Positions 1 through 64,000 of a DNA stretch of 64,000 nt are shown here, one piece after another (within the stretch, counting starts at the first letter, position 1; every line of letters starts with the position of its first letter). The notes below the pieces were generated by a model, which was not told where the DNA came from, did no database searches, and saw nothing but the letters and a program-made list of their open reading frames with translations. A program made the position numbers and the translations under genes. The DNA is taken from sequence record NC_048779.1; one strand, written 5' to 3'.

Positions 1-1306
1 ACGATAGGTTAGCTTCGAAATCCACAATCATACGGTCGTGAATCATTTCTGCGTTGTACTTAGTGTAGAATTGTGCAAGCAGTGTTTCAGTTGCTTGTGT
101 CGCCAAGTATTGCCAATCAGGGTCTTTATCCACCATAGGTGCAGACTCACCCATTTGATATAATACAGGTAGACCGTTGATGACAATTTGACCCATGCCT
201 TGTTGCACATCATTGGTTGCACGAATGCTCAGATAAGATAGTCGATGACCATCCAGAATGGCATTGGCGATGTTGTTAAGCTCAGAACACACCAGTGTTT
301 CGAATGTAGAACCGCCCATAGCGTTAGAACTATAACGATGGTCAGCAACATCAAAACTACTCACGTCTGTTAGTTGGGCGTTGGTCACTTGGTAGAAGTT
401 CTCAAATACCGTTGCGATCTCACTCATACTAAATCCAACGAAGTTAGCCATGTTCACATAACCAAGTTCACGACGCATTACACGGATAAACGGGTTATCT
501 TCCAATGACACTTCACGGATACTGCTAAGACCAGTCGCCATGGAAATAGCTTCATAGCGGTCTTGACGCTTCTCGTTCTCAAACGACGCCGTTGCTGCTG
601 CCGTTAAGATTTTGTTTGCGTAATCCACCGTGGATTGGTTATTAGACTTGGAGATGTTCATACCCGCAGTTTGTAACATACCGGTACTTGAACCACCAAA
701 GCCGTCTAACATACCCGAAGGTTGTTCGTCATCGTCAAAGGCTGCAAAGGCTGATGCAGAGTTGATCACGTCTACCGGACGGATAGTGTGTAGTCCGTTA
801 TTAGGATTACCCATTGAGTTAGGGTCGTTCAACAAGTAAGTACCTGATTGTGACATCATACGACTTTCTTGTGGAAACCCGGTATGGTCGGTAGCTACAG
901 CGGTTTCCACCATCCACATGCGGACAGGGACAAACATCGCGTCAGCTGGTAACGCACCACCGGTGTCAGCCGGTGAACCCCCATACATGTAACCGTATAC
1001 TGTCAAGGTTTGCGCTTGCACCGGTGAAGCACCGTTGATAGCGAATTCAAAACTTGCTAGACCACGGGATGTTTGCCAGCCATCCTCGATGCCCGCTACA
1101 CCGGACGCTTGAGTCGCAACGCCACCAGAACGAGCTGCGATGTTGTTCATTTCCGATGGAGCCACTAATGAAGTATTACCTAGACGAGCACCAAGTAATT
1201 GGTTGGTGTCATCACCAGATAGGTTTAAAGAGTGCGCACGCATGTAGTGGTCGTGGTATTGGCTAGATAGACCGATAGTAGCGCGGATAAGTGCTAGTTG
1301 TGCCAT
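1..1306 (-). CDS. picA: Partial CDS (3' end runs off window); probable phage-nucleus import factor PicA/Imp1 (phiKZ gp69-like)
   Basis: Starts ATG at 1306 (MAQLALIRATIGLSSQYHDHYMRAH...) and is in frame with the window edge; missing from the ORF track because it has no stop here. Identity inferred only from synteny: it follows the gp68-like gene in the phiKZ order gp65(SbcD)-66-67-68-69. Confidence 0.55.
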   Translation of the reverse strand, partial: MAQLALIRATIGLSSQYHDHYMRAHSLNLSGDDTNQLLGARLGNTSLVAPSEMNNIAARSGGVATQASGVAGIEDGWQTSRGLASFEFAINGASPVQAQTLTVYGYMYGGSPADTGGALPADAMFVPVRMWMVETAVATDHTGFPQESRMMSQSGTYLLNDPNSMGNPNNGLHTIRPVDVINSASAFAAFDDDEQPSGMLDGFGGSSTGMLQTAGMNISKSNNQSTVDYANKILTAAATASFENEKRQDRYEAISMATGLSSIREVSLEDNPFIRVMRRELGYVNMANFVGFSMSEIATVFENFYQVTNAQLTDVSSFDVADHRYSSNAMGGSTFETLVCSELNNIANAILDGHRLSYLSIRATNDVQQGMGQIVINGLPVLYQMGESAPMVDKDPDWQYLATQATETLLAQFYTKYNAEMIHDRMIVDFEANLS

Positions 1307-1356
1307 GGTTGGGTTTCCTTAATTTCGTTTTAAACGTTAATGATAAATACAAACTC

Positions 1357-2931
1357 TTACGAGTTAAGTTCTTTGATTAGGTTGAGGAATTCAGTTTTTA
1401 GGGATCGGTCGAGTTCAACTTCGAACAAGTCACCTTGGTCGGCGTTACTCATTATCGCTTCATCACCCAACATGTTAGGTTCGATGATAGAAGACCATTG
1501 ACCGTTACCTAAGTTCTTCAAGAAGTCATTCGCTCCGATAACGGCTTCGTTATCTGTGGTTAGTGTGGATTGACCACGATACACTGCACAGATCGATTCT
1601 AACATTTCTTTATCTGCACTGTCTAATGAGAAAATTTCATCAGTTAAGCTACGTGGTTGGGTTTCGTCATAAACCGTGCACACAAGAGTTGCTAACTTAG
1701 GATAGCCCATCTCGTGAAGTTTTACAGTGGCTAATGAGAGCGCAGCCATCAACTGATAATGATCTAACGACAGGTAGATGTTGTAAGAAATGTCTTCTTG
1801 GAAAACCAATTGGAGTAGTGTGTAGATGTGTGGTTGTAGTTCGAACTCCCAGTTACTTGGAATTTGGTCGTACACCCACTCTACCAGTTTGACGTTCTCG
1901 ATTTTTAATCCCGAAGCCGGGATGTCAAAACGTTCAGTATGTCTCGGGTTGTCTTCGCAATCAAACAAGCCCATGGAGAAAAACTCAGCATGTGATTCTT
2001 CATCTGCCGAACTCACTTCTTCTTTAAGGAAGTAGATCTCGTACAGACTGCGTTTCTCATTCATCTCATCTTTGGTGGTGAGTTTCTTTTCACGGATACG
2101 AGACGATGGTGCCGAGAACTGTTTGGCTACGGAGTACAAAGACTTGGCGATGTTCTTGCTGTTGTCTAAAGAAGGAATGTGGGTTGAACCGAGTCGGCTA
2201 AACAACGCAGAATAAAATGCGTGGTTCACATACGAGTCTTCAGAAATCAAGGACAATTGTAAAGAGTTCACACCATTGGTCGAATAAAAGTAATTCATGT
2301 AATTACGAATCTTGATCCAACCATGATGGTTAGTGAACACATCAAAGTCTTTGAATAGTCCAGCGGTTACCACTTCTTTGTATTCGTCACCGGTGATCTC
2401 TTTTGCTTTTTGCATCATCCCAGAGATGATTGGGAAACTTGGTCGCATCAATAATGCGAGTTCAGCTACTTGCTCATACTCCGTTGGGTTGATGGTTTGC
2501 TCAGCGTGGTACTCACCACGAGATACCGTTTCGCGCAGCCCTCTAGGAGGAGCACAAACACCTGATTGTTTTAAGTAATACGAGTAGTTACGCAGATCAA
2601 CAGATTCGTAGAGTTCACGAACCAATGGAATTAAACGGTCGATCAAATAACGGTAATCACGATGGTTACGTAATAGCTCGTCATCCTTACCTAACGTTTC
2701 TGCGTAATCAGGTTCAAGGATTCCCTTAGCTCGCTTAAAGACATCAAACATTTTGTCCAGTCGGGCTTCTGGGATGGATTTGAAATACTCATTCGTGTGA
2801 ATGAATAAATCGCCATCAGAGTCCCCACAATGAATCTTACTGTGGGCAGCGAAATTGATGGTTTCGCCTTTGTGGGAGACCACGATCCCTTTAAATTGAG
2901 AACGGGTTTTATTGGTAATGTGAAATTCCAT
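1357..2931 (-). CDS. Non-virion RNA polymerase promoter-specificity subunit (phiKZ gp68-like), 524 aa
   Basis: Length and position two genes downstream of the gp66-like gene in the Chimalliviridae core block; no diagnostic motif recognised. Confidence 0.65.
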   Translation of the reverse strand: MEFHITNKTRSQFKGIVVSHKGETINFAAHSKIHCGDSDGDLFIHTNEYFKSIPEARLDKMFDVFKRAKGILEPDYAETLGKDDELLRNHRDYRYLIDRLIPLVRELYESVDLRNYSYYLKQSGVCAPPRGLRETVSRGEYHAEQTINPTEYEQVAELALLMRPSFPIISGMMQKAKEITGDEYKEVVTAGLFKDFDVFTNHHGWIKIRNYMNYFYSTNGVNSLQLSLISEDSYVNHAFYSALFSRLGSTHIPSLDNSKNIAKSLYSVAKQFSAPSSRIREKKLTTKDEMNEKRSLYEIYFLKEEVSSADEESHAEFFSMGLFDCEDNPRHTERFDIPASGLKIENVKLVEWVYDQIPSNWEFELQPHIYTLLQLVFQEDISYNIYLSLDHYQLMAALSLATVKLHEMGYPKLATLVCTVYDETQPRSLTDEIFSLDSADKEMLESICAVYRGQSTLTTDNEAVIGANDFLKNLGNGQWSSIIEPNMLGDEAIMSNADQGDLFEVELDRSLKTEFLNLIKELNS

Positions 2932-2958
2932 GTTTAATCTCCTATGGATTACCCTAAG

Positions 2959-2966
2959 ATAATGTA
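2959..2966 (-). promoter_or_regulatory. Candidate early (vRNAP-type) promoter TACATTAT
   Basis: Resembles the phiKZ early consensus TATATTAC; lies between a terminator and the ATG at 2931. Confidence 0.5.
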
Positions 2967-2997
2967 GGTTTGAAATAATTTAGCAAAAGCATAAGAG

Positions 2998-3021
2998 GAA
3001 GAGGGACCGAAGCCCCTCTTC
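2998..3021 (-). terminator. Intrinsic terminator with cUUCGg tetraloop
   Basis: Minus strand GAAGAGGG-GC-TTCG-GT-CCCTCTTC followed by a T-rich tract, just after the chmC stop. Confidence 0.75.
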
Positions 3022-3044
3022 AGAACTACTTATCAAAAAGTAAA

Positions 3045-3761
3045 TTAGAAGTCGATATCGTCGAAGTTATCACCGCCGCCATTACCGCCGTTGTTGTTAT
3101 TACCCCAACCGCCGTTGTTGTTGTTACCACCATTATTGTTGTTGTTCCAGTTATTGTTCTTAGGCTTAGGTGGTTGGTAGATTTCCATTTCTTTCGTGTT
3201 AAGAATGCCGCCCATGCGTTTCACGTAAGAACGAACCCACATTTGTGACATCTTGCCTTCTTTAGAAACCCACTCACCGTTTTCAAAGAACTTAAGTTCT
3301 GAGTGACCCGGAGCTGAGAACACGAACAGAATTTTGTAATCACCACGAGTGTAACCCATCGAGATAACACCGTTTTGATCACGGATGACAGTGAACTGAC
3401 CTTGTGCTATTGGTTGGTCTGAAAGCTTAGACTGACCGTTTTGACGAACGAACTGGTGTTTCTTGATGGTGTACTGACCTTTAGTAAACGTCTCATCGTT
3501 TGCTGCTTCTAGCAACAGTTCAAAGATCATGTTACGGTCAGATGCTTCCATCTCACATTCTTTCTTTTTGTACGCTTGTTGGTCGTTAGGATTGTAGCGT
3601 TTATCATCCGCTTTGAACAATACCTTACCGTTGTTAGCAAATTCCCATAATGCTTGACCCGGGAACTTAGCACCTTCCACTGGTTGTGCTGTTTGAGGGT
3701 GAACACCGTAGTAGTCGTTCAGTGGAGTTTTTACGCGTGCGTTGCCGTTTTGTTGAGACAT
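3045..3761 (-). CDS. chmC: ChmC-like nucleic-acid-binding protein (phiKZ gp67-like) with N/G-rich disordered tail
   Basis: 238 aa; globular N-terminus plus low-complexity tail NNNWNNNNNGGNNNNGGWGNNNNGG...FDDIDF; lies immediately upstream of the gp68-like gene. Confidence 0.65.
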   Translation of the reverse strand: MSQQNGNARVKTPLNDYYGVHPQTAQPVEGAKFPGQALWEFANNGKVLFKADDKRYNPNDQQAYKKKECEMEASDRNMIFELLLEAANDETFTKGQYTIKKHQFVRQNGQSKLSDQPIAQGQFTVIRDQNGVISMGYTRGDYKILFVFSAPGHSELKFFENGEWVSKEGKMSQMWVRSYVKRMGGILNTKEMEIYQPPKPKNNNWNNNNNGGNNNNGGWGNNNNGGNGGGDNFDDIDF

Positions 3762-3834
3762 AGTCTTTTCTGCCTTAAATTGAATTAGTTAAAAATTTGG
3801 TTTTGTGCTAATAAAGGTGCACTGGGGTGAAGGC

Positions 3835-4632
3835 TTACCAGAATAAGAGTAATCCTTTTTTGTCTACACCCGTTAAATATGTGTTGATCGAACTACGGCA
3901 TCGTTGCGGAGTAGTCGCTGATGTCCAACCCGCTTTAACCGCTAGATCTCGCACCAGCTTTTTGATCGCATTACTCTGACCTAGGAAGTTCACTGAGTTA
4001 TCCCCGAACACTTGGATGGTCATTCGGTTTAGTGGGATGTTGTAGTTGGCTGTTTCTTTACCGGTGAGTTTGCTGTTCCATTGCAAATATGGCTTAACGA
4101 CACCAGAATGGGATTCAAGCAACGTTAATCGACCCCAACTTTCAGTGTCTGCGATATCGATCGGATGGTGAGTAATAACGAGACCTTTACCTTTGAACGT
4201 CGGGAGGCCAACATCCGTAAGTGTCACTAGTGACGAATGGTCTTTAATAAAAGACTTCGCCACTTTTTCATATAAATCATTCAACGCTATCTGTTTAGCC
4301 GTTCTTGGTTTCCAGATATTGGCGTGTGGATACTTTTGACCTAAAGACTTATATGAAGGGTAATAGATCTCGACGTGGATAACTGAACGAGGAGCAATCT
4401 CAGTAATAGCCGAAGCTATTTGTTTAATATCCTCTAACAATGCCGACTTTAAAACATCAACGTCCTCTATTTGAGGATCGTCTTTAGAGAACGCACCGCG
4501 TACGTTACGTATCAAGGTGCGTAAATTAATTAAGAAAGTGTCAGCCTTAGGGATGGCGTGTTTTCCCTCCTCTCCCTCAAAGGCTAGCGCAGTCCCGACA
4601 GACATCGGGAGTATTTCACCTAAGGTTCTCAT
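3835..4632 (-). CDS. Conserved jumbo-phage protein (phiKZ gp66-like), possible nuclease fold
   Basis: 265 aa; 4-nt overlap with sbcD; DTFLINLRTLIRN N-terminal motif. The nuclease idea is a guess. Confidence 0.6.
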   Translation of the reverse strand: MRTLGEILPMSVGTALAFEGEEGKHAIPKADTFLINLRTLIRNVRGAFSKDDPQIEDVDVLKSALLEDIKQIASAITEIAPRSVIHVEIYYPSYKSLGQKYPHANIWKPRTAKQIALNDLYEKVAKSFIKDHSSLVTLTDVGLPTFKGKGLVITHHPIDIADTESWGRLTLLESHSGVVKPYLQWNSKLTGKETANYNIPLNRMTIQVFGDNSVNFLGQSNAIKKLVRDLAVKAGWTSATTPQRCRSSINTYLTGVDKKGLLLFW

Positions 4633-5753
4633 AAGAATTCCTCTAATAATTCCAAGGCACCATTCATTAGATTTTGATCTGTACGTTCTTCGATCATGTA
4701 TTGACGAAGGTGTTCAGAGAAGTTACCTTTTGTTAAAGTCACTCCCTCGTAAGTCAAATCGTTCATGATGTCTGGGGAGATGAGTTTGTCCACTTGACTG
4801 GAAGAGTCGATATCAAAGAAATATTGCGGATAGCTACCCTTTAGGTATTCCGCCACTCCTTTGATCAACGCCCCGTTCTTACCACGTAACTGGATGCGGC
4901 TTTTAGGAATCGGGTTCTTCAGTTTGATCAACCGATTCACTTTGTCCAACAACGATTCATTATCATCATCGGGATGCTGCAATACACGTAGATAAGGCAG
5001 GGCGTTTTTATTCTCCCAAAATTTAGTTTCACACCAATCACTTTCCGGTTCCCACCAGAATTCGTAGCCCCCTTTAGGATGTTCCTCACCATGGTTGATA
5101 CGGTCAAACGAACCACTGACTCGTATTTTTCCGTACTCCGATGGTTTGTGAACATGCCCTGCAAACAAATGACGCTTTACGATAGACTGCCAGCGAGTTT
5201 CAGAATGTGAGTGTTTACTAAACTTAAGGGGAATTTGGTACTCAAACGCACCATGGAAGAAAACGTAATCAACTTCTTTCTTACCATTAGCCGCCAGTAT
5301 CTCTAAGGTCTTGTCCCAGATGATATCAGGGGAAAGTCCACCCATGTTATCCGGGACATAAAAGACATCTATCCCAAGTTTCTCTATGCGCTCGTATGAA
5401 AGCTCTTTCACCCATTTAAGGTCTAACCCTTCGGGACATTGAACAACAAAGTTCTCAGGCTGTTCACGGTCGTGTGAGGACGTACCTTCAAGCACCCTCA
5501 CAATCACGTTGTGCTCCAAACATTCCAATAAGAACTTTCTAATCCAGTGTTGGGTTAATCGCATGTCTGGGTGAGAAGCGTCGACCAAACGCTCATAAAA
5601 GTCTCCACCGAATACAACGATGTCCACTTCTTCTAAATTGTGACTACGGGTCAAAAACTGACTTGAGTTGTACAGTATGTGACTAGTCGGGGTCTTACTA
5701 TGTAGGTTATGTTGGTCACTGAACCATAACCCGAAAAAGCGGTTGTCTTGCAT
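4629..5753 (-). CDS. sbcD: SbcD/Mre11-type metallophosphoesterase nuclease
   Basis: Calcineurin-like motifs FSDQH, GGDFY, EGTSSHD, FHG, AGHVH, SGSF. Confidence 0.9.
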   Translation of the reverse strand: MQDNRFFGLWFSDQHNLHSKTPTSHILYNSSQFLTRSHNLEEVDIVVFGGDFYERLVDASHPDMRLTQHWIRKFLLECLEHNVIVRVLEGTSSHDREQPENFVVQCPEGLDLKWVKELSYERIEKLGIDVFYVPDNMGGLSPDIIWDKTLEILAANGKKEVDYVFFHGAFEYQIPLKFSKHSHSETRWQSIVKRHLFAGHVHKPSEYGKIRVSGSFDRINHGEEHPKGGYEFWWEPESDWCETKFWENKNALPYLRVLQHPDDDNESLLDKVNRLIKLKNPIPKSRIQLRGKNGALIKGVAEYLKGSYPQYFFDIDSSSQVDKLISPDIMNDLTYEGVTLTKGNFSEHLRQYMIEERTDQNLMNGALELLEEFL

Positions 5754-5774
5754 AGTTATTATTCGCCAATCTAA

Positions 5775-6662
5775 TTAGTTTTCAAATGGATCAAAGTCCT
5801 CGCTGTTAGATGGCGACTCTGGTGAAATTTCACTCGGTTCATTTACGGGAACATAATCAGGTGGTGTGAATTCTCCTTCTGTTAAGATTTCCATAAAGAT
5901 CAATTGTTCTTGGGTGAGTGCGACTTTATTATGGATGTTAGTGAAGACACTCTTCGCCATTTCCCAGTCTTCTTTAATGTCCGGGTTCAATCCATACATG
6001 TCACGACAATAGATCATCGAACGTTTGATGTAAGGTACCACACCGTATTTCGTGTAGAACCATTCAGGAATTAAGTGTGTGACCGTAATGGTCTCGTCAC
6101 TAATGTGGGTTTTGATGAGCTCTGAAGTTTGACGGACGATTTCTTTGGCACGGTGGGCGTCACCAGTTTGTTCGGCTGAGCTCGCATTGGTGAAGTTTTT
6201 ATGAGCGAGGTCAAGAACGTACTGTTCTGTTTCATTTAACTGGATACGAGACAAAGGTGGAATAACAAAGATGGCTTCACCTTTATCATCTACAATCACA
6301 ACACCGCGCTGATGCCCGTGAGTTAATTCACCCCAAGCTCTGGCATCAAAGTAATTAGTAGGTCCAACGAAACCCAATGCAAATTGATCCAACCAACGGT
6401 TAACGAATGCTTTTTCATGGATGGTAGTGTCAGAGATAACATAACCGCCCGCTGGGTCTTTTAATGCGTATTGGTCGTCGACTTTAACCAGTTTTAAGTC
6501 CCCAATCCAGCCGAACGATTCGTTTAAGCTTGGACGGTGTTTTTCGTCCACTACACGAACTCGATCAAGATAACGGAGGTCTTCATTACTGGCGATCTCG
6601 ATTTCTTCAATAACAGTATCTTCAGTGATATCTTCGATCATGTTAGGTTCTTGCTCTTGCAT
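5775..6662 (-). CDS. Conserved hypothetical protein, 295 aa
   Basis: Long ORF in the operon; acidic disordered termini. Confidence 0.8.
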   Translation of the reverse strand: MQEQEPNMIEDITEDTVIEEIEIASNEDLRYLDRVRVVDEKHRPSLNESFGWIGDLKLVKVDDQYALKDPAGGYVISDTTIHEKAFVNRWLDQFALGFVGPTNYFDARAWGELTHGHQRGVVIVDDKGEAIFVIPPLSRIQLNETEQYVLDLAHKNFTNASSAEQTGDAHRAKEIVRQTSELIKTHISDETITVTHLIPEWFYTKYGVVPYIKRSMIYCRDMYGLNPDIKEDWEMAKSVFTNIHNKVALTQEQLIFMEILTEGEFTPPDYVPVNEPSEISPESPSNSEDFDPFEN

Positions 6663-7065
6663 TGATGCGTCCTTGGTTAATGAGGTTAAACGTTTCGCCT
6701 GACACTTGGACAGCGGATCCTAAATCATACCATTGTCCGTCATGCTGAATAGAAACTTGTATATAAAGATGGAAACGACCATCTCGATCGTTTTCAAATC
6801 CTTCGGTGGAAGTCTGAACTTGTACGTTCTGGAACAACTCTTCAAAATGGAGTTTAAGGTTGCTTTGCACATCATCGGCAACACGCTGTTGGTTACCTTG
6901 GGCTTCTTTTAAGACCCACTCGAATGAATTTGTTTTTAAGATAGTCATGCCTTGGCTGCGACGAGATGCGAACCAATAAGCTAAGTGTCTGTCCATTGCG
7001 ACTTCGGTCGCCTCGGTAATATGCCCTAAAGTAGACATCGTACCGACTATGTAATCTTTAGCCAT
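6643..7065 (-). CDS. Conserved hypothetical protein, 140 aa
   Basis: ORF overlaps the next gene by 20 nt; core-block context. Confidence 0.75.
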   Translation of the reverse strand: MAKDYIVGTMSTLGHITEATEVAMDRHLAYWFASRRSQGMTILKTNSFEWVLKEAQGNQQRVADDVQSNLKLHFEELFQNVQVQTSTEGFENDRDGRFHLYIQVSIQHDGQWYDLGSAVQVSGETFNLINQGRINARART

Positions 7066-7102
7066 AATAAACCTAAAAAAAATAAAGAGGAGGAGGAATC
7101 CC

Positions 7103-7118
7103 CCTACCCGAAGGTAGG
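7103..7118 (-). terminator. Hairpin with cUUCGg loop after the 42-aa ORF
   Basis: Minus strand CCTAC-CTTCGG-GTAGG, followed downstream by TTTATTTTTTT. Confidence 0.6.
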
Positions 7119-7128
7119 AGGAAGTAAC

Positions 7129-7257
7129 TCACCAGTTACCGTAGTTAAACGATGTGTAAACACCCACCAAAAAGATGAGTGCAAACATACCGTTGCTACG
7201 CAACCAAGAAGTTTTAGTTTCAGTGTTTTTAGGTTGAACGTTCACGTAATCTTTCAT
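7129..7257 (-). CDS. 42-aa putative membrane microprotein (not in the ORF track)
   Basis: MKDYVNVQPKNTETKTSWLRSNGMFALIFLVGVYTSFNYGNW; SD GGAG upstream; own promoter motif and downstream hairpin. Confidence 0.65.
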   Translation of the reverse strand: MKDYVNVQPKNTETKTSWLRSNGMFALIFLVGVYTSFNYGNW

Positions 7258-7294
7258 GGGATCTCTCCAAAGTTTAAATAAATTAATTCATTTT

Positions 7295-7320
7295 ACACTT
7301 AGGTTATATAGACCTGAAAA
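7295..7320 (-). promoter_or_regulatory. Candidate phage promoter TTTTCAGGTCTATATAACCTAAGTGT
   Basis: 23/26 identical to 13740-13765 upstream of chimallin; core TATATAAC resembles the phiKZ early motif. Confidence 0.7.
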
Positions 7321-7330
7321 AGACTGTGTG

Positions 7331-7807
7331 TTAATTCTGACCTTCTGATAAAATTGGTTTTTCTATCGGCACTGTGTACAAACAACAATTGTAGAAAAAC
7401 TGTTGTCGACCCAATTCATCATAAACAGGTTGCTCGTCCTTCAACACGGGCCTGCGTACTCGTTTGAATTTAAACTCAAACGTAGGGACACGAGAACTCA
7501 ATAAAAGTTGTCCCAGACTCACACGCTTAGTACTCCCTCCTAGGGTGATACTAGGTCGGCTGGTATCAGCGGGATAGACCAATGCGGTCAAATCCCCTTC
7601 TTCATTGTAAATGAAGTTGGTTAGTTTTAATACCGCATGTTGAGGGTTGATTCGATCATCCAGAGGCTCTCCGTATTCAACTAATAAGAAACGTTTTTTC
7701 TCTGGTCTCTTCTTTAAGGTGCGTAGTAGTTTGGTGACGCTTAGATCTATTTGGTCTTTACGAAAAATAGTAAGTCGACGACGATTAACAATATTGACAG
7801 AACTCAT
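7331..7807 (-). CDS. Hypothetical protein (~158 aa; start revised to MSSVNIV)
   Basis: The ORF-track start at 7924 overlaps the upstream gene by 92 nt; ATG at 7807 has SD AGGAG. Confidence 0.7.
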   Translation of the reverse strand: MSSVNIVNRRRLTIFRKDQIDLSVTKLLRTLKKRPEKKRFLLVEYGEPLDDRINPQHAVLKLTNFIYNEEGDLTALVYPADTSRPSITLGGSTKRVSLGQLLLSSRVPTFEFKFKRVRRPVLKDEQPVYDELGRQQFFYNCCLYTVPIEKPILSEGQN

Positions 7808-7832
7808 AACTCTCCTAATAAAAAGAAGGGGA

Positions 7833-8489
7833 TTACTCCCCTTTATTTTGTTTGTCTTCCGCTTCTTTTGCTGAGGTGCGTAATTCACCTTCTGCATTAG
7901 TGAAGTCGAATAGACTATTAGCAAGATGATGGTTCACAGCAGTGCGGGTAGTTGCTAGATCATAGCGCTCACGGACACTCAAACCGGTTCCAGCGACGGA
8001 ATCATAGAAATGAGTAGTACGGGCTACGTTTTTGTCTTCCTGCTGTTCTAGTTGCAATAAGCCGTGCATTTGACGACGGTAGTAGATGTTGTCTTCACCC
8101 ACACCCGTACACCATTCACTGAACTCACCTTCCCAACCACTTAGTTCTCCTTCTTTGTAAAGGTCCATCACGCCCGGCATCGCCATGATGTAATCACGCA
8201 TGAATCCTTGAGAAGCTTGTAACATTTCCATTGAAGTCGCGACACCAATATCGTAGTAACCGATGTAGTGATCTTCGGCATTACCACGAATACGGCTCGC
8301 TAAATCCCAAGCTCGGGTGTTAACAAAGTTCTTAAAGGAATCCATAAAGTTAGAAGCACCTTCTCCTAACCAACCGCCTACGTTTTGAACCTGTTCAAAG
8401 TTCATCTGGATCATGTTCGCATAAGACTGCATTTGGTTGTCATGCACGATCCCCGATGTACCCATAGAGAAAGCTCGACACGTATTCAT
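7833..8489 (-). CDS. Conserved hypothetical protein, 218 aa
   Basis: Start overlaps the stop of RNAP exon 2 (translational coupling). Confidence 0.8.
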   Translation of the reverse strand: MNTCRAFSMGTSGIVHDNQMQSYANMIQMNFEQVQNVGGWLGEGASNFMDSFKNFVNTRAWDLASRIRGNAEDHYIGYYDIGVATSMEMLQASQGFMRDYIMAMPGVMDLYKEGELSGWEGEFSEWCTGVGEDNIYYRRQMHGLLQLEQQEDKNVARTTHFYDSVAGTGLSVRERYDLATTRTAVNHHLANSLFDFTNAEGELRTSAKEAEDKQNKGE

Positions 8490-8668
8490 TATTTGAACTC
8501 CAGTTTTCGCATTACGTTATTGATGTTCATCAAGTTAGTCGACGGTTGTTTGTAATGTCGACTGATTGAGAACGGTTTGTTTTCATCAAATACCGATTGG
8601 TGACCGAATGCACCATAACTCACCGCCTTAGATCTTAAGTCAGGTAAGAAGAATAGCGCCATCTGGTC
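8489..8668 (-). CDS. Exon 2 of nvRNAP beta' N-terminal subunit (phiKZ gp56.1-like), 59 aa
   Basis: Begins GAC CAG ATG (DQM) right after the intron-terminal G; joining to exon 1 restores NADFDGDQM. Confidence 0.9.
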   Translation of the reverse strand, partial: DQMALFFLPDLRSKAVSYGAFGHQSVFDENKPFSISRHYKQPSTNLMNINNVMRKLEFK

Positions 8669-10076
8669 CGCATACATTGTTACACCCGTTAGGATGCTTT
8701 TTATTCGCCCTTCAGGAAAATACTAAGTAGTTGTAGATTTTGCCCAATCTATCAACTCTTCCCTTTGCTCTTTAGTGATTGTTTCTAGGTAATAGAACTT
8801 CCAACCATCAACCACTTTGGTTACACCACGCTTTAATGCTGTTGTAACCATCTTTTTACTTAAATCGTGTGTTGTTCTAAATTCATAAGCTGACTCAAAA
8901 AGGATTATTGTTTCACCTTCTTTGGCAGCTAACACTTTCTTAGGAGCACGAGATAACAACTTCTGTTTTAACTCATCAGTCAAAAAGTCAAAGTTATTTG
9001 TACTCTCTATTAGAACGTAGTGTTTTTGGAACAACTTTGGAAAGTCGCTGGTAGAAATACATTGCGAGACGGTCTGTGACCTACACTTGAAGTGTTCAGA
9101 AACCGCTTTCATAGTTGGAAACTGTTTGACTTCACCGGTAAAAAGATCCATGCATGATATCTCTCTACGGTAGGTCTGTTGCTCCCTTTCATGTCTTCTT
9201 AATTTCTGGACGCGTTTATCCGACGATTTAAGATGTTCTACTTTCCAGCCGTTTAACAACAACCCCTCTTTAATACTTTTCCAAACTTCAGCTATTTCGC
9301 ATGAGAAGAATTCGCACGCATGAAGGAAGTTGTTCAAGTACTTTGTTTCATCATCTTTGGTTATAACGATGAGTGGTCGTTTAGTATAACGATTTAAAAG
9401 TGTCGCATGAACGTTGTTTTGTTCCGGTGTTACCCAATCTACATTAGTAGACTCATTGTTTGTTATGTCTCCATCTATGTGGTTCCCATGTTGATTTTCC
9501 TCAGGCTCACCATGAAAGGTTGTTAATATGAGCCTGTGGACCCCTTTGGTGGTAAAAGTGCCATCAGGTAGCACCACCATAGTTGTTATGTATCCGTCAC
9601 CGTTGGTGTAGTATTCAACCTCTGTTTTATCAGGGTTGTAAATCCGTCCATCTTCAGTGGCGTAATAACCTTTAGTGTTAGGTATTTCTTTCATATTCAA
9701 CTTTTTTTGAAGGACTACGGGTCGTTACTCCGCTGAATAACCGGGCAAGGTCATTCTCCGATGCTTTCACACCGGGCGAGACTATATCTTAGCTTCATCA
9801 TTCCTTGAATCCACTCTTCCTGTTCGAGGAGACTTCTCCCCACCTAGTCGTTGAACGTTACTCTACGTGAGAGTCTTCGCTGCTGATTTCCGATTGATAA
9901 GAGCCCTTAGCACTCCACACTTATCCTTGGTGAAGTTGGTTTTCCATTAAGCTTAGGTCATCTCTATTTTTATTTCTGACTTTCGTCCACATTCATAGTC
10001 GATCACTCAACTATTGTAGTAAATAGAGCTTTACGGGGTTCCAGCAATTAAAGAAGTTTAAAGACGGCAATAGTTC
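8669..10076 (-). mobile_element. Group I intron, 1408 nt, in the RNAP catalytic motif
   Basis: P1 pairs exon GACGGU with intron GCCGUC with a U-G wobble at the splice site. Core elements: P AATTGCTGGAAC (10038-10049), Q AATCAGCAG (9880-9888), R GTTCAACGACTA (9845-9856), S AAGATATAGTCT (9779-9790). Ends in G. Confidence 0.92.
8723..9700 (-). CDS. Intron-encoded HNH homing endonuclease with C-terminal DNA-binding repeats, 325 aa
   Basis: GYYATEDGRIY (NUMOD4-like), KGVHRLILTTF...GNHIDGDITNN...NVDWVTPEQNNVHA (HNH); lies 3' of the intron catalytic core. Confidence 0.9.
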   Translation of the reverse strand: MNMKEIPNTKGYYATEDGRIYNPDKTEVEYYTNGDGYITTMVVLPDGTFTTKGVHRLILTTFHGEPEENQHGNHIDGDITNNESTNVDWVTPEQNNVHATLLNRYTKRPLIVITKDDETKYLNNFLHACEFFSCEIAEVWKSIKEGLLLNGWKVEHLKSSDKRVQKLRRHEREQQTYRREISCMDLFTGEVKQFPTMKAVSEHFKCRSQTVSQCISTSDFPKLFQKHYVLIESTNNFDFLTDELKQKLLSRAPKKVLAAKEGETIILFESAYEFRTTHDLSKKMVTTALKRGVTKVVDGWKFYYLETITKEQREELIDWAKSTTT

Positions 10077-11498
10077 ACCGTCGAAATCAGCGTTAAAATT
10101 GGACACAGACAGTATTGGGAGTCCAATAGATTGGTCTCCCAGATCTCGTTTAATTCGCGCAAAGAAAGTGCGACGAGACAAATACTGAATGGATGGCATA
10201 CGACCTGCTTTACACACGATGTCATTGCGTTCTTCATGGTAAGTGAAGAAAGCGTCGATATCGGGGTCGAGGTAGTGGGCAGCTTTACTGATCTTGGTCA
10301 GCGCAGCCATCGGTGAGTAACCTTTACGATACAAATGGGACAGTATCTGTTTCTCTAACTGGGCGAGCGCCATTATCCATGGAACTTCTATCATTCCCGG
10401 ATTATGTATCCCCGTCTTAGAGGTGATTACTGAACGACCTGTCATCGGTAAAGAGCCAGACGCCACCAGTTTACGCGCCGCTCCCGGTTTAGGGAACATG
10501 AAGTCCTTTAAATGGGCTGAGTTTTGTGCCGCTAACGCCACTATCCCCTTACCAACACGATCAATGGATTCTTGGATATCGAATTCATTGACTTGGTATA
10601 GGTCAGTGTTATCTTTAGTATCAGCGATGGACATGTAAGTTGAATCCATCTTTAGCTGACTTGAAGAAGCGTAACGTTCTTTACCCGCCTTTTCAATAAC
10701 GGTAGAGAGTTTATTAGGTATCGGGAGATACTTAGTGAAAACAATATCCTTGTAATCAAAGTAACCCAACATAATCTCTTTAGCATCGGAATTCTTAAGT
10801 GCTGTTAAAGTTCGACCTTCACCTAACAAAAAGTAATCCATGATGGTATCAGCATTAACAACAAACTCGTTGAGATCGAAACGAGTCATCAGACGTTTTA
10901 AATGAGATTGGAGATCACGGAGTTTTTCCGAACTTTGTGAATTGACCTTACGACGATAGGTTGGATCGATGATGTAAGTGATGATCTCTATCTTAGGTGA
11001 AGCTGTTGCGATCTTTTGCAAGTATGTCTTGTAGAACGCAGGGTTGATGAATGATTGGACACCAGTAGGTAGGCGTAACCAAACTTTGGTCGATAACTCA
11101 GTATCAACTAAGCGCTCCACTTGGTTACCACAGTTTCTACAAACCCGTCCAGAACCAATTAAATGGTTTCCCTTTAAAGGTTTATCACAACCACACGACG
11201 CGATGGTTTCAAAAGTGTCCGTATCAAAGTCCACACGAATCAGCTTCTCCAAACGTTCACGATCTTCTTCTAAACAGAAGTCGTAGTCGTTCAGATAAAC
11301 AGGTTGCGACTTAGATGTATCATGGGCGTAATTGAAATCACGGAAGTCTGGATAAAGCGGAGCGTAGTAACTAGGATCGTCGAAGAATTTCTTCCCGGAT
11401 TGTTCCTGATAACGCTGGAACTGTTTGATAGGAAGCAAATCGTCAAAAGATTCCTTTGCTAATACCTCTACTGCAATATCTTTCGTTGGAGACGACAT
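10077..11498 (-). CDS. Exon 1 of nvRNAP beta' N-terminal subunit (phiKZ gp55-like), 474 aa; spliced product 533 aa
   Basis: Zn-binding CGC...CRNC; KAGRMPSIQ motif; ends NFNADFDG; directly downstream of chimallin as in phiKZ. Confidence 0.92.
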
Positions 11499-11546
11499 TA
11501 CAGAACTCCTTATTTTTGATAAAAAATTTAAAAACGATATAAAGGA

Positions 11547-11566
11547 GTGGGAGCGTTAGCTCCCAC
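11547..11566 (-). terminator. Hairpin terminator after chimallin
   Basis: GTGGGAGC/GCTCCCAC 8-bp stem, 4-nt loop. Confidence 0.6.
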
Positions 11567-11592
11567 CCTTAGAACTTAATTAACGAAGCAGA

Positions 11593-13659
11593 TTATGAGT
11601 AAACAATACCAGAAGCATTGCCCACGATACCGCCACCGTTAACCATGTAAGCACCAGAAGCACCTGCTGCCGCGTTTACTGCGTATTCAACAGATGGTGC
11701 GTAGATTGCAACGTTAGATGCAAACGTACCCATAGTACCAGACGCATTTAGGTTACCAAGCTTGTCTAGACATTGACCTAGGAATTCTGCAAACTCTGGT
11801 GCCACGTAGTGACGACGTGAAGTACCAGTGATGTTTACATCATCGTTGATCAGTGTAGGAAGCATAGTAGTCATGCGGTAGCGACGTACTGGCTCTGGAG
11901 TTTGGTTACCATCACCGTACACTGCTTGTAGGTACTGAATCATTGGAGTAGTGTCAGTTGGGCATAGACGGCTTAGGAAGATTTCATCCACTTCTTCTAG
12001 TGAGTGAAGTTCACCGTTGTGCTTAAACGTACCTACTGGATTCAGGATACCAGATTGACATAGAACTGCTTTCTCTGGAGTCCAACCTTTACCAGTTTGT
12101 TTGTTCTCTGAGATGCGACGAGACGCTTCACCGTTAGTGATAGAATCGATCACTTTAACGATTACTAGTTTGTTTTCAGTAGCAGCTTCAGTAGTGCCTA
12201 CAAGGTTAAGTAGGAAGTTGTGAAGTGCTGCTTCGTTACCGAATTCAACTAGGTCGATAGCGTAAGATGCGCGCTCAGCGATGTTACGACGGATCCAAGA
12301 ACTTGTGAAGTCCATGTCTTTTAGACGGGCTTCAGTCATTTTCAGTTTCTCGTCACGCTTACCTAGCGCACCACCAATCATGTCTTCGATACGACGCTCG
12401 ATGTGAGACAGGTTACCACGTGCACCAATCTTAGCCAAGCGTAGAGGCTCAGTAAATAGGTGGTTGTGGTTCACAGTCATGTTCGCGTACAGACCCATTA
12501 GGAATGATGCGATACCTGAGTTGTTACCCATCTGTGCTTGAGCACGAGTATGGTTCATAACTACAACTGCTTGAAGCGGGTGGTAGCCATGAGGGTACAT
12601 ATCGTTCGAGTTCATCATTGGAGAGAACATCGGTTGGATTTGACGGTTCGCCATTTGCGCTGTGTAAACAGCGAACGGAACACCAACCAACAGTACGTTA
12701 GAGTAAGCGTTAACAATACCGCGAGCAGCATCAGCGTTGTATTGCTGACCTTCTTTTGGTGCTGTTTGCAGCTGAACTAACATGTTAGCGCCAGACGGAA
12801 CGCCGTCGATGCTTACTGGAGTACCAGATTGATTTTTCATCGCTTCGATACGCGCAGTCGCACATTTAGTTGGACCGTACGCATTTTCGTCGATTTGACC
12901 TTTAGCGTTGATGAATGGAGTTTTCAGCGTTACACCATGCTTAACCATTGTTTTGGTTAGCGTAGTTTTCATGCCGCGTTCCCACTCTTCAAGGATAACG
13001 TTCGCCAGTAGGTCAGCCATACCAATCTCTTTGTTTTCTGGAGTTTGGTAAGACTCTAGGTCGATAACGCGAGACGTGATAAGTTGAACGTCGTTTACAC
13101 CGTCGTTAGCGTAACGAAGTTTCATTGATTCGATTAGGTTACGAACCACTTCTTTACTCATGTAACGGTTTGGTGTTTGTTTGATTTGCACCTTCGCCGG
13201 CATGTTTTGACCCATCACACCGTTAGTGTGAATTTCTTCCAGCTGGATAGCGATCTCGCGGTTAGAGAACTGCACTGGAGCAATGATCATTGCATTACCT
13301 ACGCGACGAGCTAGGATGATACCCGGTAATACTGGAGACAGGTTAGTGTCCATCAGGATTACTTCTTGAGGGATGATTTGCTGTAGCGCAGGGTTGATAG
13401 AAGATTTGTCTTTCTCTTCACGGAAGTCATTCAACTTCTTAACAATCTCGTTCACAACAGGAACGCTACGACCGCCAGACATCATTGAGTTCATACCTAG
13501 AACGTTAGCGAAATCTAGTAGTGAGTTGGTTTTGTTAGATGACATTTTTTCTGCTCCTTGTTGTGCAGTTTGATTTTTGGTTGGTTGTTGGGTTTGTGGG
13601 TTGTTAGAAGATTGATCATTCTCTTCGATTTCATCCCAGCTATTTTTGCTTGAGATCAT
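11593..13659 (-). CDS. chmA: Chimallin, major phage nuclear shell protein (688 aa, or 650 aa from ATG 13545)
   Basis: Size, strongly biased high-expression codon usage, and position immediately upstream of nvRNAP beta' and divergent from a gp53-like gene, as in phiKZ gp54. Confidence 0.85.
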   Translation of the reverse strand: MISSKNSWDEIEENDQSSNNPQTQQPTKNQTAQQGAEKMSSNKTNSLLDFANVLGMNSMMSGGRSVPVVNEIVKKLNDFREEKDKSSINPALQQIIPQEVILMDTNLSPVLPGIILARRVGNAMIIAPVQFSNREIAIQLEEIHTNGVMGQNMPAKVQIKQTPNRYMSKEVVRNLIESMKLRYANDGVNDVQLITSRVIDLESYQTPENKEIGMADLLANVILEEWERGMKTTLTKTMVKHGVTLKTPFINAKGQIDENAYGPTKCATARIEAMKNQSGTPVSIDGVPSGANMLVQLQTAPKEGQQYNADAARGIVNAYSNVLLVGVPFAVYTAQMANRQIQPMFSPMMNSNDMYPHGYHPLQAVVVMNHTRAQAQMGNNSGIASFLMGLYANMTVNHNHLFTEPLRLAKIGARGNLSHIERRIEDMIGGALGKRDEKLKMTEARLKDMDFTSSWIRRNIAERASYAIDLVEFGNEAALHNFLLNLVGTTEAATENKLVIVKVIDSITNGEASRRISENKQTGKGWTPEKAVLCQSGILNPVGTFKHNGELHSLEEVDEIFLSRLCPTDTTPMIQYLQAVYGDGNQTPEPVRRYRMTTMLPTLINDDVNITGTSRRHYVAPEFAEFLGQCLDKLGNLNASGTMGTFASNVAIYAPSVEYAVNAAAGASGAYMVNGGGIVGNASGIVYS

Positions 13660-13739
13660 AATTGATCCTTTATTATTCGGGTTTCAATATTCAATAACGT
13701 TATTAAACATTAAGGCATCGCAATAATACCACTTGCTTA

Positions 13740-13765
13740 ACACCTAGGTTATATAGGACTGAAAA
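13740..13765 (-). promoter_or_regulatory. Candidate chimallin promoter TTTTCAGTCCTATATAACCTAGGTGT
   Basis: Near-copy (23/26) of 7295-7320; intergenic, ~80 nt upstream of the first ATG. Confidence 0.7.
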
Positions 13766-13881
13766 TATTTAGGAACTTCAAAACCTTTCGATTTTATGTC
13801 TCAAATATTTCAATTCTGGTCCTATCCACCCCAACCTTACGGCTGGAGAAAGTTTTATCTACATATAATGGACACACAGTT

Positions 13882-14988
13882 ATGCAAACTTTATTTACCG
13901 AGTTGAGTTCTATGACCAATGCGAGTTACCATTATACAAATGTAACCAATTTATTACGCATGTGTCGATTCAACCAAGAACAGTTTAAAGAGCGGGTGTT
14001 GGAAACCAGCTACCGCTTACCAAATGAACATCCACTGGTTCAGCTAGTGGAGTTTATGCAGATTGATCCTCATTGGACATCCGAGGAATTAGAACAAGTT
14101 ATTGAGTTCAAGCGAGAACGTTGGGCGAGTTCTATTAGTGCTGTCGGTGTATACAACAATGGTAAACTTCACCAAAATGTACTATATAAGCAGGGCTACC
14201 GAGAGCTACTAATATCTTTGCCATCGCAGTTGAACTTTACAGATTATTTAATCACTAACACCGAAGACATCTGCCCCTTTATACCGGTTTACAGTGATTC
14301 TACTGAATTAGACTTTCGACCTACTAAGGATAAGCCTCGCGAAGACCCTGACGGTAAGTTTGCCATCATCGGTATCGACTTCACCGCACTTGCGGTTGGG
14401 TATTGGCGTTATTTGAAAGACGCGGTGACTTACGGCTTTGATCCTAAACCGCACTTATGGTTGCCTAAGTTCCCTTTACTTAATGCTCAACTTCTTGGTA
14501 ACCGTTTGGTAGCTTTAAACGCGTTATACCAACACGCAGTCACAGGACGTGATTTCGATGAGTTATTAACAGTCCCACGAACTACTTACGCGATTAATTC
14601 CGTAGAACGTTTGTTAGTAAAGACTGTCGAGAAAATGGATAACTTATTAACTAAGAAGCCATTAAGGAATTTAGACGCGTTGATTGATGATTTAGAGATC
14701 TACGATACTCTTCCAAATTCCCCTAATAACCCGGTAGTATGGAAAGACCCCGAACAATACGGACTTTACCTTAAATCGCGATGGGTTTGGAATTTCTCGT
14801 ATATGAAAGTCCTCACTGTTTTATTCCACTATAACCAGATAACTCGAACAAACAATGGATTCTTACAGAGTCATGTTCGTCGATGGTTACGGCAAGACGT
14901 TAAATTATCAACACAACAGATACGTAACCCTTTATTAGAGAAACGTTATGTGGCGATGCGAAATGAGTTAGAAAAAAGAATACAGTAA
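13882..14988 (+). CDS. Conserved Chimalliviridae protein (phiKZ gp53-like), 368 aa
   Basis: Long ORF divergent from chimallin; assignment by synteny. Confidence 0.7.
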   Translation: MQTLFTELSSMTNASYHYTNVTNLLRMCRFNQEQFKERVLETSYRLPNEHPLVQLVEFMQIDPHWTSEELEQVIEFKRERWASSISAVGVYNNGKLHQNVLYKQGYRELLISLPSQLNFTDYLITNTEDICPFIPVYSDSTELDFRPTKDKPREDPDGKFAIIGIDFTALAVGYWRYLKDAVTYGFDPKPHLWLPKFPLLNAQLLGNRLVALNALYQHAVTGRDFDELLTVPRTTYAINSVERLLVKTVEKMDNLLTKKPLRNLDALIDDLEIYDTLPNSPNNPVVWKDPEQYGLYLKSRWVWNFSYMKVLTVLFHYNQITRTNNGFLQSHVRRWLRQDVKLSTQQIRNPLLEKRYVAMRNELEKRIQ

Positions 14989-14993
14989 AGATG

Positions 14994-15021
14994 ACTCCGT
15001 GCGGGATTACCCGCACGGAGT
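14994..15021. terminator. Bidirectional terminator between convergent genes
   Basis: ACTCCGTGCGGG-ATTA-CCCGCACGGAGT perfect 12-bp stem. Confidence 0.8.
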
Positions 15022-15023
15022 TA

Positions 15024-17096
15024 TTAGTGTTCGTCACTAATCAGTCGTGTTATCTTCTCATTCACAATAAAGAGACCTAGGGACTCTAATACTGCGTAAA
15101 CACATTTAAGGTTTTGTTTAATGATAGCACGGATGTCTGCGGCTTGTATAACTTCCTTAGGGATCCCCTCAGAACCTAAACATTCTTCGGGAACGTAAAG
15201 GGTCGTCAGTTTACTGGTATCACTAAGGTGAGTTTCCGCTTTCTTTTTAATCTCTACAGGTAGTGAATCTAACCAGCTTTGGATAGAAGCACGGTTGAGA
15301 GTCTTAGCATTTACTTTAATGGCAGTGTACGGTAATTCCGGAGCATGTCCGTATTGTTCAGCAAAGATTTTCTCCCACAGTACATGATACTGGTAAACAG
15401 ACGATTCAGGTTTAGAATAAACTTCTGCATCTTTAATCGTAGACTTTGTCAACCACAACCAATCCCCACGTTCTATATCCGCAATGATTTGTCGTTCGAG
15501 TTCTGCCGCACGATACAAAATGTCAGCAGCATCCAGTTGACGGTGTTCATGGATGGCGTCTAATACTTCACGCATCAGTTTGTGTGCAAAGGACTTAATG
15601 TTGGCAGCGATTTTGGCAGAGCGTAAATGCACGCCTTTAATCTCCATCTCAACTTCTTTGTTCATCACCCCTTCTACCATCAACTGTGTCGCATAGTAGT
15701 GCTTCGACATCGTTGTAGTAACGTACGCTCCGAACAAATATTCGTTCTTCATGTTTAGGCGGTAACGGAAGCGATGAGCCACATTCATGTTCTCAGAGAA
15801 CTGTGCGTGTTGGTGAACGGCGATCATACGAATGAAATAGGTCAGTACACCGTTAGTGCGAAGTGAGGTCGCACGGTCTTTGGTGTATTGATCTACAACC
15901 GTATCCACCGTGTAGATAGAAGAATCCGTATCAGAAGTCAACACTACTTCACGAATCATATCTTTGATGTTGTAAACACCAGATGGTGGAATTTCTTGCT
16001 TAAGGAATATTTCAATGAAATCAAACCACTTTTGCTCACACTCTAAGTGCCAAGCATTAAGGTGGTTGATTTGAAGTTTACTCGCTTTACCGACAATCTT
16101 TGAAACACAAAGGATGTATCGGTCACCCGTATCTGGTTTAGGGTAATCTTCAGCTTTAGCACCTTCCGGTATTTCTGGTACTTTAGAGAAGTCATCAAGT
16201 AACTCGTATAACGTTTTCTGGTTCGTGACACGAAGACCTTCTAAGTCTAACACACATAGTACAGCGGTTAATTCCACCGGACGGAAAGTGTTGATCAACT
16301 CTTCGATGGTCTGCATACGAACTGCATTACGCCAGTAACGACCTGTAGAGTGACGAATCATGTTCATCACTTCTTCTACAGTCGCGTGACGCATCCCTAA
16401 CTTATCCATCACTTTCTGCATGCGTTCAAGGTCGGTGTATTGGACCGTCGCAATGATGTTTTGTAAGGTGTTTTCAAAAGTGTTATAGAGTCGGTTACCT
16501 GCAAGGAATTTTTCGTTACAGATGTTAGCTGTGGACGTGAGACCACGACATGTTGACGTCATCGAAGTGTGACCGGACTTATTAACTAGCGGCGTACCAT
16601 TAGACGACATCGCACCAGACTGAGCGTTGTTAAAGATCTTCAGTGCGTTCTGGATAACGTCGTAGGTTTTCTCTGCCCACTTATCACCACTATCTTTGGC
16701 GTCTTGTCGTTTGTTTTTGTACAACTTACGAAGTTTAAGGAAACGCTCCGTACCGATGGAGTTAACGGATTGTTCTTCTTCTGAGTTCTTGTATCCCACT
16801 AGTGATGGACTTAAGTGGTAGTTGTTACTGTGTACGTTTTTAAAGAACTCACTGGCGGTCATGACTTTAAGTTCACGGTCGCCGTATTTATTTTTCTCCA
16901 AGACTTTAAACTTACGGTCTTGATATTCCCCAGTATTAGGTCGGAATTTTTTCTTAACAATTTGGGCTGCTTGCTCAGCGGTCACCTTAAATCGTTTTTG
17001 TAAGTAGGTGATCATCTGATCGTGATAATGCTTCACGATGTTTCTATCAGAATGATAATCCGCGTCCACAAAAGGAGACAACATCGGCTGTATCAT
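15024..17096 (-). CDS. Family B DNA polymerase subunit (phiKZ gp50-like), 690 aa
   Basis: SDTDSSIY catalytic motif, KxxxNxxxG-type KIFNNAQSG, KNEY, KHYYA, EMEIKGV. Confidence 0.88.
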   Translation of the reverse strand: MIQPMLSPFVDADYHSDRNIVKHYHDQMITYLQKRFKVTAEQAAQIVKKKFRPNTGEYQDRKFKVLEKNKYGDRELKVMTASEFFKNVHSNNYHLSPSLVGYKNSEEEQSVNSIGTERFLKLRKLYKNKRQDAKDSGDKWAEKTYDVIQNALKIFNNAQSGAMSSNGTPLVNKSGHTSMTSTCRGLTSTANICNEKFLAGNRLYNTFENTLQNIIATVQYTDLERMQKVMDKLGMRHATVEEVMNMIRHSTGRYWRNAVRMQTIEELINTFRPVELTAVLCVLDLEGLRVTNQKTLYELLDDFSKVPEIPEGAKAEDYPKPDTGDRYILCVSKIVGKASKLQINHLNAWHLECEQKWFDFIEIFLKQEIPPSGVYNIKDMIREVVLTSDTDSSIYTVDTVVDQYTKDRATSLRTNGVLTYFIRMIAVHQHAQFSENMNVAHRFRYRLNMKNEYLFGAYVTTTMSKHYYATQLMVEGVMNKEVEMEIKGVHLRSAKIAANIKSFAHKLMREVLDAIHEHRQLDAADILYRAAELERQIIADIERGDWLWLTKSTIKDAEVYSKPESSVYQYHVLWEKIFAEQYGHAPELPYTAIKVNAKTLNRASIQSWLDSLPVEIKKKAETHLSDTSKLTTLYVPEECLGSEGIPKEVIQAADIRAIIKQNLKCVYAVLESLGLFIVNEKITRLISDEH

Positions 17097-17154
17097 TATA
17101 TCACTCCAAGGTAAAATTTAATTTATGCTAAATCATTAACCTCAGAGTAATGGA

Positions 17155-17592
17155 TTACTTTAAGGTGCGTTTTAGTGTTATAATATGACTTTCAATCTCT
17201 TCCTCTAATTTATCGAGACGGTCACGTTCTTGTATGATTTTTAGTTTCTCATCTTCAAACTTTTTGAGGGATAAGTTAGCGACGTCATTTACTGACAACG
17301 GTAGGGAATAACCTTCACCTAAGAAGCTCTTTTTAACTTTGCGTTTTTTAAAGTTACTGTAATTATACTCACATTCATGAGGATGAGAATCACAGTACAG
17401 AGTTTCTTTATCTGAACTTAACAACAGTGGTTTGTCGAGGTTTCTGCATCGAGGACAAAACCACGTTTGTGTTAGATCAAGATGTTTAAAGGGTCCGAGG
17501 TACGCCTTTAATGATAGGTTGGGAAAATGTTGTTCCCATTCTTTTAATTGTTCTAGGTTAAAATCTAATTCTTGATCTGAGTAGTTTTCCAT
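17155..17592 (-). CDS. Hypothetical Zn-ribbon/coiled-coil protein (~145 aa; start revised to MENYSD)
   Basis: CPRC...CDSHPHEC; C-terminal heptad-rich helix; SD AAGGA before ATG 17592. Confidence 0.7.
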   Translation of the reverse strand: MENYSDQELDFNLEQLKEWEQHFPNLSLKAYLGPFKHLDLTQTWFCPRCRNLDKPLLLSSDKETLYCDSHPHECEYNYSNFKKRKVKKSFLGEGYSLPLSVNDVANLSLKKFEDEKLKIIQERDRLDKLEEEIESHIITLKRTLK

Positions 17593-17628
17593 CTCATTTC
17601 CTTGAAAAAAAAAATAAATATAAAAGAT

Positions 17629-17654
17629 CATCCTACCCCGTTTGGGGTAGGATG
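17629..17654 (-). terminator. Intrinsic terminator
   Basis: CATCCTACCCC/GGGGTAGGATG 11-bp stem followed by long T tracts on the minus strand. Confidence 0.75.
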
Positions 17655-17658
17655 GTTA

Positions 17659-18066
17659 TTATTCTACATCTTTGATGGTAAAATTCGCACCTAATGAATT
17701 CAGTCGATCTTCAATAGGGTCTTTAAACCACTCAGACCAGTTGGTGATAGTGATAACTTTAGATTTCACATTCACTACTTTAAGTGAGTTTTTCACAATC
17801 CAAGTTTCACCAATCGCTTCAATGATCCCATTCGGGTGCTTCACCAAAATGTATTGGTAGTCTGTTGGATTGAGGGCCGTTGGGTAAGTAGTCTTAAAGT
17901 ATGCTTTTAGGTTCTGGTGTTTAATGTTAATGTCTTTGGTAACTTGCAAGGCTACTGCGTAAGACACGGTACCTTGATAAGTCACGCCTTCAAAGGCACT
18001 ATTCATTAATCCAGATTCCACGATGCGAAAACTAATTTTGTCTTCTTCACCTATGTTGTAAATCAC
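17659..18066 (-). CDS. Conserved hypothetical protein, 135 aa
   Basis: ORF in the PhuZ-DNA polymerase interval. Confidence 0.75.
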   Translation of the reverse strand: MIYNIGEEDKISFRIVESGLMNSAFEGVTYQGTVSYAVALQVTKDINIKHQNLKAYFKTTYPTALNPTDYQYILVKHPNGIIEAIGETWIVKNSLKVVNVKSKVITITNWSEWFKDPIEDRLNSLGANFTIKDVE

Positions 18067-18095
18067 TGTGATGTTCTCCTCGGTTGGACAGACAA

Positions 18096-18425
18096 TTATT
18101 GCCTATAAAAATGATCGTAATGAACGCGGTTAACCAACATAATCATTGGACAGTGGCAAACGCCTCCGTCCACTGTCGGTAACATCACCGCCGTGCGGTC
18201 TTTCATAATAGGTACGAACATCTCTAATAAAGTCGTATCCGGTAAGATCAAATTAGTGAGAATAGGATCAGGGTCCCCGTGTTGGTCATTTAAATGATGT
18301 AGATGGTCATTTAAATGAGTTCCCAGCATGTCAGAATTTAACACCCACGTGTCAGGGTCGTAGAGTGAATTAACATACTGGGTTAGTAACGGGTAGTTGA
18401 CATCAACTAATAGAAATAAATTCAT
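18096..18425 (-). CDS. Hypothetical protein, 109 aa
   Basis: Overlapping ORF chain. Confidence 0.65.
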   Translation of the reverse strand: MNLFLLVDVNYPLLTQYVNSLYDPDTWVLNSDMLGTHLNDHLHHLNDQHGDPDPILTNLILPDTTLLEMFVPIMKDRTAVMLPTVDGGVCHCPMIMLVNRVHYDHFYRQ

Positions 18426-18729
18426 TAGTTCTATCCCCAGATACTTTAAAGACTATCATCACCGATAATCCCGCCATGCGAGCATCTTCCACTTCCACAT
18501 TAGCCCATTGTGATTTCAAAGCACCGATGTATTCGTTTAACCGGTAAGCTTCTTGCATCAACAATTGCTTAGATTCAGGGATAGGGTGATCGAGCTCTGT
18601 ATTGGACAAAGAAGTGATCGTATTTTTAACTTGATGTGCCCCCAACAACTTAGCCACAAACGCCATCAATGCTTCGATGTCGGTTGCGGGTGGTATGCTG
18701 AAATTATACGAAAAAGTATTAACACTCAT
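18403..18729 (-). CDS. Hypothetical protein, 108 aa
   Basis: Overlapping ORF chain. Confidence 0.7.
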   Translation of the reverse strand: MSVNTFSYNFSIPPATDIEALMAFVAKLLGAHQVKNTITSLSNTELDHPIPESKQLLMQEAYRLNEYIGALKSQWANVEVEDARMAGLSVMIVFKVSGDRTNEFISIS

Positions 18730-19102
18730 GGACTATCTCCAACATCATGGCTTTAGGGTATTCAACATTAGGAAGTGGGTTGTAGGCAATCAATTCATTC
18801 CCGGAAAGGATGTCATCAATGTCTTCCACCATTTGAATACAAATAGCCGTGATTTCGTTTTGAATAATTAACCAAGGGAAATCCTCAAACTTTTCTATGA
18901 TCACAATGGATCGTAATAAGTTAGTAAACATCCCCGCGATGGCTTGCTCGACTGCGGCCTGTCTTCCAAAGGACACAGTGTTTTCATACGCCGTATAAAA
19001 GAAAGCGTGGAGTAACTCAGCTTGAGTCATCCCCGTGAAATCTGTCAAGCAACGCCTCTGTATAAAGTCCGCTAATGGTTGTGTCTGATATATCGTCAGC
19101 AT
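18719..19102 (-). CDS. Hypothetical protein, 127 aa
   Basis: Overlapping ORF chain. Confidence 0.7.
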   Translation of the reverse strand: MLTIYQTQPLADFIQRRCLTDFTGMTQAELLHAFFYTAYENTVSFGRQAAVEQAIAGMFTNLLRSIVIIEKFEDFPWLIIQNEITAICIQMVEDIDDILSGNELIAYNPLPNVEYPKAMMLEIVHEC

Positions 19103-19607
19103 TACATTCCCTTAGATCGTCTTTATGCACTGAGACTATTAAATGCCCGATGTTTGGTAAAGCTAATTGAACTTCGTGTTCAAATCGGGTATTTGGTGTC
19201 ATCGAGTACAATATTTGGTAAAAGGCGTAACCGATGTCAGTTAAGATATCTTCTAATACTCCCGCTGAATAATAACGATGTAGTAGAGTCGTTTCATATT
19301 CAAGGGACGTTAAATGAATTTCAAAATCGACACGATCTTGTAGTTTGTTTTGGAAGTAGATTACTTCGTACTTCGAAGGTTCCGAAGGGGCGACACATAG
19401 TTTGAACTTTGAGTCCGAACATATATCCCTAAGGGTTTGATAAATGAGCCCTGCCTTTACATCAGCTATCCGTTCAGTCGGAATTGAACGGAGATCATTA
19501 TCAAACATTAAATCGTAAACTAATTGATTAACTTGGGAAAGGTCGACACTTACTACTTTCGTTTCATTGGACGAGTTTAGAAAGCTCATCTTGGCTAGGG
19601 TTGTCAC
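19017..19607 (-). CDS. Hypothetical protein, up to 196 aa
   Basis: Overlapping ORF chain; start uncertain. Confidence 0.65.
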   Translation of the reverse strand: MTTLAKMSFLNSSNETKVVSVDLSQVNQLVYDLMFDNDLRSIPTERIADVKAGLIYQTLRDICSDSKFKLCVAPSEPSKYEVIYFQNKLQDRVDFEIHLTSLEYETTLLHRYYSAGVLEDILTDIGYAFYQILYSMTPNTRFEHEVQLALPNIGHLIVSVHKDDLRECNADDISDTTISGLYTEALLDRFHGDDSS

Positions 19608-20019
19608 TTACTAGCTCTCCTAACGATACTGGTGATTCAGGGGCAAATGAAAGTTCTTCAACCGTTGCATCCAAATCCATGATGAGTAATACTTGATGAA
19701 TGATGCCGTCACGGTTCTTCACATTTTTCTCTTCACAGATTTTTATTTTGAGGCGCGAGTCCCAACCCGAAGCACGAGCGTACTTTCGAATCCCCTCCAG
19801 CTGCTCGATATAAATCGTTTCAACTGCTGTGTTATTCCCAAGTAGTGTGGTGAGATGACCTATTCGATCATAAGCTTGGTCGAAGTCCTTAGAATTAAAA
19901 ACTTCTACAACGTCTTCCAACAAAGCATGCACATAACCATGAATGGTGAAATTATCGAACCCCATCTTATCAAAAGTGAGTAGGTTCTCCATAATTCGAC
20001 CCGTGTTGACAACGTACAT
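19564..20019 (-). CDS. Hypothetical protein, 151 aa
   Basis: ORF with SD-like GGGG upstream. Confidence 0.7.
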   Translation of the reverse strand: MYVVNTGRIMENLLTFDKMGFDNFTIHGYVHALLEDVVEVFNSKDFDQAYDRIGHLTTLLGNNTAVETIYIEQLEGIRKYARASGWDSRLKIKICEEKNVKNRDGIIHQVLLIMDLDATVEELSFAPESPVSLGELVSDNPSQDELSKLVQ

Positions 20020-20028
20020 AATTACCCC

Positions 20029-20322
20029 TTATTTAAAAAACATGACTGCATAGCACCCGGGACTAGCAGGACGCACCGTAACCTGAGTGTCGGTGGAAAT
20101 CCCACTTGATTGCGCTACGAGTGTGGTATGGATGAAAGTTTTGACTGGGTACAACGTTGCTTCATCACCATACACAATATGACGATTTAAAACGTGGTAA
20201 CCCAAATCGGTTAGTGTTTCGTGGATCAAAGCAATTCCATTAAAAACGGAATGTTCGTTTCCAATAAGGTTTGTATAGTCGTTAAGTGCGATGTTCACGA
20301 CTTTAATACAGTTCTTTCTCAT
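20029..20322 (-). CDS. Hypothetical protein, 97 aa
   Basis: First ORF after the phuZ terminator. Confidence 0.65.
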   Translation of the reverse strand: MRKNCIKVVNIALNDYTNLIGNEHSVFNGIALIHETLTDLGYHVLNRHIVYGDEATLYPVKTFIHTTLVAQSSGISTDTQVTVRPASPGCYAVMFFK

Positions 20323-20365
20323 TTACGTTCCCGTTTTTAATAAAACTAAAAAATATAAATAATAA

Positions 20366-20394
20366 ACGTATGGCACCTAGAAGATGCCATACGT
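20366..20394 (-). terminator. Terminator after phuZ
   Basis: ACGTATGGCA/TGCCATACGT 10-bp stem, T-rich tail on the minus strand. Confidence 0.75.
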
Positions 20395-20414
20395 AGTTAA
20401 GTCTTACTTAGGTA

Positions 20415-21380
20415 TTACCAGACCATCCCGGAATTGTCAGAGCCCTCTGTGAGGTCCTTAGAACGGGACTTAGTGAATTGGGTCTGACGTTCTACCGCTT
20501 TTTCTTTAGAACGCTCCATATCATTGATGATCTGTTCTGTTAGGCTATCGTACTCAAGCATCATGTGTAGTTCACCTGTATCGTTAGGAGTGATCGCATC
20601 TGGATGCATTACGCCCGTCACACGATACCCTTTACCGATTTGAACGGAACGGATGTCGTTACGAGAGCTGTATAGAGAGAAACTCGCTACCGCACTACCT
20701 TGACGTTTATCGATAGTCAGACCATCATAGAACTCAATACGAGTAAGAGATGGTGGGATATCGACCGCGCTAGAGTAATCCAACAAATGACGGATGTCCT
20801 CGTAGTCTGACTCTTCGTGTTTATCCGTTAAGAACAGCGATAGTAGGTTGAGACGCTCAACAGCGATTTTGTTTAACTCACCACGAGTTAAAGCTTCGTC
20901 GTTTTGTAACACATCCATTACGACCGGCATATCAAAATGCTTACGCTGACCATCCAGAGAACGCAGAGTCGCAATCGTGTTGTCCAGTTCGATGTCCGTG
21001 GTTTGATCGATCACGAGGAACGAAACTACCGGAATACCTGCTTCCATAAGGGCACGAACTAGGAAAGGACCAATGGTAGAACCTGACGCACCCGCACCAC
21101 TGTAAATCACAACGTTGAAATCCCCCGCTTTATGTTTCACCAACATTTGGTTAACAAAATCAGGAATGAGATCACGATTCAAAGTACGCTTCTTACCACC
21201 ACCGCGAGTGTTCGGTGGACACTCTAAAATGAACGAGTCATCATCCGGTTTATTGTTGGTAGACGTATCTAAACCGATGAACTCTACTTTAGAGATAGGA
21301 AGGTTTCTTAACGACTTCTTCCATGCAGAACCGATGTTAATACCCGCACCACCAATACACCATGCACGTAATGTAGACAT
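20415..21380 (-). CDS. phuZ: PhuZ phage tubulin, 321 aa
   Basis: CIGGAGINIG, GLDTS, RGGGKKR, SGAGASGSTIG tubulin/FtsZ GTPase loops; Chimalliviridae context. Confidence 0.93.
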   Translation of the reverse strand: MSTLRAWCIGGAGINIGSAWKKSLRNLPISKVEFIGLDTSTNNKPDDDSFILECPPNTRGGGKKRTLNRDLIPDFVNQMLVKHKAGDFNVVIYSGAGASGSTIGPFLVRALMEAGIPVVSFLVIDQTTDIELDNTIATLRSLDGQRKHFDMPVVMDVLQNDEALTRGELNKIAVERLNLLSLFLTDKHEESDYEDIRHLLDYSSAVDIPPSLTRIEFYDGLTIDKRQGSAVASFSLYSSRNDIRSVQIGKGYRVTGVMHPDAITPNDTGELHMMLEYDSLTEQIINDMERSKEKAVERQTQFTKSRSKDLTEGSDNSGMVW

Positions 21381-21421
21381 ATTAAACTCCTTTAAAGTTT
21401 AGTTAAAAATATTTAAAATGC

Positions 21422-21851
21422 AAAAAAGCACCATCCCCTTCGCCGGGGATGGTCAAAGCAGTGGAACTCAGTGCCAATACTGAAATTACCCGAACTGGAT
21501 TCTTACGCGGTCGAAGAACCCAGCCGGCTAGCCTCGGCTTAGCATCCCTTGGTGGAGTGTAGGAGCTGAGGAAACACTCTCCATTTTTAAAGCGGTCAGG
21601 GGTGTACCGCTGTGGACGCTGAGTTAAAGGCTCAAGCGTCCTACGAACAAAAGTAGTGGCTTCTGTCCGAATAGGGTGGTTCAGGGGATGGCTTTAGTGA
21701 CATCGATGTTGACAAGGAGGACTCCCCCCTGAACCAGAATAGTTGTGAGCGGTTGTAATGAAGGAATAACTTCCTAGGTCGGACTCGCGGCATACACCTT
21801 TTCTTTTCGGACACGCTAGTCTAGCTAAACCTAATCTTGTACCGCTCACAT
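21422..21851 (-). ncRNA. Putative ~430-nt structured ncRNA of unassigned family
   Basis: No ORF >=60 aa. Perfect helices 21841-21850/21744-21753 (10 bp) and 21677-21687/21726-21736 (11 bp); 8-bp crossing pair 21806-21813/21664-21671; several more hairpins; promoter-like motif at the 5' end and terminator at the 3' end. Confidence 0.7.
21430..21453 (-). terminator. Terminator closing the structured element
   Basis: ACCATCCCC/GGGGATGGT stem followed by GCTTTTTTG. Confidence 0.8.
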
Positions 21852-21859
21852 ATAATGTA
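21848..21859 (-). promoter_or_regulatory. Promoter-like motif TACATTATATGT at the 5' end of the structured element
   Basis: Near-identical motifs at 25611-25622 and 30194-30205; resembles phiKZ early TATATTAC and contains the late TATG start motif. Confidence 0.6.
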
Positions 21860-21878
21860 CCTTGGGTTAGGAATTAAT

Positions 21879-22580
21879 TTAAAGACGGGTGTGTTGTTGA
21901 TAACGTTTAGGTCCCATTCCATATTTTTTCTCGAACTTCACTACGAAGTAACTAAAGTCGAGGAAGCCTAACTCCTCAGCGAGTTGACGCACCGACTTAT
22001 AGTAATTAGGTAGCTTGGCATGCGCTTGATTTAAACGCAAGTCTAATACGAATTGTTTCAACCCAAATCCATAGTGATGATTGATAATCAACTCTATTTC
22101 TTGGTGGGTTAAACGGAATCGGTCCGAGAGGGTCTGGATACTTAAACCGGTATCTTTGTAATGTTTCTTGACATGATCTAACAAAAACGTCTGACGTTGC
22201 ACCGTTAACTTGGGATGGGATTTAAACAAACCCCAAGCTAAATCACTGGTCTTCGGTCGGTTGCGATAATTTAAAGGGTACGTGCCAAATTGCTTAATGA
22301 AATTTTCTCTCAGCGTTTTATGATTAGTGTACCCAATTGCTCTGGCGATAGAGGTTAGGTTAAGATCTGTGTCGTCTAAGAGTTTCTTCGCTTCTAACAT
22401 TTTTAAATGGGTGATGTAATCATACAAACTCCCTTCACCTGCATCACGGAATAGTTTAATGACTCTAGTGGGTGAGATCCCTGTTTTCTTTAAAACTAAT
22501 TCCGAAGCATTAGGTTCCAAACAATATTTCTTAGCCGCATTTTTGAGCTTCTTGAACTCTCTGGAATTCTTATCAGACAC
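21879..22580 (-). CDS. Tandem double AraC/XylS HTH-domain protein, 233 aa
   Basis: ...AKKLLDDTDLNLTSIARAIGYTNHKTLRENFIKQFGTYPLNYR and ...SVRQLAEELGFLDFSYFVVKFEKKYGMGPKRY; no effector domain. Confidence 0.88.
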   Translation of the reverse strand: MSDKNSREFKKLKNAAKKYCLEPNASELVLKKTGISPTRVIKLFRDAGEGSLYDYITHLKMLEAKKLLDDTDLNLTSIARAIGYTNHKTLRENFIKQFGTYPLNYRNRPKTSDLAWGLFKSHPKLTVQRQTFLLDHVKKHYKDTGLSIQTLSDRFRLTHQEIELIINHHYGFGLKQFVLDLRLNQAHAKLPNYYKSVRQLAEELGFLDFSYFVVKFEKKYGMGPKRYQQHTRL

Positions 22581-23298
22581 AAGCGCCTCTCAAAGTTTCC
22601 CGGAGTTCAACGATATTAACCCCGTAGACTTCTTGGTATTGCTTCCGTAAATAGGTCGCACTACAAGAACCTACAGTAGTCGCCAAGTCTGTAATCTTAA
22701 TACTTGGATTTTTGTGGAGTAACTCCTTAGCTAATTTCATCCTAGTATCCTTTCTCCATTCACGATAGGTTTTACCGTAATAGTGTTCAAACATTTCACT
22801 TAAGCTACGATCTGGTAAACCAAACTTCTTTTCTACATCGGCGTAATTGAAATTGACTTTGATGTTTTTAAGTAGGTAATTCAATATCTTCTCACGCAAC
22901 TCATTAGGATAATATCGGTCCATAGTTTCTTTAGAATAAGAATCCATGGTCGGAACCTCGAGGGAATCCGTGTAATCTTCACGAGGGTGTCGTTTAAAGT
23001 AAGCCTTGTACTCTTTGGTAAAAGATTGGAAGTGAGAATACCCAACGTGGGCTCCAGCTAGTGTAGGTCTGATGCCCGATTCTAGCAAAGCTTTGGCTTT
23101 AACTAAGCGTTTACGTCGAAGATACTCACCCGGGGTGGTATTACGTTGTTCAGCAAACAAACGGTAGACATCCGGGATAAACACACCTAGTTGATGACTT
23201 AAGTCTTTGACCGTGACTTTTTCTAGGTAGTGTTCATTTATCCATTTGTCCAGATCTTCCATTAAACGAATTCTGGATTCTTTATCTACAGGGTACAT
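22573..23298 (-). CDS. Tandem double AraC/XylS HTH-domain protein, 241 aa
   Basis: TTPGEYLRRKRLVKAKALLES...VGYSHFQSFTKEYK and RMKLAKELLHKNPSIKITDLATTVG...YQEVYGV. Confidence 0.88.
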   Translation of the reverse strand: MYPVDKESRIRLMEDLDKWINEHYLEKVTVKDLSHQLGVFIPDVYRLFAEQRNTTPGEYLRRKRLVKAKALLESGIRPTLAGAHVGYSHFQSFTKEYKAYFKRHPREDYTDSLEVPTMDSYSKETMDRYYPNELREKILNYLLKNIKVNFNYADVEKKFGLPDRSLSEMFEHYYGKTYREWRKDTRMKLAKELLHKNPSIKITDLATTVGSCSATYLRKQYQEVYGVNIVELRETLRGACV

Positions 23299-24464
23299 AA
23301 TTCAGTTTCCTTTATTTTACCCAGACGGATATCGTCTTCTCTAATACATAAGTCGGCGTTAGTTTTAACAAAGCGAACAAACTGCTTGGTTTTGTTACGA
23401 CGAGTAAGTGGACCTTTATGTTTACGGATCTCCGCAGGAGTCAGTCCGTAGTTAGCCATTAAGTGTCTTCTGATGTCGTATTCATAATCCGAACCAACCT
23501 TCCTTAAGATCTTAGAAAACTTCCAACGAGTGTTTTGTAAAAAGTACACCACTATTTCCAATCGGATGAATAAGCGCGCCTTACTAGGTAACATGCCTGT
23601 GTAAAGAGTAAACATTCTTTCCCAAGAAGAAGTGTTTACTCCGTAAAATTCTCTCAGCTCAGTTAAGTGGGGACGATTTTCAAGCAGGTTTTCGGTAACG
23701 TTATCCACTATCTCTTCCATGAGGGAAGGGAGTATCCAGACGTTTTCACCATGGACTTTGGCCCACATACCGATAGATTTTGATTCACCAAATTCACTGG
23801 TAGTCATACCGTACTTTGCTTTAAAAGCTTTATTAAGTCCAGTAGGGGCGTTGTAGATGGTCATTTCCAGTAAACGGGTTTCTTTATACCCGTGAGTTTT
23901 GATTTGCTCGGCAACGTACTCTAGTTGCTTATTTAACAAATAAGCCCTAGGAGTTACTCCGTGTAGTTCAATGAATTTCTGTCTAATGTAAGTGGTGGTG
24001 TAAACACTGTCGTTTATTAATACATTGACGTCTTTGTATAAGTACGGATTAAGGTCGATCTTTTCAACGATGGAGCTGATAACCGCATCGACTACACCTA
24101 AACTCGGTCTTTTTGATTTTAACCCCATGCGCGCACGGACCTTAGTAGGGCGCTCTCCAAAAACGGATAAATACCAAACGTAAAAGTTTGATGTTTTATC
24201 ATACCCTAAGGTTTTAGCGATTTCTTCTAGTGAAAGTTCACCGTCAGAGACTAAACGCTTAGCTAAATCCTTACGTAACTCTTTCAAGTGATGTGTAGGG
24301 GTTTCTAAACCTTGATTTAGAAAACGCACAGTCAATACATCTGGGGCGATGTTTTGCATTTTTGCAATGTCGACGAATTTACGTTTTTCTTTATAATGCG
24401 CATTAATGTTCGCTATTGTGGTCAAAACGATTTCATCGTCGATTCCTAGTGTATCTATGGACAT
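23286..24464 (-). CDS. Triple AraC/XylS HTH-domain protein, 392 aa
   Basis: Three ~100-aa units ending FGERPTKVR, YGMTTSEF and YGLTPAEIR; first unit has LSLEEIAKTLGY. Confidence 0.82.
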   Translation of the reverse strand: MSIDTLGIDDEIVLTTIANINAHYKEKRKFVDIAKMQNIAPDVLTVRFLNQGLETPTHHLKELRKDLAKRLVSDGELSLEEIAKTLGYDKTSNFYVWYLSVFGERPTKVRARMGLKSKRPSLGVVDAVISSIVEKIDLNPYLYKDVNVLINDSVYTTTYIRQKFIELHGVTPRAYLLNKQLEYVAEQIKTHGYKETRLLEMTIYNAPTGLNKAFKAKYGMTTSEFGESKSIGMWAKVHGENVWILPSLMEEIVDNVTENLLENRPHLTELREFYGVNTSSWERMFTLYTGMLPSKARLFIRLEIVVYFLQNTRWKFSKILRKVGSDYEYDIRRHLMANYGLTPAEIRKHKGPLTRRNKTKQFVRFVKTNADLCIREDDIRLGKIKETELCTL

Positions 24465-24501
24465 AATAAATCCTTTAATGAATATTTAACAAACAACAAT
24501 A

Positions 24502-24529
24502 ATCCTGCTTGCTGAAGAGCAAGCAGGAT
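24502..24529 (-). terminator. Hairpin terminator upstream of the AraC operon
   Basis: ATCCTGCTTGCT/AGCAAGCAGGAT 12-bp stem. Confidence 0.75.
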
Positions 24530-24535
24530 ACTGGT

Positions 24536-25315
24536 TTAAACAGCGAGACGATTGTCCCACTCTACAGGAATGCCTCCCGCTCGCTTATAGGCGTTCAGGA
24601 ACGCTTCTCTAACCGTCTTGGGTTTTACTTCTAGTCTAACTAAGACATGGTCTTGGTCAGCTTGTTTCAGCGCAGCAACGTGATGGGGTTCAGAAATGTC
24701 TTTAGGATCAATTTCCACCCACCCGTCTTCTAATGCTACTTCCGCTCGACGACTAACTACTCGCTTAGCGTAGTAGTCACTCAGATCATCCCCCGTCACA
24801 ACGCAAGACTTCAATAAATAAATAATGTCGTCTACGCTGACTTCCAACATATCCCCGTCGATACTGTTGATCAAATCATAACACCCATTTTGATTTGGGT
24901 AGATTTCTTGCCAGTACCAATCTTTGTTTCGGTGATCTACATAAAGTTCGTAGATCTTGCCTTCCCCATCCACAGCGTTCCCCAAGAACCCCGGCAAGAT
25001 GTATAGCTCTAAACCTTCCCACTTAATCACCTTACACACATACGGGGCGTGAACCACGTAGTCTTCGTAAGTCGGCAATAAGATTTCTTTAAAGTGCAAT
25101 TCTTCCGCTAAGTCTACTAAATGAATAGGGAACCCTTCTACGAGCTTTGTTAAATGAGTTAACCATCCTTGAGCTCGTGTTAACCGAACTTGCTTTCGGC
25201 CCTTAACGGTAAAGCTAACGTTTTGTTGACGATAAGGTTTCCCTTTAGCAGTCACTATCATTCCGTGCAAATGATGTAAACTCGTATTATCAATTTGTTT
25301 TACTAATTCTTTCAT
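24536..25315 (-). CDS. Hypothetical protein, 259 aa, with a NUMOD4-like segment but no HNH residues
   Basis: YILPGFLGNAVDGEGKIY resembles the N-terminus of HNH homing endonucleases. Confidence 0.7.
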   Translation of the reverse strand: MKELVKQIDNTSLHHLHGMIVTAKGKPYRQQNVSFTVKGRKQVRLTRAQGWLTHLTKLVEGFPIHLVDLAEELHFKEILLPTYEDYVVHAPYVCKVIKWEGLELYILPGFLGNAVDGEGKIYELYVDHRNKDWYWQEIYPNQNGCYDLINSIDGDMLEVSVDDIIYLLKSCVVTGDDLSDYYAKRVVSRRAEVALEDGWVEIDPKDISEPHHVAALKQADQDHVLVRLEVKPKTVREAFLNAYKRAGGIPVEWDNRLAV

Positions 25316-25381
25316 GTTGAATCTACTCCTACTAACGTTATTATCCTAATAACTTAAATGACTCAGTTTTATATCCCTTTG

Positions 25382-25389
25382 GTAATATA
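25382..25389 (-). promoter_or_regulatory. Early promoter motif TATATTAC
   Basis: Exact phiKZ early consensus, ~65 nt upstream of ATG 25315. Confidence 0.65.
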
Positions 25390-25435
25390 GAGATATAATT
25401 CCTTTATCTGATTACAGCAAGTTTATTACATGAAC

Positions 25436-25622
25436 CTATACTCGTTATACGTAGTACACTCCTTTTATCGTGTTTACGTACTTCGTACTACAACACTCAC
25501 CGTGACTATTCGTACCTCATAGATCACTCTAAGGAGTACTACTATAACTCGTATGTAAAAATAACCCTTTCCCATCCTTTTCAGGGGGTCTTCGACGGAT
25601 TCTTTTTAGTACATATAATATA
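25436..25622 (-). ncRNA. Putative structured intergenic RNA (element 2)
   Basis: 18-bp interrupted stem (25444-25464/25531-25548) enclosing two hairpins (multi-way junction); TATATTATATGT motif at the 5' end. Confidence 0.45.
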
Positions 25623-25643
25623 TTATCCGTTAAGAAATAACTT

Positions 25644-26402
25644 TTAGAGTATGAAGTGAGTTTTAAGTCCGCTAAGTTCGTTATAAGTACCACGTAAAGT
25701 GACTACTTCTTGCCTTAGGGGAACACGAGTAATAATCAACTCAGTAGTCATGCAATCGGAATTGATGGTTGTAGGGTGGGTGATGGCGTGTTCTGACTTA
25801 AACCAGTTGAGCTTAGCACGAGGTTTCACCATGCGCATGAAAGCTTCAAGTTCTTTATCTGTTTTAGAAGGATCTAACCACATGTGTTGAGTAATGGTTT
25901 GTACCATGGCTTTGATACCCGGTTCGGTCAACACATTGAGCTTGAAGTTAAAGTGACGCTTACGGAACCAATCTTCATTTGCACGGTCCTTGAATAAACC
26001 CCAAGGAAGTTCCCAAGTGAGTTCATACCCATTACCTTCTCTGAATTCTAACTTGAATAAAAAGTCAGGATTCAGTTTATTGTAAGATTCCGTTATCGTA
26101 ATGCTACTGCGTTTACGATTATGGTGTTCGATCGTGAACTGTCGGTTGTCGTAATTTGCCGGGGATATACGGAAGTGGTTTTTGTAAGCAAAGTTCCACG
26201 ATTGGGCTCGGTCTTGGTGGAGTTGATTAGAGACATCGATAATCCATTGGAACGCATCATCGAAACTACGATAAGCGTACGCCAGTTTGGACATCATCTC
26301 TAAACGGGATTCAAAGGTATGGAGGGTTGTAGGTGGGTGAGGAATAGGCATGCCGTGTCGGTTATAACCCATGTGTAAAGTGAAAGGACATTGTTCGTTC
26401 AT
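25644..26402 (-). CDS. Hypothetical protein, 252 aa (possible member of the local paralog family)
   Basis: ORF; GYELTWELPW...W motif shared with neighbours. Confidence 0.75.
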   Translation of the reverse strand: MNEQCPFTLHMGYNRHGMPIPHPPTTLHTFESRLEMMSKLAYAYRSFDDAFQWIIDVSNQLHQDRAQSWNFAYKNHFRISPANYDNRQFTIEHHNRKRSSITITESYNKLNPDFLFKLEFREGNGYELTWELPWGLFKDRANEDWFRKRHFNFKLNVLTEPGIKAMVQTITQHMWLDPSKTDKELEAFMRMVKPRAKLNWFKSEHAITHPTTINSDCMTTELIITRVPLRQEVVTLRGTYNELSGLKTHFIL

Positions 26403-26468
26403 AATACGTTCCTTAAGGCTCTAAGAGCTTAATTAAAAAGAGATTGGTATGATTTATCGGATGAAGCA

Positions 26469-26495
26469 CTAGGAGGTCCTCTAAGGACCTCCTAG
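26469..26495 (-). terminator. Hairpin terminator
   Basis: CTAGGAGGTCCT/AGGACCTCCTAG inverted repeat. Confidence 0.7.
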
Positions 26496-26499
26496 GAAC

Positions 26500-27453
26500 T
26501 TATATGACCATGAAAGAGATTTCACGGGTATGTATACTTCCCCACGGTATTAATGACTGATCAACGGTCATCACCCAAACGTTACCGTGAGGTGTTGGTT
26601 TGAAAGTTAACAGATCGTTGTTCGTGTTATGGTAGTGTTCCTTTAACACGCGACAAACTGGAGCATGATCGAAAGAACCCAATTCTTCGTAAACAATCTC
26701 CGTAATGTGTTTGTACCATTCCACACGATCTTCACGAGATGCAGGGACCAAGTAAGTTAGCTCATCTCCAGAAGGTAAAGGGATTACGAATCGCAAGGTA
26801 GGGTTACCATATTGTTTTAATCCCATTTGTAAACGATCACCTTGGATGTGTGGGAAATCCAACAGAGGTTTACCTAGCTCACTTAAATGCGCCTGAGTAG
26901 CGATCTCGTGTTCTACGTATTTCTCTAGATCCCCAAGCGCTACCTTCGCCAACAACAAGTAAAGTTTTTCTCTTACGGACACTAGCAGTTCGTGGGGTTG
27001 ATATATCAAGATTGGATTAGGTTCAAATGACAAACTAGGAGTCAATTCACAGGGCATCGAGTAACGAATGTATTTTTCTTCCGTGTTCTTAGTTAGTCTT
27101 GTATCGAAATTGTAAGTTTCCGCTGCCTTTAGGAAGTTACGCATAATCGCACCTGAAACTCTTTTATTCCATGGATACGGAATGAGTTTTTCAAAGTCAT
27201 GACCGTATTTTGGATTATAGTCGAATGTGAAGTCCCTTTGCTTGATATGTGTCATACCTTTAGTGGTGATTGTGATCGTATCACCTTCTTTCCAATAAAA
27301 CGACAGCGACACCCAAACACCATCGGGCATCTTTACTGCGTAAAGCTCATGCGTCATGGCTTTCGAGTAGTCATTCTTGATAATGGTAGGGATAGAATGT
27401 AGAGCGTGTTGAAATAAACCCTTTAAACCTAGGTTAATTAGTTTGGTATTCAT
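26500..27453 (-). CDS. Hypothetical protein, 317 aa, paralog family
   Basis: TITITTKGMTHI and ELTYLVP...W motifs. Confidence 0.8.
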   Translation of the reverse strand: MNTKLINLGLKGLFQHALHSIPTIIKNDYSKAMTHELYAVKMPDGVWVSLSFYWKEGDTITITTKGMTHIKQRDFTFDYNPKYGHDFEKLIPYPWNKRVSGAIMRNFLKAAETYNFDTRLTKNTEEKYIRYSMPCELTPSLSFEPNPILIYQPHELLVSVREKLYLLLAKVALGDLEKYVEHEIATQAHLSELGKPLLDFPHIQGDRLQMGLKQYGNPTLRFVIPLPSGDELTYLVPASREDRVEWYKHITEIVYEELGSFDHAPVCRVLKEHYHNTNNDLLTFKPTPHGNVWVMTVDQSLIPWGSIHTREISFMVI

Positions 27454-27794
27454 GCTGCTTTCCTGTTCAGTAAGTAGTTAGTGATGACGCGTTTTAGGGG
27501 ATCCAACCAAAAGGTCCCGCGATCTAAGTCGAACAATACCTGAGCTTCATGTTCTAAGTCAGGTGCGTTTAGTGTTAAGTTAAGTACTCGTTCTATGGAT
27601 CCTGCCAGACCCTTACGGTCTAGCAGGCGTAATCCATTGTAACGGTGTACGATTTCGTTGATGATAAGGAGTAAGTCGTTACCTTCTAATTTTAAAGTAA
27701 CCTTACCTTCGTGGGTTAAGACCTCACCTTTACCTTCGCTAATAGTTTGTTCTACTAACGACAAAGCCATTTCTTGGTAATTATGTTTTTCCAT
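27450..27794 (-). CDS. Hypothetical protein, 114 aa
   Basis: ORF with 4-nt overlap to the next gene; SD AAGGA. Confidence 0.75.
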   Translation of the reverse strand: MEKHNYQEMALSLVEQTISEGKGEVLTHEGKVTLKLEGNDLLLIINEIVHRYNGLRLLDRKGLAGSIERVLNLTLNAPDLEHEAQVLFDLDRGTFWLDPLKRVITNYLLNRKAA

Positions 27795-27825
27795 TTTCCT
27801 TGGTCCAACTGACGTTTAATTTATG

Positions 27826-27951
27826 TTATTTGCCCGGTACGAGTAGCACATGGATGTCTCTTGTGAAGAGATCTTTATCCAAGAACAAATTGATTTCATC
27901 TGTTTCTGAATTTTTATCTAGGTGACCGTAATGGGTTGGCTGAATTAGATT
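27826..27951 (-). pseudogene. Start-less 41-codon fragment resembling paralog C-termini
   Basis: NLIQPTHYGHLDKNSETDEINLFLDKDLFTRDIHVLLVPGK*; compare DYGSISVDEDNETALVNV (334 aa) and HTREISFMVI (317 aa). Confidence 0.4.
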
Positions 27952-28949
27952 TTAAGTGGTTTGGTTTCGATTTTAGTCGTGAATTCGAAAACACGTTTTT
28001 GGTGGTATGGTAATAAATGCTCGTGTACGTTCACTAGAGCCGTTTCGTTGTCTTCATCGACTGATATACTACCATAATCATTATTAAGGGTTTCTAGCTC
28101 CTTACAGAGACGATACGCCTCCTTTAAGTCGATGTGTCTGCTGAGTAAGAAAGTATGCTTCAAGTGTGTCACTAAATCCCTTACCCAATGTTGTCGAACT
28201 AAGTATTCTCGAGGAACTAGAAATTCCATTAACCCTTCACCGGTATCTAACACCAAGTAAATTAATTCACGACGGTATTCTAAGTAAAGTGTGTATTGAG
28301 TAACGTTACTTATCGGGAGTTTGATAATACGCTCTCGCTTAGGTGTTAACCGAGGACCCGGTAGTGGCATCAGCATTAACCGCTCTAAAATGTCTGGGAG
28401 TTCGTATAACGCTTTGTTAAGTAGTGTCTTAGCCAAACACTCTCGTTGCACTACTACATGACCGTGAGCGGCGTAGTGCTCTGCTCCTCGAGTTATATGA
28501 GAAAGTAACGTGGTAGACATCGGACACATCCCTTCTTTCGTACTGATCTTTACTCCTTCGTCAGTAGGTTCTATGATAATGTCTTCTACTCCCAAATCCC
28601 CAGCTTGAACCAACTCAATGAACGCATGGCGATGTAAGTCCCCAACTAACGAAAGGTTTTGGCGGTAAACCTTATCTTGGATGATGACGGTTGGCTCAAC
28701 ATACACCTCAGTAAATAAGTTACTTAAGTTTAAGTGACGTAAACCTTCGGTAACGATCGTACAACCATTACGTGTTCGTGCTACCGCTCTAATAAGCACC
28801 GTATCCATCCCCCAAGGAAGTTTAAACTTAGCGATAACTAAGTCTTCTCCTAACGGTTTTATTGCACTAACTCGAGGAGCGAGTTGTAACCACTCTTTGA
28901 CTAACGAAGCCAAAGCTAATTGTAATTTAGATTTTGTTACTAAGTCCAT
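27945..28949 (-). CDS. Hypothetical protein, 334 aa, paralog family
   Basis: N-terminus aligns by eye with the 156-aa neighbour (W..LA...VIA...LPW..D...T.V.EG). Confidence 0.8.
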   Translation of the reverse strand: MDLVTKSKLQLALASLVKEWLQLAPRVSAIKPLGEDLVIAKFKLPWGMDTVLIRAVARTRNGCTIVTEGLRHLNLSNLFTEVYVEPTVIIQDKVYRQNLSLVGDLHRHAFIELVQAGDLGVEDIIIEPTDEGVKISTKEGMCPMSTTLLSHITRGAEHYAAHGHVVVQRECLAKTLLNKALYELPDILERLMLMPLPGPRLTPKRERIIKLPISNVTQYTLYLEYRRELIYLVLDTGEGLMEFLVPREYLVRQHWVRDLVTHLKHTFLLSRHIDLKEAYRLCKELETLNNDYGSISVDEDNETALVNVHEHLLPYHQKRVFEFTTKIETKPLKI

Positions 28950-28952
28950 GAT

Positions 28953-29423
28953 TTAAAACTCTCGTTTTTTGTTAATAGGAAAAGCTAGCCCGATATCTTG
29001 GATGGTTTTATGCATAACGGTAAAGTGTCTATCCGTTACTTCGAAGGTAAGCTCCGGTAGTAGTTCCGGCGTTTCTTTAGCTAAGTGGTGCAAAACGTCT
29101 AAGTAACCTTCAGATCGTCTTCTCAAAGCTTCATACGCTTCGTTGAATAACACTTCTTCGTTCATTACGTTTAAACAGATCCCAGTACGATCTACGTAAG
29201 CCATCCCTTCTACGACCACCGTAAAGCTTACGGAGTCTACGGATAATGCTTTCACGACGATTTGTTTATCTTTATCCCAAGGCAACGCAATGCTCGCTAT
29301 GACTTTATGTCCTTGGTGTTTGGTTTTTAAACGCTTAGCGTCCGTAAAGGTAGCGAGTTCTACCCAACCTAAGATCACTGGGATTAGTGCCTTACTTACT
29401 TTAACTCGATTTGCTGCATTCAT
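28953..29423 (-). CDS. Hypothetical protein, 156 aa, paralog family
   Basis: Aligns with the N-terminus of the 334-aa neighbour. Confidence 0.8.
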   Translation of the reverse strand: MNAANRVKVSKALIPVILGWVELATFTDAKRLKTKHQGHKVIASIALPWDKDKQIVVKALSVDSVSFTVVVEGMAYVDRTGICLNVMNEEVLFNEAYEALRRRSEGYLDVLHHLAKETPELLPELTFEVTDRHFTVMHKTIQDIGLAFPINKKREF

Positions 29424-29440
29424 GGTAGTTACTCCTAGTC

Positions 29441-29833
29441 TTATAACTTAATAGGTGGTACGTTGTAATGTAAGATTAATTCATTATTGTGGATAATAGG
29501 TAAATCGATAAAGTCTAGTGCTCTACTACCTATAAAGCTAATTAAACTGTCCTTATCTAAATCCCCGAACGTATTTAACTCTACTCGTTCTCCTAATCCA
29601 TAGTCTAACGTCATATCACTATACCCTAGTTTAACTAACCCTACGGTACGTAACCTATAACGCTCTCCTATTCGCTCTAGGTGAACCTCTAAGCGATAAT
29701 ACGGTGGTTTTAACTTATTACGGACCTCGTAAGTCTTAAGCAGTACTTTATGATCTCCTTCCTCTAGTACTAACCCTACTCCTAAATGTAACGCTCTACT
29801 TACTAATCCCGCTAATACTTCTTTTTCTTTCAT
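29441..29833 (-). CDS. Hypothetical protein, 130 aa
   Basis: ORF; RLRTVGLVKLGYSD motif. Confidence 0.75.
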   Translation of the reverse strand: MKEKEVLAGLVSRALHLGVGLVLEEGDHKVLLKTYEVRNKLKPPYYRLEVHLERIGERYRLRTVGLVKLGYSDMTLDYGLGERVELNTFGDLDKDSLISFIGSRALDFIDLPIIHNNELILHYNVPPIKL

Positions 29834-29884
29834 GGTCTAATAACCTTAATTAACGTATAAATATTCAAAATGCAGTATAAACCC

Positions 29885-29914
29885 TAGTAGGACTCCTTAA
29901 CGGATATCCTACTA
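29885..29914 (-). terminator. Hairpin at the 3' end of intergenic element 3
   Basis: TAGTAGGA/TCCTACTA 8-bp stem. Confidence 0.45.
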
Positions 29915-30205
29915 TGCATCTATGCCTTCTTAACGTATGACTCTTTACCTTAACCACTTCACTCGTGATACTCGTTACGTTGTAAGGAAGTCATACTCTA
30001 TAGTTAGATATATTAATATATTAATATTAATTATCTTGGGCTTTGCCCGATTCTTTTTAACTAACTTTGAACCACTAACCTTGGAACCCTCTCAACCTTG
30101 GAACCCCTCTTTCTCCCCTTACGAAATTGCATTTTAGGGTGCAAAATCATAGGGAAAATCGTTCAAAAAAGTTAGGGTAAAAAGGTTTTTGTAACATATA
30201 ATACA
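29885..30205. other. Intergenic element 3: structured RNA or replication-origin-like region
   Basis: AT-only run 30008-30034, 13-bp direct repeats 30077-30089 and 30094-30106, stem 29935-29942/29989-29996, TGTATTATATGT motif at 30194-30205. Confidence 0.45.
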
Positions 30206-30222
30206 TGTTACTTAGTTTTTAA

Positions 30223-30513
30223 TTACTTTTTAGGTTTCTTTAACCAACCTTTGAATTGATTAGATTGGTTTTTAATTAATAACTTATCATCGACCTCACT
30301 CTTATCGATCACCTCCACTTTACAGTTATTACAAGTTTTATTTTCACCTTTAACCACTAAATAAGCGTTAACCATGCGGTACTTCTTACAATCAAATTCA
30401 CCTGAAATGATGAATTTGTGATTAAGGTATTTATCCCCCTTTACGACCTCACAAAGATAATAAACCCGAGGATTAGAAAAACTACCTAACTCATAAATAA
30501 GTCCTTTAATCAC
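30223..30513 (-). CDS. Hypothetical protein, 96 aa
   Basis: ORF overlapping the upstream gene by 8 nt. Confidence 0.7.
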   Translation of the reverse strand: MIKGLIYELGSFSNPRVYYLCEVVKGDKYLNHKFIISGEFDCKKYRMVNAYLVVKGENKTCNNCKVEVIDKSEVDDKLLIKNQSNQFKGWLKKPKK

Positions 30514-31129
30514 TTAGTGAGTTATCAACAGGTAGAGTCACCACATCTTTGACAAAGGATAAGCTAGTGCGCGTGATGCGATAGTAGGCTTTCCCTTTGG
30601 ACTTCCCACGTCTAACTATAACCAGTTCCGTTCGTAAGTATTTGTCAAAGAAATATAAACCCGTGACTTGTTCTTTACTCAAGCGAGATCGAATATCCCA
30701 GAGATTAGAAGTTTTGACTGCCGATACACGGCTCGTTAGCTCTTGGTAATAATCGTTCAGGATAACGTCGGTGAGGTATTTCTTAAAGTAAGGTTCAAAA
30801 GCTTCATGTAATAAAGTTTGAACTTCTTCGATCTCTTCTTTAGATTTAGGATCGAAACGAAATACAAAACCTTCACTTACCCCTTCCCCTAGAACGTTAC
30901 ACAATCCATAAAGGGAAAGTATGAGTTCATCACCTTCATTGAACAACGTACATTCACATTCTCGCTTTTCGTTGATGATGTTGAAAACCTTAATGTGGTT
31001 ATGTTGGTCAAAATCATGAGTCCTTAAATGAATAACCCGTTTGAGTTCCGTGGTTAAGTCCTTTAACAATAACAACAAATGAGTTCGGTTAATTAAACTT
31101 AAACCGTTTCCAGATCTCCGATTACACAT
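30506..31129 (-). CDS. Hypothetical protein, 207 aa
   Basis: ORF; LILSLYGLCNVLG resembles the local family motif. Confidence 0.75.
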   Translation of the reverse strand: MCNRRSGNGLSLINRTHLLLLLKDLTTELKRVIHLRTHDFDQHNHIKVFNIINEKRECECTLFNEGDELILSLYGLCNVLGEGVSEGFVFRFDPKSKEEIEEVQTLLHEAFEPYFKKYLTDVILNDYYQELTSRVSAVKTSNLWDIRSRLSKEQVTGLYFFDKYLRTELVIVRRGKSKGKAYYRITRTSLSFVKDVVTLPVDNSLSD

Positions 31130-31647
31130 TCTTTATATCCTCCTAATGGGGTTTGAAAACTGAAGACGAGTTCGTAACTACGTCCACCAAAGATTCGAAT
31201 ACGAGGTTGCACAAAAGCAGAGAACGGGGTGTTAAGCGTTCCGTGTACTGCTTGGTAATGCGTGAGTTCCCCTGAATTCATAGAGTCTAATATTCGGTTA
31301 GGTATGTTCGCTTTAATCGTTTGGGTGAGGTTAAACTTTGCTGCTTTTACCTTCTTAGGTGATACGTGTTCTTTGAACGTATCTTTGAACGACTGTAACG
31401 CTAAGTCATCTTCTCTATGAAAATCGTACACTTGACCGTAAGCTCGGTGTTGTAACCAATCTACGTGAAGTCGGACTACTCCAGATTCTGTGATCTGGTA
31501 AGTGACATCCAGTTCATTAAAACGAACGACTTGCCCACAAGGTTGAGCTTTTAACCCTTCGTCGATTGCCTTAAACCTTTCTTCTAACCAAGGTTCGATG
31601 TTTTCGTAGAATTGAAAGAATAACAAAGTCTCTATAAAGTGATTCAT
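31099..31647 (-). CDS. Hypothetical protein (~182 aa; start revised to MNHFIE)
   Basis: SD AGGAG before ATG 31647. Confidence 0.75.
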   Translation of the reverse strand: MNHFIETLLFFQFYENIEPWLEERFKAIDEGLKAQPCGQVVRFNELDVTYQITESGVVRLHVDWLQHRAYGQVYDFHREDDLALQSFKDTFKEHVSPKKVKAAKFNLTQTIKANIPNRILDSMNSGELTHYQAVHGTLNTPFSAFVQPRIRIFGGRSYELVFSFQTPLGGYKECVIGDLETV

Positions 31648-31687
31648 AATAAGCTCCTGACGTGTTATATGAAGATCCATCTAGTTG

Positions 31688-31695
31688 ATAATATA
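31688..31695 (-). promoter_or_regulatory. Candidate early promoter TATATTAT
   Basis: Lies between a terminator and the next ATG. Confidence 0.5.
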
Positions 31696-31720
31696 GATTT
31701 GAATAAAAATAAAAGCGAAG

Positions 31721-31750
31721 TTAGTGGTGGAACCGAAGCCCCACCACTAA
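31721..31750 (-). terminator. Terminator with TTCG-containing loop
   Basis: TTAGTGGTGG/CCACCACTAA 10-bp stem, followed by a T-rich tract on the minus strand. Confidence 0.75.
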
Positions 31751-31759
31751 TATGTTAAG

Positions 31760-32353
31760 TTATTCTGGTACCGCGTAAATGGTTTCTCGAACCCCACCCA
31801 AGAGTTCCACTTCAACCTTCACTTTACTGCTTCCTTCCAACCACTTCCAGTCAGTAGTGTGTCGGAGAGTCAGATGAGGGAGTTCGTCCAAAATCCCACC
31901 GTTGTGGTTAATCGTGGTCACTCCAAAGAGACGACTAAACCAACTAGGGATGTCAATACGCAAATCTTTACTAGCCCAATCCAAAGCAAATCGCATCATG
32001 AGGCTTTTATTAGTGGAATAAGCAGAGTCACCCAAAAAGGCATTAAGTCTTACCCCGACGTCATTCATTACCCTATGGTTGACTAGGTTTTTACCTTTAC
32101 CAAGCGTAATGGTGAACCCACGGGTTTCTTGGGGATAAGGGACGTTCTCAAAATCCATGAAATAACGAAGACGTTCATCACGTCGCATGGTTACTCGTAA
32201 CCCATTACGAAATCTAACAATCGTTACCCCGACACCTTGTTGACGAATGATCTCACGATGACCGGCATGTACGATGGTATCGAAATTATCGTAAATAACA
32301 CGAAGCAATATAAATTGCAGTGTTTTTACTATTTCTGAAAAGACAAATGACAT
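31760..32353 (-). CDS. Hypothetical protein, 197 aa
   Basis: ORF with SD AAGGAG. Confidence 0.8.
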   Translation of the reverse strand: MSFVFSEIVKTLQFILLRVIYDNFDTIVHAGHREIIRQQGVGVTIVRFRNGLRVTMRRDERLRYFMDFENVPYPQETRGFTITLGKGKNLVNHRVMNDVGVRLNAFLGDSAYSTNKSLMMRFALDWASKDLRIDIPSWFSRLFGVTTINHNGGILDELPHLTLRHTTDWKWLEGSSKVKVEVELLGGVRETIYAVPE

Positions 32354-32558
32354 TGTCAGTACTCCTTTTAATTATTGGAAACCTAACATTAAATGAGGGG
32401 TCCAGTAAATGAATCCCTACATTAAATACTCTTGTCCTATTCTATAGCAAGTAGGCTCTTTTACGAATGACGCTTTGGTTGGTGATCGTCGGTGGTCTTT
32501 TCGACCGGGAAATGCTTGCGTTGGGTTTCAATATCTTTGGGTTGATATTTAAGGTTCG

Positions 32559-32578
32559 GTAGGGGACGTTTCCCCTAC
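32559..32578 (+). terminator. Hairpin GTAGGGGA-CGTT-TCCCCTAC
   Basis: 8-bp stem followed by TTATTTTTG. Confidence 0.55.
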
Positions 32579-32633
32579 CCCTTATTTTTGCTTTTGGAAT
32601 TTTATTGAACCGTAACCGACCTCTTAACTTAAG

Positions 32634-33488
32634 GTGATAATTATGAACTGCGTAGATTATGCGATCAACGAAGTAATAGAAGGCGGGGACATCTCGAGCT
32701 ACGTTCTGGAGTTAGCATTCGCTGACCCTAACCAGAACGTTGTGGATAACTGGTTAGCAGATCCGCTTAACTACAGCGTTGAGCAAGGTCTGCGTGAGCG
32801 AGTCATCCACGGGATTGTTCTCAAACAATGTAACGTCCAAGGTGGTGTTACCGAATTACTTGATTTAACTGGGTCTAGCATCATTCAGTTAGGCCAAGGT
32901 AAAATCCAAGTCCAAGTACCAGACTTTGTAACTGGCGGTCGTAAGATCGTCTCCGTGGCTGAAGTATACCAAGGTTCTATTGGTGCTTCCAGTGGTGCGT
33001 TGTCTATGGCTGCGCAAAACGTAGGTTGTGGGGAAGGTACTTTGAACGATATGACCGCTGGTATGTTGAACGGTCTTCGTTCTAACCGTGCGATCCCTCA
33101 AACGTTTACTAATATCCAAGTGATCGGAAATAACACATTCATCATCAGTAATTGTCCGTCCGGGATATTCTCCATGACTGCTCGTTTGGTCTTAGAGTCT
33201 GATGATGCATTGTCTCATATCAACCCTCGAGCTTATCCGTACTTTGCTGAACTATGTCAACTAGCAACCAAAGCACACATCTACAAAAACGTTCGCAACA
33301 AAATCAATGAAGGTGTGGTTCGTGGCGGTGTTAACGTGGACTCTATCCGTGATGAGGTTTATAGTTACTCTGACTCATGGAAAGAATACAAAGAGTATTT
33401 CGAAGAAAAATGGTTGAAATACATGAGTTACTCTGATACCCAACGTAAAGCGGAAATGATCCGCAAAACAGTTCCGGGGAGAATGTAA
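32634..33488 (+). CDS. Conserved Chimalliviridae putative virion protein, 284 aa
   Basis: Long ORF; resembles phiKZ-like structural proteins from recall only. Confidence 0.6.
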   Translation: MIIMNCVDYAINEVIEGGDISSYVLELAFADPNQNVVDNWLADPLNYSVEQGLRERVIHGIVLKQCNVQGGVTELLDLTGSSIIQLGQGKIQVQVPDFVTGGRKIVSVAEVYQGSIGASSGALSMAAQNVGCGEGTLNDMTAGMLNGLRSNRAIPQTFTNIQVIGNNTFIISNCPSGIFSMTARLVLESDDALSHINPRAYPYFAELCQLATKAHIYKNVRNKINEGVVRGGVNVDSIRDEVYSYSDSWKEYKEYFEEKWLKYMSYSDTQRKAEMIRKTVPGRM

Positions 33489-34858
33489 TGTTAATGGAAC
33501 ACGATGTGTTTGGTGGGGAAGGTTTCTACGAACCCACCGTTTCATTTTTCAACAACGACTCGTACGTAGGTCAAGACGAGTATTTAGTTGATGGGATGGA
33601 ATCCCTCATCCCCAACTTTAATTACAAACGTGACAACGCTATTTTAGAAGTTTGTGAAAACTTTGGTCGAGATCTAATCATCGACACCAAATGGTTCCAG
33701 CGCTTAAAGCGTTACATGTTTAGTTTCACTACTCGTAAAGTGGGGGTGACCGACTACGGTGACTTCTTTGGTTCTCCTTATCTGGGTTTGCAAAAGATCA
33801 CATTCACTACCGCAGACCGTAACGAATGGTTTACGGACATTTGGGACGTGGATGAAGAAGAACTTAAAGAAAACCTCCATGAGTGTAAGTGGGTAAACAA
33901 AGATTGGGCGGTAACCGGTGATGTGTTTAACCTCACGATACCTTATTTGTTATGGAAGATTCAGTTCTCCAAACAACTCCCAAGTGGATTAAAGCGCGAA
34001 GCACAAATCATGGTATTGTTCATGTATCATTGTAAGTGCATTACTTCGATGATCCACAATGACTACCCCTACTTGGCTAAACCTGAAATCGTTTACGAGA
34101 CTTACAACCGCTTAAGTCTTAAATACGACATCAAGAAATACGAAAGCTGGCGTGCGTTATTCATCGCTCGTGCAGAATTCATTTTGAGTCCAACCACCGG
34201 GATCCACTACCGTACCTTCATGAACATGAATGACGATAAGAAAATCATCTACATGGTGGGGGATATTCAAGACCGTCTACGTGGTCTAGTGAACGATATT
34301 AACAAAGTGTTCCACGACGTAAAGAACCGTACTAACATCATGCAGCTTGACAAAGCCCAAGTTAACATGGAAGAAGGTATGACCGTCAAAGAGATCACTA
34401 AGCAAGTTAACGTTTACAAAAACTACGCCAAGACGATCTTAACGGCTCCGACTGGTTTCTATCGTGAGAGTTTCGCCGACATCATCACGAAGAAAATAGA
34501 CAGTGCGCCAAAAGATAAACTCGAACGTATCTTGAAAGAGTTTCCGGGTAACTACCAGTCGAAGTCTAAACGTGGTGAGTTCTATCGAGAATTCGTGGAT
34601 GAGGTGTTAACCCATCTGTTTGAGTATTTAAACTCTAACCGAATCCGACAAACAAACTTACGTGAAGTGATTTCTCGTATGGCGGGAACCTATGCGTCCC
34701 CTCGTAACCAAAATGCGAGCGTGCTCAAAATCCGTTCTATGGGGGATGACATCGTTCAGGACTTGACCGGTATTCGTACCCGTTCAACTTACTCGGCGTT
34801 ACGCACTGCCTTAATGTTGTATATTGTGCTGCGCGTGCTGGCAAAAGATAACGTATAA
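33488..34858 (+). CDS. Conserved Chimalliviridae putative virion protein, 456 aa
   Basis: Coupled TAATG overlap; FFGSPYLG and KFDxKKY-like motifs recalled from phiKZ-like core proteins. Confidence 0.6.
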   Translation: MLMEHDVFGGEGFYEPTVSFFNNDSYVGQDEYLVDGMESLIPNFNYKRDNAILEVCENFGRDLIIDTKWFQRLKRYMFSFTTRKVGVTDYGDFFGSPYLGLQKITFTTADRNEWFTDIWDVDEEELKENLHECKWVNKDWAVTGDVFNLTIPYLLWKIQFSKQLPSGLKREAQIMVLFMYHCKCITSMIHNDYPYLAKPEIVYETYNRLSLKYDIKKYESWRALFIARAEFILSPTTGIHYRTFMNMNDDKKIIYMVGDIQDRLRGLVNDINKVFHDVKNRTNIMQLDKAQVNMEEGMTVKEITKQVNVYKNYAKTILTAPTGFYRESFADIITKKIDSAPKDKLERILKEFPGNYQSKSKRGEFYREFVDEVLTHLFEYLNSNRIRQTNLREVISRMAGTYASPRNQNASVLKIRSMGDDIVQDLTGIRTRSTYSALRTALMLYIVLRVLAKDNV

Positions 34859-34865
34859 TCAAACT

Positions 34866-34895
34866 ACTATGGTGAACCTATAGGTTCACCATAGT
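34866..34895. terminator. 30-bp perfect palindrome, terminator-like
   Basis: ACTATGGTGAACCTATAGGTTCACCATAGT followed by TTT. Confidence 0.7.
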
Positions 34896-34916
34896 TTTAT
34901 ATAAAGGAAAGAAGTT

Positions 34917-35540
34917 TTGAAAAAAGTAATTGCGTTCGAAGGCTTGGATTATTCTGGTAAGTCCACCCTTATTCAAGAAATAACAAACAAGATGTTGAAG
35001 GATGGTCTGAAAGCCCCTGTCGTGTTTGCAGAACCTCGTAAAGATTCTGAGGAATGGCGAGCTTTACGTAAAATGATTATCTCACCTAACATTCCTAAGG
35101 TAGCTCAAATTCATTGTAGTGTCGGTCAACGTGTTGCTCTTTATCAAGAATGTGTTATCCCAGCGCTTAAAGCCGGAGAACAAGTAATCACCGATCGTTG
35201 TCTATTAACATCGATGGTTTACCAACAAGACGCAGATCATGATGCTTGTGCTATTTTGTTGAGTAACTTACAAGGTGGTCGTTTCCTAGAGAGAAACGTG
35301 GTCCCGGATGTTATTGTTTACCTGCAAACTGACCACGCCACTTACTTAGAACGCCTAGGTAAAGATCGTCCAGAAACTGAGTACGTAGAAAGTTACATTA
35401 GTAAACCGGAAAACTTCGAACGTTTCCAAAAAGAATACAAGAAAGCAATAAGAACATTATCTTTATCATCTGGCGTTAAAGTGATCACTTCTAACGATCC
35501 GGATTTCGTCTACGAAGAGTTAAAACGATTAGCATTGTAA
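34917..35540 (+). CDS. tmk: Thymidylate (dTMP) kinase
   Basis: IAFEGLDYSGKST P-loop, AEPR, TDRCLLTSMVYQ. Confidence 0.92.
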   Translation: MKKVIAFEGLDYSGKSTLIQEITNKMLKDGLKAPVVFAEPRKDSEEWRALRKMIISPNIPKVAQIHCSVGQRVALYQECVIPALKAGEQVITDRCLLTSMVYQQDADHDACAILLSNLQGGRFLERNVVPDVIVYLQTDHATYLERLGKDRPETEYVESYISKPENFERFQKEYKKAIRTLSLSSGVKVITSNDPDFVYEELKRLAL

Positions 35541-35675
35541 AGTTTTACCGTATGCGCATTTTATGTACGAACTTTGTTTGGGAAGCGGCGTACATGATAA
35601 CTCCTACTCCTTTTGGTTAAAGTGTGGAACAGAGTGAAGTCATTTGGCGATGACGGATCTTGTGTGTCCAAAGTT

Positions 35676-35711
35676 AATAACTCCTACCTCCCTAGGGAGG
35701 TAGGAGTTATT
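35676..35711. terminator. 36-bp perfect palindrome between convergent tmk and terminase
   Basis: AATAACTCCTACCTCCCTAGGGAGGTAGGAGTTATT plus a long T tract. Confidence 0.8.
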
Positions 35712-35727
35712 TTTTGTTTTTTTTTAT

Positions 35728-38700
35728 TTAACGATTACGGAATTTAGAACGTTTACTTTCAAGAGCTCTACGATTACGCTCAGCTTCAGCTTGACGTTTG
35801 ATGTCGTCAATGGTGATGGACTTACGCACATCCGCTGGAACCATTTCACGTAAACGATCCAGAGCAACCTCTAAACGTGCTACGATAACAGGTTCATCGG
35901 TTTCCATTAATTTCGCACTGACCTCTTCGATTTTTTGTCGATAGAAAGCAATGCGTTTTTGTTTAACAGGGTCCGACAGCTCTTTCTTAGTCTCGCCGAG
36001 TTTCAACATGTCAACGTTACTCAACGCTATACCCGCAGGGATACCGTATTCGTTTTTGTTTTCACCCAACTTAATGAACCAGTACGTCAACAACCAGCTG
36101 ATTACGATATCATCGTGATTACCGGTGTCGTGGTCTATACGTCCATTCTTAATCTTCAAGTTGGTTAGCTCGTCGATAAGTTTGGTGTATCGGGTTCCCG
36201 TTCCGGTTAAGCTCACAGCTTCCTCTAAGAAACCATACATTACTTCACGAGACTTCGCTCCAGTGTTAAATCCAAAGAACTCTTTGTACTTGAGATAGAA
36301 CACATCATTTCGGTTACCAAAGGTGCGAGCTTTGATATCGCGGTAATGGTTTTGGTAACGCATTGGGTCTTGGAAGATGCGGTTGTAGATTTTCTTAAAA
36401 GGATCGAGTCCCATCGCAGGGAGAGATTGCAGTAACTGATCGATCATGTGGTGAGCGTAGTTACGTTCTGGTATCAATAACGAATTAGGAAGCTCCATGA
36501 GCAACGTTTGTACCACCATCCCTACCTCGGTTAGGAAAGCACGCTGATAACGCCCTACGCCCGCTACAGAGCCATCTCGGATATCTCGTACTACGATGGT
36601 ACAAGCATCCCGACCTACCGCTCCAGATGTATCCAGTCCAATCAAGTAGAACGTAGAGTTTTTACCGCCACTCATGATCTCTGCGTGTTCTTCTTGGGAG
36701 ATGAACCAGTCAAAGAACAACGACGTCCCGGAGATTTGCTGACTCCAACTACGACCTCGTTTGGCTTCGTTCAAAGCGTCACGAGTTTCATCATCGAATA
36801 ACTTACCTTTACCGTTGTCATCCCACATCAACAGCAAGTCGATCTTAGCCTCACTAAGTGATAGCTTAAGTTCGTCAATAGTCTTCTTAACCCAATCTCG
36901 GTTTTTACCAAGTTGTAAGTAGTTGAACACCATACCTACTGAAGGACTGGTGGTAGCCTTAGGAGCATTCTTCAACAATACATCGTACAGATGGGATTCC
37001 CCGTAAGTATCGAAATAGTTTTCACGCCATTCCGTAGACTCCATGAGGATGTTGTACATGTACTGCCCGGATTCCGTTAAGATACTAGCAGGTGTTGTAA
37101 TGAACCCGGTGGCGTAAGGCTCGTTTAATCGACGAGCGTTCTCACGAGCGGTCAACGTAGAAGGACCGGCACCGTTGAGGATTTCTTCCATCCACTTAAT
37201 GTACGCAGGTTCATCTATGAAACGAGATTTGATGGTTAAACCACGACCAACGTTTCGTGCTGCTTCCTGTCCAATCTGAGGTACTGAGATAGTGAGTTTG
37301 TTCTTAACTTCATCACCAAACGCTGAATACGTTAATGAGTTACCCGCGTCTTTATCTCGGTAAGTAACGTTTGTCATCCAAGCCGGGATGTTGTTACGGA
37401 TACCTTTAATCGCGTCAACGAACTGCTGACGGTTATCGTCTTTTAGCGTAATGAGGTGAGATTCATAAGCACGACCAGAGATGTAAGTTAACCAGAAAAA
37501 GATACATTGTGCTGTAACCGTATTGTGTGTCACAATGTAATCGTCAGTGACGTACAAATGACTCGGGTGATCGATCTCGATACAAAGCGCTTCTTCATCA
37601 CGCGCATACTCAATAGAAGTGACTTCTATTTCAGTAGGTCTCGGGACACCTTTAGAGTTGTCCTTCAACATTGTTTTCTTATGTTGTACGGAAACCAACA
37701 AGTCCAACGCCGGGTCATTAATTTCTAAGCACGTCCCGTCTTCACTCGAATAAACCACCCCACCAACTGAACGAATGAGTTCTGTCAAACGGACGTTAAA
37801 CTCCACGTCCTCGTTTACCCATAGTAAGTTACCTGTAGGTGTAACTTCCCCACGACTGTCCATCAGCCCTTGTATGAGTTCCACACGCTGAACATAGGAA
37901 GCGGTGAGGTATTCATCAGGGATTTCCTTTCCTGCCACAATAGGTTTGTCATGGAGGCTTAGGATGTGATCTAGCTTCTGACGAACTTTAGTGTCTTTAT
38001 TCCCTATGTGGGTCAACGCCCCAGTAATTCCATTCCCACCCAAGATCATGCCTAGCAGCCAAGGATGCACTGGTAACTTAACATCGGATTTATGTTCGGG
38101 GTAAGCGATCGGAATACTGTATTTCCGACCTTTACATAACCCGACCATTAATTCCTTTGTACTGGAAACCTTCCAAGCTTCTTGTCCGTAATCAAACACT
38201 TTCCACAAGTGATCGAGCCCTGCTTTAACTCTCCGTCCGTCTTCCATCGTCACCCAATATAGGGGTTTCACTCCTTGAGGGTAAATTCGTTTAACCTTAA
38301 CTGGAGAACCATCCGAAGCTAACACGACATCACCGGGTTTAAGGTCTCCATTTCGGACCCAACCGTTCATGGTCTTTACTTTAGCATCGACGCTCAATTC
38401 CTTCCCCTGCTGACGAGGAAGGATCAACATTGTGGTTAGGTGGTTCAACCAACACCACGCAAAAGAGATGTTAGCACGGTTAGCACGGAAACGAATACCT
38501 CCATTTAAGTGACACACCTCTCGTAAGAAATACCAGAAGTTCTCCTGCATTTCTTTCATGACCATCAAACGTTGATCGTCAGTTAAGTCCGGTGAGCGAG
38601 GATCCACCCCAACCAACATCGGGTTATTAAGTTGTAAATGGAATGCACAGTTCTTGACGCCCATGCGACGGAATACATCCATTGTACGAATAAAAGACTT

Positions 38701-38943
38701 GTTGGTTGTCGTCATGTCCGGTCTTGCACGGTAACGTTCAAAGTCTTTCATGAAGCGCACGGTTTTGATAGAACGTAAGGAGTCCTCTTCCCAGTGTGCC
38801 CTTAATAGTTCCTCCCAGTTGCGTTCAGGAACATCATCGGAAGGTTCATCCAGCAATTGGTCTGGAATCGTTTCTTTTTGAATATTTAAATACTTTAAAA
38901 CTTGTTCTTGTTCATTGAAATTAAATTCTAATTTGGCACCCAT
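35728..38943 (-). CDS. terL: Terminase large subunit precursor (1071 aa; 778 aa after intein removal)
   Basis: Walker A PRQQGK|T, Walker B FIDEP, ITTP, nuclease IGLDTS, HDDIVIS. Confidence 0.92.
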   Translation of the reverse strand: MGAKLEFNFNEQEQVLKYLNIQKETIPDQLLDEPSDDVPERNWEELLRAHWEEDSLRSIKTVRFMKDFERYRARPDMTTTNKSFIRTMDVFRRMGVKNCAFHLQLNNPMLVGVDPRSPDLTDDQRLMVMKEMQENFWYFLREVCHLNGGIRFRANRANISFAWCWLNHLTTMLILPRQQGKELSVDAKVKTMNGWVRNGDLKPGDVVLASDGSPVKVKRIYPQGVKPLYWVTMEDGRRVKAGLDHLWKVFDYGQEAWKVSSTKELMVGLCKGRKYSIPIAYPEHKSDVKLPVHPWLLGMILGGNGITGALTHIGNKDTKVRQKLDHILSLHDKPIVAGKEIPDEYLTASYVQRVELIQGLMDSRGEVTPTGNLLWVNEDVEFNVRLTELIRSVGGVVYSSEDGTCLEINDPALDLLVSVQHKKTMLKDNSKGVPRPTEIEVTSIEYARDEEALCIEIDHPSHLYVTDDYIVTHNTVTAQCIFFWLTYISGRAYESHLITLKDDNRQQFVDAIKGIRNNIPAWMTNVTYRDKDAGNSLTYSAFGDEVKNKLTISVPQIGQEAARNVGRGLTIKSRFIDEPAYIKWMEEILNGAGPSTLTARENARRLNEPYATGFITTPASILTESGQYMYNILMESTEWRENYFDTYGESHLYDVLLKNAPKATTSPSVGMVFNYLQLGKNRDWVKKTIDELKLSLSEAKIDLLLMWDDNGKGKLFDDETRDALNEAKRGRSWSQQISGTSLFFDWFISQEEHAEIMSGGKNSTFYLIGLDTSGAVGRDACTIVVRDIRDGSVAGVGRYQRAFLTEVGMVVQTLLMELPNSLLIPERNYAHHMIDQLLQSLPAMGLDPFKKIYNRIFQDPMRYQNHYRDIKARTFGNRNDVFYLKYKEFFGFNTGAKSREVMYGFLEEAVSLTGTGTRYTKLIDELTNLKIKNGRIDHDTGNHDDIVISWLLTYWFIKLGENKNEYGIPAGIALSNVDMLKLGETKKELSDPVKQKRIAFYRQKIEEVSAKLMETDEPVIVARLEVALDRLREMVPADVRKSITIDDIKRQAEAERNRRALESKRSKFRNR
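37522..38400 (-). mobile_element. Class 3 intein (293 aa) with degenerate LAGLIDADG endonuclease
   Basis: Starts ELSVDAKV (no Cys/Ser at position 1); block B DHLW, block F ALCIEI, block G VTHN|T (WCT triplet); PWLLGMILGGNG and LIQGLMDSRG remnants. Confidence 0.88.
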
Positions 38944-38985
38944 GATAACTCCTTGCTTAATGGCTAGGGTCTATACGATGCATAA

Positions 38986-39019
38986 ATAACCGAGTAGGAC
39001 GTGAGCCCTACTCGGTTAT
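38986..39019 (-). terminator. Terminator after the 2550-aa gene
   Basis: ATAACCGAGTAGG/CCTACTCGGTTAT 13-bp stem. Confidence 0.75.
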
Positions 39020-39031
39020 AGTTAGTTATGT

Positions 39032-42000
39032 TTAAGTGATAGTGATTTGTTTCACCTCGTACCCAGCCAATGTGAAGAACACAATTTCGTGAGTACCCGG
39101 CGATAGATCACCAATGATGTTCAACGAATGATCACCAGACGCTGAGAACAAGTACTCAAACTTCTGGTTAGCCTTGACGTAAACACCGCCACGAGGAGCT
39201 TTCCAGCTGTCTATGGTATCCGGTGTATCGTCTTGGTTAACGATCGTTGCAGAGAAGTCTAGTTTAGATCCTGCCGGAATTGAAGTCGGAACTGTCAATG
39301 CGCTGAATTTACTTGGTGTTGGTTTCTTAGCCCAAACAACTGGTATCTTCAACTCATGACCATTTGATTCCGCATACAACCAAGTACGCGTCACGCCCTC
39401 AGGTTGAGGGATGTCAAACTCAGCAATACCGTAAGTGTCAGTAGTCACCTCGTAATGAGAATCACCCGATTTCTCTCCTAGCCACACTTTAACCACTGCG
39501 CCATTAATCGGAGCGAATGATTCGTTAGTTAGACCAAACGCCACTCTCAGGTTCTGACCATCCAGACCCTTACCTTGAGCGTAAGCCAAAGTACGGAGTC
39601 CGGTAGCATTCCCGCTGAAGATGTTAAACGTCTCACCTACCGCACCCGCAGACATACCAATTAAGTGTTTGCCCTTAGTAAAGTAAGCTGGTCTCACATA
39701 CTCGCCGTCGATGTTGTACCAGTAGTTCATTTGAGGATCATCAAAGTCCTTAACTGAAATACCTTCCACGCCGTTACTCACCACGTCACCGTTCTGGTCG
39801 ATCACCTCAGCCTTGAATGCTTGGTACTCTTCCTCGGTCCATACGGTCGGGAAGAACGTCTCGCCAAAGCTCTCACCTAGCACCATATCGGTAGCCACCC
39901 AATGGAAACTGAACGGCACTTGATTACCATCGTACTCCACCATGTAGTGGTAAACTCCCGGTGTGGTTTGTGCAGGCAGACTGAACGTCGCCAAACCTTT
40001 ATCGTCAGTGGTTAGAGTTTGCTTAGCTCCCTCTTTCCCAACTTCCCAAACACTCATGGTCTTGCCAACCGAAGCCGTGTCGTCATTAGCTGAATAACAG
40101 CCAAACATCGCAACCGCTGGTTGGTTCACTCGGTTAACTACTGTAGATCCCGGTACTAAGTTCATAACGTCATCACCTTCTACAATGAACATATTGATGG
40201 TGCCAAGTTCTTTGTAGTTAGCGAATAGACGCCATGTGTGTAGTCCCGGATCAAGTTGACGAGATACATCAACTTGATGGACCTCACCCTCAGATCGAGT
40301 ACCAATCAGTTCCTTGGTAGCAGGATCATAAACGGTCACCATCCCAGTTGCGTTCCAATCACGGTATTGATCATCCACTACACGGAAGCCGGTCTTAATG
40401 TTCATGTTTGACTTCACCGTAAGACCACCGTTACTCATGGTCGGTGATAGTACGGTTTTTGTAGGGTAGATCACTTCAAACGGATCACTTTCAGTTACCT
40501 CTACCGGTTTAGCAACTTGGTAGTAATCCATGTAAGCATCAGAGTACTGCATGAAACGATGTTTACCAACCGGAGGATTGAGGCTGTAGATGAAGTTCTG
40601 ATTGTCAAGCATGCCCGGTTTGAGATCGTAAGTCTCTCGAGTAACGAAATCATAGATGCCAATCTTCACGTCACTAACATCAGCCAGCTCTTGGTTATTG
40701 AAGTCTGTCAGTTTCACCAAACCATTCAACCCACGCTCCAAACTGGTCGTGTTTGGGTAGTAGATGTCAGTCAATCTAGTCCCTACTGGTTCACTTGTTC
40801 TGACAATAGTGTGTTTGGCTGTTAACCCTTCAGCTTTAATGCGCAACACAATAGGTGAGTTGCCGCGAAGCTGAGGACGAAGACTGACGTGACCGTCCGC
40901 ATCGGTTTGATCACCACCGGCCCAACTCCAATAACTGTCACCCTCCGCTTTATATTTAAAGTCGATGGCTACGTTAGGCATTGGTTTCCCTTCTTCATCC
41001 AACAAGTAGTAAACCACTCGTGTATGATTCTGCCCTTCAGGGATGTAGTCGTGTGTAGGTGGAGCAAACGCCAATGTCTTAAACTTAGGTGGACCTGCCC
41101 AAAGTGCGACATGATCACAACCATTTCCGTATTCATCTTCCAACCAGACATCGAACTTAACCTCTTTATCCGGTGTTGGGATGTCAACGGACCACGTACC
41201 GTCAAGCGAAACCGTGAACTCTTTCAGCCCTAGTTCCGTTCCTTCAGAACGTACGCGCGCTTCCAGTTTAATTACAGTGTCACCCACTTCAGCCATGCTT
41301 CCATCGGTATCTTTCACGGTACCGGATAAGGTGATGGTTGAGTCGTATGGAATACCTTCAGGAAAATCAGGTTTGTTAAACTTAATAGCTCCAGACTTGA
41401 ACTTGGTTCCCATGTTCCACTTAGGGGCGATCTCAGTAAACTTACCACGTACACCAAACAAATCCTTACGGGTAGGATCGAAACGACCCGGACTGACCTC
41501 TAAGGTAAAGTTACCATCTGAGTCAGTATAAGTCATATTCCTTGATCCGATGTCAGGACGATAGTAGTTCACCTCCGCTTTAGAGAACGGGTTGCCGTCT
41601 TGGTCTAACACTTTACCCATTATCAATGCTGGCATTTCTGGGTGTACAAAGCCAACATTGTTGTGCCAAGCGATAGTAGAAACCATTGGGGTGGTGTCAC
41701 CCGCTTCTGCAACGTTAATGGAGCTAGAGTCCGACGCCCCATTACAAACAGCGTAAATCTCACTGTGTCCTTGTGCTTGCGCCCAAGTAACCTCAGCCCA
41801 CGCATGACCCTTCTCGTTAGTGGTTTTGGTGTCTATTAACTCACCACTTGCGCTGTCAAATCGGAACTCAACGGTTTCACCTTGGACCGGATTACCGTAT
41901 CTGTCCTTATAGAGGGCAGAAACGCGACCACGCTGATTTTCGTGTATATCACGAATAGTGAGGTTAGTCATAGTAACCATAGGTGTTGAGTAACACAACA

Positions 42001-45000
42001 CTTCGGTACTATCAAAACTATTACCGTTAACCACAAGAAGTTTAAGGTTTCCTGATTCCAACCAAGGAGTGATAGAGAAACGTCCATCGGCATCCGCGTT
42101 AATAGAGTCCTCTTGGTAATAAGTATTATGCGGGGTCCCTACGTACAAGTAGACGAACGCACCACTAATTCCATTACCTTCACTATCAACAACCTTACCT
42201 GTAACCGGATAATCGTCGTCTTCCGAAGCTTCTGAAGGTAACGTATCCAAGATTACCGTACCGAGACTAGATTCACCCCCATCTTCCCAACCAATAGAGT
42301 AACTTGTAACTGCATTACCACAGGTCAATTCGACCGAGATGTTCGTTCCGTCAGACTGACCGGCTAACAACACCTTAGCAACACCGTTGGTATCAGTTTT
42401 GTAAACCGCATCTAACTCGAAACCATCGGTAGTGCTTTTCACACGGAACTCGATATTAGGGATAGGGTTATCGTTAAAGTCTTGAACGTTTACCAACATA
42501 ATGCCCGGGTCACCAGACTGAGGGTAGTCACTGGCGTGGAATACTTTAACTTCCTTAATCGCGATGTGCTCAGTAGGCGTGGTGTTGAGAGCCTTAGACA
42601 TGTCTTCGTTAGCAAGGATATAGGTCTCATTACCTACACCTTTACTGAACCAAGGTATTGTGACCAGACCCGTCGGACCTACCGGGGTGCCGTGCTTTTG
42701 GTATCGCCCGCTTTGAGTGAGTAGGTTCACCACTTCGCCCTCGTTAGGGACGTAGTTGTTACCTTCACTATCTTTCAACTGATAAGTGACTTCAGGATTG
42801 TCATCAAAGGCCAAGGCTTCACTGTGTCCACTTACGATATCAGCGGAAGCTGGCATCTTTTTGTAAGTGACCACATGTCTAACCATCCCGTTGGTACTAG
42901 TAACAACGACAGGGTTTTTACCCAATGCAATGTTGTCCAAGGAAGGTTCGATGCGACCGTCTGATTTACTACGACTACCGATGGTACTACGATTACGAAC
43001 ATCATAAACACTGTAAGCAACACGGTCAGCAGGATTACCATCCTGATCTCGCATCATACCGTTCATGAAGACAGTCCCGTCGTTGTCCACGCTAGTTGGT
43101 GGGTTCGTGAGCTGCAAATCTACCCAACGAGGCGAGTTGGTGTCAGTCCAAGGAGCAGTGTCATAGCTAGAACTTTGACCACATTTAGCTCGAACGAGCA
43201 TGTGTGACTCTTCTCCAATACGGTCATAGCTGATGTCAAAGAAGCCGAATTCATCCGTCTCCCCTTCAGCAAGCAAGTTGCCGTAGTTGTCTTCCATCGT
43301 CACATAGATGCCGTCTACCGCTTCCGTCTCTTCCTCGTTCTCAACAAACGCACCAACGGTAATAGTTTGACCGATAACCGGGTTGGTTAGGTTGTAAGGA
43401 GCCATCTTAATCTTAGGCCACGTAACAAGACCAGCCGTCATAGAGAACAACACCTTTGAACCATCTCGGAACTCATACGTTTCGGTTGGGTTAGGGGTAC
43501 CGTGGTTAGTAATCCATTGGATACGTCCGTTACCATCAACATCGATTACACCTTCGCCCATGACTTGGTTGTCAGAGTTGTAAACCTCTACATTAACCGC
43601 TCTGGTCATTGCAGTAATCTTACCGTCATCATCGTTAAGGCTTACTGAAGATATGTAACGTGCACTAATAGGGAACTTCTTAGGAACAAAGTTGTTGTAA
43701 GTCAATGAAGTCGGGTTAACACCTGCCACAGAACCCCACGATAAAGTAACCTCGTGTTGCGCGTTCTGAACGTAGAGTACCGCGTGGTATGTGCCGTCCG
43801 GTAAGACCTCATCTATTGAACAAACTTTATGACCCTTATAGAAAGTGCCCGTGTTCTCTAGAGTACGACCTAGTTCTTTTATGTAAACAAAGATATGCAT
43901 GTTGTCTTCAGTGATGACTTGGTTGTCAGCACTGACGTTTTCCCACAACTCTGCGGAGAACGCCGTTTTCTCACCCGACTCGGCAACCGGGATCGACTTC
44001 ACATCCTTCAGGTCAGTGATAATCCCGTCACGCCAATGGACGTAAACGTCTGTTTTACCCTTTCTGTCTTTAGGACCCGCACCTACTGTTGTGCCACTCC
44101 AGCTATGAGTGCCGGTATCCGTTGGCATAGTGGTAGGGAATTCGACAATACCGAATTCATCCGTAGTTAGAGTTGCGATGACTTCATCAGACCCACCTTC
44201 GTGAACCTTAATCCAAGTATTGCCTACTAACTTATCGACTTCTTCACCTAAGTATCGAATCTCGACAGTTTCGCCCGGAACACCTTGTCCGTTCTCATCA
44301 GAAACACGGAAACCGACCAAGGCTTCGGAATCAGGGAATGCGGTACTCGAGCTGTACTCTAAGCGATCTGTATTGCGAACCGGACGTTGGATGGCATTGA
44401 ACTTAACCGTTTTAAATCCAGCTTCGGTAAAGAACACCAACTCTTGCTCACCAACTTTATCGTTAGTCTGTACGTTTGCATCGGTAGTGCGGTCCGAACC
44501 TAGGTATTCGACTTTGTGTGTGACTTTGTCGTAAACACCGAGGTTGGAGAAACCATACATGTTAAAGAGAACTGGGGATTCTTCATTAACTTCGTTACCG
44601 TGTTGATCCAAAGAACGTACATCAAACGTGACGAGTTCATCGATACCGATGTCACCTTGAGGAGGAGTAACTGTAATTTGACAAGCGGCGTTTTTCTCAG
44701 TCCACATCAATTCTAGTTCAAATTGATCCGTCCCGTGTTTAGCGTAAGCCTTACGTACCAACTCACCCTCTTTAAAAGGAACCGTGATTTCTACAATCCC
44801 GTATTTGTCGGTAGTTAGTTTATGATCGGCTGCACCACTTCGATCATCGATCCAGACATCAATCACCCCACCTTCTACTGACTCCAGAGCGTCGTCCAAC
44901 AATAACCACCCAGTGGTTAGGTCTTGATTGGCGACACTTGTGCCCTGAGCGTAAGGCAGTGGATTTAATCCTACACGCTTACCAACCACGACATCTTTTT

Positions 45001-46684
45001 CTGTGTGGAAGTGGTCACAAGTCATTGATAACCGACCGCCTTTAATTGGGTTGGTATCGTCTTGTAGTGGAAGAAGGTATTCACAAGCCGAATCGCGCTT
45101 ACTGAGGTAAGGACGAACGTACCAGCGGTCTAATAACTGAATCGTGAGACCTTCGTATACATCACTGTCTTGAGGGTTAAATGGCTGACCATCTTTACCC
45201 AAAGGAGTGGTTAAAAACATGAAGAAATCACGGTCAAAATAAACCGGAAGGAAAGGTGTAGAAACACTCTCTACAACCTCTAGTGTAGCTGGGACCCAGT
45301 CATTGTACCATGTTGCTTCAACACCACCTGCTTCTGCACGCATAAAGGTGCGAGTCACTTCACTCTCCGCAGGGAGCGTGATTTCCACTAAACCTAGGCC
45401 ATCTGTGGTTGCTTGACGGAACGCTGTTTCCGAATCTCCTTTGAAGAAAGAAACAGTTACTCCCGATCTTGGATTTCCTTGGTTGTCGGTCAACGCAAGA
45501 CGGTTTACGACTTCGTTACCCACATGGACCCAGTTTCTAGTGCCACCTACTAAGTTAAGCATGTCACCGTCAGTAAAACAGCGGACGTAATTATCGGCTA
45601 GTGGTCGACCACGACAAAGTACTGTGTGTTTATACCCACCTTCCCGAATACTAACAAAGTCTTCACCAGAATACCAACGGTCATTACCTTCTGTCAGGTA
45701 ACTGCCGTAAGAATGCGGGGAGTTATTGAAATCGTAGAATTCCAACTCACCAGAGTCCACATTCGGCTTTTTGTAATCCGCTGTGTACACCGAACAAGTA
45801 AGTGGGAAACTTCCACTGTAATGTAGATCTGGGTTGTTGACAAGTACACTGCGTACACCAAATCGCATAATCGCGGGTGGGTTCAATCCCTGAACTACAG
45901 GTGGTTTTACTTCTAGGTTGCCGTTGTTGCTCATTAAAGTGGCGTGTGGACCATCCACATCAATGGCGAACTTACCACCACTCTCTAACGATTCACTGTT
46001 ATCCACGAAATAAAGTGGGTTATCCACAAAGTGACCAAGGAACGCGTCCTCGGTGAGGTTAACATCACCTGAACCGTAATTCGGGAATGCACGTCCGACT
46101 ACTTTCAAGGTCTCACCCGGAGCCAATTCTTCTTGCCCCACGGGGTCAACAAAATAAGTGGTCAAAGAACCATCAGAAAAGTCGTAAGTAAACTCATCAC
46201 TCAAATCCCCGTACGAGATTTGAACGTAAAGTTTCTTAGGCTCTAGTTCGTTGATCCCCCACATTACGTTGAAGTAACCATGTTCGTTTGTTGTGACGCT
46301 GCTTTCGATCCAGTTTTCAGCATCGTCGTACTTACGTTTGTAAGTGATCTCCGCATCAGAGATTGGATTCAGATCTTGATCAATCAATCGACCGTGGAAA
46401 CCATTCAGGTTTTCTTTAGTGAATCGACCGGATGCAGGAATGATTTCTAATTCTTTGACAAACTCCACTTCGTGCTCACCAAGTGGCTTGCTTTTGTCAA
46501 AGAAACTAAATTTGACTTTCTTTTTCGTTGCCGACTCAACCTCGACTTGCCAGTTACCATCAGCATCAGTTACGACTTCCGTATCTGGAAGCCCATCGTC
46601 TCGTTTCAAGGTAAGACTGACGGGTCCATCAGGTTTTACCGTCGTGTCACCTTTCAACAAGTTTCCTCTAATAACACCCGTCAT
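39032..46684 (-). CDS. Giant Ig-like (Big_1/invasin-type) repeat protein, 2550 aa; putative fibre or adhesin
   Basis: Recurrent ~100-aa beta-rich units with GxxxDQxG, TDxFGI and terminal W; N-terminus homologous to the 3529-aa protein. Confidence 0.8.
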   Translation of the reverse strand: MTGVIRGNLLKGDTTVKPDGPVSLTLKRDDGLPDTEVVTDADGNWQVEVESATKKKVKFSFFDKSKPLGEHEVEFVKELEIIPASGRFTKENLNGFHGRLIDQDLNPISDAEITYKRKYDDAENWIESSVTTNEHGYFNVMWGINELEPKKLYVQISYGDLSDEFTYDFSDGSLTTYFVDPVGQEELAPGETLKVVGRAFPNYGSGDVNLTEDAFLGHFVDNPLYFVDNSESLESGGKFAIDVDGPHATLMSNNGNLEVKPPVVQGLNPPAIMRFGVRSVLVNNPDLHYSGSFPLTCSVYTADYKKPNVDSGELEFYDFNNSPHSYGSYLTEGNDRWYSGEDFVSIREGGYKHTVLCRGRPLADNYVRCFTDGDMLNLVGGTRNWVHVGNEVVNRLALTDNQGNPRSGVTVSFFKGDSETAFRQATTDGLGLVEITLPAESEVTRTFMRAEAGGVEATWYNDWVPATLEVVESVSTPFLPVYFDRDFFMFLTTPLGKDGQPFNPQDSDVYEGLTIQLLDRWYVRPYLSKRDSACEYLLPLQDDTNPIKGGRLSMTCDHFHTEKDVVVGKRVGLNPLPYAQGTSVANQDLTTGWLLLDDALESVEGGVIDVWIDDRSGAADHKLTTDKYGIVEITVPFKEGELVRKAYAKHGTDQFELELMWTEKNAACQITVTPPQGDIGIDELVTFDVRSLDQHGNEVNEESPVLFNMYGFSNLGVYDKVTHKVEYLGSDRTTDANVQTNDKVGEQELVFFTEAGFKTVKFNAIQRPVRNTDRLEYSSSTAFPDSEALVGFRVSDENGQGVPGETVEIRYLGEEVDKLVGNTWIKVHEGGSDEVIATLTTDEFGIVEFPTTMPTDTGTHSWSGTTVGAGPKDRKGKTDVYVHWRDGIITDLKDVKSIPVAESGEKTAFSAELWENVSADNQVITEDNMHIFVYIKELGRTLENTGTFYKGHKVCSIDEVLPDGTYHAVLYVQNAQHEVTLSWGSVAGVNPTSLTYNNFVPKKFPISARYISSVSLNDDDGKITAMTRAVNVEVYNSDNQVMGEGVIDVDGNGRIQWITNHGTPNPTETYEFRDGSKVLFSMTAGLVTWPKIKMAPYNLTNPVIGQTITVGAFVENEEETEAVDGIYVTMEDNYGNLLAEGETDEFGFFDISYDRIGEESHMLVRAKCGQSSSYDTAPWTDTNSPRWVDLQLTNPPTSVDNDGTVFMNGMMRDQDGNPADRVAYSVYDVRNRSTIGSRSKSDGRIEPSLDNIALGKNPVVVTSTNGMVRHVVTYKKMPASADIVSGHSEALAFDDNPEVTYQLKDSEGNNYVPNEGEVVNLLTQSGRYQKHGTPVGPTGLVTIPWFSKGVGNETYILANEDMSKALNTTPTEHIAIKEVKVFHASDYPQSGDPGIMLVNVQDFNDNPIPNIEFRVKSTTDGFELDAVYKTDTNGVAKVLLAGQSDGTNISVELTCGNAVTSYSIGWEDGGESSLGTVILDTLPSEASEDDDYPVTGKVVDSEGNGISGAFVYLYVGTPHNTYYQEDSINADADGRFSITPWLESGNLKLLVVNGNSFDSTEVLCYSTPMVTMTNLTIRDIHENQRGRVSALYKDRYGNPVQGETVEFRFDSASGELIDTKTTNEKGHAWAEVTWAQAQGHSEIYAVCNGASDSSSINVAEAGDTTPMVSTIAWHNNVGFVHPEMPALIMGKVLDQDGNPFSKAEVNYYRPDIGSRNMTYTDSDGNFTLEVSPGRFDPTRKDLFGVRGKFTEIAPKWNMGTKFKSGAIKFNKPDFPEGIPYDSTITLSGTVKDTDGSMAEVGDTVIKLEARVRSEGTELGLKEFTVSLDGTWSVDIPTPDKEVKFDVWLEDEYGNGCDHVALWAGPPKFKTLAFAPPTHDYIPEGQNHTRVVYYLLDEEGKPMPNVAIDFKYKAEGDSYWSWAGGDQTDADGHVSLRPQLRGNSPIVLRIKAEGLTAKHTIVRTSEPVGTRLTDIYYPNTTSLERGLNGLVKLTDFNNQELADVSDVKIGIYDFVTRETYDLKPGMLDNQNFIYSLNPPVGKHRFMQYSDAYMDYYQVAKPVEVTESDPFEVIYPTKTVLSPTMSNGGLTVKSNMNIKTGFRVVDDQYRDWNATGMVTVYDPATKELIGTRSEGEVHQVDVSRQLDPGLHTWRLFANYKELGTINMFIVEGDDVMNLVPGSTVVNRVNQPAVAMFGCYSANDDTASVGKTMSVWEVGKEGAKQTLTTDDKGLATFSLPAQTTPGVYHYMVEYDGNQVPFSFHWVATDMVLGESFGETFFPTVWTEEEYQAFKAEVIDQNGDVVSNGVEGISVKDFDDPQMNYWYNIDGEYVRPAYFTKGKHLIGMSAGAVGETFNIFSGNATGLRTLAYAQGKGLDGQNLRVAFGLTNESFAPINGAVVKVWLGEKSGDSHYEVTTDTYGIAEFDIPQPEGVTRTWLYAESNGHELKIPVVWAKKPTPSKFSALTVPTSIPAGSKLDFSATIVNQDDTPDTIDSWKAPRGGVYVKANQKFEYLFSASGDHSLNIIGDLSPGTHEIVFFTLAGYEVKQITIT

Positions 46685-46789
46685 TAGTATCTTCCTTTTG
46701 CTTGTTATACATACCGGGCCAAGGGAGAACCCAGTTACGCGTTTCGTTCAATAAATTCTCAGTGGGGTTTAAATAAGTGGAAAATAAAG

Positions 46790-46822
46790 ATAACTCAGGT
46801 GGGCTAGACCCACCTGAGTTAT
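46790..46822 (-). terminator. Terminator between the two giant Ig genes
   Basis: ATAACTCAGGTGGG/CCCACCTGAGTTAT 14-bp stem. Confidence 0.8.
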
Positions 46823-46831
46823 TACTTTACA

Positions 46832-49800
46832 TTAGCTTGCAGGAGTACCGAACTTAGCCGTGTATTCCATTAATTCTACGTTGCCGTACATTAACTTGTA
46901 CACTACTTCAGACTCAGTAGGTTCGTTCACAACAAACGCCCATTCGCCATCTGGCATGACCGTCAACTCAGTTTCTGAATTATCGCTAACACGACGTGCT
47001 TTCAGCTTCAGAATAGTAGTTGGTCGGAACTCTAAACCATTGGTGTCGAGTACTTTACCTTTCACTATTGAGTCAACACCCACAGGATGATATTCAGGAA
47101 CATCAACATCGATCGCTGCGGTTACTGGTTTAATGATGTCGTTAGCGTAATCCCAGTTAACAGGGATAACACGATAGTCATTATCAGTACCCACATACAA
47201 CTCCGTTACTGAACTTGATTGTGCGGTTGCTTGGAACACCACATCATCACCCGGGTAGTCGATTCGAACCAGATTGATCACCTCTTGACGAGATTTAGGT
47301 TGGAACAAACTGTATCCCGGATTACGGATAGGTTCGTTGTTTTGATCTCTGACCGTCATGCGAACTAGGAATTTCTCCCCGTATTCGATGTTCTGCATGT
47401 TGTCGATTTCAATGATAGATTGACCGATTAACTCGTCGTCTACCCACTCCACGGTATCTGTGATGGACTTACCACCAACTTCAACGTAAACCGTATGTAC
47501 ACCTAGTCGATCACCAGACTCATCCGTTCCCGGCAAGGTGTAACTTACCAAGCCTTCAGAGTTGGTCATTTCTGTTGCAATAACTTCACCCTGAGCATTA
47601 CCCCAACGTGCGGTTACCGGAACGTCTTTGACGCGACCGTAGTTAGGTGCAAGGACGTAGAAGTGAACTTTAGCAGGTTGACCACTTGGAGCCTTAGTTG
47701 AAGAGAACGAGACCGTTTCTAGTTTCCCAATAGGAGGAATTTCCACGTTCCATGTAATCTCTTCATAACGTTCAGCATTACCCGTGAACAACACTAGCTG
47801 ATGAGTTCCTGTAGTTAAAGGACCAACTTCCAGAGTAAACCCTGTTCCATCGTTCTTCACTACAGTGGTATCCAACAACGTACCTCCGTTCAAGTGATAC
47901 ACACCAAGGTTACGACCCGGTAACACATCACCGTTCTGATCTAACAGTTTACCACTGATTGTGGCTGGTTGACCGTATTCAGCTGGAGATGACGTCACAA
48001 CATCTTGGAATGTCTTACCGACCAATTCTTCCACAGGTTTCCAATCCACCTCTGCGTCAAGTACCGAAGTACCGTTCTTAAAGTAGACCGTTGTTTTACC
48101 TGTTTCCGCTGGAGCCGGAACATTCATGGTCGCAATACCTCTGGCGTCGGTGTTCGCCGTCACCACTGCCGGATTACTTGGGTCACCCAAGTGAGCAGTG
48201 ACTTCAGTTCCCTCTACCGCAACATCACTTTGGTTCACGACTTTCACTGCCATTGTTGCCGGTTGACCCGTAGTTGCAACGTTAGCCGAATAAGGCATTT
48301 CATCAATGATGTTGTCTGCGGTCACTACCAGAGAGTAAGTCCCTAGGTAAGTCTTATCTGGTGCTGATATGTCGACTTTGTGAGTACGGTACTCAGGGAA
48401 CCATACTTCAACTTCGAACGTACCATCCGTTTTAATGGTACCCGTAAAGGCGTCACCATTATCCCCAGTTGCTGTACACGCGGTATTAGACAACGGAGTG
48501 AATGGGCTACCATCACTATCCACAAACGTACCGTGTAGACTAACTCTACCGTTACTCTTCGTCATTCTAGGAATGTTGTTGTCAAACACCACACGTTTCA
48601 TGTCAGCGTTATTCAAATCCCAGATGATCGTCTCATCGAAATGACCGGCATCGGTGAAGAGTGAGATAGGGTAGTTACTATCAGCCTCAGGACCATACTC
48701 AAACTCAAACGTACCGTCTGGTTGTAGTCGATCGATGTAATCATGGTTCTCCAAGGTAATCGTGTTAAAGATACCCAACGTTGAAGCCGTTGTGATTGGA
48801 TTGCCTTCTTGATCAACTAGCTGACCACGTACCGTCGTTGATTTTCCTGAAGCAGGGCGGTTATCCATGTAGAGACGAGTAAACCCGGTCGCATACTTAG
48901 TTACCGCAGGATACCACGTAATGTCTAACGTCTCTGTCAGTTGATCCAGAGTCGCTTCGATAGTACGGTTATCGTTGCCTGCTTCATAAGGGATAGCGTA
49001 AGACGCTAAACCACGTACGTTAGTCGTTAGTGTCGCAATAGGAGTTTCTGAACCCTGATCTCTAATTACGATCTGAGCATCCTGAACCCCAACACCGTCT
49101 TGGTCTTTCACGTACAACTCAATGTTAGCCTCGTTGTTTTGAGTTTGCTTACATTGTGAGGTGCCAACAAACGCCATCGTGTTTGACGTTGCCACGGTCC
49201 ACGCAATACTCAAGTTGGCCACCGGTATGTCATCATTGCCACCGAATCGGTAGGTGATGCTAGCGTTGGTGTTGTGTGTAACTGTTGTGCTGAATGAACC
49301 ATCTGGACCTGTGGTTAGTGCAGGTTGTGCGTCGCCAGAGATCGCCCATTGAACCTGAGCGTTTGCGATTGGATCACCGTATTGATCGTAACCTTTACCA
49401 CTGATGGTTAAGTTTTCGCCAGAGAACCCTGAAGTAGGATTACCTTCATCTAACTCAACGCGATTCAGTTCTGGGTCAGTGCGTTCAATGTACTCGATAC
49501 TGCGTTCAATGCGTTTACCGTTGATGATGAAGTAGAACTCATTCACCCCTACTGTAAACGGACCAATATTAAAGTCGAACGTACCATCCGGTTGTACATC
49601 GGTGGCATGACTGGTGTGAGTTAATAAACCACGATGGTAAATCTCGAACTTAGTTGTTGATGTCCCATTGTTCTGTTGGTTGATTAACTTACCTGTTACT
49701 TTCGCTAATTCACCATCGTAAACCGTTGCCGGGGTAGTTAACCCTTCAAACGCCACGTCGATAAGTTCATTAGTTGGTTTCCAAGTCGCTGTTACTGCTT

Positions 49801-52800
49801 CTACGACACTTCCTACTTTAATTTCAAAGTTAGAAGACATTGTCCCGGATTGGTAAGGCACTGAATGTGTTACCATTCCTTTGACATCCGTGTTTAATGT
49901 AGCGAGTGTGTTTCCGCCGGCTAGTTTAAACGTCACCGGGAGTTTAGGGATAGGGTTCCCTTCGCTATCTTTCACCACAGTACTCAGTACCACAGGGTCA
50001 CCTATCTGAGGTGTAGTGACCGATAACACACTCACGTCGTTTAACGTCACGTTGTCACTGTGACGAAAGGACTTTACCACAACGCTCGTACCATTAAGTT
50101 TGAAGTCGTAGTTTTCTGTTCCTGCTGCTGTTGGTTTAACCAGTACGCGGAACGTCCCTTTGCTAACATCTAAGTCTAGGTAGCTCTCCTTACCACCCAC
50201 AGTCATTGTCGCCTTAACGTAGTGGTCCAGTTCAGTCACTGGAACTCCGTCTACCGCTAATTTACCGCTTAACGTGTTCCATTCACCTACTACTAATGAT
50301 TCCGGAGAATCCGCGTCGAACACTAAGTCGTTTGGCGTGACTGCCGGTTTACTTTCCCATGTCACCGAGAACTCTTGACGACCAGCGTCAGTAGTTAAGA
50401 TGTAAGTCTTAGTTCCTGTTCCGCTATGCGCAAAGTCCAGTAAGTGGGATTTAGACTCACCAGTGGTTACACGGTTAAACAATACCTGATCCAATATTTC
50501 CGGATCAAAGATACCTACCGTGGACAACGGACGAGGGTTACCGTCACTTGCTACTGCTTGAACACTGACTAACGCACGCTCACCTTCAGGTACTGGGTTA
50601 GTAACCGTTAAGTTAGCGAATCCAGTTGGAGGTGTAAGTGGATCGTTAGCCCACCACTGACGACGTTCCTTAACAAGGTCACCGTACTTAGCGTAGATCA
50701 AACGGTTAGCGTTACTTCCTTTCTGAGGAACGTTAAACTCAGCAATACCAAACTCGTTGGTAGTTACAGTTGTTAACAGTGTGCCCGATGCCGAATCCAA
50801 GTGCAGAGCAATAGGAACACCTGCAATGCCCTTACCTGAACTATCTAAAGCGGCGAATGGTACAAACGCGGTTTGTCCCGGTACTGCATTAGAGTCAGAA
50901 TAGCGCATGACCTCAATTGAATCCACTGGGAGTTTCCACTCAACAGTATGTCCAATACGAGCAACGTCTGGTTCCCAACCAAATTCGTAAAGCACTGGAC
51001 CTGCTTCAGTTGAAGTGTAATCCAGACTCCAAGAACCACCCGGAGGAGAACGGAAGGCGTTTTGTGGTTCGCCATTAATGAACGGTCGTACTGAAACGCC
51101 ATCGATCGGATCGCCGTATTGATCCAAAGTAACCGCAGTCAGTTTCACAGACTCACCAACCATCCCTTCGGTAGGTTGTTCACCAACCCACTCAATAGAG
51201 GTGAATACCGGTGCCGCTTCCTCAACTGTGATTGTGACCGATCCCAAGTACTTACCTTGATAAGTATGGAAGTCAAACAACACATCCCCTTCATCACTAA
51301 AGGTGTAAGCAAACGACCACGTACCGTCCGGTGTAACTGTGAACTCGTAGGTGTTACCCTCACTGCTGTTTACGTAAACCGTGATACTCTTAGCTGGTGC
51401 AATTGGATCACCAGCGCTATCCAAGATGGTGCCTTGGAGAGTATGTGTGGTAGCAACGTTAACCTGAGTAGGAACACTCGCATCCAACTTAACCGCTTTC
51501 AGGTCTTCGTTTTCCGCATCCCAAGAAATACCTCTGATAGAACCCACATTGCCTTCAGTAACAAGGCTGTAGTTGTAAGTACCATCTGGTTTGACTGGGA
51601 GTTCGATATCGAACGTACCATCTGCTTGAACTTGTGCAGAGTAATCCGTTAAGTCAAACGACCCTTGATCGAACACTTTAAGGAATTGTGGACCTGCTAA
51701 CGGTGTGCCGTCTTGATCTACAACTGTACCTCGTAGTGTTGCTGTTGTGCCGGAAGCCGGTTTAGTGTCAACCACGTAACCAGTTCTTGAAGTCTTACGA
51801 CCAAATCCAGCCGCGATCTTAGGATCACTACCTACCCAAGACAACGTCAAGGTATCTTGAATACCGCCCAACTTAGCAGTGATTACTACGTCACCCACTT
51901 CAGTGGCTTCTTTAGGCCAGTAACCAATGTAGGTCTCACTGTAGATGTTTTCAGTACCCAGAGGGTCACCAGAAACATCACCTTCATAGAACTCCACTAC
52001 ACGTCCGGTAACGCTTTCTCCGTTCTCATCCACCACTCGGATTGATACATAAGCATCATCACCGACAACGGCCTTAGGTTGAGAGTCTGCGTTAAACACC
52101 AAGCTTACCGTCTGACACCACTTGATGTCTACCGTGTCGTAAGTGTTTTCTCCGACCTTAAAGGTAAAGCTTTGAGTTTCCACTTGATCATTCGTCGGCT
52201 TCACGCTGAATGTACCGTCAGTATGAATCGTGCCTTGGAACTCAGTAGTCTCATCCAGTACCAGTGTGAACAATTCTTCAACGATTGGTCGGTAAAGTTG
52301 GTTCATGGTGTTGTACACTTTACCCGTTAATGAGAAGTCTTCGTTCAGACCCACTTTAACTGTACTAGGGACATCAAAGTTGCGTAAAGTACCCGCACCT
52401 TCAAAGAACTCAACAGCATGGGTCGCTAGGACTGTCTCACCATCTTTAAAGGTATATGTGATGGTTTCACTTACGTCATGAGTCGCATTAAAGGACCAGT
52501 TACCTTGTGCATCGATTACCGTTGGAAGAACATCGTCGTTTTTGTCATTCACAACATCCAGAGTGTAAATTCCTTCATCTGGTGTGAACGGTGTCCCGAT
52601 GGTATCCGTGGAGCTACCAAAGATCTCAACTGTGTCACCTAATAGACCGCGAGTGCCGCTATCAGGATCAATTTCGATGCTTGCTAAGATACCACTACCT
52701 CCCCAACGCGTCGTTTGACGATCGATGTTACCTAGTGTGGCGAAGATCAACTCATAGGTCTTAAACGGATAAGGACCTAACTCTACACTAAACGTACCGT

Positions 52801-55800
52801 CTGGTTGAATGTTGTCAGTCAGTACAGTGTTAGTCATCTCCGTCTTGTTGTAGACCGCGAGTTCACCGTTAGCGTAAGGATTACCGTCTTGATCTAAGAT
52901 CTTACCAGTAATTACTGCTTTGTCGTCTCCTACTACCTTCTCAGGCACCACTAAGGTTTCAAAGCGGTCACCGGTTAACTCAGGTGACTCTACCCAACGG
53001 ATTAATAACGACTCTCCGGTCACACCACCGTTGTAACCACTCGACATCGTAAACTCAGGGAAACTTTCGTCATGGTTCCAAGTTACTTCTGCCATGCCAT
53101 TAAAGTCACTCTTAACGTTGACTTTATACTCGAAAGAGTTTCTTGCACCCGGAGTAAATGTCAGGCACGCGTCAGGCACTACGTCCCCGTTACCATCTTT
53201 AACAATCACCCCTACGGTTGCACTTCTTCCTTTAGCTGGCTTAGGTGTACTGTAAGGTAACAACGTAACGTTAAGTTGATCGTAGTAATTGATTTCTTGA
53301 GTATCAATCACCACACCGTCAACCTTAAAGTTGTAAGGATGTTTACCGGCTGGTTTACCTTCTCCCAACTTAGCAACAAATCGACCTTTCGGTGTGATGT
53401 AAACTGGGTGGTTTTGTGTGTCAGAAATTTGAGCTTCCACATAACCGGTAAGTACCGCGGTATCCCCTGACCCATCGATAGCCGTACCATCAATCCACTG
53501 ATCAAGGTTGAATCGGATAAACGCATTACCACTGTTATTGAGTGTGTTGAATCGTGTTGGTTTAACCAACGCGGTATCCTCATCCCAAGTCATTGTGGTT
53601 ACCATCGCCGCGTTTTCACCAAAGATCACCAATTCATGATCACCTGAGGTTTGTGTAGGAACACGGTATAGGTTGAAACGTTCGCCGTAGATATCAAGAT
53701 CACTTTCTATTTCAGTTAATACGATCTCTTGAAGTGTTCGCTTGTCAAAGGCACGAATCACAGCGCCAGTTACATGTGACTTCGTTTCCCATGGAGTAAC
53801 ATTACCGCCCGGGTCCGTTGCGGCTGGACCAGACGCATAACTCATGTGTGATAGAGGACTGAGTTTAATCACACCGTCTTCACCATCCGCCACATGTCGA
53901 GTCGCTTCAAAACCATGCAGCTCTTCAACCACTGGATTTGTCACACCCCATTCAACAATGGCGTTTGCTGAAATACCTTCGCTCACAACAAAATAAGTCA
54001 GGTCACCAGAATTAGGAGTGTCTGGATTATCGTTTACCATAAACTCAACAATACCGAACTCATCGGTAGTTTTAGTATCCACCAATAGTCCTGTATCACT
54101 TCCTAAGCGTAGTTCTATTGATTGACCTACCATTGGTTTGTCTACGGAGTTAATGCCGGCAAACGCAAGCGTAGCGCTTCCTGTTTGTTTAACTTTACTG
54201 GTCGAATAAGGAAGTGTACGGAGTTCTTTAAGTACGATAGGTGCTTCGGTCACAAACACCGTGCTAGGGATTACAGCGCTGTTCGTCGCAAACACCAATT
54301 CGTTTGCACCAAGATCATAAGGACCGATGTTGATGTCAAACGTGCCATCGCTGTTGATGTTGCCGTTGAACATCTTTCCACCTAGAGTGGACTTGTTAAA
54401 CACCACCAACCACATGATAGAAGTGTCGGATTGACTTAAATTACCAACTAACTTACCGGTTACCTGAATAGGTTGACCGACGTAGGTTTGAGGACTGATC
54501 ACTAGGTCAGCGATTTCAATTGCTGAATTCTCAGTATCGGACGCCCAACGAATGGTGCGGTTGTCTTTTAAGTCTGTGCCGTTAATAAACGCAGTCACTT
54601 CATCTTGCGGTGTACTTGGTGTAGTAATAGTATCTGGGTTGTAACTTAAAACAAGTTCAGCCACACCAAACTCATCCGTTACCACCTTACCGTAATCCAC
54701 ACCTGCGTCGTAAGTGTTTGTAAAGTTAACCAACATCCCCTCGATGCCATTAGAGTCAGCATCTTTCACCACAACAGCCAAGGTAGCGTTGTGGGTCTTC
54801 GCAACTTTGTCACCAGTGTAATTAGCGAATTCAATCACCGGGGAAGCGATAAACTCTACTTGGTGAACGTAAAGGTTATTGCCGTCGTCTAAGATGGAGT
54901 AAGTCTTAGTCTTAATGGTATCGGACGTTGCTTCAAAAGAGAACGACCCAGATGGCCCCACTTTAACTTTAACTGTCGTCGCATTCTCGTCACGGATGGA
55001 AAGTTCCATTTCTTCCACAGGACGAACAACGTTACCTTCACTGTCAATGATTGAGCCAGATACCGTAACCACAGTGTCAACAACTGCTGATGTCGGTGAG
55101 GTAGGGTCCAATTGGATACCAGCAGGTTCATTGGCAGTAGCACCACCCCAAGTTAATGACAGCTTACGTTGAGCATTCCCGCTGTAGAATACCACATCGT
55201 GGTCTCCGTCCGGCATGGTAGGGAAAGAAACTGAGTAAGTCCCTTTAGCATTCTCAGTGATTTCAGCAAGGTAAGATTCGTAGAAGAAACTGTTCAGAAC
55301 CACCACACCACAATCGGCAAGGTCACCTTTCGTTCCATCTTGGTTTAATGCTTCTAGCTCAATTGATAAACGCCCGCCAGTGTTAACTGGGTTAGTGTAA
55401 TCGAAGTAACCAAACTCACTGATTACGTCACGATCGTTCACCCACGTTATACCACTAGATTCCGTATTCGGACCCATAACACAACGAACTTCGTGATAAC
55501 CACTTAGTTGAACACCATCAATTTCTGGTGGGAGTGAATACTCCACTATCCCGTTATCGTCAGTTAGTTTCGTTTCCAGTTCTTTCCATTCCCCGTTTAC
55601 ACGAACAGACAGACTTGCCGGAATACCAACTACAGGAATTAATTTGGCGTCTTCAATCAAGCTTGCACGGTAAGCAACTAACCCTTCATCACCAATGTAG
55701 ATGTTCGGGTAAGAAGAATAGTTCAAACGTTCAGTACGTAAACCCGGAGGGAAACCGATCGCCCATTCTGTTGCTTTCTCTAAAGTAACACCAGTGGTAC

Positions 55801-57421
55801 CAAGAACAAGGTTGTGCTTACCTTTTTCTAACGGACCAAAGTCAAAAGAGAAAGTACCGTCACCGTTAACCGACGACATATCCACTGGAGTATGTCCTAG
55901 CGTGTGTTTGTCGAACACTCCTAAGCGAGACGGTTTAAACCCATTCCCGCCTTGATCGTAAATACGACCGCTAATGGTCATGGCGTTTACGGTGTCACCC
56001 ACACTAGGGAAGGACATGTTACGGAATTCACTAGCCACAGAAGAACCACTGAAAGAGACTTCATGGTCAGCAGACTTGCTTCCAAACTCAACACCCGTTC
56101 TCACTGAGGTTGCGGTTCCGTTTTTAGAAACCGAAGTCTCCACAATACCGAACTCATCGGTCACGGCTTGTCCGTAACCATCCGGGTCCCAAGTTACAAT
56201 CTGAGCGTAAGGAATACCCTTACCTTCTGCATCGAGTAATGCAAAAGCGACGTCACCAGTACCGTTGGTGTAGAGTGTTGTGACAGAATAAGGAAGAGTC
56301 TTTAATTCAGCAGCAGCGATGAATTCACCTTGGTGTGTAACAACTTCTTCACCGGCGGTGTTTTTGATTATTTCCGTTACGGTTTCACCCACTTCCCCTT
56401 TAATGGAGAAAATGAAAGAACCATCAGGGTACATCGAGACCGTTCTTACTTGACCATCTTTGTCTTCTATCCCAATAGTGGTGAATTCAGTTGGAGTGTG
56501 ATTACTACCGTCTGATTCTAAAGCTTGACCGTAGATGTTAGACCAACTTCCGCTTGGGTAAAACTTAGCATTCCCCATTGGGAGTGTTACGTCATGAATG
56601 TCCGGATTAGGGAAGGTACCAGACTCTACCGTAAACTCAATGAACTGACCTTCGGTATACGCGACTAAGTGGTGTTTACCTTCCGGTAGTGAGTCGAACG
56701 TATGTAGGAACCCATCTACATTAATTGATTCTTTTTGCGTAGTAACGCTTTCTAAAGTGTCTTTGTTAAAGATATCAATATCGGAAACCCATAATGGTTC
56801 ACCGGCTGCATCTAAGATAGTGCCAGAAACACTACCACGTCCGATGGCATTGATTTTCTCAATGTATTTAAAGTCGCCGATTCCGAAGCGACCTTCTTCT
56901 TCACCATCTTCCCACTGCATGTAGTTGCTGTTAATGTTACCACCTGCTTTCGCAAAATAGTTGACATTAACTGGTGAGTTTTCACGAGGAGTTGTGTATG
57001 TTGCTATACCAAATCCATCAGTTTTAACTGTCGCCACTGGCTCGGAGTTTTCGTCGTCGCGGTGGATGGTCACATCCGCATAGGGAACCCCATTACCTTG
57101 GTCGTCTTTTACCGCAAATGCGATAACACCAGTGTTACCAACTTTAATGCGGAAATTAGAATACGGCAAGGTTACTACTTCAGCTGTTTCAATGAAACGC
57201 ACCGCGTGCGCACCTACATCTACTCCATTGTAAATAAAAGTGAAGTCGACCTGAGAGTCGACTTCAGCGTTCACTTCTAAGGACCAATGACCAGAATCAT
57301 TGGTCGTGATAGTCACATCAGGTAGGCCGTCCGATCGGACGGCCTTTAATGTGACGGGTTTACCCGGGTTTACTTCGTTGCCTTCAGCATCGAGTAAGTT
57401 CCCTCTGATAATACCTGCCAT
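46832..57421 (-). CDS. Giant Ig-like repeat protein, 3529 aa; putative fibre or adhesin
   Basis: Cyclic A-B-C units: LPYS...AF...DxxG...TDEFGI; FxxLxxP...G...DQxG...DGTF...GP...HxLV; IxxD...GxxxDxxG...DGxFSF. Confidence 0.82.
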   Translation of the reverse strand: MAGIIRGNLLDAEGNEVNPGKPVTLKAVRSDGLPDVTITTNDSGHWSLEVNAEVDSQVDFTFIYNGVDVGAHAVRFIETAEVVTLPYSNFRIKVGNTGVIAFAVKDDQGNGVPYADVTIHRDDENSEPVATVKTDGFGIATYTTPRENSPVNVNYFAKAGGNINSNYMQWEDGEEEGRFGIGDFKYIEKINAIGRGSVSGTILDAAGEPLWVSDIDIFNKDTLESVTTQKESINVDGFLHTFDSLPEGKHHLVAYTEGQFIEFTVESGTFPNPDIHDVTLPMGNAKFYPSGSWSNIYGQALESDGSNHTPTEFTTIGIEDKDGQVRTVSMYPDGSFIFSIKGEVGETVTEIIKNTAGEEVVTHQGEFIAAAELKTLPYSVTTLYTNGTGDVAFALLDAEGKGIPYAQIVTWDPDGYGQAVTDEFGIVETSVSKNGTATSVRTGVEFGSKSADHEVSFSGSSVASEFRNMSFPSVGDTVNAMTISGRIYDQGGNGFKPSRLGVFDKHTLGHTPVDMSSVNGDGTFSFDFGPLEKGKHNLVLGTTGVTLEKATEWAIGFPPGLRTERLNYSSYPNIYIGDEGLVAYRASLIEDAKLIPVVGIPASLSVRVNGEWKELETKLTDDNGIVEYSLPPEIDGVQLSGYHEVRCVMGPNTESSGITWVNDRDVISEFGYFDYTNPVNTGGRLSIELEALNQDGTKGDLADCGVVVLNSFFYESYLAEITENAKGTYSVSFPTMPDGDHDVVFYSGNAQRKLSLTWGGATANEPAGIQLDPTSPTSAVVDTVVTVSGSIIDSEGNVVRPVEEMELSIRDENATTVKVKVGPSGSFSFEATSDTIKTKTYSILDDGNNLYVHQVEFIASPVIEFANYTGDKVAKTHNATLAVVVKDADSNGIEGMLVNFTNTYDAGVDYGKVVTDEFGVAELVLSYNPDTITTPSTPQDEVTAFINGTDLKDNRTIRWASDTENSAIEIADLVISPQTYVGQPIQVTGKLVGNLSQSDTSIMWLVVFNKSTLGGKMFNGNINSDGTFDINIGPYDLGANELVFATNSAVIPSTVFVTEAPIVLKELRTLPYSTSKVKQTGSATLAFAGINSVDKPMVGQSIELRLGSDTGLLVDTKTTDEFGIVEFMVNDNPDTPNSGDLTYFVVSEGISANAIVEWGVTNPVVEELHGFEATRHVADGEDGVIKLSPLSHMSYASGPAATDPGGNVTPWETKSHVTGAVIRAFDKRTLQEIVLTEIESDLDIYGERFNLYRVPTQTSGDHELVIFGENAAMVTTMTWDEDTALVKPTRFNTLNNSGNAFIRFNLDQWIDGTAIDGSGDTAVLTGYVEAQISDTQNHPVYITPKGRFVAKLGEGKPAGKHPYNFKVDGVVIDTQEINYYDQLNVTLLPYSTPKPAKGRSATVGVIVKDGNGDVVPDACLTFTPGARNSFEYKVNVKSDFNGMAEVTWNHDESFPEFTMSSGYNGGVTGESLLIRWVESPELTGDRFETLVVPEKVVGDDKAVITGKILDQDGNPYANGELAVYNKTEMTNTVLTDNIQPDGTFSVELGPYPFKTYELIFATLGNIDRQTTRWGGSGILASIEIDPDSGTRGLLGDTVEIFGSSTDTIGTPFTPDEGIYTLDVVNDKNDDVLPTVIDAQGNWSFNATHDVSETITYTFKDGETVLATHAVEFFEGAGTLRNFDVPSTVKVGLNEDFSLTGKVYNTMNQLYRPIVEELFTLVLDETTEFQGTIHTDGTFSVKPTNDQVETQSFTFKVGENTYDTVDIKWCQTVSLVFNADSQPKAVVGDDAYVSIRVVDENGESVTGRVVEFYEGDVSGDPLGTENIYSETYIGYWPKEATEVGDVVITAKLGGIQDTLTLSWVGSDPKIAAGFGRKTSRTGYVVDTKPASGTTATLRGTVVDQDGTPLAGPQFLKVFDQGSFDLTDYSAQVQADGTFDIELPVKPDGTYNYSLVTEGNVGSIRGISWDAENEDLKAVKLDASVPTQVNVATTHTLQGTILDSAGDPIAPAKSITVYVNSSEGNTYEFTVTPDGTWSFAYTFSDEGDVLFDFHTYQGKYLGSVTITVEEAAPVFTSIEWVGEQPTEGMVGESVKLTAVTLDQYGDPIDGVSVRPFINGEPQNAFRSPPGGSWSLDYTSTEAGPVLYEFGWEPDVARIGHTVEWKLPVDSIEVMRYSDSNAVPGQTAFVPFAALDSSGKGIAGVPIALHLDSASGTLLTTVTTNEFGIAEFNVPQKGSNANRLIYAKYGDLVKERRQWWANDPLTPPTGFANLTVTNPVPEGERALVSVQAVASDGNPRPLSTVGIFDPEILDQVLFNRVTTGESKSHLLDFAHSGTGTKTYILTTDAGRQEFSVTWESKPAVTPNDLVFDADSPESLVVGEWNTLSGKLAVDGVPVTELDHYVKATMTVGGKESYLDLDVSKGTFRVLVKPTAAGTENYDFKLNGTSVVVKSFRHSDNVTLNDVSVLSVTTPQIGDPVVLSTVVKDSEGNPIPKLPVTFKLAGGNTLATLNTDVKGMVTHSVPYQSGTMSSNFEIKVGSVVEAVTATWKPTNELIDVAFEGLTTPATVYDGELAKVTGKLINQQNNGTSTTKFEIYHRGLLTHTSHATDVQPDGTFDFNIGPFTVGVNEFYFIINGKRIERSIEYIERTDPELNRVELDEGNPTSGFSGENLTISGKGYDQYGDPIANAQVQWAISGDAQPALTTGPDGSFSTTVTHNTNASITYRFGGNDDIPVANLSIAWTVATSNTMAFVGTSQCKQTQNNEANIELYVKDQDGVGVQDAQIVIRDQGSETPIATLTTNVRGLASYAIPYEAGNDNRTIEATLDQLTETLDITWYPAVTKYATGFTRLYMDNRPASGKSTTVRGQLVDQEGNPITTASTLGIFNTITLENHDYIDRLQPDGTFEFEYGPEADSNYPISLFTDAGHFDETIIWDLNNADMKRVVFDNNIPRMTKSNGRVSLHGTFVDSDGSPFTPLSNTACTATGDNGDAFTGTIKTDGTFEVEVWFPEYRTHKVDISAPDKTYLGTYSLVVTADNIIDEMPYSANVATTGQPATMAVKVVNQSDVAVEGTEVTAHLGDPSNPAVVTANTDARGIATMNVPAPAETGKTTVYFKNGTSVLDAEVDWKPVEELVGKTFQDVVTSSPAEYGQPATISGKLLDQNGDVLPGRNLGVYHLNGGTLLDTTVVKNDGTGFTLEVGPLTTGTHQLVLFTGNAERYEEITWNVEIPPIGKLETVSFSSTKAPSGQPAKVHFYVLAPNYGRVKDVPVTARWGNAQGEVIATEMTNSEGLVSYTLPGTDESGDRLGVHTVYVEVGGKSITDTVEWVDDELIGQSIIEIDNMQNIEYGEKFLVRMTVRDQNNEPIRNPGYSLFQPKSRQEVINLVRIDYPGDDVVFQATAQSSSVTELYVGTDNDYRVIPVNWDYANDIIKPVTAAIDVDVPEYHPVGVDSIVKGKVLDTNGLEFRPTTILKLKARRVSDNSETELTVMPDGEWAFVVNEPTESEVVYKLMYGNVELMEYTAKFGTPAS

Positions 57422-57431
57422 TTATTATTTC

Positions 57432-60400
57432 CTATTTAGTGATTAACGCCACACGGTTAGAGCTTTCATCAATCCCAACAGAGTCAAAATTAACAAAGCT
57501 TGAATCCCAGCGCACAACGTGCTCTGAAATTTCAGCACCCGTGTAAACTACTAAATGATGGTCACCTTCGTCCAAAGGACCTAGTTTAACACTAAAGCTA
57601 CCATCCGAGTTCACGGCATTTTCGTGGAAAGTATGAGTGGTCTTATCGTAAATACCTACCCCATTGTAATCAGTGAGCGCACCGGATTTATCCAATACTT
57701 CACCGACTGCTTCCACTTCCGCACCAATCTCCACTTTAGTAGGGATTGATAGGTCACGGAAAGAAGTACCTACTTTAACAGTATCCTCAACCCATGTTAG
57801 GTTATGGATGGCAAGTGGAACAGTTTCCCCTAAGATGCCGGTAACCGTATCACTTGATTTGGCGTCGTTGTAAGGTAACGTGACTTTCACAATACCGAAC
57901 TCATCGGTGGTGAGTGTTCTAGGAACGTTACCCGGACCCGGACTACCAACAGCCACTAACACATTACGGTATTGGATTGGTTGGTTGCCATCTTGTTTAT
58001 AGATCAACCAAACTTCACCAGATTCACCTTGAGGTACTTCGTCGAAAGAGTAAGGAGCAACCGTCACCGATGCGTTCTCCACCCATTCGATTTCGATGGA
58101 GTCGTCAATGACATCACCTAGTTCACGGTAAAGTGAGTAAGTGTAAACCCCTCTACTCTCACTAGTTAGTGTCATACGAATCGTACCGTCCGGCATGATG
58201 TTGGCATCTGCCTGTGGCCCTTCATCTGTACGCACTGAAAGCTTCTCAGGGATGCGTGGTGTGTACAACGCACCATTGGACTGGTAGATCTTACCTGTAA
58301 CAGGGAGCTCTTCTCCGGCAATAACAGCGGTAGGTAGTTGATCAACATCCCACTCGATATACGCACCGGTGATGTCTGGGACCGCCCACTCGACCGTATG
58401 AAGTTCGTTGTTCACTTCGTTGTAAAGTACGATGTCTTTAGTAACGAAAGTGTCATTGATCATGTACGCTGTAAACTCACCCGTAACCGAGTCTTGCTCA
58501 CGGATAGACACAGGGATGTGTTCGAACGTACTACGATCGTAACCACCCAGTATGATGCCCGTGCTAACGTTATCTGGAATTAACGGGTCACCGTTTTCAT
58601 CCAACATCACACCAGTGAATAACAACTCTCTTCCGTAGGTAATTGCAGGGACAGACATTTGCGTCATGGTTACACTGATGCCAGTCTCGTCGCTCCATTT
58701 AACAACTACTTGAGCTTCTTTCAGACCTAGTGAGGCGAAGAACACACCGTGCTTCTCGTCTTCTAAGTAAGGTGCTTCGTAAGTCGCGATACCATGCTCA
58801 TCTGTAACGATGGTTCCTAGCTGACGCTCAGGCGAATAGATGGTAGACGTTTGGCGAACATTCAGTTCCACACCCGGCTTACCTTTACCGTCTTCATCCA
58901 GCACGTACCAACCAATAACACGGTTCATGCCGTAAGGAACACGGAACAAACGATCGTCGCTTGGTAACGCCGTAACCGTTATGTCGCCAGTGAAGTTGAT
59001 GGTGTAAGAACCTACCGCGCGGTTGTTAGCAGAGAACCCGTAAGTTGTACTGCCTGATTTAATACCTACCGCTTTATAAGTCCAATTACCATTGCCGTCT
59101 GATTGAGCTTTCTCAATAGTACCCGCAAATTCCACTTCAAATTCAAATGGAATACCCGGTAAGTAAGCTTCATCATGTTGGTCGAAAGTTTTGCCACTCA
59201 GGGTTACTGACTCACCAACTTTACCCGTTACCGGTAACCCGTCATCAAATGTAATCTTCGCAAGGCGTGGTGGTTCACCCATCCAACGAATGCTGTGACT
59301 ACCTTGATTACCGTTTTCCAGACGGAAAGTAAAGGTGGTTTCTTCCCAGTCACCGTAAGGTCCAACTTCCGCTTCAAAGCGTCCATCGAAACCAGCGTAG
59401 ATGATCGTCTCGTCGGCATCCTTCAACTCCTTCATGTAAACCGGAGTACGGCTATCACTTGTGAAGTTGTTGCCTTCTTCATCCACCAACTGACCCGCAA
59501 TACGGACACTCGTACCCGCCGGTGCTTCAGGGACGTTATCAGGACTCATCACGATGTCGTGTGCGATCTTAGGTGCTTCTGTCCACTCCACGTTGCCAAA
59601 GGCAAAGCTGTTGTCAGTCCACACCACCACTTGGTAAACGTCACCCGGTTCCTTAGGAGAACCTGTCAGCTCGTATTTACCTGCGCCTGCGGTGTTAGCT
59701 TCAGCGTAAGGTTGCCATAACGGACCGTAACCGATATTAACTTTAACACCGTCAACCAAATCACCGTATTGGTCATAAACCAAACCTTTTACAGATAAAG
59801 GTTCATTTCCAACAAACGACATGTCTTCCACGTCTAAGGTAATACGGTCACCGTAAGGTTCAGTTTCTACCCAACGGATTAGGTGCTCATGACGGTTACC
59901 CATCACAACCAGTTTAAAGGTAGTGCGGTCTTGTCCTTCTTTACGGATGCGAGTAAGTAAGAACTTACCTGTTTCATCAGTCGTCTCACGACGGATAGAA
60001 TCCAGATCATCATCCATGTAAGAGAAGAACTCAGTATCACGCAGAGGTTGACCTTCACTGTTCAGCAATTGACCGTAAGCACGACCCGCTTTGTTGATAC
60101 TCACTTTAGTAGGAGTGTACGGGAAGAACTCACCAACTTGTTGTTCCGGGTTAGACGTGATGCGAATGTCTTTACTTAAGAAGTAATCCGGAAGTTCACC
60201 AGCGACCTCAAAGTCAAACTCAAACGTTTCCGTTGCCCCACTCACACGTTCAGACCATGTGAAGAAACGGAACGTGCCGTCTAAGCCAATGTCGACCTTA
60301 CGAGGGGTTGTGTCGTGTTGAACACCACCTTTCACCAACATCTTAGTCAGACCGTCGGTCACCAACGCACCTTTCTGATCATAAACGCGACCAGAGAACT

Positions 60401-62195
60401 CGATCATTTGAAGCTCACCGATGCTGTTAGGAACGGAGGTATCAAACTCGATAGTAGTTGGAACTGGTGTTTCAGTATCCGGGCCTTCAGTGACGTCAAT
60501 AGAGATACCCGTAGTGGCTAGGATTAAACGATCACCTTGGATGGACTCGTGTATCCAACGAACGTAGATCGTACGACCTTGAGGCTCTTGGACATCCAAC
60601 CACATTTTCTCTGCATAACGGCTGATTTCGTACTCATACGTTTTACCAGACGTAGCTAAGATCTCAAAGTGAGTTGGTTCAATCGGACCTTTCTCACGTT
60701 GTGGGTTAAAGCCCGGTTCCACAGCACGATAGACTTGATCTAAGAAATCTTCTAAGTCATCATACTCACCACCGAAGGTGATTTCTTGACGACCATCCGC
60801 TTGGTTAATCGCTTTGAACGTTGGGTCAGAGTAAGAGGAACGATCGTAAGAATAACGAACATCGAACTTACTGCCGTCTTCAGTACCCGGTGCCTTCAGT
60901 ACGAACGTGGTCGATTGACGCATGATCATAGGTTTAAAGGTCGGAACCACATCACTGAGTCGACAGTTCAACTCCAGTGTTTGCTCTACACCGTAAGTGG
61001 TAGGACGGAAAGCCGGTGACATTTCGTTAATACGAACGTGATCGGTGGCGTCAATCATGAACTTACGATCTAAGTCGGTCAGGAAGTGTTTCAGAATATA
61101 CTGACCGTTCACCCAAGTAGGGTAAGAGTAAAGCTTAGGTGAATAAGCTCCATCAAACGGAACCGCTAACAACCAATAAGAACTACGGTATTGGTTAGGG
61201 TTGCCCGGCTGGGCTTCGTAGATGTGCTCATCTGCATCCAAGTTGTAAACTAGGGTTAATGTCCCACGTTGACTCGGAGTGGATGGTTTGTGTTCATTCA
61301 AACCCAGTAATTGAACTTTCTGACCATCAATCGCCAATTCATCTGAACGAGAACCATCACTGTAGTGAACCATTGCACGGAACGCTAGGTTCTGTAACAT
61401 GGTGTTAACTGGAACGTTCAATGTTTTCGGGTCACTGGTATTCAGGAACCAAGGGGCAAGTAGTTCAACATGTTTAATGTAACGTTTACCAACTTGATGG
61501 TCACGCAACATTGACGTATGTTGGACAGTAAGCGTTCGTGCTTTAGGAATTACATTACCTTTAGCGTCATACCAAACTAAGGTGGTACGCGAACCATCAG
61601 GTAGTTCGTCTGGGTTACGGTTCACTGAGAAAGGCTGTGTAATCATAATCTCTTTATTAGAGAGCTCATGATAAGCCGCCAGTGTAACCGGTACTCGGTC
61701 TGAAACTAACTGGTTGTTGTTAGAATAAACTACCGAGATAACTTTACCTTTGTCCCCAACGGTGTTGCCTTCGTAAAGTAACGCGTAAGCCGCACCCGGT
61801 GCCATGACCTGACCATCAATAACCGCACGGTTAGGACGTACAGAGTAGTCGATCGCAACGATGGCCTCACCTTGGAAACCAGAAGGTAAACCAAAGATGC
61901 CATCAACATCATTACCACCATCCCCAGTATTAAAGATAGGTTGGAGTGTTGATTTTAGATCCGATTCCCAGTTGACATGAGTAACCATGTACATTTGCTG
62001 AGCCTCAGGATCGAGCACCATTTCTTTTTCTCGGGGAACCACATAACGATGTGCTTCGCCCGGCTTCACTGTATCAGGATCGTAGATATCCCAAATGTAG
62101 TGAAGACGTCCACGGTCATTTTCATTAGGGAGCTGTGGACCAGCTCCCGGAATGACGGATGACTGAGACGGACTTTTTAAATCTTTCTCAAACAT
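57432..62195 (-). CDS. Putative virion protein (~1587 aa): conserved-looking N-terminal ~580 aa fused to ~10 Ig-like units
   Basis: Start revised to MFEKDL (SD GAGG, overlaps upstream TGA); repeats begin near PTTIEFDTSVP. Confidence 0.78.
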   Translation of the reverse strand: MFEKDLKSPSQSSVIPGAGPQLPNENDRGRLHYIWDIYDPDTVKPGEAHRYVVPREKEMVLDPEAQQMYMVTHVNWESDLKSTLQPIFNTGDGGNDVDGIFGLPSGFQGEAIVAIDYSVRPNRAVIDGQVMAPGAAYALLYEGNTVGDKGKVISVVYSNNNQLVSDRVPVTLAAYHELSNKEIMITQPFSVNRNPDELPDGSRTTLVWYDAKGNVIPKARTLTVQHTSMLRDHQVGKRYIKHVELLAPWFLNTSDPKTLNVPVNTMLQNLAFRAMVHYSDGSRSDELAIDGQKVQLLGLNEHKPSTPSQRGTLTLVYNLDADEHIYEAQPGNPNQYRSSYWLLAVPFDGAYSPKLYSYPTWVNGQYILKHFLTDLDRKFMIDATDHVRINEMSPAFRPTTYGVEQTLELNCRLSDVVPTFKPMIMRQSTTFVLKAPGTEDGSKFDVRYSYDRSSYSDPTFKAINQADGRQEITFGGEYDDLEDFLDQVYRAVEPGFNPQREKGPIEPTHFEILATSGKTYEYEISRYAEKMWLDVQEPQGRTIYVRWIHESIQGDRLILATTGISIDVTEGPDTETPVPTTIEFDTSVPNSIGELQMIEFSGRVYDQKGALVTDGLTKMLVKGGVQHDTTPRKVDIGLDGTFRFFTWSERVSGATETFEFDFEVAGELPDYFLSKDIRITSNPEQQVGEFFPYTPTKVSINKAGRAYGQLLNSEGQPLRDTEFFSYMDDDLDSIRRETTDETGKFLLTRIRKEGQDRTTFKLVVMGNRHEHLIRWVETEPYGDRITLDVEDMSFVGNEPLSVKGLVYDQYGDLVDGVKVNIGYGPLWQPYAEANTAGAGKYELTGSPKEPGDVYQVVVWTDNSFAFGNVEWTEAPKIAHDIVMSPDNVPEAPAGTSVRIAGQLVDEEGNNFTSDSRTPVYMKELKDADETIIYAGFDGRFEAEVGPYGDWEETTFTFRLENGNQGSHSIRWMGEPPRLAKITFDDGLPVTGKVGESVTLSGKTFDQHDEAYLPGIPFEFEVEFAGTIEKAQSDGNGNWTYKAVGIKSGSTTYGFSANNRAVGSYTINFTGDITVTALPSDDRLFRVPYGMNRVIGWYVLDEDGKGKPGVELNVRQTSTIYSPERQLGTIVTDEHGIATYEAPYLEDEKHGVFFASLGLKEAQVVVKWSDETGISVTMTQMSVPAITYGRELLFTGVMLDENGDPLIPDNVSTGIILGGYDRSTFEHIPVSIREQDSVTGEFTAYMINDTFVTKDIVLYNEVNNELHTVEWAVPDITGAYIEWDVDQLPTAVIAGEELPVTGKIYQSNGALYTPRIPEKLSVRTDEGPQADANIMPDGTIRMTLTSESRGVYTYSLYRELGDVIDDSIEIEWVENASVTVAPYSFDEVPQGESGEVWLIYKQDGNQPIQYRNVLVAVGSPGPGNVPRTLTTDEFGIVKVTLPYNDAKSSDTVTGILGETVPLAIHNLTWVEDTVKVGTSFRDLSIPTKVEIGAEVEAVGEVLDKSGALTDYNGVGIYDKTTHTFHENAVNSDGSFSVKLGPLDEGDHHLVVYTGAEISEHVVRWDSSFVNFDSVGIDESSNRVALITK

Positions 62196-64000
62196 GTTTA
62201 ACCTCGAAGTGTCCATTCGTGTTAACTCGACTCTGTAAGAAAATCTCATTAACTCTTTGGATAAAGATGAGTTCCTTAGGAGACACTGCCACTAAGGTTT
62301 GTTGAACGTAAGGGAATATCGCAAAGTAGCGTCGATCGTATTCACGGGTTACAGGGTCGTGCTCTAATAACCATTGGAAACTTGCTGTCTTCCGTAATAC
62401 ATAGTCTTCAGAGTAAGATTCACCCGGAGGTAGGTCGTCCAGTTGAATAATACCTAAAAGTAACTGGTTGACCACCGCATTCATAAATGGACTGAATACT
62501 CGGTATTTATCCATCAACGATGGAATAACCTGAGGCTCAGGTTTACGAGCAAATAACGTTAAGTAGTCACTCATCCGCTTATCTTGATCCCGTGCTTCTT
62601 CCCATCCTGCCGTCAAGTCGTAAGGGACCCAATTGCGGAGAGGAAGATACCAGTGTTTAACCCCATAAGGTAACCCGTTGTACGGGTTAAGCAGTTCACT
62701 CGGAGCATGATGTTCCGCCGCAGGGACCTTACTAGGGTCCCAAACCTTACCGCCGATAGTCGTACGAGTAACACGGTCTTCACGCAAGTTATAACGTGTG
62801 TTATGACCAATTACGCCACCCATGACGTACCCAAGTTCAGTTTGCTCCAATGGTTCGGTTTCACCCACTGGGCTCCACTCACTACAATAAAGAACAAAGT
62901 CATTACCATCGGCCTTTAAGTACTGATGGTTGACAATGTAAATGTGAGGGAAACGCACCACGTAGTCAACGTTCTCAATTAAGGAATGACGATTCATGAT
63001 CACCATGATGTTAGCCGGAGCAACATCAGTCAACATACCACCTTGGGCCCATTCTTCAGTCACACTGAAAGATAAGGAATTATCAATGTGATCCAAAGTA
63101 AACTCTTTGTATAACGTTTGGTCATTATACAAAATCATTCCAATGAACATTGAACTCGGTAATAACCAAACCACTTTACCAGTTGTACGATCGAAAGTGT
63201 AATGTTCCCCTTCAACTGCACGGTAACGCTCACCGACTAAGTTGCCTTCCGTTGTTACTTTCTGGTAATAGAAGCGCGGTGTGGTTTCTTTGTCTACCAC
63301 CATTGGGTCTCTACCGATATCCATGTGAACGCGTAACCCCGGTTTCCCCGGGTAGAACTCAACCAAATGAGTATCGCTCGAAGGGAGCACATGACGTATC
63401 TTTTCAAAGTCACGCATTCTCAGGAACAGTCCATCTTTGTCGTATTCAAACATAGTTAAATGTTCACGACACGCGGGAGGAACATCGAGTTCCATTCCTG
63501 ATTCCGGGTCGTAAGTGAATGGTGTTCCGCATAACACTTGGGTGGCGCGGTTGTAACCCACAGCAGTTACTGCCTGTTCGTGTGTTAAGTCCCCGTAGTT
63601 GCGATCTAAGTACAAGTTCGTTTCTGCGTTTTCCAATTCACGAGCCGACCATTCTTTCATGGTGGAGTTGATACCGATTAACGCTCCCATGATACCGTCA
63701 TCGTTCATTCGGTATAAATAACGGACGCCGCTGGACTCGTACTGCATCTCTTGAGCGTAATCGTTTTTACGGTAGATCAGACGAAGGTAACGAGTTTCGT
63801 TTTTCAACATGTCCTCTAAGTTACCCATGTCATCCACTAACGTTGCATCCACCGAATAGTCACAATGAGTGAGTTGTCGGAAGTTAGATGCACGATTTCG
63901 GTGAAGGTAAATGCCACGCCCATTTTTATCAACCAAATAAAAAGAAACATCGGTCACATAGCGGTAGGAGAAATCCCCTTCCACCTTCTTAGGATGAACG
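62188..64000 (-). CDS. Partial putative virion structural protein (5' end outside window)
   Basis: The frame is open to the window edge (...VHPKKVEGDFSY); phiKZ-like structural-gene context. Confidence 0.7.
   Translation of the reverse strand, partial: VHPKKVEGDFSYRYVTDVSFYLVDKNGRGIYLHRNRASNFRQLTHCDYSVDATLVDDMGNLEDMLKNETRYLRLIYRKNDYAQEMQYESSGVRYLYRMNDDGIMGALIGINSTMKEWSARELENAETNLYLDRNYGDLTHEQAVTAVGYNRATQVLCGTPFTYDPESGMELDVPPACREHLTMFEYDKDGLFLRMRDFEKIRHVLPSSDTHLVEFYPGKPGLRVHMDIGRDPMVVDKETTPRFYYQKVTTEGNLVGERYRAVEGEHYTFDRTTGKVVWLLPSSMFIGMILYNDQTLYKEFTLDHIDNSLSFSVTEEWAQGGMLTDVAPANIMVIMNRHSLIENVDYVVRFPHIYIVNHQYLKADGNDFVLYCSEWSPVGETEPLEQTELGYVMGGVIGHNTRYNLREDRVTRTTIGGKVWDPSKVPAAEHHAPSELLNPYNGLPYGVKHWYLPLRNWVPYDLTAGWEEARDQDKRMSDYLTLFARKPEPQVIPSLMDKYRVFSPFMNAVVNQLLLGIIQLDDLPPGESYSEDYVLRKTASFQWLLEHDPVTREYDRRYFAIFPYVQQTLVAVSPKELIFIQRVNEIFLQSRVNTNGHFEVKHV

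Follow-up and report, generated by a model that had tools for sequence, protein, structure and literature searches.

Bacterial pili are known to complete a beta-sandwich domain with a strand from the neighbouring subunit. Subunits of chaperone-usher pili lack the C-terminal G strand, which an N-terminal extension of the neighbour supplies in an exchange that needs a periplasmic chaperone and an usher. SpyTag/SpyCatcher and related split CnaB domains illustrate that a beta-sandwich cut into one strand and a remainder still reassembles, and the long tail fibre of phage T4 (gp34-gp35-gp36-gp37) is an example of adjacent-gene products joined end to end non-covalently. In type V pili (FimA and Mfa1 of the Bacteroidia), C-terminal donor strands take the place of the acceptor's N-terminal strand (PMC13655056). 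The DUF7941 protein of phage Goslar forms head-to-tail oligomers in which an extended segment of one protomer joins the beta sheet of the next N-terminal domain, and these oligomers were proposed to be long host-finding filaments (PMC13742148). The rim of the phiKZ baseplate has star lobes that are cross-linked by gp26, a location known for this phage only; gp26 docks via its C-terminus, either inserted into the gp157 ring or placed at the interface of gp130 and gp139 (PMC13250141). In the literature that we searched, we found no description of a domain encoded in two pieces by adjacent phage genes and kept in that state over long divergence.

The window analysed here, a stretch of 64,000 nt from NC_048779.1, belongs to Vibrio phage USC-1, a Chimalliviridae-type jumbo phage of the Gorgonvirinae. 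It contains two adjacent genes, both on the minus strand, encoding gp161 (hereafter the anchor) and the giant gp160 (Table 1). The mechanically called anchor ORF starts at 62249 and spans 1605 aa (p1605); the shorter form, which begins MFEKDL and is annotated in all relatives, is most likely the correct one. Anchor residues ~30-570 constitute a phiKZ gp26-like peripheral-baseplate module: residues 46-561 align with residues 30-544 of the 552 of PHIKZ026 (PDB 9xqd_a, E 5e-46), and the protein matches phrog_3430 (E 1e-141). The upstream gene, gp162, overlaps the start of the anchor gene by 8 nt and is homologous to phiKZ gp27 (PHIKZ027, PDB 9xqd_G, E 4e-30) and to a peripheral-baseplate protein of Goslar (PDB 11pb_C, E 3e-59), so that the gp27 homologue lies directly upstream of the gp26-like gene as it does in phiKZ. 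Beyond the baseplate module the anchor has about 10 Ig-like units, arranged C A B B C A B C A B, and it stops 24 residues past the last complete one. The units of gp160 are mostly in C-A-B order. The Pfam Big_1 model scored 101.8 bits against gp160 and 28.6 bits against p1605, the latter under the gathering cut-off of 34.9. A Foldseek search with the model of the anchor C-terminus returned MG domains of C3, E. coli alpha-2-macroglobulin, InvD, InvE, FdeC and titin (E 1e-9 to 1e-7), with TM-scores that are low because the chains bend. We looked for a terminator between the two genes and found none; given the terminator-like hairpin directly 3' of gp160, the anchor and giant genes look like one transcription unit ending there.

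Table 1. Features of the USC-1 locus, in coordinates of the 64,000-nt window
Feature	Position	Strand	Remarks
gp162, upstream neighbour of the anchor gene	62188..64000	-	860 aa in the full genome; clipped by the window edge
gp161, anchor gene	57432..62195	-	1587 aa + stop
Orphan tail of the anchor	57435..57506	-	24 residues, DSSFVNFDSVGIDESSNRVALITK, after the W closing the last complete unit
Predicted tail strand A, SVGID	57468..57482	-	AlphaFold2 DSSP, residues 405-409 of a 420-aa fragment, pLDDT ~65
Predicted tail strand A', RVALI	57441..57455	-	AlphaFold2 DSSP, residues 414-418 of the 420-aa fragment
TAG + 10-nt spacer, GAAATAATAA	57422..57434 (spacer alone 57431-57422)	-	From sequence
gp160 (p3529), giant putative fibre gene	46832..57421	-	3529 aa, ~36 Ig-like (Big_1 / MG-like) units
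Head domain, gp160 residues 1-80	57182..57421	-	Six predicted strands (B to G)
Internal reference C unit, gp160 residues 759-870	54812..55147	-	Contiguous unit
Intrinsic-terminator-like hairpin	46790..46822	-	15-bp stem, then T run, directly 3' of gp160
gp159 (p2550), second giant Ig-array gene	39032..46684	-	2550 aa

The anchor ends with ALITK, followed by a TAG codon at 57434-57432, and gp160 starts with the ATG at 57421-57419, in the +1 frame relative to the anchor. The original prediction had described a 10-nt spacer with an AGGA Shine-Dalgarno sequence. The length of the spacer and the AGGA (57433-57430, 8 nt from the ATG) were both found as described, but the AGGA straddles the stop codon and does not lie wholly within the spacer. 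This layout of stop, AGGA and ATG is compatible with translational coupling of gp161 and gp160. Two TAA codons stand immediately 5' of the ATG in its own frame, which bears out the earlier statement that a frameshift fusion is excluded, and read-through of the TAG in frame 0 would meet a TGA after ~15 more codons. We rejected programmed recoding of any kind (frameshift, read-through or hop), as there is no open path from the anchor frame into that of gp160. The reading in which the two ORFs yield a single protein, the stop being either a sequencing error or bypassed by such an event, has next to no chance of being right; nothing speaks for it but the shortness of the spacer and the unbroken register of the repeats. 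TAG, a spacer of exactly 10 nt and ATG are present in all nine related, independently sequenced genomes that were examined, where one or two stops in the frame of the giant gene immediately precede the ATG, and the possible AAA landing sites lead, in our reading of the sequence, to a stop or into the wrong frame. A fused single ORF in close relatives, the finding that the prediction had set against itself, was absent, the nine genomes keeping the junction, and no fused anchor-giant form occurred among 1.84 billion representative proteins scanned. Among its true relatives in that scan, the first domain of gp160 (the head) always stood at the very N-terminus, from residue 1. gp161 and gp160 are two separate polypeptides.

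The peptides quoted in the original prediction are all present in the sequence, and its central claim, that one Ig-like unit is cut by the gene boundary with the repeat register kept, agreed with the profile, the spacing, the strand counts and the order of the units. On a profile of 133 positions built from 35 internal units, the orphan tail ends at position ~48 and the head begins at position ~48, so that the two pieces match within about one residue. The tail covers profile positions 25-48, where an internal C unit has its linker and its strands A and A', and the SVGID segment of the tail carries the hydrophobic-x-hydrophobic-D motif of the internal units. The prediction had assigned a partial C unit to the end of the anchor, as we do, but the piece holds two short predicted strands (SVGID and RVALI) and not one. 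From its start at position ~48 the head lacks strands A and A', and gp160 starts at the exact point at which units of this type enter strand B. AlphaFold2 predicted eight strands in every internal unit, two in the tail and six in the head (residues 2-8, 24-29, 36-39, 45-51, 56-64 and 67-76); the contiguous reference C unit consists of a 9-residue linker, A (768-771), A' (778-780) and then B to G. From the conserved W closing the unit before, we counted 29 residues to the xGxhhD motif over the split and 27-30 in four internal copies; residue 8 of the head aligns to position 24 of the Big_1 model. Through the stop codon the units run C-A-B, then C-A-B-C-A-B and onwards. We estimate that two independent ends placed uniformly would fit within one residue, and continue the C-A-B order, in ~1% of cases. 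When the A/A' part of the profile was matched with the 24 tail residues alone, the score was only 4.4 bits, a value reached by 28 of 2000 shuffles and by 110 of 2000 random 24-mers from the giant proteins; this counts against docking, and the tail assignment consequently rests mainly on position, spacing and the predicted strands. These results establish a genuine, conserved split domain. Since gene fission yields such a fit automatically, the fit shows common origin and not, by itself, function.

Because the split is kept in all nine related genomes, the anchor and gp160 may plug together. Judging from the sequences and the structure models, we put at about 50% the probability that the anchor tail docks in trans into the gp160 head, with the polarity of type V pili. 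Docking of this kind had been put forward in the original prediction, which our results support in part. It is favoured by the fit of the two pieces on the profile, the W-to-motif spacing, the strand counts and the C-A-B order running on past the stop. In such a scheme, gp161 and gp160 would be co-transcribed and translationally coupled, and the six-strand head would fold leaving an open edge. The A and A' strands of the anchor would then insert at this edge to complete an eight-strand sandwich, pairing by the usual Ig-like topology (A with B, A' with G). Stalk and fibre would thus be joined end to end, with no covalent bond, into a filament of ~45 domains extending from the baseplate rim. As in type V pili, a C-terminal donor would replace a missing N-terminal strand, here absent genetically and not through the action of a protease.

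The tail and the head are the best conserved parts of their respective repeat arrays, and the head is the most conserved part of gp160 (identity to orthologues 0.82-0.86, versus 0.13-0.56 downstream). Docking is favoured by the local peaks of conservation formed by the head and the last ~90 anchor residues, past which the fibre diverges fast; a constant head followed by a fast-diverging remainder is the usual pattern of an attachment domain and its partner. The set of genomes keeping the junction includes metagenomic ones that are only ~40% identical in the fibre, and the fit of tail and head on the profile was found in four divergent genomes, both of which again argue for docking. The tail is invariant or almost so in relatives, VALIT being invariant across every Aphroditevirus-type relative and the last residue being K or E, and it is under purifying selection (pN 0.11 against pS 0.62-0.75), also in favour of docking. 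An alternative account is that the junction is the relic of a fission, or that a head-bearing gene was duplicated. The head would then be a self-sufficient CarboxypepD_reg-like domain attaching elsewhere on the baseplate, the tail would be a terminal hairpin or cap, and the register would reflect history, being preserved automatically by any fission. By the Pfam CarboxypepD_reg model, whose match begins at head residue 4-5, the head looks complete and may be a whole domain of that type; AlphaFold2 folds it alone with fair confidence (pLDDT 71-84), and the two predicted tail strands could form a hairpin of their own. Each of the first two points weighs against docking. Two points against a relic are that the tail was retained while most of the fibre was scrambled, and that A and A' are kept in every internal unit and are missing in the head alone. 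At its own C-terminus gp160 has a head-like unit to which A/A' strands are supplied in cis, a further point for docking. We regard the relic account as unlikely, though far from fanciful.

The homology of the anchor to gp26 suggests another partner for the tail. The Ig-like stalk could loop back and the tail dock into another baseplate protein, cross-linking the rim as phiKZ gp26 does, while the giants are mounted independently. The C-terminus of gp26 is a docking element (PMC13250141), the N-terminal module of the anchor is a clear gp26 homologue, and the gp27 homologue is encoded upstream. Against this, no homology links the tail to the C-terminus of gp26: the gp26 match stops near anchor residue 561, and ~1000 residues of Ig-like units separate it from the tail. 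Nor does docking elsewhere account for the precise match of the tail to what the first domain of the next protein lacks, and we find such a partner improbable. The C-terminal docking of gp26 is also a precedent within the same virus family for docking of the anchor tail into the gp160 head.

If this docking is real, the closest likeness is to type V pili, with the same polarity and a non-covalent head-to-tail filament of beta-sandwich domains. The pilin N-terminal strand, however, is made and then removed by a protease, whereas the gp160 head never encodes its strand; type V pili are homopolymers of one pilin, whereas in USC-1 the products of two different adjacent genes would be joined once, and this assembly would occur in the cytoplasm of the infected cell. 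Neither Pfam nor Foldseek returned FimA/Mfa1 or any other pilins, their matches being MG, invasin and titin-type units; the USC-1 proteins are therefore not members of the type V pilins and are at most similar in their working. With chaperone-usher pili the locus would share an Ig-like subunit that is short of a strand and is completed by its neighbour. We rejected donor-strand exchange of the chaperone-usher type, since the polarity in USC-1 is reversed, with N-terminal strands missing and a C-terminal donor. The number of strands also differs, being two in USC-1, and no counterparts of the chaperone and usher are known there. SpyTag/SpyCatcher belongs to the same broad fold class, but that pair is engineered and isopeptide-locked. 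Across the compared heads we found no invariant Lys, and with K or E at the end of the tail nothing points to a covalent lock. The T4 long tail fibre likewise has conserved attachment ends and variable distal parts; it differs in being built of trimeric beta-helical rods joined through whole terminal domains, with no domain split between genes. The Goslar DUF7941 filaments come from the same virus family (Chimalliviridae) and the same place in the virion, the peripheral baseplate. They are formed by another domain family, from whole domains and a disordered linker, without a split at a gene boundary; the Pfam scan gave no DUF7941 match in either USC-1 protein, the presence of that model in the Pfam copy used being unconfirmed. 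As for phiKZ gp26, homologous to the first ~570 residues of the anchor and likewise preceded by a gp27 homologue, it is a protein of 552 aa without Ig-like stalk or orphan strands, and phiKZ has no head-bearing giant proteins. Should the pieces reassemble, they would reveal how fibres thousands of residues long are mounted on the baseplate rim by nucleus-forming jumbo phages, and why the first domain of the fibre stays constant while the rest changes fast; they would also be a compact natural peptide-and-domain pair from a fold class that protein ligation tools already exploit. Otherwise the locus remains a clean, datable case of gene fission within an array of repeats.

Heads and tails elsewhere in the family give a mixed picture. 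gp159 opens with the head domain of gp160 as well (residues 1-82; 39% identity, E 6e-18). Since gp159 comes after the blunt-ended gp160 and a terminator, it has no tail directly upstream, and several Tidunavirus proteins also carry a gp160-type head after a blunt-ended protein and a terminator. These heads without an upstream tail speak against a simple chain model and for a fission relic. In phiKT1028, five proteins bear a head and only one clear tail was found; heads thus outnumber tails, which argues against docking. The Tidunavirus relatives also keep anchor and head-bearing proteins separate, and their tails overlap the head, reaching ~8 profile positions into a strand B that is already present there, again a point against docking. 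In two metagenomic relatives (L020 and L021), the repeats are divided once more, a 16-nt spacer separating the giant from a third protein. This second split argues for docking, and its upstream end lies at the same profile position (~49), which counts against a relic; the head of the third protein has its own A', which counts against docking. From this A' and the Tidunavirus overlap, it follows that complementarity is exact only at the Aphroditevirus-type anchor/giant junction.

Because the head is common to gp159 and to 2-5 head-bearing proteins of related phages, the anchor tail may be a common socket partner, in which case one conserved anchor could mount different variable fibres. It is possible, if somewhat doubtful, that the tail is a plug for the six-strand head of any giant Ig-array protein (two in USC-1, up to five in phiKT1028). 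The anchors, ~30 per virion by analogy with phiKZ gp26, could then display mixed, interchangeable and very long fibres, a natural split-domain coupling with the polarity of type V pili in a virus, and the recurrence of gene splits at the same point of the unit would be explained. The C-termini in the family are of two kinds, either blunt, stopping just after the final strand (position ~25), or extended by part of a unit to positions ~48-59. After every tail-bearing protein comes one with a head. Both regularities favour docking over a relic.

The window is 100% identical to Vibrio phages USC-1 and 5 TSL-2019 (Gorgonvirinae, Aphroditevirus); USC-1, with a genome of ~238 kb, is a relative of the nucleus-forming phiKZ-like phages. 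PHIKZ026 (PDB 9xqd) matches residues 46-561 of gp161 (E 5e-46), gp162 has matches in PHIKZ027 and in a peripheral-baseplate chain of Goslar, and in phiKZ the star lobes of the baseplate rim are built by gp26 and gp27, with five gp26 per lobe (PMC13250141). Because of these matches and the rim location of the phiKZ proteins, gp161 is identified, by sequence similarity, as a putative baseplate-rim anchor to which ~1000 residues of Ig-like units have been added. A start at the first ATG of its mechanical ORF (62249) would give an overlap of ~60 nt with gp162; the start annotated in all relatives (MFEKDL, 62195) leaves an overlap of 8 nt, a further layout of the translational-coupling kind in this operon. 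The large terminase aligns with 604 positions of phrog_2 spread across 973 residues and therefore has ~370 inserted residues compared with typical terminases.

Features of the window and of related sequences (L-numbers are handles of relatives' sequences)
Feature	Sequence	Coordinates	Strand	Remarks
gp162	window		minus	first in reading order; interrupted by window edge
gp162/gp161 overlap	window	62188-62249		~60 nt with first ATG of mechanical ORF; 8 nt with annotated start
gp161	window	57432-62195	minus	1587 aa from annotated start; mechanical ORF 1605 aa
gp160	window	46832-57421	minus	3529 aa
11-bp hairpin	window	57241-57266	minus	within head-coding region of gp160
Strong terminator-like hairpin	window	46790-46822		between gp160 and gp159
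gp159	window	39032-46684	minus	2550 aa
Large terminase	window	35728-38943	minus	1071 aa; directly after fibre genes
Anchor/first-head gap	L006 (Tidunavirus)	27504-27632		GC-rich terminator hairpin
Anchor/first-head gap	L007 (Tidunavirus)	27516-27641		GC-rich terminator hairpin
Anchor/first-head gap	L008 (phiKT1028)	27486-27610		GC-rich terminator hairpin
Second tight junction	L020 (metagenomic)	21110-21175		16-nt spacer, GAGG ahead of ATG
Second tight junction	L021 (metagenomic)	23384-23449		16-nt spacer, GAGG ahead of ATG
Head-bearing Ig-array genes	L023 / L024 (phiKT1028)	171504-193793		five consecutive, anchor to terminase
Thymidylate synthase	L008 (phiKT1028)	6742-8783		annotated as two pieces

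Both gp161 and the giant fibre gp160 are arrays of three Ig-like unit types, C, A and B. Iterated profile searches with three seeds gave an N-module followed by C A B B C A B C A B for gp161, and C A B C A B A B C A B ... (~36 units in total) for gp160; thus, the three-unit period continues past the stop. The Pfam match of gp160 to Big_1 is significant, and a predicted model of the C-terminal part of the anchor matches the MG domains of C3 and alpha-2-macroglobulin, invasin-family adhesins and titin. To place the junction within a unit, we used a profile of 133 positions made from 35 non-identical internal copies of the unit resembling the gp160 N-terminus, each with its 48 upstream residues, drawn from USC-1 and eight related genomes. 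In this profile the W closing the preceding unit is at position 24, a hydrophobic-x-hydrophobic-D motif at 33-36 and an xGxhhD strand at ~51-57. When the 70 C-terminal residues of gp161 are aligned to the profile, the match covers positions 2-45 and leaves three residues over, so that the end of gp161 projects to ~48; in the first 100 residues of gp160, residue 4 aligns at position 51, so that its start likewise projects to ~48. The fit is identical in USC-1, 2 TSL-2019, phiKT1019 and one metagenomic relative. By direct count, the distance from W to xGxhhD is 29 residues across the split and 27-30 in four internal copies. The 24 residues of gp161 after the W (the tail), taken alone, show a weak similarity of 4.4 bits to internal A/A' segments, and 28 of 2000 shuffles score at least as high; consequently, position and spacing carry the case no less than sequence does. 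Together with the C-A-B order, these results establish that one repeat unit is divided by the gene boundary with its register kept, as originally predicted.

The junction reads ...ALITK, TAG, GAAATAATAA, ATG GCA GGT.... An AGGA Shine-Dalgarno sequence is indeed present 8 nt from the ATG; it overlaps the stop codon, however, and does not lie wholly within the spacer as had been described. Two TAA codons precede the ATG in its frame (+1 with respect to the upstream one), and upstream frame 0 stays open for ~15 more codons past the TAG and then closes. Frameshifting, read-through or a hop therefore cannot join the products, in agreement with the earlier exclusion of a frameshift fusion, and a single-chain reading of any kind is highly implausible. 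For ribosome hopping in particular, the candidate AAA landing sites would bring the ribosome to a stop codon or into the wrong frame. All the peptides quoted in the original prediction are present.

The split is conserved in related phages, which had been proposed as a check. The stop, the 10-nt spacer and the start are identical in USC-1 / 5 TSL-2019, Aphrodite1, PDCC-1, 2 TSL-2019 and phiKT1019 and in three metagenomic contigs (L020, L021 and L022), two of which, L020 and L021, share only ~40% identity with USC-1 over the first 300 fibre residues. Mean identities between USC-1 and four orthologues were 0.82-0.86 in the N-terminal domain of gp160 (residues 1-80, the head) and 0.13-0.56 in the fibre immediately past it; they were 0.73-0.78 in the last 90 anchor residues and 0.52-0.67 in the anchor units preceding these. 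The DNA similarity of PDCC-1 and 2 TSL-2019 to the window ends 90-130 codons into gp160. The pattern is the usual one, in which the attachment end is conserved and the part distal to it changes fast. The tail has a pN of ~0.11 against a pS of 0.62-0.75, and its VALIT is invariant.

Synonymous divergence is reduced in the head (pS 0.40-0.52 vs 0.78-0.81 just downstream). The head-coding region also contains, ~155 nt past the gp160 start codon, a perfect 11-bp hairpin (GAAGTCGAC...GTCGACTTC) with a T-rich run behind it. The stem is kept, with a variable loop, in Aphrodite1, PDCC-1, 2 TSL-2019, phiKT1019 and L022, and is not present in L020 or VP4B; it may act as a transcription attenuator on the giant gene or arise as a by-product of the codons for EVD..VDF.

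The predicted structures bear on what the two partial units might do. AlphaFold2 on gp160 residues 1-900 (six-sequence alignment, mean pLDDT 80) gave eight strands in every A, B and C unit; in the contiguous C unit 759-870, a nine-residue linker leads to A (768-771), A' (778-780) and B (785-792). The head has six predicted strands only, the first at residues 2-8. For the last 420 residues of gp161 (mean pLDDT 63, one unit predicted poorly), the last unit has eight predicted strands with the W at its end, and beyond it two more are predicted, SVGID and RVALI (pLDDT ~65). The orphan piece had been taken for a first strand alone; with two strands in the tail and six in the head, the predicted sum is 2 + 6 = 8. 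The most economical functional reading of the split is completion in trans with coupled synthesis: the A/A' strands of the anchor would complete the gp160 head and so link a ~10-unit stalk with a ~36-unit fibre, and the 10-nt spacer would couple production of the two proteins. We give docking of the tail into the head by strand completion a probability of about one half. Against it, the head was folded alone by AlphaFold2, and the CarboxypepD_reg model begins at head residue 4-5; heads outnumber tails, gp159 has a head yet is preceded by a blunt end and a terminator, and complementarity is exact at just one junction type (anchor/giant, Aphroditevirus-type). The split may instead be a relic of fission with a self-sufficient head, which we consider possible but on the unlikely side. 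In phiKZ the gp26 C-terminus is a docking element towards its neighbours (PMC13250141); that the tail docks to another baseplate protein is improbable. A SpyTag-type isopeptide lock was rejected, as the head has no invariant Lys and the last residue of the tail is K or E.

The nearest known mechanism to the proposed strand completion is, by analogy, type V pilus assembly, in which the N-terminal strand of the acceptor is replaced by C-terminal donor strands (PMC13655056); in USC-1, by contrast, that strand is never encoded by the acceptor. Among chimalliviruses, the DUF7941 proteins of Goslar have been proposed to form head-to-tail beta-sheet oligomers at the baseplate rim (PMC13742148). No virion proteomics, fibre morphology or mention of these genes turned up in the literature on Gorgonvirinae, Aphrodite1, pTD1, PDCC-1 and USC-1 that was searched, and a search on strand complementation in phage fibres found nothing relevant.

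The head forms a small family of its own. With phmmer, 15 matches were obtained among 1.84 billion representative proteins; the true relatives all have the head at residue 1, internal matches being confined to unrelated Ig-repeat proteins. Scanning IMG/VR with a head alignment returned only six isolate genomes, all also found otherwise; a tighter alignment found no relatives in JGI metagenomes, and a PDB sequence search with the head had no matches. P0021, a 34-aa protein of the representative library, has residues 1-22 of the gp160 head in common with it and diverges after; most likely it was called as a gene on a contig that is short or frameshifted, rather than being a real short protein.

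A search for anchor relatives returned at least four proteins. C-termini in the family are either blunt (position ~25) or end in a partial unit (positions ~48-59), and each tail-bearing protein precedes a head-bearing one. In L020 and L021 the giant protein likewise closes with a tail, at position ~49, and a third protein (1444/1451 aa) starts 16 nt past it, near position 37, with its own A' included, which suggests a second split close to the position of the first. At the corresponding place in USC-1 the end is blunt, with a terminator and a gap of 147 nt. The Tidunavirus anchor (VP4B, pTD1 and phiKT1028; ~2483 aa) ends in a partial unit comprising A, A' and part of B (position ~57). It is followed by a gap of 125-129 nt with a terminator and then by three to five proteins, each starting with a head. 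The gap was considered as leftover coding sequence and holds, besides the hairpin, a conserved AT-rich motif and no domain remnant. The motif (AATTTAATTAACCTAATTAA), common to all three phages and ~12 nt ahead of the start codon, is a candidate late promoter or leader element of these phages. That the two genera differ by one simple fission or fusion was also rejected: the Tidunavirus anchor is collinear with gp161 through the last B unit and then goes straight to an A unit, without a C unit there, so that the layouts differ by more than a stop codon.

Head-bearing genes vary fast in number and length among close relatives: phiKT1028 has five (1636, 1657, 759, 853 and 1188 aa) where USC-1 has two. 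The thymidylate synthase of phiKT1028 has a putative homing endonuclease gene between its two annotated pieces; in VP4B and pTD1 it is uninterrupted.
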